A stretch of DNA of 35,703 nucleotides. It comes from a virus. Lineage: Duplodnaviria > Heunggongvirae > Uroviricota > Caudoviricetes. The DNA lies in IMG/VR virus record IMGVR_UViG_2547132279_000002; one strand, given 5' to 3'. Below are positions 1 through 35,703 of the stretch, in pieces. A model generated the notes under the pieces. The model saw nothing but the letters and a program-made list of their open reading frames with translations, had not been told where the DNA came from and did not search any database. The position numbers were made by a program, and so were the translations under genes. Positions within the stretch are counted from its first letter, which is position 1; every line of letters starts with the position of its first letter.

Positions 1-283
1 TACTGACCCGCGACGACCATTTTGCGCAGGTCACCTTTATCTGCCGCCACTCATAAGGCGGCGTCCACAGAAAGGCTTTCCAGCCCCCGTGCTCTTCCAG
101 AAACGACTCCAGTACCGTGGCCTCCTCACGGGGGACAGAAAGCGTCACGCTGTACGTTTTCAGGTTGGCATTCAGCCCGGCAGGCGCTCGCTGGGAACAG
201 CCATCACCAAAGCGCACCTTTCTTACAGAAGGGGCCGAAGCCACATCCATACCGGGTTTCACTTTCCAGCGGAAGGTTTTCAT
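1..283 (-). CDS. M: tail assembly protein M, 5' part only (gene runs off the window start)
   Basis: Reverse complement from 283 reads MKTFRWKVKPGMDVAS..., matching remembered lambda gpM N-terminus; ATG overlaps the H stop (ATGA). Confidence 0.8.
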   Translation of the reverse strand, partial: MKTFRWKVKPGMDVASAPSVRKVRFGDGCSQRAPAGLNANLKTYSVTLSVPREEATVLESFLEEHGGWKAFLWTPPYEWRQIKVTCAKWSSRVS

Positions 284-2841
284 CGTCCACCTCCGGAGAA
301 CAGACCACCATCACGCATCTGCCCGGTCACAACATCCATTGCCGCCTTACGGGCTACGTCATAAACAGCCTTCAGCGCCTGTGGCCCTATCTGACCGTTC
401 GTGCCGTCGTTGTTAATCACCACATGGTTATTCTGCTCAAACGTCCCGGACGCCTGCGACCGACTGTCCGCCATGCTGCCCGGTGTACCGACATAACCGC
501 CGGTGGCATAGCCGCGCATCAGCCGATAAAGATTCCCCACGCCAATCCGGCTGGTTGCCTCCTTCGTGAAGACAAATTCACCACGGTGAACAATCCCCGC
601 TGGCTCATATTTGCCGCCGGTTCCCGTAAATCCTCCGGTTGCAAAATGGAATTTCGCCGCAGCGGCCTGAATGGCTGTACCGCCTGACGCGGATGCGCCG
701 CCACCAACAGCCCCGCCAATGGCGCTGCCGATACTCCCGACAATCCCCACCATTGCCTGCTTAAGCAGAATTTCTGTCATCATGGACAGCACGGAACGGG
801 TGAAGCTGCGCCAGTTCTGCTCACTGCCGGTCAGCATCGCCGCCATATTCTGTGCAATACCATCAAAGGTCTGCGTGGCTGCACTTTTTACCTGCGACAT
901 ACTGTCCGTGGCGCTCTCTTCCCACTCACTCCAGCCGGACTTCAGGCCTGCCATCCAGTTCCCGCGAAGCTGGTCTTCAGCCGCCCAGGTCTTTTTCTGC
1001 TCTGACATGATGTTATTCAGCGCCAGCGGATTATCGCCATACTGTTCCTTCAGGCGCTGTTCCGTGGCTTCCCGTTCTGCCTGCCGGTCAGTCAGCCCCC
1101 GGCTTTTCGCATCAATGGCGGCCCGTTTTGCCCGTTGCTGCTGTGCGAATTTATCCGCCTGCTGCGCCAGCGCGTTCAGGCGCTCCTGATACGTAACCTT
1201 GTCGCCAAGTGCAGCCAGCTGGCGTTTGTACTCCAGCGTCTCATCTTTATGCGCCAGCAGGGATTTCTCCTGTGCAGACAGCTGGCGACGTTGCGCCGCC
1301 TCCTCCAGTACCGCGAACTGACTCTCCGCCTTCCACAAATCCCGGCGCTGCTGGCTGATTTTCTCATTTGCTCCGGCATGCTTCTCCAGCGTCCGGAGTT
1401 CTGCCTGAAGCGTCAGCAGGGCAGCATGAGCACTGTCTTCCTGACGATCGCCCGCAGACACCTTCACGCCGGACTGTTTCGGCTTTTTCAGCGTCGCTTC
1501 ATAATCCTTTTTCGCCGCCGCCATCAGCGTGTTGTAATCCGCCTGCAGGATTTTCCCGTCTTTCAGTGCCTTGTTCAGTTCTTCCTGACGGGCGGTATAT
1601 TTCTCCAGCGGCGTCTGCAGCCGTTCGTAAGCCTTCTGCGCCTCTTCGGTATATTTCAGCCGTGACGCTTCGGTATCGCTCTGCTGCTGCGCATTTTTGT
1701 CCTGTTGAGTCTGCTGCTCAGCCTTCTTTCGGGCGGCTTCAAGCGCAAGACGGGCCTTTTCACGATCATCCCAGTAACGCGCCCGCGCTTCATCGTTAAC
1801 AAAATAATCATCCTTGCGCAGATTCCAGATGTCGTCTGCTTTCTTAAACGCAGCCTCTGCCTTAATCAGCATCTCCTGCGCGGTATCAGGACGACCAATA
1901 TCCAGCACCGCATCCCACATGGATTTGAATGCCCGCGCTGTCCTGTCTGCCCAGGTCTCCAGCGTGCCCATGTTCTCTTTCAGGCGGCGGGTCTGGTCAT
2001 CAAACCCTTTCGTTGCGGCTTCGTTCGCCGCCTGCAATGCCCCGGCTTCATCGCCGGAACGCTGCAACTGAGCAACATACGCAATCTGCTCCGCCGTCAC
2101 GTTATGGAACTGGCGCGCCATCGCTGTCAGCCCTGACGTCGGGTCTGTGGTCAGCTTCCCGAAGGCTTCAGCGACCTTGTCCACCTCCACGCCGGATGCA
2201 GAGGAGAAACGCGCCACACTCTGGCTGATGGACGCAATCTGAGCCTCACCGCTTACCCCCGCCTTAACCAGTGCGCTGAGTGACTCGCTGGTCTGGTTAA
2301 ACGTCAGCCCTGCCGCCTGCCCGGCTCTGGACAGGACCAGCATACGATCTGCCGTCAGACCCGACTGATGACCGGAAAGGACCAGCGTTTTGTTGAAATC
2401 GGACAGGGTTGAGTTGCCCTGATACCAGGCATACGCCAGCGCACCGGTCGCTACCGCCAGCGAGGTGGCCCCCACCATCGGCAGGGTGAACGCACCGGCA
2501 AGCCCCCTGAACATGGGGATCATCCCGCCGAAGGAGTCCTTAACCTGACCACCCTGTTGCAGCAGGATCAGCCACGGACTTTGCCCGCCTGCAAGCTGCG
2601 TGGCCACGTCGGTGAACTGTGCAGGCAGCATACGCATGGCGGCTTTGTACTGCCCGACGGAAATCCCCGCTTTCTGTGCAGCCAGCGCCTGTCGGCTCAG
2701 CGACTGTTCAACGACTGCCGCTGTTTTTTTCGCATCACTTTCCGTACCGGAAAAATGACGCCTGACTCTGGCCATCTGCTCGTCAAATCTGGCCGCATCC
2801 AGACTCAAATCAACGACCAGATCGCCTACCGGTTCAGCCAT
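280..2841 (-). CDS. H: tail tape measure protein
   Basis: 853-aa ORF starting MAEPVGDLVVDLSLDAARFDEQ, near-identical to remembered lambda gpH; same length as lambda H. Confidence 0.95.
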   Translation of the reverse strand: MAEPVGDLVVDLSLDAARFDEQMARVRRHFSGTESDAKKTAAVVEQSLSRQALAAQKAGISVGQYKAAMRMLPAQFTDVATQLAGGQSPWLILLQQGGQVKDSFGGMIPMFRGLAGAFTLPMVGATSLAVATGALAYAWYQGNSTLSDFNKTLVLSGHQSGLTADRMLVLSRAGQAAGLTFNQTSESLSALVKAGVSGEAQIASISQSVARFSSASGVEVDKVAEAFGKLTTDPTSGLTAMARQFHNVTAEQIAYVAQLQRSGDEAGALQAANEAATKGFDDQTRRLKENMGTLETWADRTARAFKSMWDAVLDIGRPDTAQEMLIKAEAAFKKADDIWNLRKDDYFVNDEARARYWDDREKARLALEAARKKAEQQTQQDKNAQQQSDTEASRLKYTEEAQKAYERLQTPLEKYTARQEELNKALKDGKILQADYNTLMAAAKKDYEATLKKPKQSGVKVSAGDRQEDSAHAALLTLQAELRTLEKHAGANEKISQQRRDLWKAESQFAVLEEAAQRRQLSAQEKSLLAHKDETLEYKRQLAALGDKVTYQERLNALAQQADKFAQQQRAKRAAIDAKSRGLTDRQAEREATEQRLKEQYGDNPLALNNIMSEQKKTWAAEDQLRGNWMAGLKSGWSEWEESATDSMSQVKSAATQTFDGIAQNMAAMLTGSEQNWRSFTRSVLSMMTEILLKQAMVGIVGSIGSAIGGAVGGGASASGGTAIQAAAAKFHFATGGFTGTGGKYEPAGIVHRGEFVFTKEATSRIGVGNLYRLMRGYATGGYVGTPGSMADSRSQASGTFEQNNHVVINNDGTNGQIGPQALKAVYDVARKAAMDVVTGQMRDGGLFSGGGR

Positions 2842-3274
2842 ACCGGACTCCTCCTGCGATCCCTTCTGATACTGTCATCAGCATTACGTCATCCTCCGTC
2901 ATGTCCGCCACATCCGGGGAAGCGGGGATAACTTCATTCCCGTCCGGGCCAAAGCGGACACCTCCGGCAAGCCCTGCCGCTTTCTGCATCAGCACATCAT
3001 CTTCAGGCTCTTCGTCAGCCTCGCGCCGGTTCAGCAGACTGAAATCCAGCGGATGCATATCCGGATCGCTGAAAAACAGGCTGAGCACGGTGTACGTCAG
3101 CCCGGAAAAGTGCATATCCAGCAGAACATCATGAAAATAATGGGTACTGTAAAAGCGGTGCCAGTCGGCATACTCCGTGGATGACATCCCGGCAAGCATG
3201 GCACGCCAGTCGGGTCGCCCCATCTCACGCGCCAGTTTCAGGGCAAAACTCAGCTCACCGTCGAACACTTTCCC
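2834..3274 (-). CDS. T: tail assembly chaperone T segment, expressed only as G-T fusion by -1 frameshift
   Basis: 144-aa ORF in the -1 frame relative to G, overlapping the G 3' end; slippery heptamer present at 3268..3274. Confidence 0.8.
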   Translation of the reverse strand, partial: GKVFDGELSFALKLAREMGRPDWRAMLAGMSSTEYADWHRFYSTHYFHDVLLDMHFSGLTYTVLSLFFSDPDMHPLDFSLLNRREADEEPEDDVLMQKAAGLAGGVRFGPDGNEVIPASPDVADMTEDDVMLMTVSEGIAGGVRYG

Positions 3275-3672
3275 GCAGAAACAGGCTCTGCAGGCCCGGC
3301 GTCCTCTGTCTGTTCAGGGGCATTATTCACAACAAACTCATACATACCAGACAGCCGGTACACCACGTTTTCAGCATGAGAAATTGCCTCCGTGGGCCAG
3401 GTGGTAAGCACTTCCTGCTCAATCTGTTTAACGGCTTCATTCATAGACGGCATCTGCGTCTTCTGCGGATGGTTATGCCACAGGGACATCGCCACCAGAA
3501 ACGCGCCGGTTCTGATGGCGTCTTCCACAGTAAACTTCCGGTTGCTGTCTGACTCCGCCTGTTCTGCCTGCCGTTTCATCAGGGCGAGATGCTCAATACG
3601 CTGCAGGGCTGACAGTTCAGAAAGCGTGACGGTCACACCGTTATGTTCAAATGATTCGGTTTTCAGGAACAT
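3250..3672 (-). CDS. G: tail assembly chaperone G
   Basis: 140-aa ORF MFLKTESFEHNGVTVTLSELSALQRIEHL..., matches remembered lambda gpG. Confidence 0.9.
   Translation of the reverse strand: MFLKTESFEHNGVTVTLSELSALQRIEHLALMKRQAEQAESDSNRKFTVEDAIRTGAFLVAMSLWHNHPQKTQMPSMNEAVKQIEQEVLTTWPTEAISHAENVVYRLSGMYEFVVNNAPEQTEDAGPAEPVSAGKCSTVS
3268..3274 (-). promoter_or_regulatory. programmed -1 ribosomal frameshift slippery site GGGAAAG (G to G-T)
   Basis: Plus strand reads ctttccc, i.e. GGGAAAG on the coding strand, in the G/T overlap, as in lambda. Confidence 0.75.
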
Positions 3673-3687
3673 CGCTGACTCTCCGGA

Positions 3688-4428
3688 TTAACTGGCGGTG
3701 ACGTTGATTTCTGCAACCGCAGCAAGTTCACCATTACCGGATACGACCGGAATGTTGACCTTGCCTGCAGCAACACCTTTCACGGTGATGGTCATACCAC
3801 TGACCGACACGGTGGCTTTTGTTTTATCCGCTGACACCGCACGGAAGCTCTTGTCGGTTGCGCCTTCCGGCTGGAATGCCACGGTCAGCGTGGTGCTCTT
3901 CCCTTTCACTACGGAAGCGCTGGCTGGCGTCACGGTCATACCGGTTGCCGCTGTTACCGTGCTGCGATCTTCTGCCATCGACGGACGTCCCACATTGGTG
4001 ACTTTCACCGTGCGGGTGATCACTTCCTTCGCCGTCACCGCCTTACCGATACTGCTGACCCAGCCGCGGAACACATCGACCGTGCCGTTCGGGAAGCGGA
4101 TTTTATAGGCACGGGTATCACCTTCATTAAACCACGCCAGCAGCGCCTGCTGCCCCTGCTCTCCGGGCATCCACGCCAGCGTGAAGCTGGTATCTCCGGC
4201 AGATTTCTGCCCCTGTCCGGTCGCGGTCCAGTCCGCATCTTCATCATCGAGATAACTGTCGTCATAGGACTCAGCGGTCAGTTCGCCGGGCGTCAGGTCT
4301 TTAACCTTTGCCAGACGCGACCAGTCATTGTCTGAAAGCGGGTTTGCATAAGGGTCGCCGCTCCCGTTATAAACCCACAGTGTGGTCCCGGCCCCTTTCA
4401 CCGGTGCCAGAGGATTTGGTGTTGGCAT
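3688..4428 (-). CDS. V: major tail protein V
   Basis: ORF contains [33 protein letters not shown]..., matching lambda gpV; start placed at the internal Met (cat at 4426..4428) giving 246 aa like lambda V. Confidence 0.9.
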
Positions 4429-4435
4429 ATCGTCC

Positions 4436-4831
4436 TCACATTTCATAGGTAATGACATAAGTCAGATCGGCTGAACTCCACAGGCCCGCATCATCGTCGC
4501 GCCGGTAGTCATAGCCACTGGCCACCATACTGGTGATCAAATCTGACAGTGCCGGGATATCGCTCATCACCGGATAAATCCGGGACTCCATCCACGAATC
4601 CAGCTCTGAATCCGGCACCTGAGCAGGCAGGAAAACTTCAATATGCAGCTCCGCCTGCCAGGTATCGCTGTCCAGCTCTTCGCCCGTGTATTCAGCGCCG
4701 GTGAGATAAACGGCAATTGCCGGAAAATCTTCCTCATCAAAAACAGCGGGGCGACCATCAAAAAGCGTCGCCCCGGTGTCATGCTTCTCCAGTGCATCCA
4801 GTACGGCTGCACGGAGTTCAGTATGTTTCAT
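4436..4831 (-). CDS. U: tail terminator protein U
   Basis: 131-aa [48 protein letters not shown]..., matches lambda gpU. Confidence 0.9.
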
Positions 4832-5406
4832 CGCTTTATTACCATTCTCAGTTGATGCTGCAGCGCATAGCCCAGCTCTTTCGGAAGACGCTCACGCCGT
4901 ATCCGCTCAATATTCTGTTTAAACGCCGTGGTCAGCGGCACCGCCATCGGGATTTTCACCACATCAATGGGGTAACGGTTTTTCCCGGCCACACGCTGCA
5001 TGACATGCCACCGGCCATTTTTCAGTTGCTGAATAAACGCGCCGGGAATACGACGGTTTCCCACCACAAGCACGCTGCCGCCACCTTTCAGGGATGAACG
5101 CTGCCCCTTTTTACGACGCCTGCGGCGGGACAGGACAACCCGCGCATTACCCAGCCTGATTACGGGCAAATCCCCCCGGTTAACCCTGATTCTGGCCTGC
5201 GGATTTTTGACCGTGGCCCTTTTCAGCCTGGCCCTTTCCTTTACCAGTTTCCGGCGTACCTTTGTCTCACGGGCAACCTGTGACGCAGACTGCGATATCG
5301 CGGATGACGCAACGCGGTTAATGGCCATTGCGGCGGCACCAGGCACCGCCGTTTTGCTGATACGGCTGAGGTTTTCAACGGCCTGCTCAAGACCTTTTAT
5401 GGCCAT
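4828..5406 (-). CDS. Z: tail completion protein Z
   Basis: 192-aa ORF MAIKGLEQAVENLSRISKTAVPGAAAMAINRVASS..., matches lambda gpZ. Confidence 0.9.
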   Translation of the reverse strand: MAIKGLEQAVENLSRISKTAVPGAAAMAINRVASSAISQSASQVARETKVRRKLVKERARLKRATVKNPQARIRVNRGDLPVIRLGNARVVLSRRRRRKKGQRSSLKGGGSVLVVGNRRIPGAFIQQLKNGRWHVMQRVAGKNRYPIDVVKIPMAVPLTTAFKQNIERIRRERLPKELGYALQHQLRMVIKR

Positions 5407-5417
5407 ACATCCCCCTT

Positions 5418-5771
5418 TCAGCGGCGACGGTTAACGGCAGGCGGCACGCCACGCCCAAGCCAGAGATGACAGCTTCCGCCATCATCCGGCGAAACCCGGT
5501 CTATCCAGAAGTTTTCCTCACCGATGGTCAGCGTGTCTCCACGCCGCAGCTGCCGCACCTCATCAGTCCGGACAAACAGGGACGGGCTGGAGCCTTCAAC
5601 GCGCACGCCCTGTCCGGCATAGCTGATATTTTCAGGGTCATCAAAAACACCACGTATCACAGCACCGGACTGCTCACCGGATGTCATGGTGGCTGACGTT
5701 CCCATGTACCCGCGTATCGTTTCATCAGCGCGGGCAATGGCAGCATCGAACAGGTTATCGAAATCAGCCAC
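5418..5771 (-). CDS. FII: head-tail connector protein FII
   Basis: 117-aa ORF MADFDNLFDAAIARADETIRGYMGTSAT..., matches lambda gpFII. Confidence 0.9.
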   Translation of the reverse strand: MADFDNLFDAAIARADETIRGYMGTSATMTSGEQSGAVIRGVFDDPENISYAGQGVRVEGSSPSLFVRTDEVRQLRRGDTLTIGEENFWIDRVSPDDGGSCHLWLGRGVPPAVNRRR

Positions 5772-5782
5772 AGCGCCTCCCG

Positions 5783-6181
5783 TTATTGCATTCTGGCCAG
5801 GCCACGTTCTGTCATTTCGGCTGCCACACCGGCAGAGACACGAAACGCCGTTCCCGGCAGCACAAATGCCACAGGTTTATCCCGCGTGGCGTGAAGTGCA
5901 TCAGTATGCAGCGTCACCAGTGCCACGACCGTGACCAGTTCAGCCGTATCCTGAATCACGGTATCCGGCTGCGCTGATATCACCTCATTTTCATGCCCGG
6001 TCAGCACATTTTCCCGGCTGAGAGGGGTGTCCTGACCGGCAGTTTCATCCGTGTCATCAAGCTCTTCTTCCAGCTCTGCCACACGAAGCGCCAGTTCTTC
6101 TTTCGTTCCCGTCAAACTGATATCGCGGTTCAGTTGCTCACCCAGCTCCTGAAGACGGGCAATCAGTTCATCTTTCGTCAT
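5783..6181 (-). CDS. FI: DNA packaging protein FI
   Basis: ORF contains MTKDELIARLQELGEQLNRDISLTGTKEELALRVAELEEELDDTDETAGQ..., like lambda gpFI; start set at the internal ATG preceded by GGAGG. Confidence 0.85.
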   Translation of the reverse strand: MTKDELIARLQELGEQLNRDISLTGTKEELALRVAELEEELDDTDETAGQDTPLSRENVLTGHENEVISAQPDTVIQDTAELVTVVALVTLHTDALHATRDKPVAFVLPGTAFRVSAGVAAEMTERGLARMQ

Positions 6182-6204
6182 GAACTCCTCCACAGAGAGA
6201 AAAT

Positions 6205-6218
6205 GGCCCCGAAGGGCC
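6205..6218 (-). other. perfect GC-rich hairpin (ggccc-cgaa-gggcc) in the E-FI intercistronic gap
   Basis: Seen directly: inverted repeat ggccc / gggcc with a 4-nt loop between the E stop and the FI ribosome binding site. Confidence 0.5.
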
Positions 6219-6222
6219 ATGA

Positions 6223-7248
6223 TTACGCCAGTTGAACGGACACGAACTCATCAGGATCAGCCAGCAGCATCAGCGGTGCTGACTGAATCATGGTGAACTC
6301 ACGCGCCGGATCGCCGGTGGTCACCCAGTTTTTCGGGTAACGGGCAGAGGCGTTAATGCCTTCGCGCTGTGCGTCCGCATCCTGAATGCAGCCATAGGTG
6401 CGCAGACCGCGAGCCTGAGTGTTCCCCAGCACCATCGTGTTGTCCGGCAGGAAGTTCTTTTTGACGCCGTTTTCCACGTACTGTCCGGAATACACGACGA
6501 TGGCCACATCGCCATACATTCCCTTATAGGACACCGCTTTGCCCAGGTCTTTTACCGCTGTCTCCAGCTCGGAATGAGAGCCGCGACGGGTATCCAGCTT
6601 CTCCTTGACGGCTTTGAAGGAACGGAACAGCGCCCAGCCTTTCGGGTCAAACACGATGATATTCACCACACCGCTGGCGTTCAGCGCGTAGGCTTCGATA
6701 TCGTCGGTCGGGTCATACGTGGACTTGTCACGCTTGCTCCACTCCGTGCCGCCGGACTGCGTGATGTTATTCGCCGCACTGCGGCCCATATCCACCTCAA
6801 CCGGATCGAAGGCTTCACCGGTCATGGTGTATTTGCCCTTAAGCACGGCAGAAACTGCCTGCATCTCTTCGACCTGGGCAATCGCCAGATTTTCATCCAG
6901 CATATTCTGCCGAATAATACGGCGACGACGGTAAGCCGGGTCCGCCAGATTCTGCGGATCTTCATCCGGCAGGCGACGCAGGGTCATCTGCGGATTCACC
7001 TCATGCTTGGGTTTGACATATCCCGGCGTAAATTCAGAGGTGGAGCCGCCACGGGAACGGATAACCTCACCGGAAACAATCGGCGAAACGTACAGCGCCA
7101 TGTTTACCAGTCCCGGAATTTGTGAGAGATAGACTTTCTCCGTGGTGAAAGGATAGGTTTCACGGAAAAACAGGCGCAGAAACAGCGGATCGAACTTAAA
7201 GTGATGCTGGGTCGATGCCAGTAATTCTGCAGTTGTATATACAGACAT
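6223..7248 (-). CDS. E: major capsid protein E
   Basis: 341-aa ORF MSVYTTAELLASTQHHFKFDPLFLRLFFRETYPFTTEKVYLSQIPGLVNMALYVSP..., matches lambda gpE. Confidence 0.95.
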   Translation of the reverse strand: MSVYTTAELLASTQHHFKFDPLFLRLFFRETYPFTTEKVYLSQIPGLVNMALYVSPIVSGEVIRSRGGSTSEFTPGYVKPKHEVNPQMTLRRLPDEDPQNLADPAYRRRRIIRQNMLDENLAIAQVEEMQAVSAVLKGKYTMTGEAFDPVEVDMGRSAANNITQSGGTEWSKRDKSTYDPTDDIEAYALNASGVVNIIVFDPKGWALFRSFKAVKEKLDTRRGSHSELETAVKDLGKAVSYKGMYGDVAIVVYSGQYVENGVKKNFLPDNTMVLGNTQARGLRTYGCIQDADAQREGINASARYPKNWVTTGDPAREFTMIQSAPLMLLADPDEFVSVQLA

Positions 7249-7261
7249 AAATTATTTCCAT

Positions 7262-7282
7262 AAAAAAAGCCGCACAGGCGGC
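7262..7282 (-). terminator. hairpin plus U-tract between D and E (terminator or attenuator-like)
   Basis: Minus strand reads GCCGCCTGTGCGGC followed by TTTTTTT, located after the D stop and before the E start. Confidence 0.45.
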
Positions 7283-7303
7283 CTTTGTTGATGAAGGGGA
7301 AGA

Positions 7304-7636
7304 TTAAACGATGCTGATTGCCGTTCCGGCAAACGCGGTCCGTTTTTTAGTCTCGTCGCTGGCAGCCTCCGGCCAGAGCACATCCTCATAACGGAACGAG
7401 CCGGACTTGTAGAACGTCAGTGTGGTGCTGGTCTGGTCAGCAGCAACCGCCAGAATGCCAACGGCTGCACCGTCGGTGGTGCCATCCCACACAACCAGCT
7501 TACGGGTAGTGCCATCCAGCATCAGCGGGGTCATTGCAGGCGTTTTCGCACTCAATCCGCCAGGCGCAATTGCTGTATGAGCCGGATCACTGTTACCCAG
7601 CGGCTGGTAATGGTTAAACTCTTCTTTTGTCGCCAT
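7304..7636 (-). CDS. D: head decoration protein D
   Basis: 110-aa ORF ...[32 protein letters not shown]...[11 protein letters not shown], matches lambda gpD. Confidence 0.95.
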
Positions 7637-7645
7637 AACTGCCTC

Positions 7646-8053
7646 TTATACCGGTAAAGCTTCAGGTGTATTAAGTAATTCTTTATTGGTATCAGATGCC
7701 AGGTTACCTGCAGCCAGCGGTGCCGGTGTACCCTGCATCAGACGATCCAGCGCAGTGTCACTGCGCGCCTGTGCACTCTGTGGTGCTGCAGCCAGAATGC
7801 GGCGGGCCGTTTCCACGGTCATTCCGGGGGTTTCTGCCAGAACGCGCGCCTGTTCTTCGCGTCCGTGAGCCTCCTCACAGTTGAGGATCCCCATAATGCG
7901 GCTGTTTTCTGCCGCAACCGCAGCGGTGATCTGCGCGTTCACGTCCGGCTGCGCCGCGCTGGCGTTTTCGCCCTCCGTCGCTGGCACCACGTCAGTAACG
8001 TCAGCCTGCGAAGCAGTGGCTGAAACAGTTGTTGATTGAGTCTCTTTGGTCAT
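7646..8053 (-). CDS. Nu3: scaffolding protein Nu3 (in-frame internal start within C)
   Basis: Internal ATG giving MTKETQSTTVSATASQ... to the shared stop; position follows the lambda C/Nu3 nested arrangement. Start placement is inferred. Confidence 0.55.
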   Translation of the reverse strand: MTKETQSTTVSATASQADVTDVVPATEGENASAAQPDVNAQITAAVAAENSRIMGILNCEEAHGREEQARVLAETPGMTVETARRILAAAPQSAQARSDTALDRLMQGTPAPLAAGNLASDTNKELLNTPEALPV

Positions 8054-8957
8054 TCGCCCTCCTGAGAGACGGGATTTACGTGCATCCAGTGCATCACGCA
8101 TAACGGTGATCGCATCGGTGCTGTTGACAAGTTCATCAGCCAGTCCGGCATCAATGGCCTCCTGACCGCTGTACACTGCAGCCTCGGTATCCAGCACAGC
8201 CTGCACGGACAGGCCGGTATATGCCGACACCTTCTGCGCAAACATCCGGCGGGTTGCATCCATCCGGGACTGCAGTGTCTCCCGGACGTCATCCGGAAGA
8301 TGGCTGTAGGGGTTGCCATCCACCTTATGGCTGCCGCTGTAAATCAGCGTGATTTCCACGCCCTGTTTCTCCAGCGCAGCACCGTAATTACTGTGAGCCA
8401 TCATGACGCCGATGGAGCCTGTCCGGGCGGTCTGCGTGACCAGACGCCGGGAGGCGGCGCTGGCAAGCAGCTGACCTGCACTGCAGTTCATGTCGTTGGC
8501 CAGCGCCCATACCGGTTTTATGTCTCGCACACGGGCGATGATGTCAGCACAGTCAAATGCTCCCGCCACCATCCCGCCCGGTGTGTCCATATCGAGCAGA
8601 ATGCCGTCCACCATCGGATCGCTGGCAGCCTGTTGCAGACGGGCGATAATGCCGTTGTAACCGGTCATTCCCGAATACGGCTGCAGCGCCCGCGTCCGGC
8701 TGACCAGCGTACCGGACACCGGCAGCACGGCGATGCCGTTCATGACCTGATAACTGCGGGCCTGTCGTGGTCCGTCATCATCACCGGATAACGCCAGCGC
8801 CGCGGGTGCCTCTCCGGCAGTCAGGCTGTCGCCGGACACCGCATCCGTCAGGCGACTGATCCCAAGCTGGCCTGCAAGCGCACAAAAGAAAACCCGCGCA
8901 TAGGCGGGTTCAAGCATCAGCGGCTCATTAAAAGCCATGCTGGCAATATGCGGGAGA

Positions 8958-8977
<20 letters not shown>
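7646..8977 (-). CDS. C: head maturation protease / scaffold C
   Basis: ORF contains VTAELRNLPHIASMAFNEPLMLEPAYARVFFCALAGQLGIS..., matching lambda gpC; start placed at GTG (8975..8977) preceded by GAGGAGGAGAAGA; the longer ORF in the track is an upstream extension. Confidence 0.85.
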
Positions 8978-12582
<3,605 letters not shown>

Positions 12583-12612
12583 GTAAGCGACTCGTCAGAA
12601 CCGTATTGATAT

Positions 12613-14184
12613 TTACTGAGAGGTCAGATCAACTTTCCAGGGCAACAGATCGCGTACCCGGTTTGCCGGCCAGTCCTGGATATGTTCAATGACGTAACGC
12701 AGCCACTTTTCTGGCTCCACATTGTTCAGACGGCATGTGCCGATCAGCGAGTACAACACCGCCGCATGTTCACCACCGCTGTCGGAACCCGCAAACATCC
12801 AGTTTTTCCGGCCTACGACCACTCCCCGTAAGGCGTTCTCTGCGATGTTGTTGTCGATTTCCACCCAGCCATTACTGCAGTACACGTTCAGTGCATCCCA
12901 CTGTTTCAGCAGGTATGCGAACGCTTTTGCCGTATCTGAGTGACGCGACAGTGTTTTCATCTGTTGCTGTATCCAGTCATACAGTGACTGCATCAGTGGC
13001 GCGGCTCTGGCTTTTCTTGCCGCCAGACGCTGTTCTGCTGAACAGCCCCGGACCTCTGCCTCGATGGCATACAGTTCACCGATACGCTGCAGGGCTTCCG
13101 TGGTGATGTAGGTGGGCGCTTTTGCATGCACATCGTGGATTTTTCTCCGGGCATGAGCCATACACGCGGCTTCCGTTATTCTGCCGGATTCGTATAACGC
13201 CCGGTAACCACCGTAAGCATCGGCCTGAAGCACACCGCTGTAACCGGCCAGGTGATTTTGTGGATGGATACCTTTCCGGTCCGGACTGTACGCGAACCAG
13301 ACCGCCGGGGGCATCTGTGAACCGGCGTTACGGTCATCACGGACGTAGACCCACAGCCGGGCTGTCCGGGTTTTACCGCTGCCCGGCTCCTGGACCGGGA
13401 CGGGGATATCATCAGCATGGACTTTACCGGGCATCAGCACATACTGGCGCAGGACGTCATACAGCGGCTCCAGCAGTTCAGCAACAGCACCTGTCCAGCG
13501 CCCCAGTGTGGCACGGCTCAGCTCCACTCCCTGACGACGGTATATTTCTGACTGGCGGTATAACGGCAGATGGTCTGCATACTTCCCGGTGACGATATGA
13601 GCCAGAAGCCCCGCTCCGGCATAACTGCGTGCAATGGGTTTTGAAGGTACTGGTGCCTGCACGATATGGTCGCACCGGCAACAGGCCAGTTTCGGACGTT
13701 GTGTTTCGATAACCTTAAAAGCGCTGCTGATAAGCTCCAGTTGCTCTGACACATCACACCCCAGAGGACTGAGGTCACCACCACAGGCCGGGCAGCATTC
13801 CTCTTCCGGCCGGATGACCCGGGTTTCACGGGGAAGTGAGGCCGGTAACGGCTTACGGGCTGAAGACTGGCGCAGGGCGGATGGCAGTACCGGGTCATAT
13901 TGCTCACCCAGCGTTTCCGCCATTTCTTCCTGAAGTGCGCTGATTCGCTCCTGGGCTTCCTGTATCTGCCGTTCGGTTTTAGCGCGAAGTTTTTCTGAGC
14001 TTTTACCGAACTGCATGCGCTGCAGTTTCGCAACCAGCGCCTTCAGCCGGTTGATTTCGGAAGCATAAGCCGCCACCCGCTGTGAGAGCAGGCGGTTGTA
14101 TTTCGCCATCTGGCGGATGGTGTCCTGTTGCGTCTGCAACAGTGCCCGCAGGCGGGCATTCTCATGAGCAAGTGAGGTGTCCAT
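12613..14184 (-). CDS. IS66-family transposase (Orf3/TnpC)
   Basis: 523-aa ORF with N-terminal coiled-coil, CxxC...CxxC zinc-finger-like segment and DDE-type core as remembered for IS66 transposases. Confidence 0.85.
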
Positions 14185-14203
14185 ATCCTCACTTTACAAC
14201 GGG

Positions 14204-14551
14204 TTATATGCGGATGCCAGCGCGTTCCGTTCGTTTCGGGTGCTTCCAGTTGATACCTTCAAGAAGCATAGATAACTGAGCCGGAGTAAGGTGCACCTTG
14301 CCGTCACGGGTAACCGGCCAGACGAAGCGGCCCCGCTCCAGGCGTTTGGTGAAGAGGCACAGTCCGTCACTGTCAGCCCACAACACTTTTATCTGGTCAC
14401 CCCGGCGTCCGCGGAAGATGAACAGATGCCCGGAGAACGGGTCATCCTTCAGGACGTTCTGAACTTTTGATGCCAGGCCGTTAAAACCATTTCGCATGTC
14501 GGTGATACCGGCAACCAGCCAGATACGCGAACCGGCAGGGAGAGATATCAT
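14204..14551 (-). CDS. IS66 Orf2 (TnpB accessory protein)
   Basis: 115-aa ORF MISLPAGSRIWLVAGITDMRNGFNGLASKVQNVLKDDPFSGHLFIFRGRRGDQIKVLWADSDGLCLF..., characteristic IS66 Orf2. Confidence 0.85.
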   Translation of the reverse strand: MISLPAGSRIWLVAGITDMRNGFNGLASKVQNVLKDDPFSGHLFIFRGRRGDQIKVLWADSDGLCLFTKRLERGRFVWPVTRDGKVHLTPAQLSMLLEGINWKHPKRTERAGIRI

Positions 14552-15201
14552 TAGTGGCTGCTCCCTTTCATTTCGCGGATAAGTGTCTGTAATAACGCCG
14601 GTGTCAGTTCACCTTTCAGCCTGAGAGTTCCGGCCGGCAGAACCAGCTCACAGCACAGACTGTCGGGCGGTGTATTTATCTGTTCAGGTATCTGCACTGG
14701 TGCCGGGATTTTATTATCCGGCTCCGGAGTTAACGTCACGGGAAGTAGCGATGTTTCATGTTCGCCGGTCGGCTGCAGGCCGCCGTTACGCCAGAGATGC
14801 CGCCAGTTAAAGAGCAGGTTATCGTTGATTCCGTTCTCACGAGCTATTTGTGCGACACAGGCACCGGGTAAAAGAGTTTGCTGAACAAGCCTCCATTTAA
14901 ACTCCGGTGAAAATCGGTTCCGGCGGATTTTCTCTGTTTTCACAGGCTGAGTCACTGTCGGGGCTGAAGGGTATCGCCCCGGGAACAGAGCCCGGGCCAG
15001 TTGCACGCAGGAATATTCTCCGGAAAGAGGCCAGTCAGTGAATACCTGGTGAAATCGCCTCACCAGAGAAAAAATGGCGGTTTTGCTGATACCGGTCTGC
15101 GCAGAAATGCGCGGGTACGACAGTGACTCGTCAAATCTCAGTTGTAGCACACGCAGGATCAATTCCGGATTGTCTGCCAGTACCGCTTTTCGTGCATTCA
15201 T
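14551..15201 (-). CDS. IS66 Orf1 (TnpA accessory protein)
   Basis: 216-aa ORF immediately upstream of and overlapping Orf2 (ATGA), typical IS66 organisation. Confidence 0.75.
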   Translation of the reverse strand: MNARKAVLADNPELILRVLQLRFDESLSYPRISAQTGISKTAIFSLVRRFHQVFTDWPLSGEYSCVQLARALFPGRYPSAPTVTQPVKTEKIRRNRFSPEFKWRLVQQTLLPGACVAQIARENGINDNLLFNWRHLWRNGGLQPTGEHETSLLPVTLTPEPDNKIPAPVQIPEQINTPPDSLCCELVLPAGTLRLKGELTPALLQTLIREMKGSSH

Positions 15202-15286
15202 CTTAAATGTCCCTTTACTGCGAAAATGGACATTAGTATCGGAAACAGGAAAGGGAGGCGAAAGACGGTTTAAATGAGACGGTTAC

Positions 15287-15396
15287 TTAGCATCCGCCCA
15301 TTCAACGGCGGTCTGTGGCTCCGGCCTGAACAGTGAGCGAAGCCCGGCGCGGACAAAATGCCGCAGCCTGTTAACCTGACTGTTCGATATATTCAC
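15287..15396 (-). pseudogene. A: terminase large subunit A, 5' fragment (first ~36 codons, GTG start overlapping Nu1 end)
   Basis: Reverse complement reads VNISNSQVNRLRHFVRAGLRSLFRPEPQTAVEWADA, then is interrupted at the IS66 end; matches lambda gpA N-terminus. Confidence 0.8.
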
Positions 15397-15916
15397 TCAG
15401 CAACCCCGATATCAGTTCATCCAGCGCGGCTGCTTTGTTCATGGCTTTGATGATATCCCGTTTCAGGAAATCAACATGTCGGTTTTCCAGTTCCGGAAAA
15501 CGCCGCTGCACCGACAGGGGGAGCCCGTCGAGAATACTGGCAATTTCACCTGCGATCCGCGACAACACGAAAGTACAGAATGCGGTTTCCACCACTTCAG
15601 CGGAGTCTCTGGCATTCTTCAGTTCCTGTGCGTCGGCCTGCGCACGCGTAAGTCGATGGCGTTCGTACTCAATAGTTCCTGGCTGGAGATCTGCCTCGCT
15701 GGCCTGCCGCAGTTCTTCAACCTCCCGGCGCAGCTTTTCGTTCTCAATTTCAGCATCCCTTTCGGCATACCATTTTATGACGGCGGCAGAGTCATAAAGC
15801 ACCTCATTACCCTTGCCACCGCCTCGCAGAACGGGCATTCCCTGTTCCTGCCAGTTCTGAATGGTACGGATACTCGCACCGAAAATGTCAGCCAGCTGCT
15901 TTTTGTTGACTTCCAT
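15371..15916 (-). CDS. Nu1: terminase small subunit Nu1
   Basis: 181-aa ORF MEVNKKQLADIFGASIRTIQNWQEQGMPVLRGGGKGNEVLYD..., matches lambda gpNu1. Confidence 0.95.
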   Translation of the reverse strand: MEVNKKQLADIFGASIRTIQNWQEQGMPVLRGGGKGNEVLYDSAAVIKWYAERDAEIENEKLRREVEELRQASEADLQPGTIEYERHRLTRAQADAQELKNARDSAEVVETAFCTFVLSRIAGEIASILDGLPLSVQRRFPELENRHVDFLKRDIIKAMNKAAALDELISGLLSEYIEQSG

Positions 15917-16140
15917 TGTTCATTCCACGGACAAAAACAGAGAAAGGAAACGACAGAGGCCAAAAAGCCCGTTTTCAGCACCTGTCGTTTCCTTTCTTTT
16001 CAGGGGGTATTTTAAATAAAAACATTAAGTTACGACGAAGAAGAACGGAAACACCTTAAACCGGAAAATTTTCATAAATAGCGAAAACCCGCGAGGTCGC
16101 CGCCCCGTAACCTGTCGGATCGCCGGAAAGGACCCGCAAA
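15917..16140 (-). other. cos region (cosB, cosN, cosQ side)
   Basis: Reverse complement of 16081..16110 reads ttacGGGGCGGCGACCTcgcgggttttcgc, i.e. the lambda 12-nt cohesive end GGGCGGCGACCT (cosN at 16094..16105) at the expected ~190 bp upstream of Nu1. Confidence 0.85.
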
Positions 16141-16304
16141 ATGATAATAATTATCATCTACATGTCACAACGTGCATCTACGCCATCAAACCACGTCAAA
16201 TAATCAATTATGACGCAGGTATCGTATTAATTGATCTGCATCAACTTAACGTAAAAACAACTTCAGACAATACAAATCAGCGACACTGAATACGGGGCAA
16301 CCTC

Positions 16305-16499
16305 ATGTCAACGAAGAACAAAACCCGCAGAACAACAACCCGCAACATCCGCTTTCCTAACCAAATGATTGAACAAATTAACATCGCTCTTGAGCAAAAA
16401 GGGTCTGGGAATTTCTCAGCCTGGGTCATTGAAGCCTGCCGTCGGAGACTAACGTCAGAAAAGAGAGCATATACATCAATCCAGAGTGATGATGGATGA
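16305..16499 (+). CDS. hypothetical small protein, possible ribbon-helix-helix DNA-binding fold
   Basis: 64-aa ORF; segment RNIRFPNQMIEQINIALEQKGSGNFSAWVIEACRRRL resembles a beta-strand plus two helices of RHH (CopG/Arc-like) proteins; lies in the cos-bor interval. Confidence 0.35.
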   Translation: MSTKNKTRRTTTRNIRFPNQMIEQINIALEQKGSGNFSAWVIEACRRRLTSEKRAYTSIQSDDG

Positions 16500-16861
16500 A
16501 CATCCCGGTTTCTTCCACCATCGCACCGGAAAAGCGACTATGAGGGTAACCCTGCGTCTGTCAGCACAGTAAAACCCGGTGTGCATCGTTTTTGATTATT
16601 CCCGCACACTCACGCAGAAGGAATTCCCCGTCGGGCTACGGTCATGGTTAATGCGGGAATACGGCGACGATACAGCGCAGCTAAAAGGGTAATAGACGGA
16701 TAGACCGGTTTATTTCATTCCACAGGATTCTGAGTGTCCCCAACTTCCTCCAATAGTCTGAGCGTACACCTATATAGTTTTAATTTTCATCAATCCATTT
16801 AACTATCGTTTAATTGTTGTCACATAGGATTCTGCCGTTTTTAACAATGCAGGATAATAAG

Positions 16862-17155
16862 ATGAAAAAAATGTTGTTTTCTGCCGCTCTGGCAATGCTT
16901 ATTACAGGATGTGCTCAACAGACGTTTACTGTTGGAAACAAACCGACAGCAGTAACACCAAAGGAAACCATCACCCATCACTTCTTCGTTTCGGGAATTG
17001 GACAGGAGAAAACTGTTGATGCAGCCAAAATTTGTGGCGGCGCAGAAAATGTTGTTAAAACAGAAACCCAGCAAACATTCGTAAATGGATTGCTCGGTTT
17101 TATTACTTTAGGCATTTATACTCCGCTGGAAGCGCGTGTGTATTGCTCACAATAA
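16862..17155 (+). CDS. bor: Bor lipoprotein (serum resistance, lysogenic conversion)
   Basis: MKKMLFSAALAMLITGCAQQTFTVGNKPTAVTPKETITHHFFVSGIGQEK..., matches lambda Bor; lipobox LITGC; start set at internal ATG 16862. Confidence 0.9.
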   Translation: MKKMLFSAALAMLITGCAQQTFTVGNKPTAVTPKETITHHFFVSGIGQEKTVDAAKICGGAENVVKTETQQTFVNGLLGFITLGIYTPLEARVYCSQ

Positions 17156-17166
17156 TTGCATGAGTT

Positions 17167-17182
17167 GCCCATCGATATGGGC
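17167..17182. terminator. palindromic hairpin between convergent bor and Rz
   Basis: Perfect palindrome gcccatcgatatgggc between the bor stop (17155) and Rz stop (17187). Confidence 0.4.
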
Positions 17183-17186
17183 AGCT

Positions 17187-17648
17187 CTATCTGCACTGCT
17201 CATTAATATACTTCTGGGTTCCTTCCAGTTGTTTTTGCATAGTGATCAGCCTCTCTCTGAGGGTGAAATAATCCCGTTCAGCGGTGTCTGCCAGTCGGGG
17301 GGAGGCTGCATTATCCACGCCGGAGGCGGTGGTGGCTTCACGCACTGACTGACAGACTGCTTTGATGTGCAACCGACGACGACCAGCGGCAACATCATCA
17401 CGCAGAGCATCATTTTCAGCTTTCGCATCAGCTAACTCCTTCGTGTATTTTGCATCGAGCGCAGCAACATCACGCTGACGCATCTGCATGTCAGTAATTG
17501 CCGCGTTCGCCAGCTTCAGTTCTCTGGCATTTTTGTCGCGCTGGGCTTTGTAGGTAATGGCGTTATCACGGTAATGATTAACAGCCCATGACAGGCCGAC
17601 GATGATGCAGATAACCAGAGCGGAGATAATCGCGGTTACTCTGTTCAT
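17187..17648 (-). CDS. Rz: spanin inner membrane subunit Rz
   Basis: ORF contains [51 protein letters not shown]..., matches lambda Rz; start ATG overlaps the endolysin stop. Confidence 0.9.
17246..17428 (-). CDS. Rz1: spanin outer membrane lipoprotein Rz1 (embedded in Rz, +1 frame)
   Basis: 60-aa [50 protein letters not shown]..., matches lambda Rz1; lipobox VVGC. Confidence 0.85.
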
Positions 17649-18142
17649 TGCTGACCCCACAAACAGATTTCACGCTCAATCTCACGACGAGTCATGAGAC
17701 CTTTCCATTGCTTACCGCCAGCATATGTCCAGCGACGTAGCTGATCACATGCGCCTTTGATATCGCCCTGGTTTATTTTGCGAAGAAGCGTCGATGTTCT
17801 GAAATTGCCAGCACCCACGTTGTAAACGAATGAGTAAAGAGCGCCGCGCGTTGTTTCCGGTATATCGACTTCGATGTACGGGTTAATTTGTCTGGCGACA
17901 GTGGCAAGGTCTTTATTCAAGAGTGCTTTGCATTCTGCTTTGGTATACGTTTTACCGAGCATGATGTCTTTTCCTGTATGCCCGTGACATACAGTCCATA
18001 CACCAACAATATCTTTGTATGGTATGTAGCTGACACCTTCCAGACCATCGTTACCACTTGGGCCAGTGATTAACACTGATGCTATAGCAATTGCTCCGCC
18101 ACCAATAGCAGCAGCAACGGCTTTTCGTAATGATGGAGGCAT
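17645..18142 (-). CDS. R: SAR endolysin (phage 21 R21-type lysozyme)
   Basis: 165-aa [47 protein letters not shown]..., with N-terminal Gly/Ala-rich signal-anchor-release segment and T4-lysozyme-like core; matches remembered phage 21 / DLP12 RrrD endolysin. Confidence 0.9.
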
Positions 18143-18357
18143 TATTCACCTCTCGCAGCCTTGCGCTTATCTTCTTTAATCTTGAAATAAAGGTTTGTCA
18201 GGTACGTCAGCAGGCCAAATACCAGGCTACCCAGCACACCTATTGCTGCCCACTGTGAGGGCGTGACTTTATCGAGCAGCTGTAAAAACCAGTAACCGGC
18301 ACTACCTGCTGAGGTGCCATAGGCGACACCCGTTGTTAACTTATCCATGGATTTCAT
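18142..18357 (-). CDS. S: pinholin (phage 21 S21-type)
   Basis: 71-aa [74 protein letters not shown], matches S21 / DLP12 EssD. Confidence 0.9.
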
Positions 18358-18465
18358 AACCCCACCTCGCAGACAAAGCGGGTGTAAATTGAGGGAATAC
18401 TACGAAACGTAACAGACTCGGAGTCAGTGAATAACTCAGGTATTGGGTTATCAGCTAATATCGAG

Positions 18466-18499
18466 ACTCAAAAAATGGAAAAACCCGCTCGACGGCGGG
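18466..18499 (-). terminator. rho-independent terminator upstream of S (candidate late-operon tR'-like terminator)
   Basis: Minus strand: stem cccgc / gcggg with 6-nt loop followed by TTTTTCCATTTTTT; about 120 nt upstream of the S start. Confidence 0.5.
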
Positions 18500-18929
18500 T
18501 TTAAGCTGTGTGACGAAGTAACCACTCTTAACAGCATAACCAATTTTTTACGTACGTAAACCACTAAATGATATTTGCGAGAATGCTACCGAGTATTGAA
18601 AACACCACTACAAATACATAAGCAAATCTCAACAAATAACCAACAAATAATTTCCAGTGTTATTTTTAGCCGATTTAAATTGAACCTTCAAATCATAGAG
18701 CACTTATAAATAACAACCGTTAATATAAATTGGCTAATAGATTTATTTTTATTCAGCCAAGAGCCATGAATAGGATTCGATAGAAAAAAGTTCAGATAAA
18801 AATAGAGATCTACTTCACAAATCAAACGAGAAACCAAAACTTACATCTTGAAATAATCATATTGATTAGATGAATATTTATCGCGCAGTGACATCATTTT
18901 TTAATAATAGTTCAAAAAAAGGGCTCACG

Positions 18930-20027
18930 ATGAAAAAATTAACAGTGGCAATTTCTGCTGTAGCTGCATCAGTACTGATGGCGATGTCTGCTCAGGCAGC
19001 TGAAATTTATAATAAAGACAGTAACAAGCTGGATCTGTACGGGAAAGTTAATGCTAAGCACTACTTCTCCTCTAATGATGCAGATGATGGTGATACTACT
19101 TATGCCCGTCTTGGCTTCAAAGGTGAAACCCAAATCAACGATCAACTGACTGGTTTCGGTCAGTGGGAATATGAATTCAAAGGCAACCGCGCTGAATCTC
19201 AAGGTTCCTCCAAAGATAAAACCCGTCTTGCCTTCGCTGGCCTGAAATTCGGTGACTACGGCTCCATCGATTACGGCCGTAACTACGGTGTAGCATACGA
19301 CATCGGTGCGTGGACTGACGTTCTGCCAGAATTCGGTGGCGATACCTGGACCCAAACAGATGTGTTCATGACTGGTCGCACCACTGGTGTTGCAACCTAT
19401 CGTAACAACGACTTCTTTGGCCTGGTTGATGGTCTGAACTTTGCTGCTCAGTACCAAGGCAAAAACGATCGTAGCGATTTCGATAACTACACCGAAGGTA
19501 ACGGTGATGGCTTCGGTTTCTCTGCTACCTATGAATACGAAGGATTCGGTATCGGTGCAACTTATGCGAAATCTGATCGTACCGACACTCAAGTTAATGC
19601 AGGGAAAGTTCTTCCTGAAGTATTTGCTTCCGGTAAAAATGCAGAAGTTTGGGCCGCAGGTCTGAAATATGACGCTAACAACATTTACCTGGCCACTACC
19701 TATTCTGAAACCCAGAATATGACTGTATTTGCTGATCACTTCGTTGCTAATAAAGCTCAAAACTTCGAAGCTGTTGCACAATATCAGTTCGATTTCGGTC
19801 TGCGTCCGTCCGTTGCTTACCTGCAATCTAAAGGTAAGGATCTTGGAGTATGGGGCGATCAGGACTTAGTCAAATATGTTGATGTAGGTGCCACCTATTA
19901 CTTCAACAAAAATATGTCAACTTTCGTTGATTACAAAATCAACCTGCTTGACAAAAATGACTTCACTAAAGCACTCGGTGTAAGCACTGATGACATCGTT
20001 GCTGTAGGTCTGGTTTACCAGTTCTAA
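18930..20027 (+). CDS. outer membrane porin (OmpC/NmpC/Lc family), prophage moron
   Basis: [47 protein letters not shown]...; signal peptide, general porin motifs and C-terminal aromatic residue (ends YQF); located between Q and S in opposite orientation like nmpC in DLP12. Confidence 0.9.
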
Positions 20028-20164
20028 TCTGATTACGAAAAAGATATGTTGCGGGAGGCTTTGCCTCCCCAACATATAAGTGGCTCCCTCAAGCCACTTC
20101 CTTTAGGAGCACAACCTTGCTTCTAACTATATAAACCTTCTGTTATATATTACCCTTTATTTTT

Positions 20165-20190
20165 GGGGGCGTCTCAACGCCCCATTTTTA
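20165..20190 (+). terminator. rho-independent terminator downstream of porin gene
   Basis: Stem ggggcg / cgcccc with 6-nt loop followed by ATTTTTAATAATTTTT. Confidence 0.55.
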
Positions 20191-20216
20191 ATAATTTTTA
20201 GTAAACAATTGGCATA

Positions 20217-20600
20217 TTAATTAGAGTTATTAACAACGATATCCATCTCTAACCGGATATCTAATGCCATTAACATCCCTTCAATTATGCCCTCAGCCTT
20301 CTGTAACCTTTTCCCGATATAACCATCAGAGCAGCAATGCTTACCTGCCAGTGACATGAATGTCATACCGACTACATAATAATCTACTAATAAATCGTGC
20401 AAATCGCTGTTGTTCTTTTTCAGACGGGCCATGCACCCGCAAATAATCATCGCGTCATCGTCACAACATTGCGGGCGAGATTTTACTTTTGAAGTAATTA
20501 ATCCCTTAAAACCGGCGGCAATGGACGACCAGGTCACATCTTCATGATTATTAGCCGCCCACGCTCCCCAACGCTCAAGAACCATCTGAATATCACGCAT
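20217..20600 (-). CDS. Q: late gene antiterminator Q (DLP12 QuuD-like)
   Basis: ORF contains [35 protein letters not shown]...[20 protein letters not shown]..., matching remembered QuuD; start set at the internal Met. Confidence 0.8.
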
Positions 20601-20685
20601 CAACTTACTCCACAAAAATCAGACCAGAACGCCAATTACAAGCAAAAATCAACAAAACAGTATTAGTTGATTGTTATCTCTGACT

Positions 20686-20823
20686 TCATACTCCTGCTCC
20701 TGTCAGTGTTTTGGCGTAATTCTTCAGTATTCGGTAATCGGTCAAAACAGAACCGGGGAAACGATATAAGCGCAGGCGCACCCAGCGGCGGCGAAGACGC
20801 TCTGCCATATAAGACTCAAACAT
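20686..20823 (-). CDS. ylcG: small protein YlcG-like
   Basis: 45-codon [48 protein letters not shown] whose ATG overlaps the rusA stop; resembles DLP12 YlcG. Below the ORF-track length cut-off, found by hand translation. Confidence 0.5.
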   Translation of the reverse strand: MFESYMAERLRRRWVRLRLYRFPGSVLTDYRILKNYAKTLTGAGV

Positions 20824-21185
20824 CATTCATCTCCCAGTTCGGTGATGGTCAGTTCCAGCCTCCCACCTTTGGTAACAGGCATCTTCACAACGCGGTAATC
20901 AACGACCTGAGCATCATCCAGCCAGAAACCTGCTTTAGTGAGTGCGTCAAAAGCGGCTTTTTGCAGATTATCCAGGTCACGGCGACGGCGATCCGGCATG
21001 TGGCACTCAATGCGGATTTTCACAGGCATAGCCAGGCCGATATCCAGCATTGCGTTTTTAATGATTCGGGCGACGTTATCGCGGTATGCCTGCCCTTCTG
21101 CGCTGATGTGCGTGCGCCCGCGATTATGCCGGTAGTAGCGGTTATTGCTCGGAGGCCAGGGTAATGTGATGCTGTAGGTATTCAC
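20823..21185 (-). CDS. rusA: Holliday junction resolvase RusA
   Basis: 120-aa [50 protein letters not shown]...[34 protein letters not shown], matches RusA. Confidence 0.9.
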
Positions 21186-21472
21186 GCCTTAATAACCCCC
21201 TCTTTCAGCCAGATAACCTGTGTTCTCGCCATACCTTCCAGCGCGCATTCTTTTGCATATGCAGCATCGACAAAATGTGTGCGGCGGTCGATTTCGTCGT
21301 GGCAGGCAGAACATGCAATGGTGGCAATCAGGTCTGGCGGTTTGATACCGGTACCGCACAATCCAGCCAGCCGGATATGTGCCAGTACAGACGTTTCAGG
21401 GTTGCCATTACATACGCCAGGGATTCTTACCTGGCATTCCCGACCACGCGCTGCTTTTCTCAAATCAGCCAT
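21182..21472 (-). CDS. YbcO-like protein (DUF1364 family)
   Basis: ORF contains [64 protein letters not shown]..., cysteine/histidine-rich, as DLP12 YbcO; start set at the internal Met. Confidence 0.7.
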
Positions 21473-21635
21473 GACTCCTCCTTGCTGCCAGTCGCAACCA
21501 TTTTTTATCAACCAAGCTGGCGGTATATCCGAGCAGTGTTGGTATTTCGGAAGGCTTCAGCTCAGGTTTACGCTTACGACGATTTGGTACTCTGTAAATG
21601 TGCCCGTTCATGACACGAATAAGCGGTGTAGCCAT
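21465..21635 (-). CDS. ninE: NinE-like small protein
   Basis: Hand-translated 56-aa [59 protein letters not shown], basic, in the ninE position between ninB and ybcO; start overlaps the ninB stop. Confidence 0.5.
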   Translation of the reverse strand: MATPLIRVMNGHIYRVPNRRKRKPELKPSEIPTLLGYTASLVDKKWLRLAARRSHG

Positions 21636-22090
21636 TACTCCTCCTGCTTGTCGCGCAGCAGCTGGAACTCGCAGCTCTGCGGAATAGTCAGGTGGCAGCC
21701 AATATTCATCGCCCAGGCTTCAACCTTACACAGGAAGACATACATCTCTCCGGTATCAAGATCGGAGGTATGGCGTAACGACTGGATAGTAGTGATTTCG
21801 CCGGTTACGACATCAACCAAGTCCTTGGTTTCATAACCGAGGTATGTGTGTTTGAGTGCATCTTTTACCCATACTGCAGTAGCGAACGTTTTCCCCCTGC
21901 TGATGAGGTACTCGCTGATTTCGCTGTACCACATGTGGCTGAGTGCATTCTGGGAAAGACTGCGTCTCTCGCGCCACGGTTTAAGCACCATGCGAAAGCA
22001 TTTTCCGTCCTCCAGATAAGGCTGGATCTGCTGACCGATAGTGGTGAAGTTACCGCGATGTAATTTGATGCCGTCTTGTGGGAGGTTCAC
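21635..22090 (-). CDS. ninB: NinB / YbcN-like recombination protein
   Basis: 151-aa ORF; segment [24 protein letters not shown] resembles the lambda NinB motif RNRSLDQNRKLWACLGDVSRQV; position matches the nin region. Confidence 0.7.
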
Positions 22091-22612
22091 GCTTCACCTC
22101 CGCAGAGGTCAAACGTTGGATGCAAAGAATCGCAGGTGCATTTCTGCATCTGTGAAGGGAGAAGAGAGTTTAGATTGTATGTGCGCATAAACGTCCCCGT
22201 TTAGCGCAGAAGTCACCGGAGGTGTTCAGGCTCCGATGCGATAATTATGACGATCTGATTTTGGAAAATCAAATTTAAGTAACCGCCAACCTATAATTTT
22301 CAATCAAGATTTCATTTATTAGCTCACTCATATAAAAATACATTACAACGTTTTTATCTCTTAATTTATGAAGGCAACCTCGAAAAACAAATCACCCAAA
22401 CACTTTAAAACAATTAAACCCGTTTAAAATTACAATTACATTTAGAAAGCAAACTTTCAAAAGATGTGATGATACAATTGCATAAAACAAATACTTGGGG
22501 TAAAATATAAAAATAACACTCCCAGCTTAACGCTAGGTGGCGGTAGCGTGTATTTTTCAAATACGCCTATCACCCCATTATGTTTTTTCATATTTAAGAG
22601 ATTGGTTATATA

Positions 22613-24399
22613 ATGGAACTAATATACACTTATATCCACAATTATAAAGGTTTAAATAAGCTGTCCCTCCCCACCTCAAGTAAATTTACCTTTAGCCATA
22701 AAGGTAACGTCCTTACAATTGCTAAGAAAGATTTAAGTCGTGACTATTATAGCAATATTCCCTGTACATTAATTTTAGGGAAAAATGGTGTTGGAAAGTC
22801 ATCAATTTTAGATTTCATTAGTAGCTTTATTTACGATTTTGAAGGTAGCGGTTATAGCATCTGGAATGAAAATGATAAACTTATAATTATCACAAGCAAT
22901 TGCAAACCTCCTGTAATATTATCCAAAATGCAAACGGAACTAATTGATAATAATGAACATTTTTTTAGAAGAAACAAAATCAATCTAATAAAGATAAATA
23001 ACACAATCGACCTCAAAAGTATGTTAGTTGGACAAAAAAGAAAAAAAACGATTCGATTTCTAAAGATTTATCACTGTCATATTTTTTGCAAGGCAGTAAA
23101 ACACGCAATAAGAAATTACTCAAGCAATTAATTTCATTTTCAGACCACAGTTCATGGGCTAAAGACAATTTATCAAGACTTAATACTAAATTTCAATTTG
23201 AAATAGAAAACTCACCAGTATATAAAATAAATTCTATTATAAAAAACAATGATATTGGTGACAAAGGACTTTTTGGAGCTATTGAATACTTTTTTGATAC
23301 GTTGAATGATAGAATTAAAAACAATAAACTCCCTAGATATATTGAACGTGATTTAGATTCTTTAGGTATTTCACTTGTGGATATACTCAATCATGGGATA
23401 GATTACGATGAAGATTTTATTATTAGCATTATTTTTAACAAAGAAAGATCATTAAATTTCCTCGCAACCTTTTCATATCACAAAATAATTTACTTGATGC
23501 TTTTGCCTGCAATAACATGGCATTTACTCAAGACATCAAAAATCCCTAAAGACATATGTGAGACTGTTTATTTATTTTGCTTGTGTCGCGCGTATCTTGA
23601 AGAAAAAGATCCAGCAAAAACTATATTAGAGACTTTAGATGAATTTAACGTTAATGTTAAATTTCAGTCAAAAATAGAAATGTTATCTGAACATATCTCC
23701 GACATTATAGGTAATATAGCTGATATATTAGAAAACACAGCAAGAGACCCAGTTGATAGTTTATCTTTCACAGTTGAAGAACCAAAGCAGATTATGGAGT
23801 TAATAAGATTAGTTGATAGGTTACCAAATGGCGTATCATCGCGATTTAAGTATGGTTGGGATTCACTTAGTTCAGGAGAGTTTGCAAAATTAAACCTTTT
23901 CAATCAACTTTATGATTCTATAGAACATAGCAACAGCAAAAATATTATAATATTATTAGATGAGTGTGATTTATATCTACACCCTGAATGGCAACGAGTT
24001 ATTTTTTCAGAAATTATAGATTTAACATTAAGATATAAACAAAGTAAAAATATTCAATTAGTATTTACAACTCACTCCCCTATACTCGCAAGTGATTTTT
24101 TGCCATCAGATATAATATATCTTGAAAGAGATCATAATCAAGGAACCTATACTAAGAAAGTAGAGTTTGGTTTCGGAGCAACCATATCAGAATTATATAT
24201 AAATGGTTTTTTTATTGATGCTACAATAGGACAGCACGCACATAATTATCTAAACTCAATAATAAAAAACTCAGATGACGGTAATTTAAATAAACATCAA
24301 AAAACCATACTATCACAAATTAAAAATAAACTTCTCATAAATCTTATTGATCTGAAGTTAAACAAAAACAATGATAAAACAGATTCTTTTGAGAAATGA
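22613..24399 (+). CDS. ABC-type (AAA15/AAA21-like) ATPase, reading frame broken at a poly-A run (~23034..23049); PtuA-like
   Basis: Two overlapping ORFs (22613..23131 and 23086..24399) in different frames. Walker A LILGKNGVGKSS in the first; signature-like LSSGEFAKLN, Walker B IIILLDECDLYLHPEW and H-loop FTTHSP in the second. The second frame is open from 23002; the switch falls in aaaaaagaaaaaaaa. Confidence 0.65.
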
Positions 24400-24408
24400 G
24401 TAAAAAAA

Positions 24409-25601
24409 ATGATAAAAATAAACAAAGACTTCAATGTTGATGTAAAAATATCCTTTTCTAAAATAGTAAGCAAAGTTAATAAACGCGTGAAGCAGAGGAA
24501 GTTACTGAACATTACTCCCGATGAAGTAGAGTTTCTAAATACAATCAACAAAAAAACTATCAGAAAATTAGTTTTTTCAAAACCCAAACGATTAAAAAAT
24601 ATAATCATCAAAATATACAACAAACACCCAATTGTGTGTGAGTACTATTCTCCTGATTATTTTTTAAGGCACTTAAATTTACAACCATTAACAAACCTAC
24701 AATTACCTTTAAAAACAAAAGAAACAAAAAAATAGTTTATAATGAACTAGCACATGCCATCAAAATAATCACATCTTTCTCTCAAACTACACAAAGCCTA
24801 ATACTTGAGGATATATTAAATACACATTTCTCACCACAAAAATTATCTAGTTTAAGAGATAAGATTCTTAATCTTATAAGTATCAAGAATGGTGGTCCTT
24901 TAAAGGAAAATACCATTAAGTTATTTCCATCATGGGTTAAAAATATTTCTGAAATATTTAAATACTCACTTATTGATAGAGAAACAGCGTATCAATTGAA
25001 CAGTTTTTTAGACATTAGCATATGCCCATATTGCAACAGTGAAGAAATTGAACAAGTAGAAGACCATACAGGTACTAGCTACAGGCCAGCATTTGATCAT
25101 TTCATACCTAAGTACAAATATCCGTTGATCTCCTTTAGTTTATTTAACTTAATTCCTAGCTGCACTAAATGCAATAGTACTTATAAAAAATCACTCGATC
25201 CGATCATGAGCCCATTTTCAAATCCTTTTCTTGAAGGTGTAAATGACACTCAGCTTTTTGATTTTAATTATGACATTGATTATATATATAGAGATGGCCA
25301 AATTGATGATGATCACATTCAAATTATACTAAAAAAACAAAAAAACAACATCGATGAAAACATGGCTAAACTTAGCATAGAGAATAGATATAATTCACGC
25401 ATTAGAAAGAAAGCAGTTAGATTAATTGCAAAGAGAGCATTTGATCTAAAAGCTTATGAAGAAAATTTCATTATAGAACCAACTCTTTTCGCTACTTTCG
25501 GTTACGAGACTAACATTGAGCCGCTAAAGCATATGCATAAAAAACTTACTCAAGATGCAATATTAGTATTCTGCAACAAACAAGTACCGTTAATTGAATA
25601 A
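24409..25601 (+). CDS. HNH endonuclease-domain protein, frame broken at a poly-A run (~24711..24731); PtuB-like
   Basis: ORF 24996..25601 carries CPYCNSEEIE...FDHFIPKYKYP...NLIPSCTKCNSTYK (HNH with two CxxC pairs) but starts at TTG; its frame is open back to 24657 with no ATG and abuts ORF 24409..24735, which ends in gaaacaaaaaaatag. Confidence 0.55.
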
Positions 25602-25946
25602 GTAAAATGAAAGGATATCGAGCTATATAATGTAGTATGTCGAAAAATCAAACAGAAAAAAATCGAATAGTTACACTGTGCTCGGTGCTGTCTTCATGCT
25701 CCGTTCCTCTCGTAGGCTAGTAAAATTCGCGTCATCACCGGGCTTGGGGGCCATCATCGAAAATCTGATTGGTGCTTTTGTGCCAAGAGATTTCCTCTTC
25801 GGTTACCAATCGGTAGTGAATCGTTCGCTAGATATTGCTGACATCGACCAGATCGCCCTGCTTTGTCAGAATGTTTACGGTCTGGTTGATGCCGCAGGAT
25901 GAACTATATTTTCTGGGGGAAAGGTTTTATGTGTCTTGAAGGTAGT

Positions 25947-26669
25947 TCAGGTTAGCTTCACTCCCGTTAATTGTTTACGTCTTCTCAGTCCGTGCTTCTC
26001 GCGAATCTCAGCCAACTTTGCCAATCCTTGTATACGGGATAGCGGCTTACCACCAATAACCGGAAGCTGTTTAACTGGCTCGGGAATCGCCTCACCACGG
26101 TTAATTCTCGCAGTCATATGGGCAAGTTCATCGGCAGCCTTGCGCCGTAATTCCGAGTCAGTCAACGCATTGGCCCGCATATTCTGGTACAGGTTGGTAA
26201 CCAACCAGTAGTGCGCGTTTGATTTCCATGGATAAGACTCTGCGTCCGGATACAGGCCACGCTTCCGGCAATACTCGTAAACCATATCAACCAGCTCGCT
26301 GACGTTTGGCAGCCCGGCGCTAACGGATGCTTCTTCCCGGCACCATGCAACAAACTGCCCGGGTGATGGCAGAAATGGTCGATTCTGCCGACGGGCTACG
26401 CGCATTCCTGCGTTAACCTGTTCCATTGTGGCGATCCCGTTTTCCCGGAAAGCCAGCACCCACTGGCGGCGGATTTCGTTCAGTTCGTTCTGGTCCCGGT
26501 TAGCCAGGCTCGCCGGGAAAGTTGCCAGTAACTGGCTGAACACACCATTGATAATCTGCGCTACCTGCTGTACCTGCGGCTTTTCGTCGTACTGTTCCGG
26601 CATGTTGTTGGCGATCCGACGCATCTGCTCACGGTCAAAGTTAATCATCTGTGCGGCGATGTTTTTCAT
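25947..26669 (-). CDS. P: replication protein P (DnaB helicase loader)
   Basis: 240-aa ORF MKNIAAQMINFDREQMRRIANNMPEQYDEKPQVQQVAQIINGVFSQLLATFPASLANRDQNE..., near-identical to remembered lambda P. Confidence 0.95.
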   Translation of the reverse strand: MKNIAAQMINFDREQMRRIANNMPEQYDEKPQVQQVAQIINGVFSQLLATFPASLANRDQNELNEIRRQWVLAFRENGIATMEQVNAGMRVARRQNRPFLPSPGQFVAWCREEASVSAGLPNVSELVDMVYEYCRKRGLYPDAESYPWKSNAHYWLVTNLYQNMRANALTDSELRRKAADELAHMTARINRGEAIPEPVKQLPVIGGKPLSRIQGLAKLAEIREKHGLRRRKQLTGVKLT

Positions 26670-27595
26670 AGATCAACCCCGTAAATCCAGTCTGTGTTTG
26701 TCAGGTCGAGTTTTGGTTTGCTGGCTGTCACGCCTGCCTGTTGCTTGTTACGGTTGATTTCGAGCTGGGTCCACTTGTCGCGGAGTTTGGCCGGACTTAG
26801 CACGTTACCGGACCAGAAGTTGTCCTGGCATGCCCAGCGGAACAGCACGCACATGTCGCGGTGGTTACGTCCGTCACGTTCACGCATCAGGCGGATATCG
26901 TTAGCCCACCCTGCAAAATTCGGTTTTCTGGCTGATGGCGCGATGGTCTTCACCATGTCAAACATCCACTCTGCGGCGGTCAGGTCTTCTGCTGTCCCCC
27001 ACTTGCTGCCGCTCTGAATCGCAGCATCCGGTTTCACCACAGGAAGGTCGTTTTCTGGCTGGTCAGAGGATTCGCCAGAATTCTCGGACGAATAAGGTTT
27101 TATATTGTCTTTTGTTAGTTTGTCTTTTGTGTTTACCTGATTCGGGTAAACGTCTTTACCTGATTTGGGTAAACTTTTTTTACCTGATTCAGGTAAATTT
27201 ACCTCTTTCAGGTAAACTTTATTTTTCTTACCTGATTCGGGTAATGTTGACCATTCACTGACCACATTATTAATGCCGGTATTCCGCCCGCTCTGAATAA
27301 GAATCCCACGCTTTACCAGAACGCTTTTTGCAGCAGAACACTTGTGCGGCAATATCCCGGTCAATTCGGAAAGTTGCTCGTTGCTCACCCAATCCAGTTT
27401 TTTATTAAAGCCATATGTTTTGCGCATGACAGCCAGGAAGACCAGAAGCTGGTGCTGTGTTAATCCGGCCAGCATCACAGCTTCCAGCAACTCATTTGCA
27501 ATGCGCGTATAACCATCATCGAGATCTGCCACGCGCGGCTCCTTTTGTGCCACATCCGGCACTGGAAAATTGAATATCTCAGCAGTGTTTGCCAT
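26666..27595 (-). CDS. O: replication initiator O
   Basis: C-terminal two thirds match lambda O (YPNQVNTKDKLTKDNIKPYSSENSGESSDQPENDL...WIYGVDL); N-terminal DNA-binding part differs from lambda; start set at ATG preceded by GGGAGG (cat at 27593..27595). Confidence 0.9.
   Translation of the reverse strand: MANTAEIFNFPVPDVAQKEPRVADLDDGYTRIANELLEAVMLAGLTQHQLLVFLAVMRKTYGFNKKLDWVSNEQLSELTGILPHKCSAAKSVLVKRGILIQSGRNTGINNVVSEWSTLPESGKKNKVYLKEVNLPESGKKSLPKSGKDVYPNQVNTKDKLTKDNIKPYSSENSGESSDQPENDLPVVKPDAAIQSGSKWGTAEDLTAAEWMFDMVKTIAPSARKPNFAGWANDIRLMRERDGRNHRDMCVLFRWACQDNFWSGNVLSPAKLRDKWTQLEINRNKQQAGVTASKPKLDLTNTDWIYGVDL
27133..27243. repeat. replication origin iterons within O (five copies of palindromic ~16-bp repeat TACCTGATTCGGGTAA, spaced ~23-24 bp) with adjacent AT-rich tract
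   Basis: Seen directly: tacctgattcgggtaa (27133), tacctgatttgggtaa (27156), tacctgattcaggtaa (27180), tacctctttcaggtaa (27199), tacctgattcgggtaa (27228); encode the repeated LPESGKK peptide in O; AT-rich run at ~27090..27130. Confidence 0.8.
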
Positions 27596-27681
27596 AATTC
27601 CTCCCGCAATGAGTGCGTTACGATTTGCGCCTGAAAGTCGGCTCTGTTCCCGCAGACCGGCTTTCGCCATTTCTGAGCCTG

Positions 27682-28221
27682 TCATATTGCCCCCAACATG
27701 GTGGTAACCATCGCCATCAATGGACCAGCCAGATCCGGGTCCACACGAAACATCGACACAATACCTTCACTAATTTCCTTCAGTTTCTGGTGGCGTGGTG
27801 CGTTGAGAATGACAGCCTGTTTTGCCTCACTGAGTTCCTTTTCCATTTCAGCCAGCCGAGTCATGAAGCTATCCTGCTCAACCAGGTAACCGCGATATTC
27901 CAGCGGTAGTACCGCCAGAATTGCCGGGGTCAGTTCACGCACGTTATTTCGGTATTTTTCAGAATCGAATTTGTTATCGAGGAAGCGGAACAGCTTCTGG
28001 CGTGCACGGCTGACATCATCAGGGAAATCGATGGTGCCGTCGCCCTGCTCCCGATACTCATTCACAATGAGTGCGGCAACGACATCCTGATTATCTACAG
28101 CCGACCAGGCGCGGACGGCATCACGGATTTTTTCGTGGTCTGGCACCTGTTTTGTTTGAGAACGATTTATCACCGCAGTCGGGCTAAATCCGCTAGTCTG
28201 TTGGTATGTAAGTGGTTGCAT
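27682..28221 (-). CDS. CII-position regulator, YdaT-like
   Basis: 179-aa ORF in the cII position (between cro-like gene and O); segment TPAILAVLPLEYRGYL resembles the Rac YdaT motif IPAILAILPRELRHRL as I remember it. Confidence 0.55.
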   Translation of the reverse strand: MQPLTYQQTSGFSPTAVINRSQTKQVPDHEKIRDAVRAWSAVDNQDVVAALIVNEYREQGDGTIDFPDDVSRARQKLFRFLDNKFDSEKYRNNVRELTPAILAVLPLEYRGYLVEQDSFMTRLAEMEKELSEAKQAVILNAPRHQKLKEISEGIVSMFRVDPDLAGPLMAMVTTMLGAI

Positions 28222-28290
28222 AATTGACTCCTTTAGTTTGAATTGACTGTTAAGTTGATTGCTTATTGTTAAAGAGCGTGAAATGGAAAT

Positions 28291-28521
28291 TTAAGCTGCG
28301 TTCTTTTCGGTGTGTGGAAACAACTTCGGAAGATCCGGGCGAATCTGGTATGCCTTCACTACTCCACCAGTAGCCGTAACAATGCTGCCGACATGTTCAG
28401 GGGATACCTTTGCTTTGTTGTGAAGCCACTTATAGACGGCCTGCTGTGAAACTTCGCAAGCAGCGCCCAGTTTCTTTTGTGAACCAACGATATTGATCGC
28501 TGTTTTGATAGCTGGGTTCAT
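28291..28521 (-). CDS. cro: Cro-like / YdaS-like HTH regulator
   Basis: 76-aa ORF divergent from cI; helix-turn-helix-like segment LGAACEVSQQAVYKWLHNK. Confidence 0.7.
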   Translation of the reverse strand: MNPAIKTAINIVGSQKKLGAACEVSQQAVYKWLHNKAKVSPEHVGSIVTATGGVVKAYQIRPDLPKLFPHTEKNAA

Positions 28522-28625
28522 AACAACCTCCGTGGTTAATTTGAATCAAGATTAAAACTATGGTTGTTTTTAGTCAACAACCATTTTCGTTTGATGGAAT
28601 AAAACCTTGGTTGTACATTTGGACT
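28522..28625. promoter_or_regulatory. immunity operator/promoter region (OR, divergent PR / PRM) between cro-like gene and cI
   Basis: Four copies of half-site ACAACC/GGTTGT in 104 bp, including the 25-bp palindrome ATGGTTGT-n9-ACAACCAT at 28560..28584; AT-rich; sits between divergent repressor genes. Confidence 0.55.
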
Positions 28626-29315
28626 ATGAAAACAACACTCTCAGAAAGACTTAAAGAAGCCAGATTAGCGCGAGGCCTTACACAAAAGGCGCTTGGGGAT
28701 TTGGTCGGGGTTAGCCAGGCTGCTATTCAGAAAATCGAAACAGGGAAAGCTAATCAAACAACTAAAATCGTGGAGATCGCGAACGCTTTGGGTGTGCGCG
28801 CAGAATGGTTATCTTCTGGCGTTGGAAATATGTCAGACAGTACAGTGCAACCAATACAATCAACTGTCAGCCATTCCAAATACTTCAAGATTGACGTTCT
28901 TGATATAGAAGTCAGTGCTGGGCCGGGAGTCATCAACCGTGAGTTTGTAGAAGTTCTACGCTCGGTTGAGTACTCGTTTGACGATGCTCGTCACATGTTC
29001 GATGGTAGGAAGGCGGAAAATATCCGCATCATTAACGTGCGTGGTGACAGCATGTCAGGAACGATCGAACCAGGTGATCTGCTGTTCGTTGATATCACGG
29101 TTAAATCTTTCGACGGTGATGGTATCTATGCGTTTCTGTACGACGACACAGCCCATGTAAAGCGCCTGCAAATGATGAAGGATAAGCTGCTGGTTATCTC
29201 TGATAACAAGAGCTACTCACCGTGGGACCCGATCGAGAAAGACGAGATGAACCGGGTGTTCATCTTCGGTAAGGTTATTGGGAGCATGCCCCAGACGTAC
29301 AGGAAACATGGATAA
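28626..29315 (+). CDS. cI: CI-type prophage repressor (HTH + LexA-like S24 peptidase domain)
   Basis: MKTTLSERLKEARLARGLTQKALGDLVGVSQAAIQKIETGK... HTH; C-terminal GDSMSGTIEPGDLLFVD...AHVKRL with Ser/Lys dyad; start set at internal ATG 28626. Confidence 0.85.
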   Translation: MKTTLSERLKEARLARGLTQKALGDLVGVSQAAIQKIETGKANQTTKIVEIANALGVRAEWLSSGVGNMSDSTVQPIQSTVSHSKYFKIDVLDIEVSAGPGVINREFVEVLRSVEYSFDDARHMFDGRKAENIRIINVRGDSMSGTIEPGDLLFVDITVKSFDGDGIYAFLYDDTAHVKRLQMMKDKLLVISDNKSYSPWDPIEKDEMNRVFIFGKVIGSMPQTYRKHG

Positions 29316-29381
29316 TCAGTACTGTGCTGATGAGTCGTTTAGGGGATAGTAAATTTAATTAGAATTAGACGAGAGCGATTT

Positions 29382-30245
29382 ATGGATTGTGACGCTTTAC
29401 AGGATATAAAAATCTCTCTTAGGTATGACGGAAAAGATGCTTTAAATCATGAAATAGATTTGAACTGCCTAGGAGAATCCCTAAAGGGTTTTTCTAAAGT
29501 TCTCTCAACAGCAGCTTCTTTCTCTGTTACACAAAAATATAGTAAATACATTAATTATCAGGAAGTTAAGGTTTACGCACGCGAAGCAAAAGCTAACTGC
29601 TTTACTCTTGAAGCAGTTCTTAACTTCGCCACTCAGAACCAGTTGTTCTCGGGGATCGCCGCAACTATACTTGGCGCAATACTACAATATATTTTTGCGA
29701 GAAATTCTAACAAGAAAGATGAAATGAAAGCTTTGCAGCAGTCACTTGAAAAGGCCATAGAGGCACTAGGAAACAAGGATGCTGGAACCATTGATAAGTT
29801 GATCTCTTTGATTGACCGAATGGCTGTAGAGCTTCGCCCCTCTGTAAGGCAGGCAGTATCACCTATTGGTAATACTTGCGATCAGATAAGTGTTGCAACA
29901 AATGTTGACGGCTGCCTTCTAAAAGTTAACGAGAGAGATAAAGCTGAAATTGATAGGCTTGATGATGATGAAGTTCTCGGTCTTCGTGAGTATCGTGCTT
30001 TTCTTACAGAATTTGATGCACAAAATATGACAGCTAAAATAATTTTAGATGGTGATGACTCAAAAAAGAGAATCACTGCTGAAATTAGCGATCCAGCTGC
30101 AGGAAAGAAGAATAACCCGTATATTAGAGCTCTTAGTGCATATATATCAACCAAAGGTGATCCATCTGCAGTATTCACTATAACCGCAAAGGCTACTGTT
30201 AAAAAAGGCCAGATAAACAGGTTATTTATTGTAGATGCGAAATGA
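29382..30245 (+). CDS. hypothetical 287-aa protein in the rex position immediately downstream of cI
   Basis: Long ORF co-oriented with cI, visibly more AT-rich than cI, with one hydrophobic segment [19 protein letters not shown]; followed by a strong terminator; no family recognised. Confidence 0.6.
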
Positions 30246-30249
30246 TTTC

Positions 30250-30276
30250 CCCGGCCGTCGTGCCGGGTTTTCTTTT
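30250..30276 (+). terminator. rho-independent terminator ending the cI operon
   Basis: Stem cccggc / gccggg with 6-nt loop followed by TTTTCTTTTG, 5 nt after the stop codon. Confidence 0.7.
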
Positions 30277-30369
30277 GCCTCCCCTCATCACACAAACCGT
30301 TCAAAAAACCACCACGACCTCGCTTCAGTTATCGCTGTGCGATGCAAGTCACAAAATAAATCCATCCTA

Positions 30370-30450
30370 AATACAACCAGTTATATCTAAAACAACCAAT
30401 AAAACAACTTTTGTTGTTGACGATAAAACAACTATAGTTTTAAATAAGTT
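30370..30450 (+). promoter_or_regulatory. candidate OL/pL region (operator half-sites and leftward early promoter)
   Basis: Same ACAAC/GTTGT half-sites as OR (acaaccag, aacaaccaat, AACAACttttGTTGTT palindrome); possible -35 TTGTTG (30411) and -10 TATAGT (30433) with 16-nt spacer, oriented toward gam-bet-exo. Confidence 0.4.
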
Positions 30451-30638
30451 CATCGCAACAACACAACGATACGGCAACTACCTGATTCACCGTTGCGATG
30501 ACCGCTTAGATCCGCAGCTTGAATTTCAGCAGGCTTCGGGGAGTGCGAGGGATGAAACGGACGCGTGAACGTCGGTGTGACCAGCTGAAATCAACTCAAC
30601 ATTTCATACCTTAGTCGCTTCAACGAGGCGGCTTAGTT

Positions 30639-30929
30639 ATGACAACCGGCGGCCATCCACCGCCTGAATACGCGCAGAAGTCTTTATATGTTCAGCAGCC
30701 CAGCTTACGGGCAGGAGTTTTTATGGTTCATCAACATTACGGAACGCAGACCGTTAATCGCGGTGCGGTCATGCCAGGAATGCTGGTCAAACGCAAAGAT
30801 GGTACCTGGACTGCATCAGCTAATTTACGCGGACGACTTTATCTGCATCGCGGCATTGAGCGCACTTATACCCGTGACTTGCTCGTGGAAGTTTTTCTCG
30901 ACGGACGCGGCAACGGTCTGAATCACTAA
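30639..30929 (+). CDS. hypothetical protein in the kil/cIII position upstream of gam
   Basis: 96-aa ORF, no recognised family; co-oriented with gam-bet-exo. Confidence 0.35.
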   Translation: MTTGGHPPPEYAQKSLYVQQPSLRAGVFMVHQHYGTQTVNRGAVMPGMLVKRKDGTWTASANLRGRLYLHRGIERTYTRDLLVEVFLDGRGNGLNH

Positions 30930-31004
30930 TCCCCTTTCCTGTTTTCCGAATCAGCCTGGCATTCCGCGGGCGATTTTTTCACAGCCATTTTCAGGAGTTC
31001 AGCC

Positions 31005-31301
31005 ATGAACGCTTATTACATTCAGGATCGTCTTGAGGCTCAGAGCTGGGCGCGTCACTACCAGCAGATCGCCCGTGAAGAGAAAGAGGCAGAACTGGCA
31101 GACGACATGGAAAAAGGCCTGCCCCAGCACCTGTTTGAATCGCTATGCATCGATCATTTGCAACGCCACGGGGCCAGCAAAAAAGCCATTACCCGTGCGT
31201 TTGATGACGATGTTGAGTTTCAGGAGCGCATGGCAGAACACATCCAGTACATGGTTGAAACCATTGCTCACCACCAGGTTGATATTGATTCAGAGGTATA
31301 A
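31005..31301 (+). CDS. gam: host RecBCD inhibitor Gam
   Basis: 98-aa [63 protein letters not shown]..., matches lambda Gam (short form). Confidence 0.9.
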
Positions 31302-31306
31302 AACGA

Positions 31307-32092
31307 ATGAGTACTGCACTCGCAACGCTGGCTGGGAAGCTGGCTGAACGTGTCGGCATGGATTCTGTCGACCCACAGGAACTGATCACCACTCTTCGCC
31401 AGACGGCATTTAAAGGTGATGCCAGCGATGCGCAGTTCATCGCATTGTTGATCGTCGCCAACCAGTACGGCCTTAATCCGTGGACGAAAGAAATTTACGC
31501 CTTCCCCGATAAGCAGAACGGCATCGTTCCGGTGGTGGGCGTTGATGGCTGGTCCCGCATCATCAACGAAAACCAGCAGTTTGACGGCATGGACTTTGAA
31601 CAGGACAACGAATCCTGCACATGCCGGATTTACCGCAAAGACCGCAATCATCCGATCTGCGTTACCGAGTGGATGGATGAATGCCGCCGCGAACCATTCA
31701 AAACCCGCGAAGGCAGAGAAATCACGGGGCCGTGGCAGTCGCATCCCAAACGGATGTTACGGCATAAAGCCATGATTCAGTGTGCCCGTCTCGCCTTCGG
31801 ATTTGCTGGTATCTATGACAAGGATGAAGCCGAGCGCATTGTCGAAAATACCGCATACACTGCAGAACGTCAGCCGGAACGCGACATCACTCCGGTTAAC
31901 GATGAAACCATGCAGGAGATTAACACTCTGCTGATTGCCCTGGATAAAACATGGGATGACGACTTATTGCCGCTCTGTTCCCAGATATTTCGCCGCGACA
32001 TTCGCGCATCGTCAGAACTGACACAGGCCGAAGCAGTGAAAGCTCTTGGATTCCTGAAACAGAAAGCCACTGAGCAGAAGGTGGCAGCATGA
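31307..32092 (+). CDS. bet: single-strand annealing recombinase Bet
   Basis: 261-aa [69 protein letters not shown]..., matches lambda Bet. Confidence 0.95.
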
Positions 32093-32769
32093 CACCGGAC
32101 ATTATCCTGCAGCGTACCGGGATCGACGTGAGAGCTGTCGAACAGGGGGATGATGCATGGCACAAATTACGGCTCGGCGTCATCACCGCTTCAGAAGTTC
32201 ACAACGTGATAGCAAAGCCCCGATCAGGAAAGAAGTGGCCTGACATGAAAATGTCCTACTTCCACACCCTGCTGGCTGAGGTTTGCACCGGTGTGGCTCC
32301 GGAAGTTAACGCTAAAGCGCTGGCCTGGGGAAAACAGTACGAGAACGACGCCAGAACCCTGTTTGAGTTCACTTCCGGCGTAAATGTTATTGAATCCCCG
32401 ATCATCTATCGCGACGAAAGTATGCGCACCGCCTGCTCTCCCGATGGTTTATGCAGTGACGGCAATGGCCTTGAGCTGAAATGCCCGTTTACCTCCCGGG
32501 ATTTCATGAAGTTCCGGCTCGGTGGTTTCGAGGCCATAAAGTCGGCTTACATGGCCCAGGTGCAGTACAGCATGTGGGTGACGCGAAAAGATGCCTGGTA
32601 CTTTGCCAACTATGACCCGCGTATGAAGCGTGAAGGCCTGCATTATGTCGTGGTTGAGCGGGATGAAAAGTACATGGCGAGTTTTGACGAGATGGTGCCG
32701 GAGTTCATCGAAAAAATGGACGAGGCACTGGCTGAAATTGGTTTTGCATTTGGGGAGCAATGGCGATGA
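32089..32769 (+). CDS. exo: 5'-3' exonuclease Exo
   Basis: 226-aa [68 protein letters not shown]..., matches lambda Exo. Confidence 0.95.
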
Positions 32770-32927
32770 AGCATCCTCACGATAATATCCGGGTAGGCAC
32801 GATCACTTTCGTCTACTCCGTTACAAAGCGAGGCTGGGTATTTCCCGGCCTTTCTGTTATCCGAAATCCCCTGAAAGCACAGCGGCTGGCTGAGGAGATA
32901 AATAATAAACGGGGGCTGTATGACTGA
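32766..32927 (+). CDS. small hypothetical ORF overlapping exo stop and methyltransferase start
   Basis: Hand-translated 53-aa [56 protein letters not shown] with ATGA overlap to exo; coupling only, no homology recognised. Confidence 0.3.
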
Positions 32928-33477
32928 TTTCACCGGAAGCAATACTCCTGCCGAACATCGCGACAGCTGGCGCACACCACCAGAGATTTTTGCTGCGCTT
33001 AATGCAGAGTTCGTTTTTCAACTTGATGCTGCCGCCAGCGAAAAAAACCGACTATGTCGGCTTTTTATCTCACAGGAGCAGAACACATTAACCACTTCAT
33101 GGCCTGAAGCAATGGGATATGCCTCTGGTTATGTCTGGTTGAATCCACCATACAGCAATATTTCCCCTTTTGTGAAAAAGGCAGCCACTGAAAACAAATT
33201 CAGTAGTGTGGGATGTGTAATGTTATTGCCTGCTGACACATCTGTCGGATGGTTTCATGAAGCGATACAAACCGCCAGTGAGGTCAGATTCATCACGGCA
33301 GGACGACTGGCATTTATTAACCCACTCACTGAGAAACCCGTCAGTGGAAATAATAAAGGCTCGATGCTCATTATCTGGCACCCATACCCCCGTACACACT
33401 GCCACTTTACGACTGTTGATCGTGGAGAGTTGATGGCGTTCGGCTCAAGGATTCTTGCCCGTCGGGAGGCTGCATGA
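32920..33477 (+). CDS. phage DNA N6-adenine methyltransferase (Dam-like)
   Basis: 185-aa ORF with the catalytic NPPY motif (YVWLNPPYSNISPF) and N-terminal RTPPEIFAALNAEFVFQLDAAAS typical of phage Dam-family MTases. Confidence 0.75.
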   Translation: MTDFTGSNTPAEHRDSWRTPPEIFAALNAEFVFQLDAAASEKNRLCRLFISQEQNTLTTSWPEAMGYASGYVWLNPPYSNISPFVKKAATENKFSSVGCVMLLPADTSVGWFHEAIQTASEVRFITAGRLAFINPLTEKPVSGNNKGSMLIIWHPYPRTHCHFTTVDRGELMAFGSRILARREAA

Positions 33478-33553
33478 CAACCACGGAATGCATTTTTCTG
33501 GCAGCGGGCTTCATATTCTGTGTGCTTATGCTTGCCGACATGGGACTTGTTCA

Positions 33554-33769
33554 ATGACACCTCAGCAGGAAAACGCCCTTCGCAGCATTGCCCGTCAGGC
33601 TAATTCTGAAATCAAAAAAGCCAGACAGCAGTTTCCGGATAAAAACGTCGATGACATTTGCCGTAGCGTACTAAAGAAGCACCGCGAAACGGTAACGCTG
33701 ATGGGATTCACACCGACTCATTTAAGCCTGGCGATCGGCATGTTAAACGGCGTCTTTAAGGAACGGTGA
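33554..33769 (+). CDS. hypothetical protein
   Basis: 71-aa ORF from internal ATG (MTPQQENALRSIARQANSEIKKARQQF...); no family recognised. Confidence 0.35.
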   Translation: MTPQQENALRSIARQANSEIKKARQQFPDKNVDDICRSVLKKHRETVTLMGFTPTHLSLAIGMLNGVFKER

Positions 33770-33867
33770 ACATGAAAAGCAAAATCATCAGGGAGCTACA
33801 GGCTCCTTTTTTATTGTTCGCATTCATCCTCAAGCGTATTAACCAACAATTCAGGGATTAATGGAAG

Positions 33868-34086
33868 ATGGCAGACATCATTGATTCAGCATCAGAAATC
33901 GAAGAATTACAGCGCAATACAGCAATAAAAATGCGTCGTCTGAACTACCAGACTGTATCCGCAACTCATTGTTGTGAGTGTGGCGATCCGATAGATGAGC
34001 GAAGACGCCTGGCTGTTCAGGGTTGTCGGACTTGTGCAAGTTGCCAGGAGGAGATCGAACTTAAGAACAAACAATGGGGACTGTGA
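33868..34086 (+). CDS. TraR/DksA-family C4 zinc-finger protein
   Basis: 72-aa ORF with CxxC-n17-CxxC (CCECGDPIDERRRLAVQGCRTCASC), typical of phage TraR/DksA-like proteins. Confidence 0.6.
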   Translation: MADIIDSASEIEELQRNTAIKMRRLNYQTVSATHCCECGDPIDERRRLAVQGCRTCASCQEEIELKNKQWGL

Positions 34087-34133
34087 TGGCCTCAAAGCAG
34101 CAAATTTCAACATCGTCCAACTGAGGTGTAAAA

Positions 34134-34412
34134 ATGTTCAGAATCATTTTTCCTAACACCTGGTACGTCGACCACCACGGCACTCCCTGCAAAATCCTGC
34201 GTTCTACCCACAACAAAGTTCACTACATCCGAAAAGGCAGAACATGTATCGCCAGCATGTTCCGCTTTAATCATGACTTTGAACCTGTGAATAAAGCTGA
34301 TGCAGATCGGATAGCAGAAGAGATCGAAACGGCAGAACACATTAAGAAGTTACGTGACATGCGTTCAAAAAGCAGAGGTAACCATGGAATCATACAGCCT
34401 CACACTCGATGA
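34134..34412 (+). CDS. hypothetical protein
   Basis: 92-aa ORF, no family recognised; in the int-proximal accessory region. Confidence 0.35.
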   Translation: MFRIIFPNTWYVDHHGTPCKILRSTHNKVHYIRKGRTCIASMFRFNHDFEPVNKADADRIAEEIETAEHIKKLRDMRSKSRGNHGIIQPHTR

Positions 34413-34610
34413 GGCCTGTCAGTTTCTTAAGATATCCAGACCAACCGCCACCAACTGGATACGAACAGGCCGCCTACAGGCAACACGTAAAGATCCAACC
34501 AAGCCAAAATCTCCTTACCTCACAACACGGCAAGCCTGCATTGCGGCGCTTCAGTCTCCGCTGCATACTGTCCAGGTGAGCGCGGGTGATGGCATAACAG
34601 AGGAAAGAAA

Positions 34611-35703
<1,093 letters not shown>

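Follow-up and report, generated by a model that had tools for sequence, protein, structure and literature searches.

A complete IS66-family insertion sequence splits the terminase gene A of a lambdoid prophage

The prophage DNA analysed here (35,703 bp, hereafter the window) carries a lambda-type terminase gene A in two pieces, raising the question of how the gene was split and what the split means for packaging. The initial annotation, made from the letters alone, had read gene A as matching lambda gpA for about 36 codons, giving way to an IS66-type element of about 2.7 kb and resuming at 12582, with the same 8 bp at both junctions. We consider a simple insertion that split A, with the loss of a functional terminase, to be the best explanation overall (probability about 0.97).

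Boundaries and identity of the inserted element

The 8-bp direct repeat TTAGCATC was found at 12575-12582 and at 15287-15294, and a script that searched both strands of the window detected no further copy. The chance of a given 8-mer recurring exactly at the opposite end of an IS is 1/65,536. The 2,704 bp between the two copies represent the element, on the minus strand. Direct reading of 12400-15500 gave ...GATAGTAA TTAGCATC and then the element start GTAAGCGACTCG... at the left junction, and the element end ...GAGACGGTTAC, then TTAGCATC CGCCCATTC..., at the right junction.

12575-12582: target-site duplication, copy 1, TTAGCATC (GATGCTAA on the gene strand; gpA codons 34-36)
12583-15286, minus strand: complete IS66-family insertion sequence, 2,704 bp, IS679-like in length and end structure
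12583-12607: terminal inverted repeat at the tnpC-distal end, GTAAGCGACTCGTCAGAACCGTATT
12613-14184, minus strand: tnpC, 523-aa DDE transposase (NF033517, 480 bits; four Pfam domains)
14204-14551, minus strand: tnpB, 115-aa IS66 Orf2-like accessory protein (TnpB_IS66 in Pfam, 136 bits; NF033819)
14551-15201, minus strand: tnpA, 216-aa helix-turn-helix accessory protein (HTH_Tnp_1 in Pfam; NF038385, 285 bits)
15262-15286: terminal inverted repeat at the tnpA-proximal end, reverse complement GTAACCGTCTCATTTAAACCGTCTT
15287-15294: target-site duplication, copy 2, TTAGCATC

The two ends of the element, the right one reverse-complemented, are identical at 18 of 25 positions and form imperfect 25-bp terminal inverted repeats starting with GTAAGCG and GTAACCG. 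The termini were corroborated by copies elsewhere, similarity to which ceases at the identical bases; other copies are flanked by 8-bp duplications of their own, GTTTATGG in strain 90-9280 and GTTCATTC in MSI001. Re-inspection of the repeat and the full-length Pfam and NCBIfam matches of TnpA, TnpB and TnpC agree with the initial annotation of an IS66-type element flanked by the same 8 bp.

The three co-directional ORFs of the element (216, 115 and 523 aa) are tnpA, tnpB and tnpC, all full length; the tnpB ATG overlaps the tnpA stop codon (ATGA), and tnpC begins 20 nt past the tnpB stop. TnpC matched DDE_Tnp_IS66 (PF03050) with 347.6 bits over profile positions 1-283 of 284, and additionally LZ_Tnp_IS66, zf-IS66 and DDE_Tnp_IS66_C (PF13007, PF13005 and PF13817). 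The NCBIfam equivalog models NF038385, NF033819 and NF033517 all scored far over their cut-offs. Ends of the IS66 family are imperfect inverted repeats of about 20-30 bp with a 5'-GTAAGCG or GTAACCG start. The tnpABC gene order, a DDE-type TnpC with leucine-zipper and zinc-finger regions, the imperfect inverted repeats and the 8-bp target duplication all place the element in this family.

Over its full 2,704 bp, the element is 99.8-99.9% identical to IS66-family copies on ETEC chromosomes and plasmids. NCBI labels the 99.9%-identical copies only as "IS66 family transposase", and an exact-sequence cluster look-up returned generic "IS66 family" names only; the ISCro1 family label is given to copies that are 96-97% identical and have a longer tnpA. 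The copy in the window is apparently functional, judging by its ORFs, its ends, the perfect duplication and the 99.9% identity to copies elsewhere.

The split gene A and packaging

The gpA frame starts with GTG at 15396 and runs for 36 codons, reading VNISNSQVNRLRHFVRAGLRSLFRPEPQTAVEWADA, followed by AAG TAA at the IS end; the interrupted gene product is 36 gpA residues plus lysine. The stop after residue 37 lies inside the IS end, leaving gene A a pseudogene. The 604 codons that follow lack a start before Met61, and the first in-frame ATG of the 3' fragment is this codon 61 (12504), opening a 581-aa ORF (10759-12504) that keeps most of the GpA_ATPase domain and the entire GpA_nuclease domain (Pfam).

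15283-15396, minus strand: gene A 5' fragment, GTG start, 36 gpA codons, then Lys and TAA from the repeat and IS end
10759-12582, minus strand: gene A 3' fragment, codons 35-641 counting the repeated bases
15371-15916, minus strand: intact Nu1, the 181-aa small subunit of terminase, with 100% identity to nohD of strain 90-9280
16081-16105, minus strand: cosN, matching the cohesive-end site of lambda exactly over 25 nt

In silico deletion of the IS and one repeat copy restored an uninterrupted ORF of 641 codons reading ...VEWADANYYLPKESAY... across the join. A tblastn search with the intact gpA of 90-9280 mapped residues 1-36 to 15396-15289 and residues 35-641 to 12582-10762, with 100% identity in each case, in agreement with the initial reading of where A breaks off and resumes. 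The 1,000-nt empty site is present as a single ungapped piece at 100% identity in three complete ETEC genomes (90-9280, ETEC-2264 and LR882978), and is 99.6-99.7% identical to lambda, HK629/HK630 and DE3, so the clean join that the initial annotation had expected after removal of the IS and one repeat was obtained. Both domains, the restored 641-codon ORF, the overlap with Nu1 and the adjacent cosN identify the gene as a lambda-type gpA gene.

The 581-aa fragment was tried as a probe for the same insertion elsewhere and was rejected as unspecific: the matching contigs L007 and L008 hold an uninterrupted A. In L008 the gene is intact and its start was simply called at Met61. L007 (Logan SRR31139686 contig 150) has at about 1990-1995 a nonsense codon near codon 47 (…KESAY*EGRW…) in an otherwise intact A, which is an independent route to losing gene A.

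A single simple transposition placed a complete IS66-family element into the 8-bp target GATGCTAA in codons 34-36 of A, within the lambdoid prophage that an ETEC-like E. coli carries at argU (the DLP12 site). The TnpC DDE transposase would have cleaved the target with a stagger, and repair would have left the 8-bp duplication. Translation of A now ends after 36 native residues and one lysine, and a Met61-started product would be without the N-terminal segment for gpNu1 binding and a contribution to ATP binding. Genetics from the Feiss laboratory reportedly assigned gpNu1 binding to the extreme N-terminus of gpA.

Q-antiterminated late transcription may continue across the IS, which has the same direction, and reach W-B-C. 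Searching the window for Rfam families and tRNAs detected no RNA genes, and a promoter/terminator scan of the region found sites no more numerous than in shuffled sequence.

The gpA protein is the ATPase/endonuclease subunit of terminase, responsible for translocation and cos cutting, and is essential for packaging (PMC4856287, PMC2366019). Since this subunit is essential, the prophage is predicted to encode no functional terminase and to have lost cos cutting and the packaging of its own DNA. The initial annotation had stated that the prophage cannot package DNA; with A split, this stands for its own terminase, but packaging could be rescued by gpA from a second lambda-type prophage, because terminase works in trans and both Nu1 and cosN have stayed intact. 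In 90-9280, two places matched the Nu1-A query. The head and tail genes, described initially as intact, are full length from W to H by comparison with the 90-9280 proteins, while the contig ends before genes M, L, K, I, J and the tail fibres.

The prophage, its relatives and competing explanations

The window, which makes up all of contig AELC01000040.1 (assembly GCA_000166575.2), is colinear with the lambdoid prophage of strain 90-9280 (NZ_CP024240.1) beside tRNA-Arg/fimZ, the DLP12 site. The region 15287-35007 is 99.975% identical between the two, with an A-run indel and adjacent substitution at 23039-23040, two single-base homopolymer indels and one more substitution as the differences. The left arm (1-12582) is 98.4% identical, with a single mismatch within 7000-12582. 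The Nu1, W, B, C, D, G and T proteins and the reconstituted A are 100% identical to their 90-9280 counterparts, and E, FI, FII, Z, U, V and H are full length against them. The differences are clustered in H, V and FII-FI-E (1-1000, 3500-4500 and 5500-7000), the rest of the left arm being near-identical, a pattern that indicates mosaic recombination with another lambdoid phage.

The IS copy of 90-9280 (locus L003, 39598-42301) has the duplication GTTTATGG and lies about 2.1 kb beyond the left end of the window contig. In the relatives, this copy, located between I and J, is about 15 kb from the A site in the same prophage and the same orientation. The insertion into A appears to be recent, since its repeats are perfect, its flanks are 100% identical to the uninterrupted relatives and the IS is only 2 nt different from the I-J copy. 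The I-J copy of 90-9280, if also present in the source strain, is a possible nearby donor.

The integrase gene of the window is interrupted as well.

35134-35703, plus strand: end of an IS100 that interrupts the integrase gene (int ORF 34611-35153; junction at 35134/35135) and extends as far as the contig does

The IS100 insertion is a second disabling lesion of the prophage, which was probably locked in and decaying anyway given the int interruption. The int gene of 90-9280 is also interrupted by IS100; the two insertions are 133 bp apart and in opposite orientations, which indicates independent hits or an IS-mediated rearrangement.

Several accessory genes accompany these lesions. Between replication gene P and ybcN, an AAA/ABC-type ATPase (23035-24399, plus strand) is followed by an HNH-like protein (24634-25601, plus strand). 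The two proteins match components A and B of the PADLOC candidate system PDC-M62 (E about 1e-33 for each), with weaker matches to Septu PtuA/PtuB, and are probably a prophage-borne anti-phage defence pair. A-run indels relative to 90-9280 at 23039, 24550 and 24721 shift or shorten the 5' ends of both genes: in the HNH-like gene there is a frameshift near codon 30, and the ATPase gene is affected at its start. These indels may be sequencing errors in one of the assemblies or real phase-type changes. A 287-aa protein with DUF7946 and DUF7947 (29382-30245, plus strand) adjoins the S24-peptidase repressor, which is the position of lambda rexAB, and had only a weak PADLOC match (PDC-S42, E 1.5e-4). 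The iss/bor gene for a serum-survival lipoprotein (16862-17152, plus strand) and a gene for a 365-aa porin (18930-20024, plus strand) are on the strand opposite to the late operon and are 100% identical to their 90-9280 counterparts; both are possible reasons for keeping a defective prophage.

Two explanations would deny that the two fragments of A were parted by one insertion. A multi-copy IS could have been wrongly placed by the assembler between pieces of an intact A; the contig is a draft that ends inside the repeat IS100, and the element is multi-copy in related genomes. A misjoin would not, however, yield a perfect 8-bp duplication of A precisely at the true termini of the element, and the same gene neighbourhood recurs on another contig, longer than 1 Mb, so we regard an artefact as highly improbable. 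It is equally improbable that two IS copies recombined, by inversion, deletion or the movement of a composite transposon, and so brought together fragments of A originally non-adjacent. The second IS copy of the relatives, some 15 kb off and co-oriented, makes such an event conceivable, but it would leave non-matching 8-mers at the flanks, whereas the repeats here are identical, the rejoined flanks are 100% identical to the intact relatives and the synteny is unbroken on both sides. The matching duplications and the perfect reconstruction of the empty site effectively refute recombination between IS copies.

The third explanation concerns the order of the lesions: the insertion is real but neutral, having struck a prophage already cryptic through the int interruption and possibly through lesions off the contig. 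The IS100 insertions in the integrase gene, which differ in position between this prophage and that of the closest relative, agree with this, as do the nonsense codon in A of L007 and the IS66-family insertions in or just upstream of Nu1 in other genomes, typical of prophage erosion. An int defect blocks excision but not cos cutting and packaging in situ, so that A is still needed for any packaging. The odds for neutrality appear to us evenly balanced; it is compatible with a simple insertion into A and alters only the order of the lesions.

Distribution of the insertion and comparison with known systems

The exact IS-A junction was found in none of the 5,426 complete RefSeq E. coli genomes, and 20 genomes that seemed to cover the query of the IS plus its flanks carry the IS66-family element elsewhere. 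One further record, longer than 1 Mb and probably from the same or a sibling strain, has both the exact TnpC protein and the 581-aa A fragment amid the same neighbouring genes. IS66-family insertions are present in the packaging module of other E. coli genomes (L001 4132-6835, L005 2632-5326 and L004 2174-4459). In MSI001 and 09-00049 the element is located 1 nt upstream of the Nu1 ATG; their left junctions are identical, and the duplication GTTCATTC was found in MSI001. CFSAN018748 has an IS66-family insertion within the 3' part of Nu1, and O25 strains have an element about 1.5 kb upstream of Nu1.

These insertions raise the idea that IS66-family elements repeatedly strike the cos-Nu1-A region of lambda-like prophages, by target preference or by host-level selection against packaging, which we consider unlikely. 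Of roughly 3,400 genomes that contain a lambda-like Nu1-A, about 20 show an IS66-like copy no more than about 2.4 kb away, against about 7-13 expected by chance, a rough expectation from 5-Mb genomes and a median of 2 query-matching places per genome (the query includes the IS). Since this many are expected by chance and clonal inheritance inflates the observed count, the enrichment is not convincing and the hot-spot was rejected. The selection variant could imply that packaging is knocked out while useful cargo (iss/bor, the porin and the Septu-like defence pair) is kept. All neighbouring IS66 insertions found in other genomes are oriented with the late operon, and this orientation bias was likewise rejected, because the similarity search joined only same-strand pieces and insertions of the opposite orientation could not score as full-coverage places. 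The tnpABC genes of the window are co-directional with the Q-antiterminated late operon, and, as part of the same unlikely reading, prophage induction could drive a transposase burst.

Gene A of this prophage is better annotated as one IS-split pseudogene than by the public call of a 581-aa terminase, and the prophage is to be scored as defective, without its own terminase and with its integrase interrupted. The insertion is a strain-specific marker usable for typing within the ETEC lineage. It is a classic case of pseudogenisation by an IS in a prophage undergoing erosion, a known element, common in E. coli, acting by a known mechanism with a known consequence, and adds no new biology on IS66 elements or lambda packaging.

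Compared with known systems, the element resembles IS679 of the IS66 family, from plasmid pB171 of EPEC B171. IS679 was reportedly described by Han et al. in 2001 as 2,704 bp long with imperfect 25-bp inverted repeats and an 8-bp duplication. The element in A shares the length, the 25-bp imperfect inverted repeats starting with GTAA(G/C)CG, the tnpA-tnpB-tnpC order with the tnpA/tnpB overlap and the 8-bp target duplication of that description, and is putatively IS679-like by its length, end architecture and duplication size.

The reconstituted A is like lambda gpA in its 641 codons, its GTG start overlapping the end of Nu1 and its GpA_ATPase and GpA_nuclease domains. The 1,000 nt around the site are 99.6% identical to lambda J02459, and the cosN-Nu1-A-W-B synteny is common to both; unlike lambda gene A, the gene here is broken by the IS after codon 36. 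The prophage that occupies the argU/DLP12 site in ETEC O114:H49 strain 90-9280, in ETEC-2264 and in LR882978 is the same as that of the window. The 90-9280 copy shares the accessory genes (iss/bor, the porin, the Septu-like pair and the DUF7946 protein) and the same IS family, but its A is intact, and its IS, with 2 mismatches, is located in the I-J intergenic spacer, where no ORF is disrupted.

Follow-up and report, generated by a model that had tools for sequence, protein, structure and literature searches.

The window, by which we mean the whole stretch of DNA analyzed here (35,703 nucleotides of the Caudoviricetes record IMGVR_UViG_2547132279_000002), carries a late-gene region in which a porin gene lies between the antiterminator gene Q and the holin gene S, on the opposite strand. 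The features of this region and of the nearby cos site are as follows.

16094-16105, minus strand: cosN (GGGCGGCGACCT), where the right end of lambda joins the left, found by exact match
16862-17155, plus strand: bor/iss, outer-membrane lipoprotein, a serum-resistance conversion gene (PF06291, E 6.6e-31)
17187-17648, minus strand: Rz, inner-membrane spanin subunit (PF03245, E 2.8e-54)
17246-17428, minus strand: Rz1, outer-membrane lipoprotein spanin subunit (PF06085, E 2.9e-20)
17645-18142, minus strand: R, SAR (signal-anchor-release) endolysin of the R21/RrrD type (PF00959)
18142-18357, minus strand: S, class II pinholin (PF04971, "P21 holin S", E 2e-35)
18472-18502, minus strand: intrinsic-terminator-like hairpin with a U-run, ~125 nt upstream of S (terminator scan and fold)
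18506-18526: second annotated CRP site (J02580 misc_binding, identical sequence)
18802-18822, plus strand: CRP site at the porin promoter, placed by sequence identity with a misc_binding feature of J02580
18848-18885, plus strand: inferred porin promoter (homology to K-12 and CRP spacing)
18930-20027, plus strand: intact porin gene nmpC/lc, 365 aa (PF00267 over its full profile, 1-337 of 337, E 1e-156)
19966-19969, plus strand: unoccupied IS5 target CTAA, at the junction of the K-12 nmpC fragments
20028-20190, plus strand: structured porin 3′ UTR, probable counterpart of the IpeX sRNA region of DLP12 (187/189 identical to K-12)
20036-20077, minus strand: candidate first terminator after the late promoter, a 15-bp hairpin followed by CUUUUU (RNA fold)
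20126-20177, minus strand: candidate Q-dependent late promoter (promoter scoring and sequence reading)
20217-20600, minus strand: Q antiterminator, 127 aa (PF06530, E 4e-53)

The genes named in the preliminary description (Bor, Rz/Rz1, endolysin, holin, porin and Q) were all intact, as judged from their open reading frames and full-length Pfam matches. Gene identities, integrity, homology and the terminator structures were read directly from the DNA.

S was identical to EssD at all 71 positions (71/71) and to S21 at 61 of them (86%), and R shared 163 of its 165 residues (98.8%) with R21 and likewise with RrrD, in agreement with the earlier assignment of holin and endolysin to the phage 21 type. 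The first residues of S, MKSM, can be read as a dual start, in which Met1 gives a 71-aa antiholin and Met4, at 18348, a 68-aa holin. TMD1 of S (residues 8-29) is rich in Gly, Ala and Ser, weakly hydrophobic and below the hydropathy threshold, which was exceeded only at residues ~31-60, and TMD2 (~36-57) is strong. Pinholins of the S21 type form ~2 nm holes that depolarize the membrane and through which the endolysin cannot pass. R begins with a weakly hydrophobic, Gly/Ala-rich segment (residues ~7-27), has E35, D44 and T50 of a T4-lysozyme-type domain and matched the structures PDB 4ZPU and 3HDE at E ~1e-111. Rz1 lies wholly inside Rz in a different frame, giving an embedded two-component spanin; its lipobox is VVGC and its mature part is rich in Pro; the start of Rz is most likely ATG 17648 and not, as first proposed, GTG 17660.

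The preliminary description had also called Rz/Rz1 and bor lambda-like. This holds in so far as they are 92-99% identical to their lambda counterparts, but Rz1 (60/60 versus 59/60) and Bor (96/97 versus 89/97; named Iss by RefSeq in the identical strain) are nearer still to phage 21 than to lambda, while Rz matched lambda at 151 and phage 21 at 149 of 153 positions. The bor gene is on the strand opposite to the lysis genes. DNA homology to lambda broke off precisely at 17648, where R meets Rz, and phage 21 homology, at 95.6% DNA identity, extended from 16571 up to the start codon of S (18358). Judged by these alignments, the S-R-Rz-Rz1-bor block is simply 21/DLP12-like, with S and R the only place inside it where lambda and phage 21 differ. 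The idea that lambda-like Rz/Rz1/bor mark a special mosaic junction was rejected, because phage 21 carries the same genes. The two diverge upstream of S, where the window carries the porin unit and QuuD, and phage 21 carries tRNA genes together with a Q21/pR′ of its own. A search for tRNA genes was negative here; in phage 21 a pair of them lies between S and the late promoter.

Q was identical to QuuD of DLP12 at all 127 residues (127/127). The gene had been recognized in the preliminary description, and only its coordinates needed correction, to a start at 20600 and a length of 127 aa, as in QuuD. The protein was 29% identical to Q21 (E 4e-11), matched the Q21 structures PDB 6P18/6JNX (E 7.6e-7) and gave no alignment with lambda Q; by this comparison it is a member of the Q21 family and not of the lambda Q family. 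A phage-82-like assignment was rejected in favor of a distant relative of Q21. Late promoters of the Q21 type consist of a Q-binding element and a σ-dependent pause, followed by a terminator. The candidate late promoter has a −35 element TTGAGA (20177-20172) and a −10 element GGTAAT (20154-20149), and the −10-like TATAGT at 20131-20126 is a possible σ-dependent pause element; no Q-binding repeats were recognized at it. A consensus scan gave no convincing late promoter, and a separate scoring of the same AT-rich DNA returned numerous weak candidates. Q, RpoE and Hha regulate the lysis operon of DLP12, whose reporter constructs have been described as "-121 to +650" (PMC7918800), a hint that the late start may lie ~500-650 nt upstream of essD and not beside Q. 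The hairpins at 20036-20077 and 18472-18502 would act as terminators on the late-gene strand.

The porin was identical to PA-2 Lc at 363 of 365 residues and, equally at 363/365, to K-12 NmpC with IS5 removed; identity to K-12 OmpC, OmpF, PhoE and OmpN was 66%, 63%, 65% and 69%, respectively. It has a signal peptide of 23 aa and a mature protein of 342 aa, and residues 24-365 aligned end to end with the solved structures of OmpC, OmpK36, PhoE and OmpF. The loop 3 motif PEFGG is at residue 133, and the protein ends in the C-terminal Phe (...VGLVYQF). Alignment to porins, including OmpC, OmpF, NmpC and Lc, revealed neither a frameshift nor an insertion, consistent with the earlier view that the gene is uninterrupted. 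It starts at 18930 (MKKLTV..., preceded by AGGG); the upstream in-frame ATG 18870, which had been considered as the start, was discarded. General diffusion porins form trimeric channels with measurable conductance. Conductance of NmpC has been reported in literature cited by PMC8544407. The CTAA at 19966-19969 is the site at which K-12 DLP12 and the laboratory phage 434B carry IS5; the 434B annotation reads "IS5 insertion after codon 346", and according to it this IS5-bearing copy was apparently acquired via recombination with DLP12.

Over positions −210 to −1, the region upstream of the porin was identical to K-12 nmpC at 209 of 210 nucleotides, and the single difference is common to PA-2. 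In K-12, an active, CRP-activated σ70 promoter lies inside −199 to −1, and 5′ RACE led to a G start (PMC11677980). From this homology and the CRP spacing we infer a −35 box TTGAAA at 18848-18853, a −10 box GAATAT at 18872-18877 and a start at G18883 or G18885; the center of the CRP site, 18811.5, is at −71.5 from G18883. A consensus σ70 scan did not call this promoter. The preliminary description had looked to 18700..18930 for a promoter of the porin's own and had held that the porin could be expressed from the lysogen. Near-identity of the region to the mapped and active K-12 promoter makes both probable.

Downstream of the porin, 163 nt separate the stop codon from the end of an intrinsic terminator (stem 20166-20183 plus a T-run, from the terminator scan), and this 3′ UTR folds at −62.4 kcal/mol (z = −8.7). 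IpeX, an RNA of ~167 nt, comes from the DLP12 porin transcript, at its 3′ end (PMC12197685); this product of the phage porin transcript represses ompC/ompF (PMC12197685, PMC5069750). On the strength of its near-identity to K-12, the 3′ UTR at 20028-20190 probably corresponds to the IpeX region of DLP12. Rfam gave no match over the porin 3′ UTR, and IpeX has no Rfam model; a permissive search of 15800-21200 and a search of the whole window at gathering thresholds returned only chance hits to microRNA models, which fall on an inverted repeat at 15938-16000.

The surrounding backbone is that of lambda, with a lambda cos, as had been claimed. Lambda coordinate 1 aligned at 16105 and coordinate 48502 at 16106, in addition to the exact cosN, and the genes from Nu1 through the tail were 97-99% identical to lambda coordinates 1-13382. 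An IS66-family element interrupts terminase gene A, and an IS21-family element (IS21/IS100) interrupts the integrase gene. The prophage is related to DLP12 but has decayed less, and these two IS insertions have inactivated it. Because terminase A and integrase are both split, the block acts as a fixed chromosomal island and not as a productive phage. The decay is recent, since the phage genes, the two IS insertions aside, remain at 97-99% identity to lambda.

Taken together, these results make it highly probable that the stretch is the DLP12/PA-2-type late block of a lambdoid E. coli prophage on a lambda-type head, tail and cos backbone. This confidence is a joint one for the best explanation, taking in the gene identities, conversion by the porin and IpeX, and the Q-driven lysis mechanism. 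The mechanism draws promoter activity, CRP control, the role of IpeX and porin expression in lysogens from literature on near-identical sequences. In the repressed prophage, a CRP-dependent σ70 promoter belonging to nmpC/lc would drive its plus-strand transcription, which would stop at the strong terminator ~160 nt beyond the stop codon. The product would be a 16-strand general diffusion porin that joins the outer membrane, and IpeX arising from the 3′ UTR would lower OmpC and OmpF, so that porin and IpeX would together reshape the lysogen's cell surface as a lysogenic conversion, with bor/iss as a second conversion gene. Upon induction, the Q21-family antiterminator QuuD would act on RNA polymerase at a late promoter whose predicted position is downstream of Q, and the modified polymerase would read past at least two intrinsic terminators, antisense through the porin, and into S-R-Rz/Rz1. 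The S pinholin would then depolarize the inner membrane, causing release and activation of the membrane-tethered SAR endolysin, and the Rz/Rz1 spanin would disrupt the outer membrane as the last step. Since the prophage is defective, the lytic half of this mechanism may never proceed as a phage cycle in this copy.

If the late promoter is where we place it, the IpeX region would lie fully antisense to this promoter, its leader RNA and the first terminator, and late transcripts would cross the whole porin gene in antisense. The convergent, overlapping porin and Q-dependent late units could thereby form a mutual-interference switch: in the lysogen, expression of porin and IpeX would hold back leaky late transcription of the lysis genes, and the porin would be turned off by induction. 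We regard such a switch as a long shot; no test of interference between the two units was found in the accessible literature.

The late region may have become a non-phage region, with the lysis cassette and porin domesticated for cell-wall turnover, vesicles or biofilm inside a decaying prophage, an explanation modelled on a proposal for K-12 DLP12. The splitting of terminase A by an IS66-family element and of integrase by IS21/IS100 speaks for it, as do the collinearity with DLP12, down to the integrase remnant that there adjoins argU, and the report that the DLP12 lysis module is transcribed and affects vesicle production (PMC7918800). On the other hand, head, tail, replication, recombination and immunity genes remain, at 97-99% identity to lambda, and mEp332 and Turner are examples of phages that can be induced, form plaques and carry near-identical modules. 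We give domestication a real chance, somewhat short of even, and it is compatible with a DLP12/PA-2-type late block rather than opposed to it. That the lysis genes are instead of the lambda type, and the phage 21 call wrong, has next to no probability. Lambda S is a 107-aa class I holin and lambda R a 158-aa transglycosylase, and neither S nor R of the window aligned with them, global alignment matching 4/17 and 2/20 positions, which amounts to no similarity, against 86% and 98.8% identity to S21 and R21. The Pfam families are PF04971 and PF00959, lambda DNA homology stops at 17648, and nothing was found in support of lambda-type lysis genes.

The porin itself could be intact yet effectively silent, "quiescent" under ordinary conditions and of little effect on the outer membrane, which we consider unlikely. 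Its promoter hexamers are weak and were missed by the consensus scan, and Prilipov et al. in 1998 reportedly described the intact nmpC of E. coli B as quiescent, which counts in favor of silence. In K-12, moreover, nmpC is subject to repression by OmpR, IHF and MprA and to sRNA control (PMC11677980). However, the same promoter yields K-12 transcripts detectable by 5′ RACE (PMC11677980), and the nmpC transcript was strongly induced, by 16.5-fold, at 37°C (PMC8544407). In an LF82 lysogen, the homologous NmpC gene of Perceval, with which the window shares the module at 92% identity, was expressed 10-fold above local background (PMC9928086). The window promoter also equals that of PA-2 apart from the length of one A-run. 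Expression of the porin within the DLP12/PA-2-type block remains the preferred reading. For annotation, the strain has an intact, probably expressed additional porin plus an IpeX region plus bor/iss; the additional porin may alter phage and colicin sensitivity, antibiotic permeability and heat tolerance.

The discovery value of the block is small, as it has long been described and is widespread in E. coli. The Q-porin-S/R-Rz/Rz1-bor arrangement is already known, ordinary and frequent among E. coli genomes: coverage of the block reached 80% or more in 2,195 of 5,426 complete E. coli genomes and in at least 29 sequenced phage records. Mosaic origin and a phage-borne porin have been known since the 1980s from PA-2 lc and the K-12 qsr′/DLP12 region, and the lc arrangement of PA-2 was published in 1986 by Blasband, Marcotte and Schnaitman (GenBank J02580). 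The preliminary description was silent on this 1986 precedent, on the high frequency of the module and on the defective state of the prophage. The phages mEp332, Turner, PhiR34_1, ev243 and Perceval and the laboratory mutant 434B carry Q-porin-S-R-Rz-bor at 92-98% identity across all 4 kb; these are complete or inducible phages, whereas the prophage in the window is defective.

Among porins, OmpC, OmpF, PhoE and OmpN, and Salmonella OmpD, share with nmpC/lc the Pfam family, length, PEFGG motif and C-terminal Phe. Unlike these chromosomal genes, nmpC/lc is phage-borne in an AT-rich setting (32% GC in the upstream region), and its control is probably CRP-dependent, whereas that of chromosomal porins is EnvZ/OmpR- or Pho-driven.

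The closest systems are PA-2 and DLP12. PA-2 (J02580) has Rz, R of the SAR type, S, lc on the opposite strand and the end of Q in the same order and orientation, at 97.1% DNA identity over 17455-20254 (2.8 kb). Its Lc differs by two residues (R99H and V154F), its promoter is identical except for the A-run length, and the window retains the CRP sites annotated in it. PA-2 occurs as a free phage; the window copy lies within a defective prophage. With DLP12, whose qsr′ region has the order quuD-nmpC-essD-rrrD-rzpD/rzoD-borD, the preliminary description had seen a parallel except for the intact porin. The likeness proved closer than stated, the two being collinear from the int/xis remnant through ybcN-quuD-nmpC-essD to nohD, at 97-98% from nohD to ybcN and at 99.7% in the int remnant, which is the one that adjoins argU in DLP12. 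The K-12 porin differs from that of the window only by IS5, after codon 346, and two residues, and K-12 DLP12 is without the head, tail, replication and immunity genes that the window prophage keeps.

ORF calling revealed seven uninterrupted genes in the 16.8–20.6 kb region, each with a full-length Pfam match, and required only minor corrections to the coordinates of the preliminary description. An in-frame ATG upstream, at 18870, was considered as the porin start and replaced by the MKKLTV start at 18930.

Features of the block
16094–16105, lambda cohesive-end sequence GGGCGGCGACCT
16862–17155, plus strand, bor/iss
17187–17648, minus strand, Rz
17246–17428, minus strand, Rz1, embedded
17645–18142, minus strand, endolysin R
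18142–18357, minus strand, holin S
18930–20027, plus strand, porin
20217–20600, minus strand, Q antiterminator (127 aa)

We compared the proteins with those of lambda, phage 21 and DLP12, the cryptic prophage of E. coli K-12. S was identical to EssD of DLP12 (71/71) and shared 61 of 71 residues with S21, while R matched R21 and RrrD at 163 of 165 positions each; neither gave a meaningful alignment with the lambda protein, in agreement with the phage-21-type assignment made earlier. R also matched the solved structures 4ZPU and 3HDE (RrrD and R21) with E ~1e-111. S has the MKSM dual start and two segments of which the first is weakly hydrophobic and the second strongly so; R has a Gly/Ala-rich N-terminal anchor as well as Glu35, Asp44 and Thr50. 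Features of this kind are expected of a pinholin and a SAR-endolysin. Rz, Rz1 and Bor had been called lambda-like, which their identities to lambda support (151/153, 59/60 and 89/97), but they are simply genes common to lambda and phage 21 (149/153, 60/60 and 96/97). DNA homology to lambda spans bor–Rz and ends exactly at the R/Rz junction (17648), whereas homology to phage 21 begins at 16571 and reaches the S start codon (18358). Combined with the protein identities, these limits indicate that the S-R-Rz-Rz1-bor cassette, taken whole, is phage-21/DLP12-like. Q was identical to QuuD (127/127), 29% identical to Q21 (E 4e-11) and unrelated to lambda Q; the solved Q21 structure 6P18 matched it with E 7.6e-7, and both belong to Pfam family PF06530.

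The mature porin aligned end to end with the solved OmpC, OmpK36, PhoE and OmpF structures and contains the PEFGG loop-3 motif and the C-terminal Phe. Its identity to the K-12 porins was 66% (OmpC), 63% (OmpF), 65% (PhoE) and 69% (OmpN), compared with 363/365 both for Lc of phage PA-2 (GenBank J02580) and for K-12 NmpC, once the two IS5-separated NmpC fragments were joined. The CTAA site at 19966–19969, which holds IS5 in K-12 and in the laboratory phage 434B, was unoccupied. The full mature-length alignment and the empty site bear out the claim that the gene is uninterrupted. Using a 171-bp probe across this site, we found the nmpC 3′ end uninterrupted at ≥95% identity in ~620 genomes and split in ~300; these counts are approximate, being arithmetic on reported totals with ompC cross-hits subtracted. 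The Q-porin-S block is also found in the laboratory mutant phage 434B (OL657227; L001, 2208–5799), where it contains the K-12 IS5, likewise at the same codon, and where the depositors annotated it as non-homologous to 434; it looks as if 434B gained the DLP12 late region through recombination while grown on K-12.

A check for a promoter of the porin's own had been suggested for 18700–18930. The 210 bp 5′ of the start codon were identical to K-12 at 209 positions, and the sole mismatch, T18860, is also present in PA-2. In K-12, the nmpC σ70 promoter, within −199 to −1, has been deleted, blocked and replaced, its start was located at a G by 5′RACE, and it is described as activated by CRP and repressed by OmpR, IHF and MprA (PMC11677980). 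The PA-2 record annotates two CRP sites, which correspond here to 18506–18526 and 18802–18822. From the mapped K-12 promoter and these sites, we infer a −35 box TTGAAA (18848–18853), a −10 box GAATAT (18872–18877) and a start at G18883, which would place the proximal CRP site at −71.5. A consensus promoter scan made no call at this position. In K-12, the nmpC transcript rose 16.5-fold after a shift to 37 °C (PMC8544407), and in an LF82 lysogen the NmpC gene of prophage Perceval, which carries the same block at 92% identity, was expressed 10-fold over local background (PMC9928086). Considering this together with the promoter identity to K-12 and PA-2 and the K-12 mapping, the porin is likely expressed in the strain carrying this prophage. 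Its stop codon is followed after 163 nt by a strong terminator (stem 20166–20183 plus T-run). This 3′ region was 187/189 identical to K-12, and its fold (−62.4 kcal/mol) was much more stable than those of shuffled sequences (z = −8.7); an Rfam search over it gave no match.

Two terminator-like structures lie on the minus strand between Q and S.

20077–20036, minus strand, 15-bp hairpin followed by CUUUUU (folding)
18502–18472, minus strand, hairpin and U-run (terminator scan and folding)

Directly downstream of Q is a candidate late promoter (TTGAGA, 20177–20172; 17-nt spacer; GGTAAT, 20154–20149), followed by a −10-like TATAGT (20131–20126) that could act as a σ-dependent pause element. The span given for a DLP12 reporter fragment, '-121 to +650' (PMC7918800), hints at a late start site closer to the porin 5′ end. 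Wherever the late promoter sits, Q-modified polymerase would pass at least one terminator before S, and a promoter adjoining Q would also require antisense transcription of the porin gene. It is unlikely that a convergent overlap between this late unit and the porin/IpeX unit (IpeX being the sRNA from the 3′ end of the DLP12 porin transcript) has a regulatory consequence that is both real and undescribed; such a consequence, if true, would be the sole potentially new point.

Elsewhere in the window, a low-GC island (26–32%; 22600–25600) separates the nin-region genes from replication gene P. It encodes an ATPase and HNH nuclease pair matching PDC-M62, a Septu-like candidate defence system in PADLOC (E down to 4e-34 for A; E 3.5e-33 for B). 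Relative to the prophage of strain O114:H49 90-9280, both genes are broken by 1–2 base A-run indels (~23040, 24550 and 24722), possibly homopolymer sequencing errors; the 90-9280 ATPase also looks frameshifted. Directly downstream of the cI-like S24 repressor, where lambda has rexAB, 29382–30245 (plus strand) encodes a protein of 287 aa containing the domains DUF7946 and DUF7947. This uncharacterised gene may serve in exclusion or defence; its only PADLOC match was weak (PDC-S42, E 1.5e-4). With the cro-like regulator on one side and the replication genes on the other, a YdaT-toxin-domain protein (PF06254, E 2.8e-30; 27682–28221, minus strand) takes the position of cII in lambda. The long inverted repeat at 15938–16000 gave weak chance matches to Rfam microRNA models; we rejected it as an RNA gene, as it corresponds to lambda ~106–168, where the terminase-binding sites R2 and R1 of cosB lie in opposite orientations (phage 434 annotation).

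The lambda backbone described earlier was evident as 97–99% identity to lambda coordinates 1–13382 (Nu1 to tail genes) and across cos. The prophage is defective, terminase gene A and the integrase both being split by IS elements. A complete IS66-family element (12583–15283) sits near codon 35 of the lambda-type large-subunit gene A, with three Pfam-confirmed ORFs.

14551–15201, minus strand, TnpA
14204–14551, minus strand, TnpB
12613–14184, minus strand, TnpC

An IS21-family (IS100) element interrupts the DLP12-type integrase beside tRNA-Arg (window ~35007–35703; 35090–36891 in comparison sequence L006); together, the two insertions lock the prophage in place. The 90-9280 prophage was 100% identical over 17187–20615 and 98.4–99.97% identical elsewhere, but it lacks the IS66-family element in A, carrying that IS in its tail region instead; the element therefore seems to have been recently mobile.

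As had been proposed, the layout mirrors DLP12, here with an intact porin gene and an empty IS5 site: the window is collinear with K-12 DLP12 wherever DLP12 sequence survives (int/xis remnant, exoD and peaD remnants, ybcN, ninE, ybcO, rusA, ylcG, quuD, nmpC, essD, rrrD, rzpD, borD, ylcI and nohD). Because the 90-9280 prophage adjoins tRNA-Arg, as DLP12 does, this collinearity indicates a relative of DLP12 that shares its attachment site and has decayed far less. The observation is confirmed and its interpretation supported, but the feature is an already known, widely distributed textbook module: the 4-kb block was ≥80% covered in 29 phage records, and the 3.4-kb region in 2,195 of 5,426 complete E. 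coli genomes (100% identical in three). Since the whole 2.8-kb PA-2 record (Rz end, R, S, lc and Q end) is 97.1% identical to 17455–20254, the order of phage-21-type endolysin and holin, opposite-strand porin and Q corresponds to the PA-2 arrangement published in 1986.

Follow-up and report, generated by a model that had tools for sequence, protein, structure and literature searches.

A one-base change in a poly-A tract divides the ATPase gene of a Septu-like candidate defence system in an Escherichia coli prophage

A better-known relative of the gene pair analyzed here is Septu, formed by the ATPase PtuA and the HNH protein PtuB. As in Septu, an ABC-type ATPase and a protein with HNH motifs are encoded side by side and in the same orientation, and they give weak matches to PtuA and PtuB. 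However, the ATPase scores 48.5 bits on the NCBIfam PtuA profile (cut-off 500) and over residues 446–540 only, its ca. 595 aa include a long insert, and its HNH partner has 397 aa vs. ca. 220–250 aa for the PtuB profiles. The PtuA profiles of PADLOC match only the C-terminal 110–140 residues of the ATPase, and the PtuA chains of the PDB align with it (E values of about 1e-7) along the C-terminal ATPase motifs only. Judging from profile matches, the pair is the PADLOC candidate defence system PDC-M62, a two-gene, Septu-like system, as there is a full-span match to PDC-M62A and an adjacent, co-oriented match to PDC-M62B, each of them split in the window, i.e., the whole stretch of 35,703 nucleotides that was analyzed. 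A literature search for an experimental test of PDC-M62 found none, the sole paper that names it being a survey.

The restriction-modification genes mod and hsd with simple-sequence repeats are phase-variable in Haemophilus, Neisseria, Helicobacter and Campylobacter; the length of a repeat within the ORF sets the frame and is polymorphic among close relatives. In E. coli ORFs, runs of A7 are under-represented, which has been ascribed to transcriptional slippage or to a high indel rate (PMC4066793). The heptamers A_AAA_AAA and A_AAA_AAG represent 72% of those that IS1 and IS3 elements use for frameshifting; if a stimulator is lacking, heptamers exceed the background rate of shifting, a few hundredths of a percent, by a factor of just 2–10 (PMC4066793). 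For the RNA polymerase to slip efficiently, A or T runs have to be ca. 9 nt long (PMC5009743).

Two halves of one ATPase gene and a broken partner

The pair is located in an AT-rich accessory island (22200–25800, plus strand) with a GC content of ca. 28% (26–32%), within a DLP12-type lambdoid prophage of the ETEC strain TW10828 (contig AELC01000040.1 of a 2010 draft). The island was delimited by its composition profile and annotated from the identical loci of five complete E. coli genomes. Its neighbors, ybcN/ninE/rusA at the left and the replication genes P and O at the right, are all on the minus strand, and the island is transcribed in the opposite direction. The strain-specific variant of the P gene was found on eight contigs, one of them >1 Mb. 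Searches for the island in the INPHARED phage and PLSDB plasmid collections gave no match, and scanning it for promoters and terminators gave 23 matches vs. 20 expected, which is uninformative in such AT-rich DNA.

An earlier note on this DNA had reported two ORFs, 22613–23131 and 23086–24399, that overlap in different frames, with the downstream frame already open from 23002, and had called them an ATPase. Recomputing the coordinates and frames gave the same values, and the call agrees with the profile searches, in which Pfam AAA_21 and AAA_15 exceed their cut-offs and PADLOC PDC-M62A spans residues 1–570 of the repaired 595-aa protein (E = 3.5e-44). The upstream ORF (22613–23131, plus strand, frame 2) codes for a 172-aa N-terminal fragment (WP_000420489.1) with the Walker A motif GKNGVGKS at 22778–22801, and its final 27 residues (TIRF…YSSN) are out-of-frame junk. 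In the downstream frame (frame 1) a TAA at 22999–23001 is followed by a stretch free of stops from 23002 to 24399. The remainder of the ATPase (23047–24399, plus strand) continues in the −1 frame, is annotated as a 437-aa ORF starting at the TTG at 23086 (WP_244425631.1) and contains the LSSGE signature (23866–23880), the Walker B motif IIILLDECD (23944–23970) and the H-loop TTHSP (24067–24081). By these motifs and matches, the 172-aa and 437-aa ORFs are the two halves of a single PDC-M62A-like gene (22613–24399, plus strand) for an ABC-type ATPase of the AAA_15/AAA_21 type, 595 aa if intact and here a 1-nt-deletion pseudogene. Compared with the intact allele of ETEC-2264, the overlap of the ORFs is not due to chance, since the two versions of the ATPase gene differ by exactly one base and by no substitution.

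A comparison with related loci, as proposed in the same note, favored a single ORF, and not two genes, as the layout conserved in the homologues. We found single ORFs of 583–612 aa in E. coli, Morganella, Proteus, Citrobacter, Enterobacter and Atlantibacter, and the homologues at 58–90% identity have one such ORF each, followed by the partner ORF, which has ca. 371–398 aa in seven homologous loci and is split in two in another (L088). A natural layout of two separate genes was ruled out, given that homologues at 26%–100% identity are all single ORFs across both halves. Separate translation of the 437-aa ORF from the TTG at 23086 is unlikely as well; its product would have no P-loop, and direct reading of the sequence before this TTG detected no Shine-Dalgarno-like purine stretch. 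A scan of genome contigs retrieved distant homologues only (≤29% identity over the full length), of no use for comparing the tract.

The partner gene (24409–25601, plus strand) would code for a PDC-M62B-like HNH protein of 397 aa if intact. The intact ORF begins on the same strand, 10 nt beyond the stop codon of the ATPase gene, and its product matches PADLOC PDC-M62B with E = 1.4e-33. Pfam HNH gives a weak match (18.8 bits, under the cut-off of 21.4), the PtuB profiles range from 2.5e-8 to 1.8e-5 with the motifs CxxC…DH…N…CxxCN visible, and a search of the PDB found no sequence match for this partner. In the window it is a pseudogene too, split into a 108-aa ORF (24409–24735, WP_000590785.1) and a second open frame (24657–25601) with the HNH-type motifs CPYC (25023–25034), DHFIPK (25095–25112) and CTKCN (25161–25175). 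The frameshift is located at an A3 run (24722–24724, plus strand) that is A4 in all the other copies compared. The system is thus most likely non-functional in this strain, since the HNH gene carries its own 1-nt deletion (A4 to A3) in addition to that of the ATPase gene.

The poly-A tract and its alleles

The frames of the ATPase gene meet at the tract A6-G-A8 (23034–23048, plus strand), which consists of A6 at 23034–23039, a G at 23040 and A8 at 23041–23048. The earlier note had stated that this run is the only place where both frames can be joined, which turned out to be too narrow, as frame logic permits any point within 23002–23128. Its location of the frame switch inside the tract was nevertheless right: the alignment to intact copies puts the missing base in the first run (23034–23039), where they have A7, so that this placement derives from the comparison with intact copies and not from frame logic alone. 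In the intact gene the tract codes for a conserved oligo-lysine motif, QKKKKN (CAA AAA AAG AAA AAA AAC). Among the copies that were not chosen for a frameshift, 12 of 14 had A7-G-A8 and a single ORF. This was the case for four of the five complete E. coli genomes (99.3–99.9% identical at the DNA level), all four with an annotated 595-aa ATPase, while the fifth had A7-G-A9; the eight further copies from metagenomes and IMG/VR were A7-G-A8 without exception. Over the wider set of homologues the oligo-lysine is kept and the lengths of the runs vary (A8-G-A8, A9-G-A3, A6-G-A4, A6-G-A5, A5-G-A and others). The ratio of AAA to AAG in the ATPase homologues goes from ca. 2:1 to 9:1, being ca. 4:1 in most, and the genes have 27–32% GC; the long A runs can be ascribed to this preference for AAA as lysine codon.

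Exact protein look-up found the intact 595-aa alleles on 262, 166, 40 and 1 contigs (at least 469), and the products of frameshifted tracts on 2 (6/8, the lengths of both A runs), 7 (7/7) and 3 (7/9) contigs. The off alleles therefore amount to ca. 12 of ca. 480 contigs (ca. 2.5%), located at the tips, with ca. 97% of the near-identical copies in frame. The same look-up, over the ca. 480 contigs, found no product of 8/8, ±2, ±3, 6/9 or 8/7 tracts. Every ±1 length variant (A6/A7-G-A7/A8/A9) switches the reading frame. The 6/8 allele was found on two flank haplotypes (the window and the Logan contig SRR28255171), 7/7 on at least three and 7/9 on two, and the one-step changes taken together represent at least six independent events or backgrounds among near-identical prophages. 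Within a single clone, the window, GCA_002459265.1 and SRR8634260 are identical across 10.7 kb save for the tract (6/8, 7/8 and 7/9, respectively) and the A3 run of the window; in these three assemblies the tract is more variable than the other A7/A8 runs of the region. Frameshifts were also present at other poly-A runs of the operon in some copies, and one such allele has swept a whole ETEC lineage. Altogether, the public E. coli assemblies contain at least nine distinct alleles of the operon that involve homopolymers or short indels.

Origin of the frameshift

The earlier note had left three options: a sequencing error, an inactivating slippage mutation or a slipped-strand on/off switch. The second is the one that fits best, on account of the recurrent one-step variants and the broken partner, and the switch found little support. 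We consider that the frameshift is probably a real loss-of-function mutation, produced by replication slippage at a poly-A hot spot. The ATPase belongs to a two-gene Septu-like candidate anti-phage system that the lambdoid prophage carries as a moron, and slipped-strand mispairing during replication of the poly-A run would have deleted one A of the first run (A7 to A6). As the sequence reads, translation goes out of frame once Gln-Lys has been read and ends in junk at the stop 23129–23131. The ATPase is inactivated, because Walker A no longer lies on the same product as Walker B, the signature motif and the H-loop. The off alleles are read as sporadic losses of function and not as states of a switch because they are rare and confined to tips. 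The finding is ordinary: like the homopolymer slippage pseudogenes of accessory and defence genes, these alleles are single-base, recurrent, one-step, mostly deletions, and give a truncated product. Nothing essential separates them from ordinary slippage pseudogenes, the unusual feature being that the adjacent A7 and A8 both vary and that three states appear within one clone, which may reflect either selection or a rate of slippage above the usual one at the composite tract.

An error in the contig would mean that TW10828 truly has A7-G-A8 and an intact ATPase, the homopolymer having been under-called. It is known that 454 pyrosequencing miscounts homopolymers. The 2010 draft from which the contig comes was reportedly produced on this platform (Sahl et al., 2011), the closest relative that shares the strain-specific variant of the P gene has neither deletion and is otherwise identical across 10.7 kb, no other contig has the 108-aa HNH fragment, and the 172-aa fragment is found on just one other contig, unrelated. 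Among the collections searched, which may or may not include the later nanopore re-assembly of TW10828 (GCA_032368225.1), no contig that could be ascribed to it had the exact 172-aa or 108-aa product. On the other side, over the ca. 32 kb compared with ETEC-2264 there were three 1-nt indels, all in the operon and none elsewhere, and outside the island 22 runs of ≥6 bases in a 19.7-kb block showed no indel, nor did the 13 runs of ≥7 bases in the best-aligned block; both A8 runs agree with ETEC-2264. In addition, the second deletion specific to the window is located in a run of four bases (A4), an unlikely place for a consensus homopolymer error, and the 6/8, 7/7 and 7/9 variants appear in independent assemblies, including contigs from NCBI pathogen surveillance and Logan. 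We regard an under-called homopolymer as rather unlikely. The same recurrence could suggest that the composite tract is kept as a reversible slipped-strand switch for a defence system that is costly or self-toxic to carriers of the prophage. The tract lies within the ORF, the frame is toggled by any ±1 change, there have been six or more independent one-step changes, three states coexist in one clone with zero substitutions over 10.7 kb, the tract varies more than the other A7/A8 runs of the region in the three assemblies, and phase-variable restriction-modification genes provide a precedent. The locus shares with contingency loci a frame-toggling repeat within the ORF and its polymorphism among very close relatives, but not the conservation of the tract DNA beyond what the protein needs, as the lysines are conserved and the tract length is not, AAA being the preferred codon. 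Unlike the mod and hsd genes, the repeat is a short poly-A, the off state is rare and found at the tips, no revertant, compensated (6/9, 8/7) or in-frame (±3) allele appeared among the ca. 480 contigs, and the alleles at other poly-A runs of the operon, including the one that swept an ETEC lineage, look like decay. E. coli is proficient in mismatch repair, and contingency tracts are usually longer than A7 or A8. Reversion of the tract in the window would not restore the system in any case, since the HNH gene is independently broken, and an evolved switch seems to us improbable.

The remaining explanation is that the split gene still yields a functional full-length ATPase by programmed recoding, through −1 frameshifting on A_AAA_AAA or transcriptional slippage within the A8 run. 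The window does contain a perfect X_XXY_YYZ heptamer, A_AAA_AAA, at 23041–23047 in the zero frame (AGA AAA AAA, with codons at 23042–23044 and 23045–23047); the continuation in −1 (AAC GAT…) is the ATPase frame, and a −1 slip would give a 595-aa protein with a single Lys-to-Arg change from the intact one. The heptamer belongs, with A_AAA_AAG, to the pair that prevails in IS1 and IS3 elements, and the AAA-AAG codon pair of the intact gene is invariant in nine lineages, A_AAA_AAG being in frame in eight of the nine. This resembles −1 frameshifting of the dnaX and IS-element type, but the stimulators of those systems are absent here: the downstream 72 nt have a fold z of −0.61, the consensus fold of six lineages reaches −5.9 kcal/mol with zero covarying pairs, so that no frameshift-stimulating RNA structure was found by folding or consensus folding, and direct reading upstream detected no GGAGG-like Shine-Dalgarno element at the usual distance. 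Neither did we find in the intact homologues a conserved −1 extension after A_AAA_AAG, the tails having 3–19 aa and being unrelated, and the frameshifted layout is itself not conserved, given that a single ORF in frame is present in ca. 97% of the near-identical copies and in every homologue that is more distant. Heptamers without stimulators shift well under 1%, and A8 is shorter than the run of ca. 9 nt needed by the RNA polymerase. As for the poly(A) frameshifts of Buchnera and Blochmannia, correction at the mRNA level could provide a partial rescue, but their tracts (cited in PMC5009743) are longer, while here the A8 is under ca. 9 nt and the partner has its own break at an A3, which is not slippery. 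Under the preferred reading, a small amount of full-length ATPase is mechanistically possible, by the −1 slip or by the addition of an A by the RNA polymerase in the A8 run, with the intact length and the Lys-to-Arg change; without a stimulator it would be expected, from the literature, to stay below ca. 1%. We judge recoding into a functional ATPase to be very improbable. Similarly, we give little credence to the proposal that A7-G-A8 is a contingency tract by which a population carrying the prophage stochastically turns the costly PDC-M62 ATPase off and on again, or that A_AAA_AAG sets the amount of full-length protein. If it were true, an abortive-type defence system of E. coli would be subject to recoding or to phase variation by a simple repeat, and high-rate reversible switching, if confirmed, would provide an example of a defence system other than restriction whose phase variation depends on a repeat in this species, which to our knowledge is not known for repeat-based switching.

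Consequences for annotation

At present, the main import of the locus is for annotation. The entries WP_000420489.1 and WP_244425631.1, both named “AAA family ATPase,” are pieces of a pseudogene, and the same applies to the HNH fragments (the 108-aa one being WP_000590785.1), so that TW10828 should not be scored as having a functional system. The locus also exemplifies the decay or shedding, via poly-A slippage, of AT-rich defence operons gained by horizontal transfer. Its many indel alleles are relevant to surveys in which the presence of defence systems is scored by gene matches alone. A further homopolymer difference affects the start of the partner gene: in the intergenic space upstream of the HNH gene the window has an A8 run (24402–24409, plus strand) that is A7 in many copies, and in the copies with A7 the HNH ORF begins at an ATG that overlaps the TGA of the ATPase and has 401 aa instead of 397.

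Frame break in the ATPase gene and its partner

The ATPase gene of the window is divided between two overlapping ORFs in different frames, one at 22613..23131 (172 aa) and the other at 23086..24399 (437 aa, with a TTG start), as the earlier note had described, and the downstream frame is indeed open from 23002, with a TAA at 22999-23001 immediately before. That the poly-A tract is the sole possible junction was too strong a claim, since frame logic permits joining anywhere in 23002-23128. The downstream frame is reached from the upstream one by a -1 shift, i.e., one base is missing, or two are extra, with respect to a continuous gene, and the lesion is assigned to the tract by comparing other copies. 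The same 3.4 kb are found in five complete E. coli genomes (99.3–99.9% identity), and in the alignment with them the window differs from its close relative ETEC-2264 by three 1-nt indels and 0 substitutions. The tract of the window is A6-G-A8 (A6 at 23034-23039, G at 23040, A8 at 23041-23048). In the complete genomes it is A7-G-A8 in four and A7-G-A9 in strain 90-9280, where the annotation is truncated, and a length-tolerant DNA pattern gave A7-G-A8 in eight of eight further copies (metagenome and IMG/VR contigs). The window thus lacks one A of the first run, and the related prophages confirm the frame switch at the tract. Two separate genes are not the conserved arrangement: four of the five complete genomes have a single 1788-nt ORF, annotated as "AAA family ATPase" (595 aa). 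The intact tract, CAA AAA AAG AAA AAA AAC, encodes QKKKKN, and the oligo-lysine motif G-[QKR]-K-K-[KR]-[KR]-N is kept in homologues down to 58% identity. With one A lost from the A7 run, the ATPase keeps its own sequence only up to residue 143, followed by 29 residues unlike the intact protein, and Walker A (22778-22801, first ORF) is cut off from the signature motif, Walker B and H-loop (23866-24081, second ORF), so that parts of one catalytic domain are separated.

The identity proposed for the gene is borne out by matches to PADLOC PDC-M62A (3.5e-44, residues 1-570) and to Pfam AAA_21 and AAA_15. The partner gene, which begins 10 nt after the ATPase ORF and encodes 397 aa when intact in the complete E. 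coli genomes, matches PDC-M62B (1.4e-33), with a sub-threshold HNH match and CxxC...DH...N...CxxCN motifs. The relation to PtuA/PtuB of Septu is distant: PtuA profiles and solved PtuA structures match only the C-terminal ATPase motifs, and the ATPase scores 48.5 bits against a cut-off of 500 for NCBIfam PtuA. On these profile matches and this distant relation, we file the pair as candidate family PADLOC PDC-M62, of Septu-like architecture though outside canonical Septu; the literature search turned up no experiments on PDC-M62. The pair lies in an AT-rich island (22200-25800, 26–32% GC within ~50% GC DNA) that in all five complete genomes occupies a DLP12-type lambdoid prophage, with ybcN/ninE/ybcO/rusA/quuD on one side and the replication genes P/O on the other, and is transcribed opposite to its neighbors. 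ATPase-HNH pairs were also seen in a comparable nin-region slot in lambdoid prophages of Citrobacter and Enterobacter (in the latter between the nin genes and replication gene P), and in unrelated contexts in Morganella (beside a UvrD-like helicase), Proteus (L081 and L082, beside IS) and Atlantibacter (L084 and L085). Such varied contexts would fit the behavior of a mobile defence cassette.

The HNH partner of the window (24409-25601) is likewise truncated by the loss of one nt, the run at 24722-24724 being A3 versus A4 in every other copy. What remains is a 108-aa ORF, with the HNH motifs left in another frame (24657-25601). Both deletions probably arose by replication slippage, and the ATPase and HNH system would be non-functional in the source strain, TW10828. 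Pseudogenes frameshifted at a homopolymer are ordinary, and this one belongs to a known candidate defence family.

Homopolymer alleles along the operon

Exact look-ups among ~15 billion proteins recovered the intact 595-aa product of A7-G-A8 as four alleles (262, 166, 40 and 1 contigs), together with the truncated products of A7-G-A7 (172 aa, 7 contigs), A7-G-A9 (150 aa, 3 contigs) and A6-G-A8 (172 aa, 2 contigs); none were found for the states 8/8, -2, +2, -3, +3, 6/9 and 8/7 (A counts before/after the central G, or net change). One more 437-aa C-terminal product occurs on a fourth allele. The flank haplotypes indicate at least six or seven separate tract events, with two backgrounds for 6/8, at least three for 7/7 and two for 7/9 (90-9280 and SRR8634260). 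The window, GCA_002459265.1 and Logan SRR8634260 have in common a strain-specific substitution in gene P (26320 C) and are identical over 10.7 kb (20947-31669) save for the tract, which is 6/8, 7/8 and 7/9, respectively, and for the A3 run of the window; the other A7 and A8 runs of this region are invariant among the three. These sequences show the tract to be a hot spot, and within the ATPase gene the composite poly-A tract would be the main target of mutation.

Among the loci surveyed for operon frameshifts (L001-L017), independent alleles are numerous in public E. coli assemblies, nearly all in homopolymer runs. They include T7 to T6 at 22960 (22960-22966), A7 to A6 at 24550 (24550-24556), whose product is on 200 contigs and which has swept the ETEC-2264 group, losses and gains of one A in the A7 at 24726-24732, and the removal of 2 nt at 24899-24900 (38 contigs). 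The system seems to be decaying or being shed at present, and its loss may be neutral or favored, e.g., by cost or self-toxicity. The intergenic run at 24402-24409, A8 in the window and A7 in many copies, is an apparently benign polymorphism. In the A7 form, an ATG overlapping the ATPase TGA (ATGA) falls into the HNH frame and lengthens the product from 397 to 401 aa (92 contigs), which may alter translational coupling.

Sequencing error, switching and recoding

The window corresponds to the whole of contig AELC01000040.1 in GCA_000166575.2, the 2010 draft of TW10828, which we take to be a 454 pyrosequencing product. 454 pyrosequencing miscounts homopolymers, and an assembly error over an intact tract would also agree with the closest relative carrying the gene P substitution, GCA_002459265.1, being intact at both sites, and with the 108-aa HNH fragment being on no other contig. 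We consider such an error improbable. Over ~32 kb aligned to ETEC-2264 (setting aside a divergent patch at 322-490) there are only three 1-nt indels, all in this operon, although the best-aligned 19.7 kb contain 13 runs of at least 7 bases and 46 of at least 6, and both A8 runs agree with the reference. One of the three is the relatives' variant, the A7 at 24550 being intact in the window and A6 in ETEC-2264 and its relatives. The other window-specific deletion (24722-24724) affects a run of only four bases, a length at which homopolymer errors seldom reach the consensus, and the exact A6-G-A8 recurs in the unrelated assembly Logan SRR28255171 on another flank haplotype with the HNH gene intact. 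A real mutation in TW10828 is thus the reading that we favor, with reasonable confidence. The strain is an ETEC isolated in Guinea-Bissau in 1996 (PMC4309559), of lineage L3 and closely related to ETEC-2264, and its nanopore re-sequencing is GCA_032368225.1 (PMC10761095).

That the tract truly switches reversibly, or tunes expression as a conserved shifty site, is very unlikely, and the sequences compared argue against a dedicated on/off device. Likeness to phase-variable restriction-modification genes is one of form (repeat-driven), but the defining features of contingency loci appear to fail here in whole or in part. Off alleles, on ~2.5% of contigs, occur in small groups only, a rarity that fits mutation-selection balance and not a balanced phase polymorphism; exact protein look-ups found no second-site-compensated or in-frame length variants, and hence no sign of reversal. 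Homopolymer alleles are spread over the whole operon, and homologues vary in tract length (A8-G-A8, A9-G-A3, A6-G-A4, A6-G-A5 and A5-G-A among the forms seen), only the lysines being conserved. Long A runs follow from codon usage, AAA being roughly two to nine times as frequent as AAG in these 27–32% GC genes (in most, about four times). The partner being independently broken, restoring the tract would not restore the system of the window. Programmed recoding to full-length ATPase is not plausible either. A perfect A_AAA_AAA heptamer does lie in the zero frame of the window (23041-23047), where a -1 slip, or one A added by RNA polymerase, would yield 595 aa that differ from the intact protein by one Lys-to-Arg change, but the shifted arrangement is not conserved. 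We found neither a stimulatory RNA structure (downstream fold z = -0.61; a six-lineage consensus fold without covarying pairs) nor a Shine-Dalgarno-like element upstream of the heptamer. Slippery heptamers are a feature shared with dnaX and IS frameshift sites, whose conservation and stimulators are absent here. Frameshifting at stimulator-free heptamers was measured at 2–10 times background, the latter being a few hundredths of a percent (PMC4066793), and bacterial RNA polymerase has been shown to slip efficiently on 9-nt runs of A or T (PMC5009743); leaky full-length ATPase below 1% from the A6-G-A8 allele is plausible.

The AAA-AAG codon pair of Lys142-Lys143 (equivalent to 23033-23040) was invariant in nine lineages at 58–100% protein identity (loci L001, L005, L079, L081, L083, L084 and L086-L089), in a setting where neighboring synonymous sites are saturated and AAG makes up about 10–35% of Lys codons. 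The base before the pair completes a dnaX-type heptamer, A_AAA_AAG, in frame in eight of the nine. A -1 slip there would give a ~150-aa product with Walker A only; the -1 tails (3–19 aa) lack conservation, and a stimulator was looked for and not found. The invariant G may just break a run otherwise 7–16 A's long.

Other differences from ETEC-2264

The patch at 322-490 is short and strongly divergent, with clustered mismatches and small indels in a tail-gene region otherwise 99.3% identical, and is probably a recombination mosaic. The window also carries a ~2.7-kb insertion (12583-15283), most of which (13269-15286) matches an IS66-family tnpA/tnpB/tnpC region elsewhere in the ETEC-2264 genome. 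The two alignment blocks flanking it overlap by 11 nt, possibly a target duplication, and IS66 sequence is found again at the contig end (35002-35703).

Follow-up and report, generated by a model that had tools for sequence, protein, structure and literature searches.

Sequence comparisons show that an open reading frame at 24409-24735 and the HNH-bearing frame at 24657-25601, which lie in an AT-rich island of a prophage of enterotoxigenic Escherichia coli, are two halves of one gene. The reading that we favor, with a probability of about 0.58, is that this is the single nuclease gene of a PDC-M62 module, which would have been truly inactivated by slippage and would have suffered many independent knockouts in E. 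coli. All positions are those of the window, by which we mean the whole 35,703-nucleotide stretch of DNA that was analysed, and the genes, runs and lesions of the island are given on its plus strand.

Two reading frames are the halves of one nuclease gene

The upstream frame (24409-24735) starts with ATG, encodes 108 amino acids and ends in GAA ACA AAA AAA TAG, where an A7 run occupies 24726-24732 and the TAG stop codon 24733-24735. The HNH-bearing frame is preceded by a TGA at 24654-24656, is open from 24657 and reaches its stop codon at 25599-25601, and the first ATG, GTG or TTG codon that it contains is the TTG at 24996. Addition of one base anywhere in the overlap of the two frames (24657-24735) yields a single ORF of 397 amino acids. 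A preliminary description of this DNA had reported a break in the reading frame at this place, and all that it stated about the sequence in doing so was confirmed.

Its proposal that the two frames would fuse into one protein of about 397 residues was borne out by other E. coli genomes. The 3.3-kb stretch is present in five complete E. coli genomes at 99.3-99.9% identity, and strains EC38 and AR_0077 carry at the corresponding position (99.3-99.8% DNA identity) one coding sequence of 1194 nucleotides, which specifies 397 amino acids and has an intact gene for a 595-residue AAA ATPase directly 5' of it. Once repaired by fusion, the protein of the window and that of EC38 are distinguished by two residues only. 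An intact allele also exists on the haplotype of the window itself (P0156, indexed in 375 blocks).

A search of 5.8 billion proteins retrieved the full-length homologs that the preliminary description had proposed to look for; they have 396 to 401 residues and come from eight other genera. The homologs of Serratia, Morganella, Enterobacter, Citrobacter, Pantoea, Atlantibacter and Ewingella show 44-84% identity at approximately 100% coverage, and that of Enterovibrio shows 30% identity across 85% of the query. In an alignment of 13 homologs, conservation runs from M1 to the C-terminus and includes N-terminal positions as well as K107 at the break. The arrangement that the preliminary description had named as refuting its proposal, a small upstream gene followed by a separately initiated HNH gene, was found in none of the surveyed homologs, an outcome that speaks for the fusion.

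The N-terminal fragment of the nuclease (24409-24735) consists of residues 1-105 of the ancestral protein, followed by T-K-K and a stop in the shifted frame. The remainder of the ancestral coding sequence (24725-25601) specifies residues 107-397 and is out of frame with the start codon; within it, the remnant ORF that begins at the TTG (24996-25601, 201 amino acids) corresponds to residue 197 onward and contains the whole PtuB-like HNH module. No start codon in the window gives residues 107-196, and we found no convincing Shine-Dalgarno-like sequence at a suitable distance 5' of the TTG at 24996. The NCBI annotation of the draft genome lists the nuclease pieces as separate hypothetical proteins. 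For annotation, the fusion means that the 108-residue and 131/201-residue "hypothetical proteins" of the draft would be one disrupted gene, and the ATPase fragments likewise.

A single-base deletion in an A4 run shifts the frame at codon 106

The preliminary description had attributed the break to a one-base slip inside the A7 run that precedes the TAG codon. Base-by-base alignment places it elsewhere: the missing base belongs to an A4 run two bases 5' of the A7 run, where GAAAAC has become GAAAC (24722-24724). All 21 of the other locus copies read G AAAA C AAAAAAA TAG, and the window reads G AAA C AAAAAAA TAG. Because the run is flanked by G and C, the placement of the A4-to-A3 change is unambiguous. 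The A7 run is common to all 22 loci compared, which rules out a slip within it as the lesion, and the run together with its TAG (24726-24735) is unaltered in the window, where the mutant frame reads it as A_AAA_AAA TAG. The A3 allele at 24722-24724 was seen in the window contig only. Loss of this one base displaces the reading frame from codon 106 onward, and in the AlphaFold model residue 106 stands at the beginning of a helix (residues 104-125) in the folded N-terminal region, and no linker is located there.

The prophage and its accessory island

The exact 108-residue product is recorded from one contig only, AELC01000040.1 of assembly GCA_000166575.2. The source is the enterotoxigenic E. 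coli strain TW10828 (Guinea-Bissau, 1996), represented by a 2010-era draft (AELC01). TW10828 belongs to ETEC lineage L3 and is a close relative of ETEC-2264, and a later complete nanopore assembly of the strain is cited as GCA_032368225.1 (PMC10761095). The contig carries a DLP12-type lambdoid prophage with an nmpC-type porin gene, quuD, rusA, ybcO, ninE, ybcN, the island, P, O and the gene of a cI-like repressor.

Several other features of the prophage were observed in the course of the comparison. An IS66-family element (tnpA/tnpB/tnpC) at 12583-15286 lies inside the gene for the large subunit of terminase, relative to ETEC-2264 and E2980, and 8 bp of the reference (L006 22289-22296) are common to both of its flanks, as would be expected of a target-site duplication; since the terminase gene is interrupted by this insertion, the prophage is defective in this strain. 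The tail tape-measure region at 1-1100 holds 91 of the 92 differences from E2980 within 1-12582, balanced 3-nt indels included, and the remaining 11.4 kb of that segment contain one SNP; this part of the tail gene resembles a patch of recombination or a variable repeat region. At the contig end (35002-35703), two pieces (35002-35134 and 35134-35703) align in opposite orientations with the IS100/integrase junction of ETEC-2264, which suggests that this end is arranged differently or that the assembly was joined at the border of the IS. An ORF of 287 amino acids at 29382-30245, a hypothetical protein (WP_000340376.1) in related genomes, stands beside the gene of the cI-like S24 repressor, at the place of rexAB in lambda, and might represent a further accessory or exclusion gene carried by the prophage.

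The AT-rich accessory island (22600-25620; 25-33% GC) is situated between ybcN, which is ninB-like, and the replication gene P, and its module of ATPase and HNH genes runs opposite to the flanking phage early genes. The island had no match in the phage collection, and the plasmid search returned distant matches to the HNH core only. A scan of this AT-rich DNA for promoters and terminators was uninformative (23 sites as compared with 20.9 expected). One strain whose module is intact has an IS1 directly 3' of the nuclease gene and before gene P (L023 4218-4915, GCA_031020845.1), another sign of an insertion hotspot at this spot.

The preliminary description also referred to a further homopolymer break in the island, and comparison with intact copies showed that the upstream ATPase gene is indeed broken at a poly-A tract. 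The intact tract is A7-G-A8, and the window has A6-G-A8 (23034-23048), with one A missing from the first run (23034-23039). The frameshift leads to an early stop, and the N-terminal fragment (22613-23131) comprises 172 amino acids of the 595-residue AAA_15/AAA_21 ATPase, the intact coding sequence of which is present in ETEC-2264, E2980, EC38 and AR_0077. The tract includes an in-phase A_AAA_AAA heptamer at 23041-23047. The C-terminal part (23086-24399) is a mechanical ORF of 437 amino acids that begins at a TTG and has AAA_15/AAA_21 matches. Because both genes are frameshifted, with the nuclease cut and the ATPase split into pieces of 172 and 437 amino acids, the system is, to judge from this sequence, non-functional in this strain.

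In E. coli strains EC38 and AR_0077 the ATPase and nuclease genes are on the same strand and separated by 9 nt. The ATPase gene is also located directly 5' of the nuclease gene, either overlapping it or next to it, in Morganella, Ewingella and Enterovibrio, where the contexts are unrelated, and the maintenance of the pair in such different surroundings is as expected for a mobile module. The gap from the stop codon of the ATPase gene to the start of the nuclease gene is spanned by an A8 run (24402-24409) whose length, A8 or A7, varies among strains. With A7, which is the state in many strains, an upstream ATG within an ATGA that overlaps the ATPase stop comes into frame, and the product is a 401-residue variant beginning MSKKMIK (P0157, 92 contigs). 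The polymorphism alters the start and the translational coupling and leaves the nuclease gene unbroken.

Relationship of the module to PDC-M62 and Septu

The intact EC38 proteins were used for the PADLOC profile search. The best match of the ATPase was PDC-M62A (PDLC04734; E = 3.5e-44, 149.8 bits; residues 1-570 aligned with positions 1-548 of the 597-position profile), and that of the nuclease was PDC-M62B (PDLC04743; E = 1.4e-33); the PDC-M62B model PDLC04741 was matched at E = 5.5e-26 by residues 1-347, aligned with positions 1-323 of 401. The Septu profiles gave weaker matches: PtuA at 4.8e-19, covering only the C-terminal part of the ATPase (residues ~440-575), and PtuB at 2.5e-8. The ATPase matched PtuA of the PDB at 3.3e-7. 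Pfam identified AAA_21/AAA_15 in the ATPase and HNH in the nuclease, the latter at 18.8 bits, which is under the cut-off of 21.4. Scores with the curated NCBIfam models were below their cut-offs as well, being 48.7 bits versus 500 for PtuA (NF041760) and 13.7 versus 150 for PtuB (NF041761), and TIGR02646 gave 14.8 versus 52.15.

AlphaFold modelled the intact nuclease as one compact unit (pLDDT 91.4, pTM 0.86) in which a helical region of approximately residues 10-201 is followed by the HNH module. Foldseek searches with this model detected no solved structure resembling the whole protein and no structural match for the N-terminal helical region of ~200 amino acids (best E, 0.34). The HNH core at 25023-25187 (residues C206-K260; CxxC ... 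DH ... N ... CxxCN ... K) is supported by the matches to the PtuB profile and to PDB entries, and its motif positions are invariant in 55 homologs. The invariant residues C206/C209, D230-H231, N247 and C255-N256 fit what would be a zinc-stabilised HNH site. According to the structural model, the intact protein comprises an entire nuclease of the PtuB fold, preceded by a conserved extension of ~200 residues at the N-terminus.

We consider the module to be a two-gene anti-phage candidate, PDC-M62, and a putative distant relative of Septu. It shares with PDC-M62 the best library matches for both proteins and the order of adjacent genes, ATPase and then nuclease, but in the window both genes are frameshifted, and the family is itself a computational candidate only. 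Our literature search found no experimental work on PDC-M62; the one paper retrieved that names the family is a census of defence systems of Bacillus cereus.

With Septu (PtuA plus PtuB, including the retron PtuAB of Ec78/Eco7 and Ec83) the module has in common a two-gene operon of an ATPase and an HNH protein, the match of the ATPase C-terminal region to PtuA, and the motif CxxC...DH...N...CxxCN, and the nuclease of the window has the three-dimensional fold of PtuB in the model. It differs in that its nuclease has 397 residues, whereas stand-alone PtuB has ~215-235 (the PtuB chains of the PDB, 210-234), that the curated-model scores of its proteins are far under the cut-offs, and that the window contains no retron. 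The 201-residue remnant at 24996-25601 has the size and the fold content of a canonical stand-alone PtuB, and its exact product was found in five Logan contigs.

Both genes have been disrupted repeatedly in E. coli

The disruption alleles were taken from assemblies of independent projects, among them complete genomes and separate read sets. By our count across E. coli, the nuclease gene has been disrupted independently at least seven times and the ATPase gene at least five times, mostly in A/T runs. The A7 run at 24550-24556, which is intact in the window, is A6 in ETEC-2264, E2980 and 90-9280; this separate frameshift is carried by the closest relatives of the window, and its products of 53 and 322 amino acids were found on 22 and 200 contigs, respectively. 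The nuclease gene is also broken by loss of TT at 24899 (38 contigs), by a change of A7 to A8 at 24726 in two backgrounds (P0125 and P0126, on 5 and 2 contigs), by a change of A7 to A6 at the same position (P0134), by a 10-bp duplication at 24726-24735 (P0129) and by a nonsense codon at 294. True disruption affects approximately one third of the nuclease gene copies on record. The ATPase tract is A7GA8 in intact copies, A6GA8 in the window and in SRR28255171, A7GA7 in nine assemblies and A7GA9 in strain 90-9280, and other copies of the gene carry a T7-to-T6 change at 22960.

The SRR28255171 read set is unrelated to the window and has A6GA8 on a different haplotype, and neither A6GA8 nor A7GA7 is confined to a single SNP haplotype. 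Within a single haplotype that shows no SNP over 3.1 kb, there are four indel genotypes, at different sites. All of the indels among the 21 loci are located inside the island, and none is located in the ~4.7 kb of flanking DNA, although up to 154 SNPs were observed there. The ~30 kb of the contig outside the island, which hold 33 of the 55 runs of at least six bases in the window and 8 of the 16 runs of at least seven, show no indel relative to ETEC-2264 and E2980.

The preliminary description had interpreted two homopolymer breaks in one island as the result of either a systematic cause, namely sequencing chemistry, or repeated selection to switch the system off. The population data favor repeated real inactivation; sequencing chemistry may account for the A3 of the window, which is a singleton.

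Discussion

If the module functions as its relatives suggest, the 397-residue nuclease would be the effector of an ATPase-plus-nuclease module that a DLP12-type prophage carries as cargo, between its genes ybcN and P. In published work (PMC13096335, PMC12673091), canonical and retron-associated PtuAB is described as an ATPase-nuclease complex that cleaves tRNA-Tyr on infection. By analogy, an oligomer of the ATPase would hold and control the nuclease until infection, whereupon the nuclease would cut tRNA or DNA and growth would be arrested. In the window, the A4-to-A3 deletion would have moved the frame at codon 106 and led translation to the TAG just past the A7 run. The most likely cause of the frameshifts would be true slippage during replication of a very AT-rich coding sequence with many lysine codons. 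The heptamer AAAAAAA is generally avoided in E. coli genes, plausibly on account of slippage and indels (PMC4066793), which would make a horizontally acquired gene of 29% GC fragile in E. coli. The loss would afterwards have been tolerated or favored, since cells can do without nuclease systems of this kind, which may be costly to them.

We think it probable that the A3 deletion of the window is a real mutation. One could envision instead a sequencing or consensus error, such that TW10828 truly has GAAAAC, that its nuclease gene is intact or bears the clade allele only, and that the missing A is a homopolymer undercall; the A7-to-A6 call in the ATPase gene may be an error of the same kind. We regard this account as possible but doubtful. 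The A3 allele and the 108-residue product are singletons among several hundred contigs that carry the nuclease gene, and because the singleton stems from a 2010-era draft, a chemistry artefact is possible for that base. AELC01 is an early draft genome that was reportedly made by 454 pyrosequencing, a method that miscounts homopolymers. The window and ETEC-2264/E2980 are separated by three A-run indels as compared with one SNP in 19.7 kb, a pattern that base-calling error would fit too. However, the ~30 kb outside the island are free of indels despite their share of the long runs, a consensus is not likely to miscount a homopolymer of only four bases, and the A6GA8 allele of the ATPase gene recurs in an unrelated read set. 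Moreover, as about one third of the recorded copies are broken, there is no prior reason to think a real lesion improbable.

Other readings accept the sequence but not the loss of function. Expression might be regulated or leaky, with the homopolymer tracts serving as a reversible ON/OFF switch (phase variation), as in the phase-variable restriction-modification genes, which are an example of contingency defence genes. We consider this improbable. Both deletions of the window do lie just 5' of an in-phase A_AAA_AAA (23041-23047, and 24726-24732 followed by TAG), and a -1 slip at either heptamer would restore a full-length product with one substitution, so that the window alleles could be slightly leaky. 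Tract alleles A6/A7/A8 and A7/A8/A9 coexist on near-identical haplotypes, and AAAAAAA has been noted in E. coli as prone to transcriptional slippage and indels (PMC4066793). Yet the shifted arrangement is not conserved, given that 21 of 21 other copies have A4 and all full-length homologs are single ORFs, and no downstream structure exceeds that of shuffled sequences (MFE, -3.5 and -6.3 kcal/mol; z = -0.20 and +0.21). Nor are runs of at least seven bases enriched (four per gene observed versus 3.0 and 2.8 expected from synonymous shuffling); for runs of at least six in the nuclease gene, the same procedure gave a marginal result (10 versus 6.5 expected, P = 0.024). The A7 and A8 tracts are short for a contingency locus, the nuclease lesion of the window sits in an A4 run, and the lesions are scattered, with a nonsense codon, the TT deletion and the 10-bp duplication among them, which points to decay rather than to one switch. 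The locus resembles both homopolymer frameshift pseudogenes and phase-variable defence genes in its loss by one-nucleotide changes of runs and in having several tract alleles per species, but it departs from the phase-variable genes in the shortness of its runs (A4, A7, A8), in their frequency, which is as composition predicts, and in its non-tract lesions. We rejected a programmed -1 ribosomal frameshift, for which the in-phase heptamer is present but the arrangement is unique to this contig and no stimulatory structure was detected, and likewise a designed contingency locus, for which the tract enrichment test was negative.

The A-runs might also act as a crude attenuator, the deletions being placed 5' of A_AAA_AAA so that basal -1 frameshifting or slippage would give a few percent of full-length proteins and slips would restore or abolish the frame. 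This is quite unlikely in our estimation; if it were true, the dose of a toxic nuclease system in E. coli would be set in a heritable and reversible way. The idea that the locus contains two genuine genes, one for the 108-residue protein and one for an HNH protein initiated at the TTG at 24996, has very little probability. The likeness of the 201-residue remnant to stand-alone PtuB in size and content and the separate entries in the NCBI draft annotation agree with it, but residues 107-196, which neither piece encodes, are conserved and confidently folded, the 108-residue product occurs on a single contig, the TTG lacks a suitably spaced Shine-Dalgarno-like sequence, and no homolog is arranged in this way. 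We take the homolog survey to rule it out.

True inactivation of a single nuclease gene is the reading that we favor. Taken as a single event, it is an ordinary frameshift pseudogene; the recurrent inactivation of both genes is modestly interesting, and a claim that the loss was selected rather than neutral would rest on the counts of disruptions. The module, a common passenger of DLP12-type prophages in E. coli, appears to have undergone at least 12 independent knockouts, often on otherwise identical DNA. Such a pattern fits a cost of carriage, such as autoimmunity caused by the nuclease. The strains would also provide a natural allelic series (intact, ATPase-only, nuclease-only and both broken) with which the defence activity of PDC-M62 and its cost could be tested.

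Follow-up and report, generated by a model that had tools for sequence, protein, structure and literature searches.

The analysed window is a stretch of 35,703 nucleotides from a tailed phage of the Caudoviricetes (IMG/VR record IMGVR_UViG_2547132279_000002). The gene under study is an open reading frame on its plus strand (29382..30245), starting with ATG and encoding a protein of 287 amino acids. A preliminary description had reported the same reading frame, extended to position 30276; this limit includes the transcription terminator, the coding sequence itself ending at 30245. The gene was rightly described as AT-rich: its GC content is 38.4% (GC3 29.5%), compared with 47.0% (GC3 51.3%) for the neighboring repressor gene and 49.6% for the whole window. 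Against homologues that are 87-91% identical, dN/dS is 0.02-0.05 in those comparisons in which dS is not saturated. That the gene is genuine and subject to strong purifying selection is firmly supported.

The gene directly upstream (28626..29315, +) encodes a cI-type repressor, as its product contains both an HTH_3 domain (Pfam, E = 6.5e-13) and a Peptidase_S24 domain (E = 1.5e-18). The longest reading frame, which is the one listed, begins at 28560. Because this ATG falls inside an operator palindrome, the true start of cI is probably the in-frame ATG at 28626 (MKTTLSERLKEARL...), which lines up with the N-termini of homologous repressors. The palindrome in question, ATGGTTGTT-N7-AACAACCAT (28560-28584), is perfect and lies within the OR operator cluster (28520..28640), where five ACAAC/GTTGT half-sites (28523-28632) and the divergent promoters PR and PRM are located between the cro-like gene and cI. 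Divergent from cI are a Cro-like gene (28291..28521, -) and a CII/YdaT-like gene (27682..28221, -).

Downstream of the gene, a second region (30367..30475, +) carries the OL operators and a putative PL promoter, which would fire into the kil-like, gam, bet and exo genes. Seven half-sites are present here (30373-30463), including the arrangement AACAAC-TTTT-GTTGTT, as well as a TTGACG hexamer. The two regions are the only places where such half-sites cluster, and when the window is divided into 150-bp bins, the two richest in half-sites are those in which they fall; moreover, the arms of the OR cluster are 95% complementary to long arms in the OL region. Flanked by these two operator clusters, the gene follows the cI repressor and precedes OL/PL, as rexA/rexB do in lambda, and hence occupies the rex-equivalent position that had been proposed for it.

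Only 66 nt (29316..29381, +) separate cI from the gene. In this spacer, the sequence GAGAG, 6 nt ahead of the ATG, resembles a Shine-Dalgarno element. By eye, a weak TTTAGG-N16-TAGAAT element can also be discerned in it, a candidate for an internal promoter. No terminator was detected in a scan of its full length, and its predicted RNA fold consists of hairpins lacking a U-run. A gap of exactly this size is found in 31 homologous loci. At the other end, an intrinsic terminator (30250..30277, +) starts five bases past the stop codon: a 6-bp all-GC stem with a 6-nt loop (CCCGGC-CGTCGT-GCCGGG), followed by TTTTCTTTTG, with a folding energy of -12.1 kcal/mol (z = -2.05). This is a typical intrinsic terminator with six G-C pairs, although the term "strong" previously applied to it is slightly generous. 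The arrangement suggests that the gene is co-transcribed with cI in the lysogen. All the marks of a moron are present: location on the repressor strand, a short gap, no terminator in between, a terminator of its own, and a layout that is retained with different repressors.

Past the OL cluster, a Kil-like ORF, gam, bet, exo and a Dam methylase gene are all encoded on the plus strand. The Kil-like ORF (30639..30929) is the first one past PL; its match to the Kil family PHROG 294 spans aa 20-96, and a terminator-like hairpin (30954-30971) lies behind it. The leader of ~160 nt in front of this ORF (30476-30638) has no Rfam match, and a Rfam scan of the entire region 28000-31200 returned nothing credible. 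Between PL and gam (30476-31004), no N-type antiterminator gene was recognized.

The protein had initially been assigned to no recognizable family. On the contrary, its N-terminal part (aa 11-191; 29412..29954, +) matches Pfam DUF7946 over the complete profile (1-183 of 183) with an E-value of 3.8e-55 and 187.2 bits, at a gathering cut-off of 27. The C-terminal part (aa 201-287) matches DUF7947 (profile 2-79 of 79, E = 1.4e-18, 67.1 bits, cut-off 27), and the whole protein (1-287 of 287) matches PHROG 5147, labelled "unknown function" (E = 1.5e-178). The architecture is constant: among 109 diverse members, DUF7946 is present in all and DUF7947 in 108. A profile search of 1.84 billion representative proteins yielded 495 clusters, defined at 50% identity, with E <= 1e-3, of which 98 reached E <= 1e-30. 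Fragments aside, full-length matches mostly measure 265-320 aa, a few extend up to 364 aa, and no extra domain was recognized in them. When relatives with other C-terminal domains were sought with the DUF7946 N-terminal-domain profile alone, none were returned; the search recovered the same two-domain proteins and fragments only. These data firmly support a widespread two-domain family of uncharacterized proteins.

Named sources of the family include Enterobacterales, Neisseria, Vitreoscilla, Kordiimonas and Caulobacteraceae; a scan of GTDB, which gave eight loci only, adds Mannheimia and a genome of the Burkholderiaceae. The family thereby ranges over Gamma-, Beta-, Alpha- and Epsilonproteobacteria. 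Just two phage records contain a match, the phi80 protein 40A (62% identical) and a prophage protein of Helicobacter pametensis (50% identical). In Escherichia coli, the 2.5-kb immunity region is found identical or nearly identical in 37 complete chromosomes, for example those of O114:H49 90-9280 and ETEC-2264, where RefSeq labels the product "hypothetical protein" or "DUF7946 domain-containing protein". The gene itself occurs with at least 99% identity in 76 of the 5426 complete E. coli genomes, always as a single, chromosomal copy. The full 2.5-kb query was matched in those 37 genomes only, whereas parts of it match 2226.

The closest known counterpart is found in phage phi80. Its gene 40A (PHI80_46) encodes a protein of 288 aa, 62% identical to the present one over 99% of the length, and it occupies the same slot: cI is followed by 40A, then by the OL/pL (CI) operators, nutL and N. 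The two phages differ in repressor and operators, hence in immunity type, and in the gap after cI, which is 133 nt in phi80. That the 287-aa gene is the orthologue of 40A is firmly supported. The phi80 record JX871397 (locus L001, 5001-5867) assigns to 40A an "acetate kinase superfamily domain", and in the older record X13065 the gene is divided into 40A and 40B. The acetate kinase label found no support in Pfam, NCBIfam or PDB searches and looks like an annotation artefact.

The association with repressors was followed in 96 loci (79 from IMG/VR, eight from GTDB, six derived from assemblies, the phi80 and Helicobacter phage records, and the present window), in which an HMM derived from five S24 repressors was used to recognize such repressors among the ORFs. 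For 78 of the 98 family-matching ORFs in these loci, an S24 repressor lies directly upstream on the same strand, 66 nt being the commonest gap. The sample is redundant, as it contains 11 protein clusters at 80% identity, with 49 loci in the cluster that holds this gene; the linked repressors form at least 19 clusters at 60% identity. The same arrangement is seen in prophages of Vitreoscilla, Morganella, Neisseria and Mannheimia, where the surrounding replication and recombination modules are unrelated. One metagenomic homologue (~25% identity) has a start codon that overlaps the repressor stop by 4 nt. A linkage of the gene to prophage repressors across many immunity types is hence firmly supported.

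At several other loci, the repressor is located 440-870 nt upstream and further small ORFs lie in between. In an Erwinia prophage (L009, 3188-3933), the repressor and the DUF7946 gene are separated by two additional ORFs of 177 and 71 aa, and in an IMG/VR prophage (L060, 3318-3758) by one of 146 aa; the 71-aa and 146-aa products start with hydrophobic stretches. These insertions suggest that the repressor-linked slot can accommodate more than one cargo gene at a time. In the prophage of Vitreoscilla sp. C1 (L003/L004, 7661-9274), a gene of 537 aa with a SIR2_2 domain follows the DUF7946/7947 gene in the slot between the repressor and the early operon, probably as a second defence cargo in the same hotspot.

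The linkage has exceptions. Some copies adjoin genes that, by eye only, resemble the DinI type; one copy is found beside an IS element, a DUF3800 gene and a PIN/Phd pair; and the Alphaproteobacterial copies, those of Kordiimonas and a related metagenomic contig, stand alone amid ordinary metabolic genes. Five viral loci of IMG/VR carry frameshifted, truncated or interrupted copies, with a 1-nt insertion in three of them (L052, L053, L059), a division into two ORFs in another (L094), and an insert of ~1.4 kb in the last (L085). IS1 also interrupts the gene in one genome, that of E. coli VG1046-3E9 (H26). Such copies indicate that the gene is dispensable and sometimes lost. Taken together, the linkage data, the exceptions and the disrupted copies characterize the family as interchangeable cargo with the repressor transcript as its preferred docking site.

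Structure prediction with AlphaFold2 gave a pLDDT of 76 from an alignment of 22 sequences; with 109 diverse sequences, pLDDT rose to 91.7, with a pTM of 0.76. In the model, a small alpha/beta unit is followed by a three-helix unit and a C-terminal OB-fold. The first (aa 9-82) has the order beta1-alpha1-beta2-beta3 and bears the family motif RYDGxDAxxHxIDLxxLGxSLxG; the second is formed by helices 87-108, 112-128 and 134-158. The C-terminal domain (aa 168-287; 29883..30242, +), which is larger than the segment covered by DUF7947, is predicted to adopt the five-stranded closed beta-barrel topology of an OB-fold and superposes on solved OB domains. This superposition compares a predicted with solved structures: towards the OB-fold proteins considered (SilF/CusF, RPA/SSB/PriB, IF1, the N-domains of class IIb aaRS and the B subunits of AB5 toxins), sequence identity is 5-13%, and no ligand-specific motif is shared, so that the ligand cannot be inferred.

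The predicted structure shows no recognizable enzyme fold, and sequence and fold searches against Pfam, NCBIfam and PDB indicated no enzyme domain. Among solved structures, a single-sequence search found no match, and the 109-sequence profile gave chance-level coiled-coil matches only (best E = 0.018, to prefoldin); Foldseek against PDB returned nothing with E < 0.001. The profile and structure homology searches that had been proposed as a check thus agree with the absence of a characterized family or enzyme fold, but they did match the uncharacterized families DUF7946, DUF7947 and PHROG 5147.

The single hydrophobic helix-like segment noticed in the preliminary description is confirmed. It comprises aa 88-106 (29643..29699, +), a Gly/Ala-rich helix of 19 residues without charge and with a mean Kyte-Doolittle value of 1.85 over the 19 residues, and is a candidate membrane segment. 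The lowest sum over 19-residue windows was also calculated on the biological hydrophobicity scale of Hessa et al. The segment reached 1.63, compared with 0.01 for a transmembrane segment of lambda RexB, 0.78 for the SAR-type endolysin anchor of this prophage, 3.23 for the porin signal peptide, and 4.2 to 18.6 for eleven soluble proteins encoded in the window or by lambda. It is consequently within the range of the membrane-segment controls and outside that of the soluble controls; the family median, 3.7, is borderline. In 105 distant members, a corresponding stretch rich in Gly, Ala and Ser is found around residue 85 (median Kyte-Doolittle value 1.56, with 90% at 1.2 or more). K/R residues and an EEMK motif generally come after it. 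The mean number of K/R is 1.1 in the 15 residues before the segment versus 2.9 in the 15 after it.

The DUF7946 protein probably associates with the membrane, but several points speak against a transmembrane role of the helix. As a transmembrane helix the segment is marginal, judging from the family median, and AlphaFold2 packs it into the helical bundle. If it does span the membrane, the K/R bias would make the helical hairpin and the OB domain cytoplasmic, and an N-terminus of 87 residues with ~10 K/R would need to be translocated with no signal peptide. Such a C-in single-pass topology, suggested by the charge bias, is awkward and unlikely; latent or peripheral insertion would fit better than a classical single-pass anchor. 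The endolysin of the window (17645-18142, -; Phage_lysozyme, E = 2.8e-45) has a Gly/Ala-rich, weakly hydrophobic segment near its N-terminus (aa 8-26), interpreted here as a putative signal-arrest-release (SAR) anchor, whose composition is like that of the DUF7946 helix.

The interval between cI and N is a mosaic hotspot that holds rexAB or bstA, and the repressor is expressed from one of the most active promoters of lysogens (PMC8585504). With Rex, the abortive-infection system of lambda, the present gene has in common the slot and the transcriptional logic, being downstream of cI on the same strand with a terminator before OL/PL, and a soluble sensing part together with a membrane part is conceivable in both. 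On the other hand, Rex consists of two genes, whereas a single ORF lies here between cI and the terminator, and RexB reportedly crosses the membrane several times (PMC8585504), in contrast to the one marginal hydrophobic helix found here. Homology was not detected either: hhalign gave probabilities of 0.2% for RexA and 0.1% for RexB, and there was no match to the Pfam RexA or RexB models. In Pfam searches with E up to 1, nothing appeared beyond the two DUFs and a chance match of 17 residues.

BstA of the Salmonella prophage BTP1, which acts by abortive infection and has aba self-immunity, is similar in being encoded by a single gene right after the repressor, with its own Rho-independent terminator and a length of ~300 aa (PMC8585504). 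The fold predicted for the DUF7946 protein is different, however (an OB-fold and a helical module), and DUF7946, DUF7947 and PDC-S42 were the only Pfam or PADLOC models matched.

PDC-S42 is itself a single-gene "phage defence candidate" defined computationally. PADLOC-DB v2.0.0 gave no significant match to any characterized system, and this candidate family was the sole match (aa 9-127 against positions 4-113 of the 302-position profile, E = 1.5e-4). The match is no fluke, because 53 of the 109 family members match PDC-S42, with a best E-value of 3.2e-8; other systems were matched by one or two of the 109, with E > 1e-4. The likeness concerns the N-terminal ~110 residues: only the N-terminal third of the profile aligns, and the C-terminal parts differ. 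By this sequence comparison, the 287-aa protein is a relative of PDC-S42 through its N-terminal module, not a member of it. The N-terminal region is also common to PHROGs 3243 and 13337 and, weakly, to the NCBIfam model LAPAL_fam. These shared matches indicate that the module belongs to a wider uncharacterized set, one branch of which has been flagged computationally as a defence candidate.

Other candidate assignments were rejected. The name of LAPAL_fam, "putative phage structural protein", was not adopted: the match covers the N-terminal part only, with 26 bits at a cut-off of 60, and the gene is located in an immunity region, not in a virion module. Matches to PHROG holins over aa 79-148 (E = 0.1-0.13) were judged compositional. 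The Tai system of phi80 is a different gene, orf63 near Q, which is the known protective gene of that phage (PMC11364771).

Elsewhere in the window, an AT-rich island (22600-25601, +; GC 26-32%) lies with a NinB-like gene on one side and the P-like replication gene on the other, on the strand opposite to the neighboring early genes (-). It encodes a Septu-like pair of an ATPase and an HNH protein, matching the PADLOC candidates PDC-M62A and PDC-M62B as well as PtuA/PtuB. Each of the two genes seems to be broken into two ORFs (22613..23131 with 23086..24399, and 24409..24735 with 24996..25601), which could reflect either degradation of the system or frameshifts. A full-length Gram-negative porin gene (18870-20027, +; Porin_1, E = 1.2e-156) adjoins the gene for antiterminator Q (20217-20615, -). 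The porin presumably resembles the phage-borne Lc/NmpC-type porins of lambdoid prophages.

The characterized occupants of the cI-to-PL interval named in PMC8585504, rexAB and bstA, all protect the lysogen from other phages, and it is plausible that the present gene does the same. The proposal of a superinfection-exclusion or abortive-infection protein, made in the preliminary description, is strengthened by the slot and by the repressor linkage, but not by any similarity to RexA, RexB or a validated defence family. Overall, some anti-phage role appears rather probable. The reading preferred here, a single-protein exclusion or abortive-infection factor combining an OB-fold sensor with the membrane-active hydrophobic helix of the DUF7946 module, is possible and is put forward tentatively. 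As an accessory gene of the lysogen, a moron, it would be read through from the cI transcript, transcription being stopped by its own terminator before OL/PL. The C-terminal OB-fold, located in the cytoplasm, would sense something made by the infecting phage, be it a single-stranded nucleic acid or a protein, and the N-terminal DUF7946 module would act on the inner membrane via the conserved Gly/Ala-rich helix. In the resting state, this helix would be packed in the three-helix unit; upon activation, it would insert or oligomerize, membrane function would collapse and phage growth would stop. A bolder version, which is unlikely, regards DUF7946/DUF7947 as a single-polypeptide functional analogue of RexAB, wired to repressors across Proteobacteria, in which the OB-fold would detect a replication or recombination intermediate of the phage and release the SAR-anchor-like helix from the soluble bundle into the inner membrane, causing abortive infection. 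If true, this would be a new combination of effector and sensor without a relative among known defence systems.

A membrane protein could also exclude phages without killing the cell. P22 SieA and T4 Imm reportedly block the entry of an incoming phage genome, and by analogy the helix could anchor the protein in the inner membrane and stop entry at the envelope. We consider this improbable. The opposite view, that the membrane is not involved at all, treats the helix as a buried core or an oligomer interface of a soluble, stoichiometric inhibitor, whose OB-fold would bind a nucleic-acid intermediate or a protein of the phage and thereby block replication, recombination or assembly. The packing of the helix in the model agrees with it, but true transmembrane helices are also routinely packed by AlphaFold2. 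Furthermore, nineteen consecutive uncharged residues are kept across the family, although about half of each helix in the three-helix unit would probably face the solvent. A soluble inhibitor of this kind is given a low probability.

More weight is given to a role outside defence, even if it still seems somewhat unlikely: the protein could be a lysogeny-associated factor serving the prophage or the host, for instance by modulating induction, repressor turnover or host physiology. The coupling to S24 repressors, tight and sometimes overlapping in very distant taxa, could reflect a functional partnership and not shared expression alone, and the stand-alone chromosomal copies among housekeeping genes in Alphaproteobacteria are at odds with a defence factor. 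The same is true of a phi80 delta-tai lysogen, which retains 40A and on which HK106 plates normally (PMC11364771), so that 40A has no visible restriction of HK106. A defence function also has against it that the searchable literature holds no published function or experimental phenotype for DUF7946, DUF7947, PDC-S42 or phi80 40A, that no similarity to validated defence families of PADLOC or Pfam was detected by sequence or profile, and that the gene is dispensable, as the frameshifted and IS-interrupted copies indicate. However, a core regulatory partner would hardly be shared by at least 19 unrelated repressor types, be lacking in the majority of prophages with the same immunity types (the 2.5-kb query being whole in 37 genomes and partial in 2226), and be disrupted so often; these features argue for interchangeable cargo. 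The relationship to PDC-S42 also speaks against a role outside defence. As for a chance ORF or a decaying pseudogene, to which the frameshifted and interrupted copies elsewhere might point, this explanation is already refuted by the conservation data: the strong Pfam and PHROG matches, the 495 clusters and the low dN/dS, to which the confident AlphaFold2 fold is added.

The gene is best described as representing a new protein family in a repressor-linked defence slot, neither an orphan nor a member of a characterized system. DUF7946/DUF7947 is thus a further occupant of the cI-to-PL interval, one without an assigned function or homology to known defence proteins, and phi80 40A offers a ready-made laboratory model for it. 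Should a defence role be disproved, this would mean that a gene tightly coupled to a repressor cannot be taken for a defence gene on that ground alone. Should it be confirmed, the family would constitute a new single-gene defence family, and a function would be assigned to a phi80 gene present in records such as X13065.
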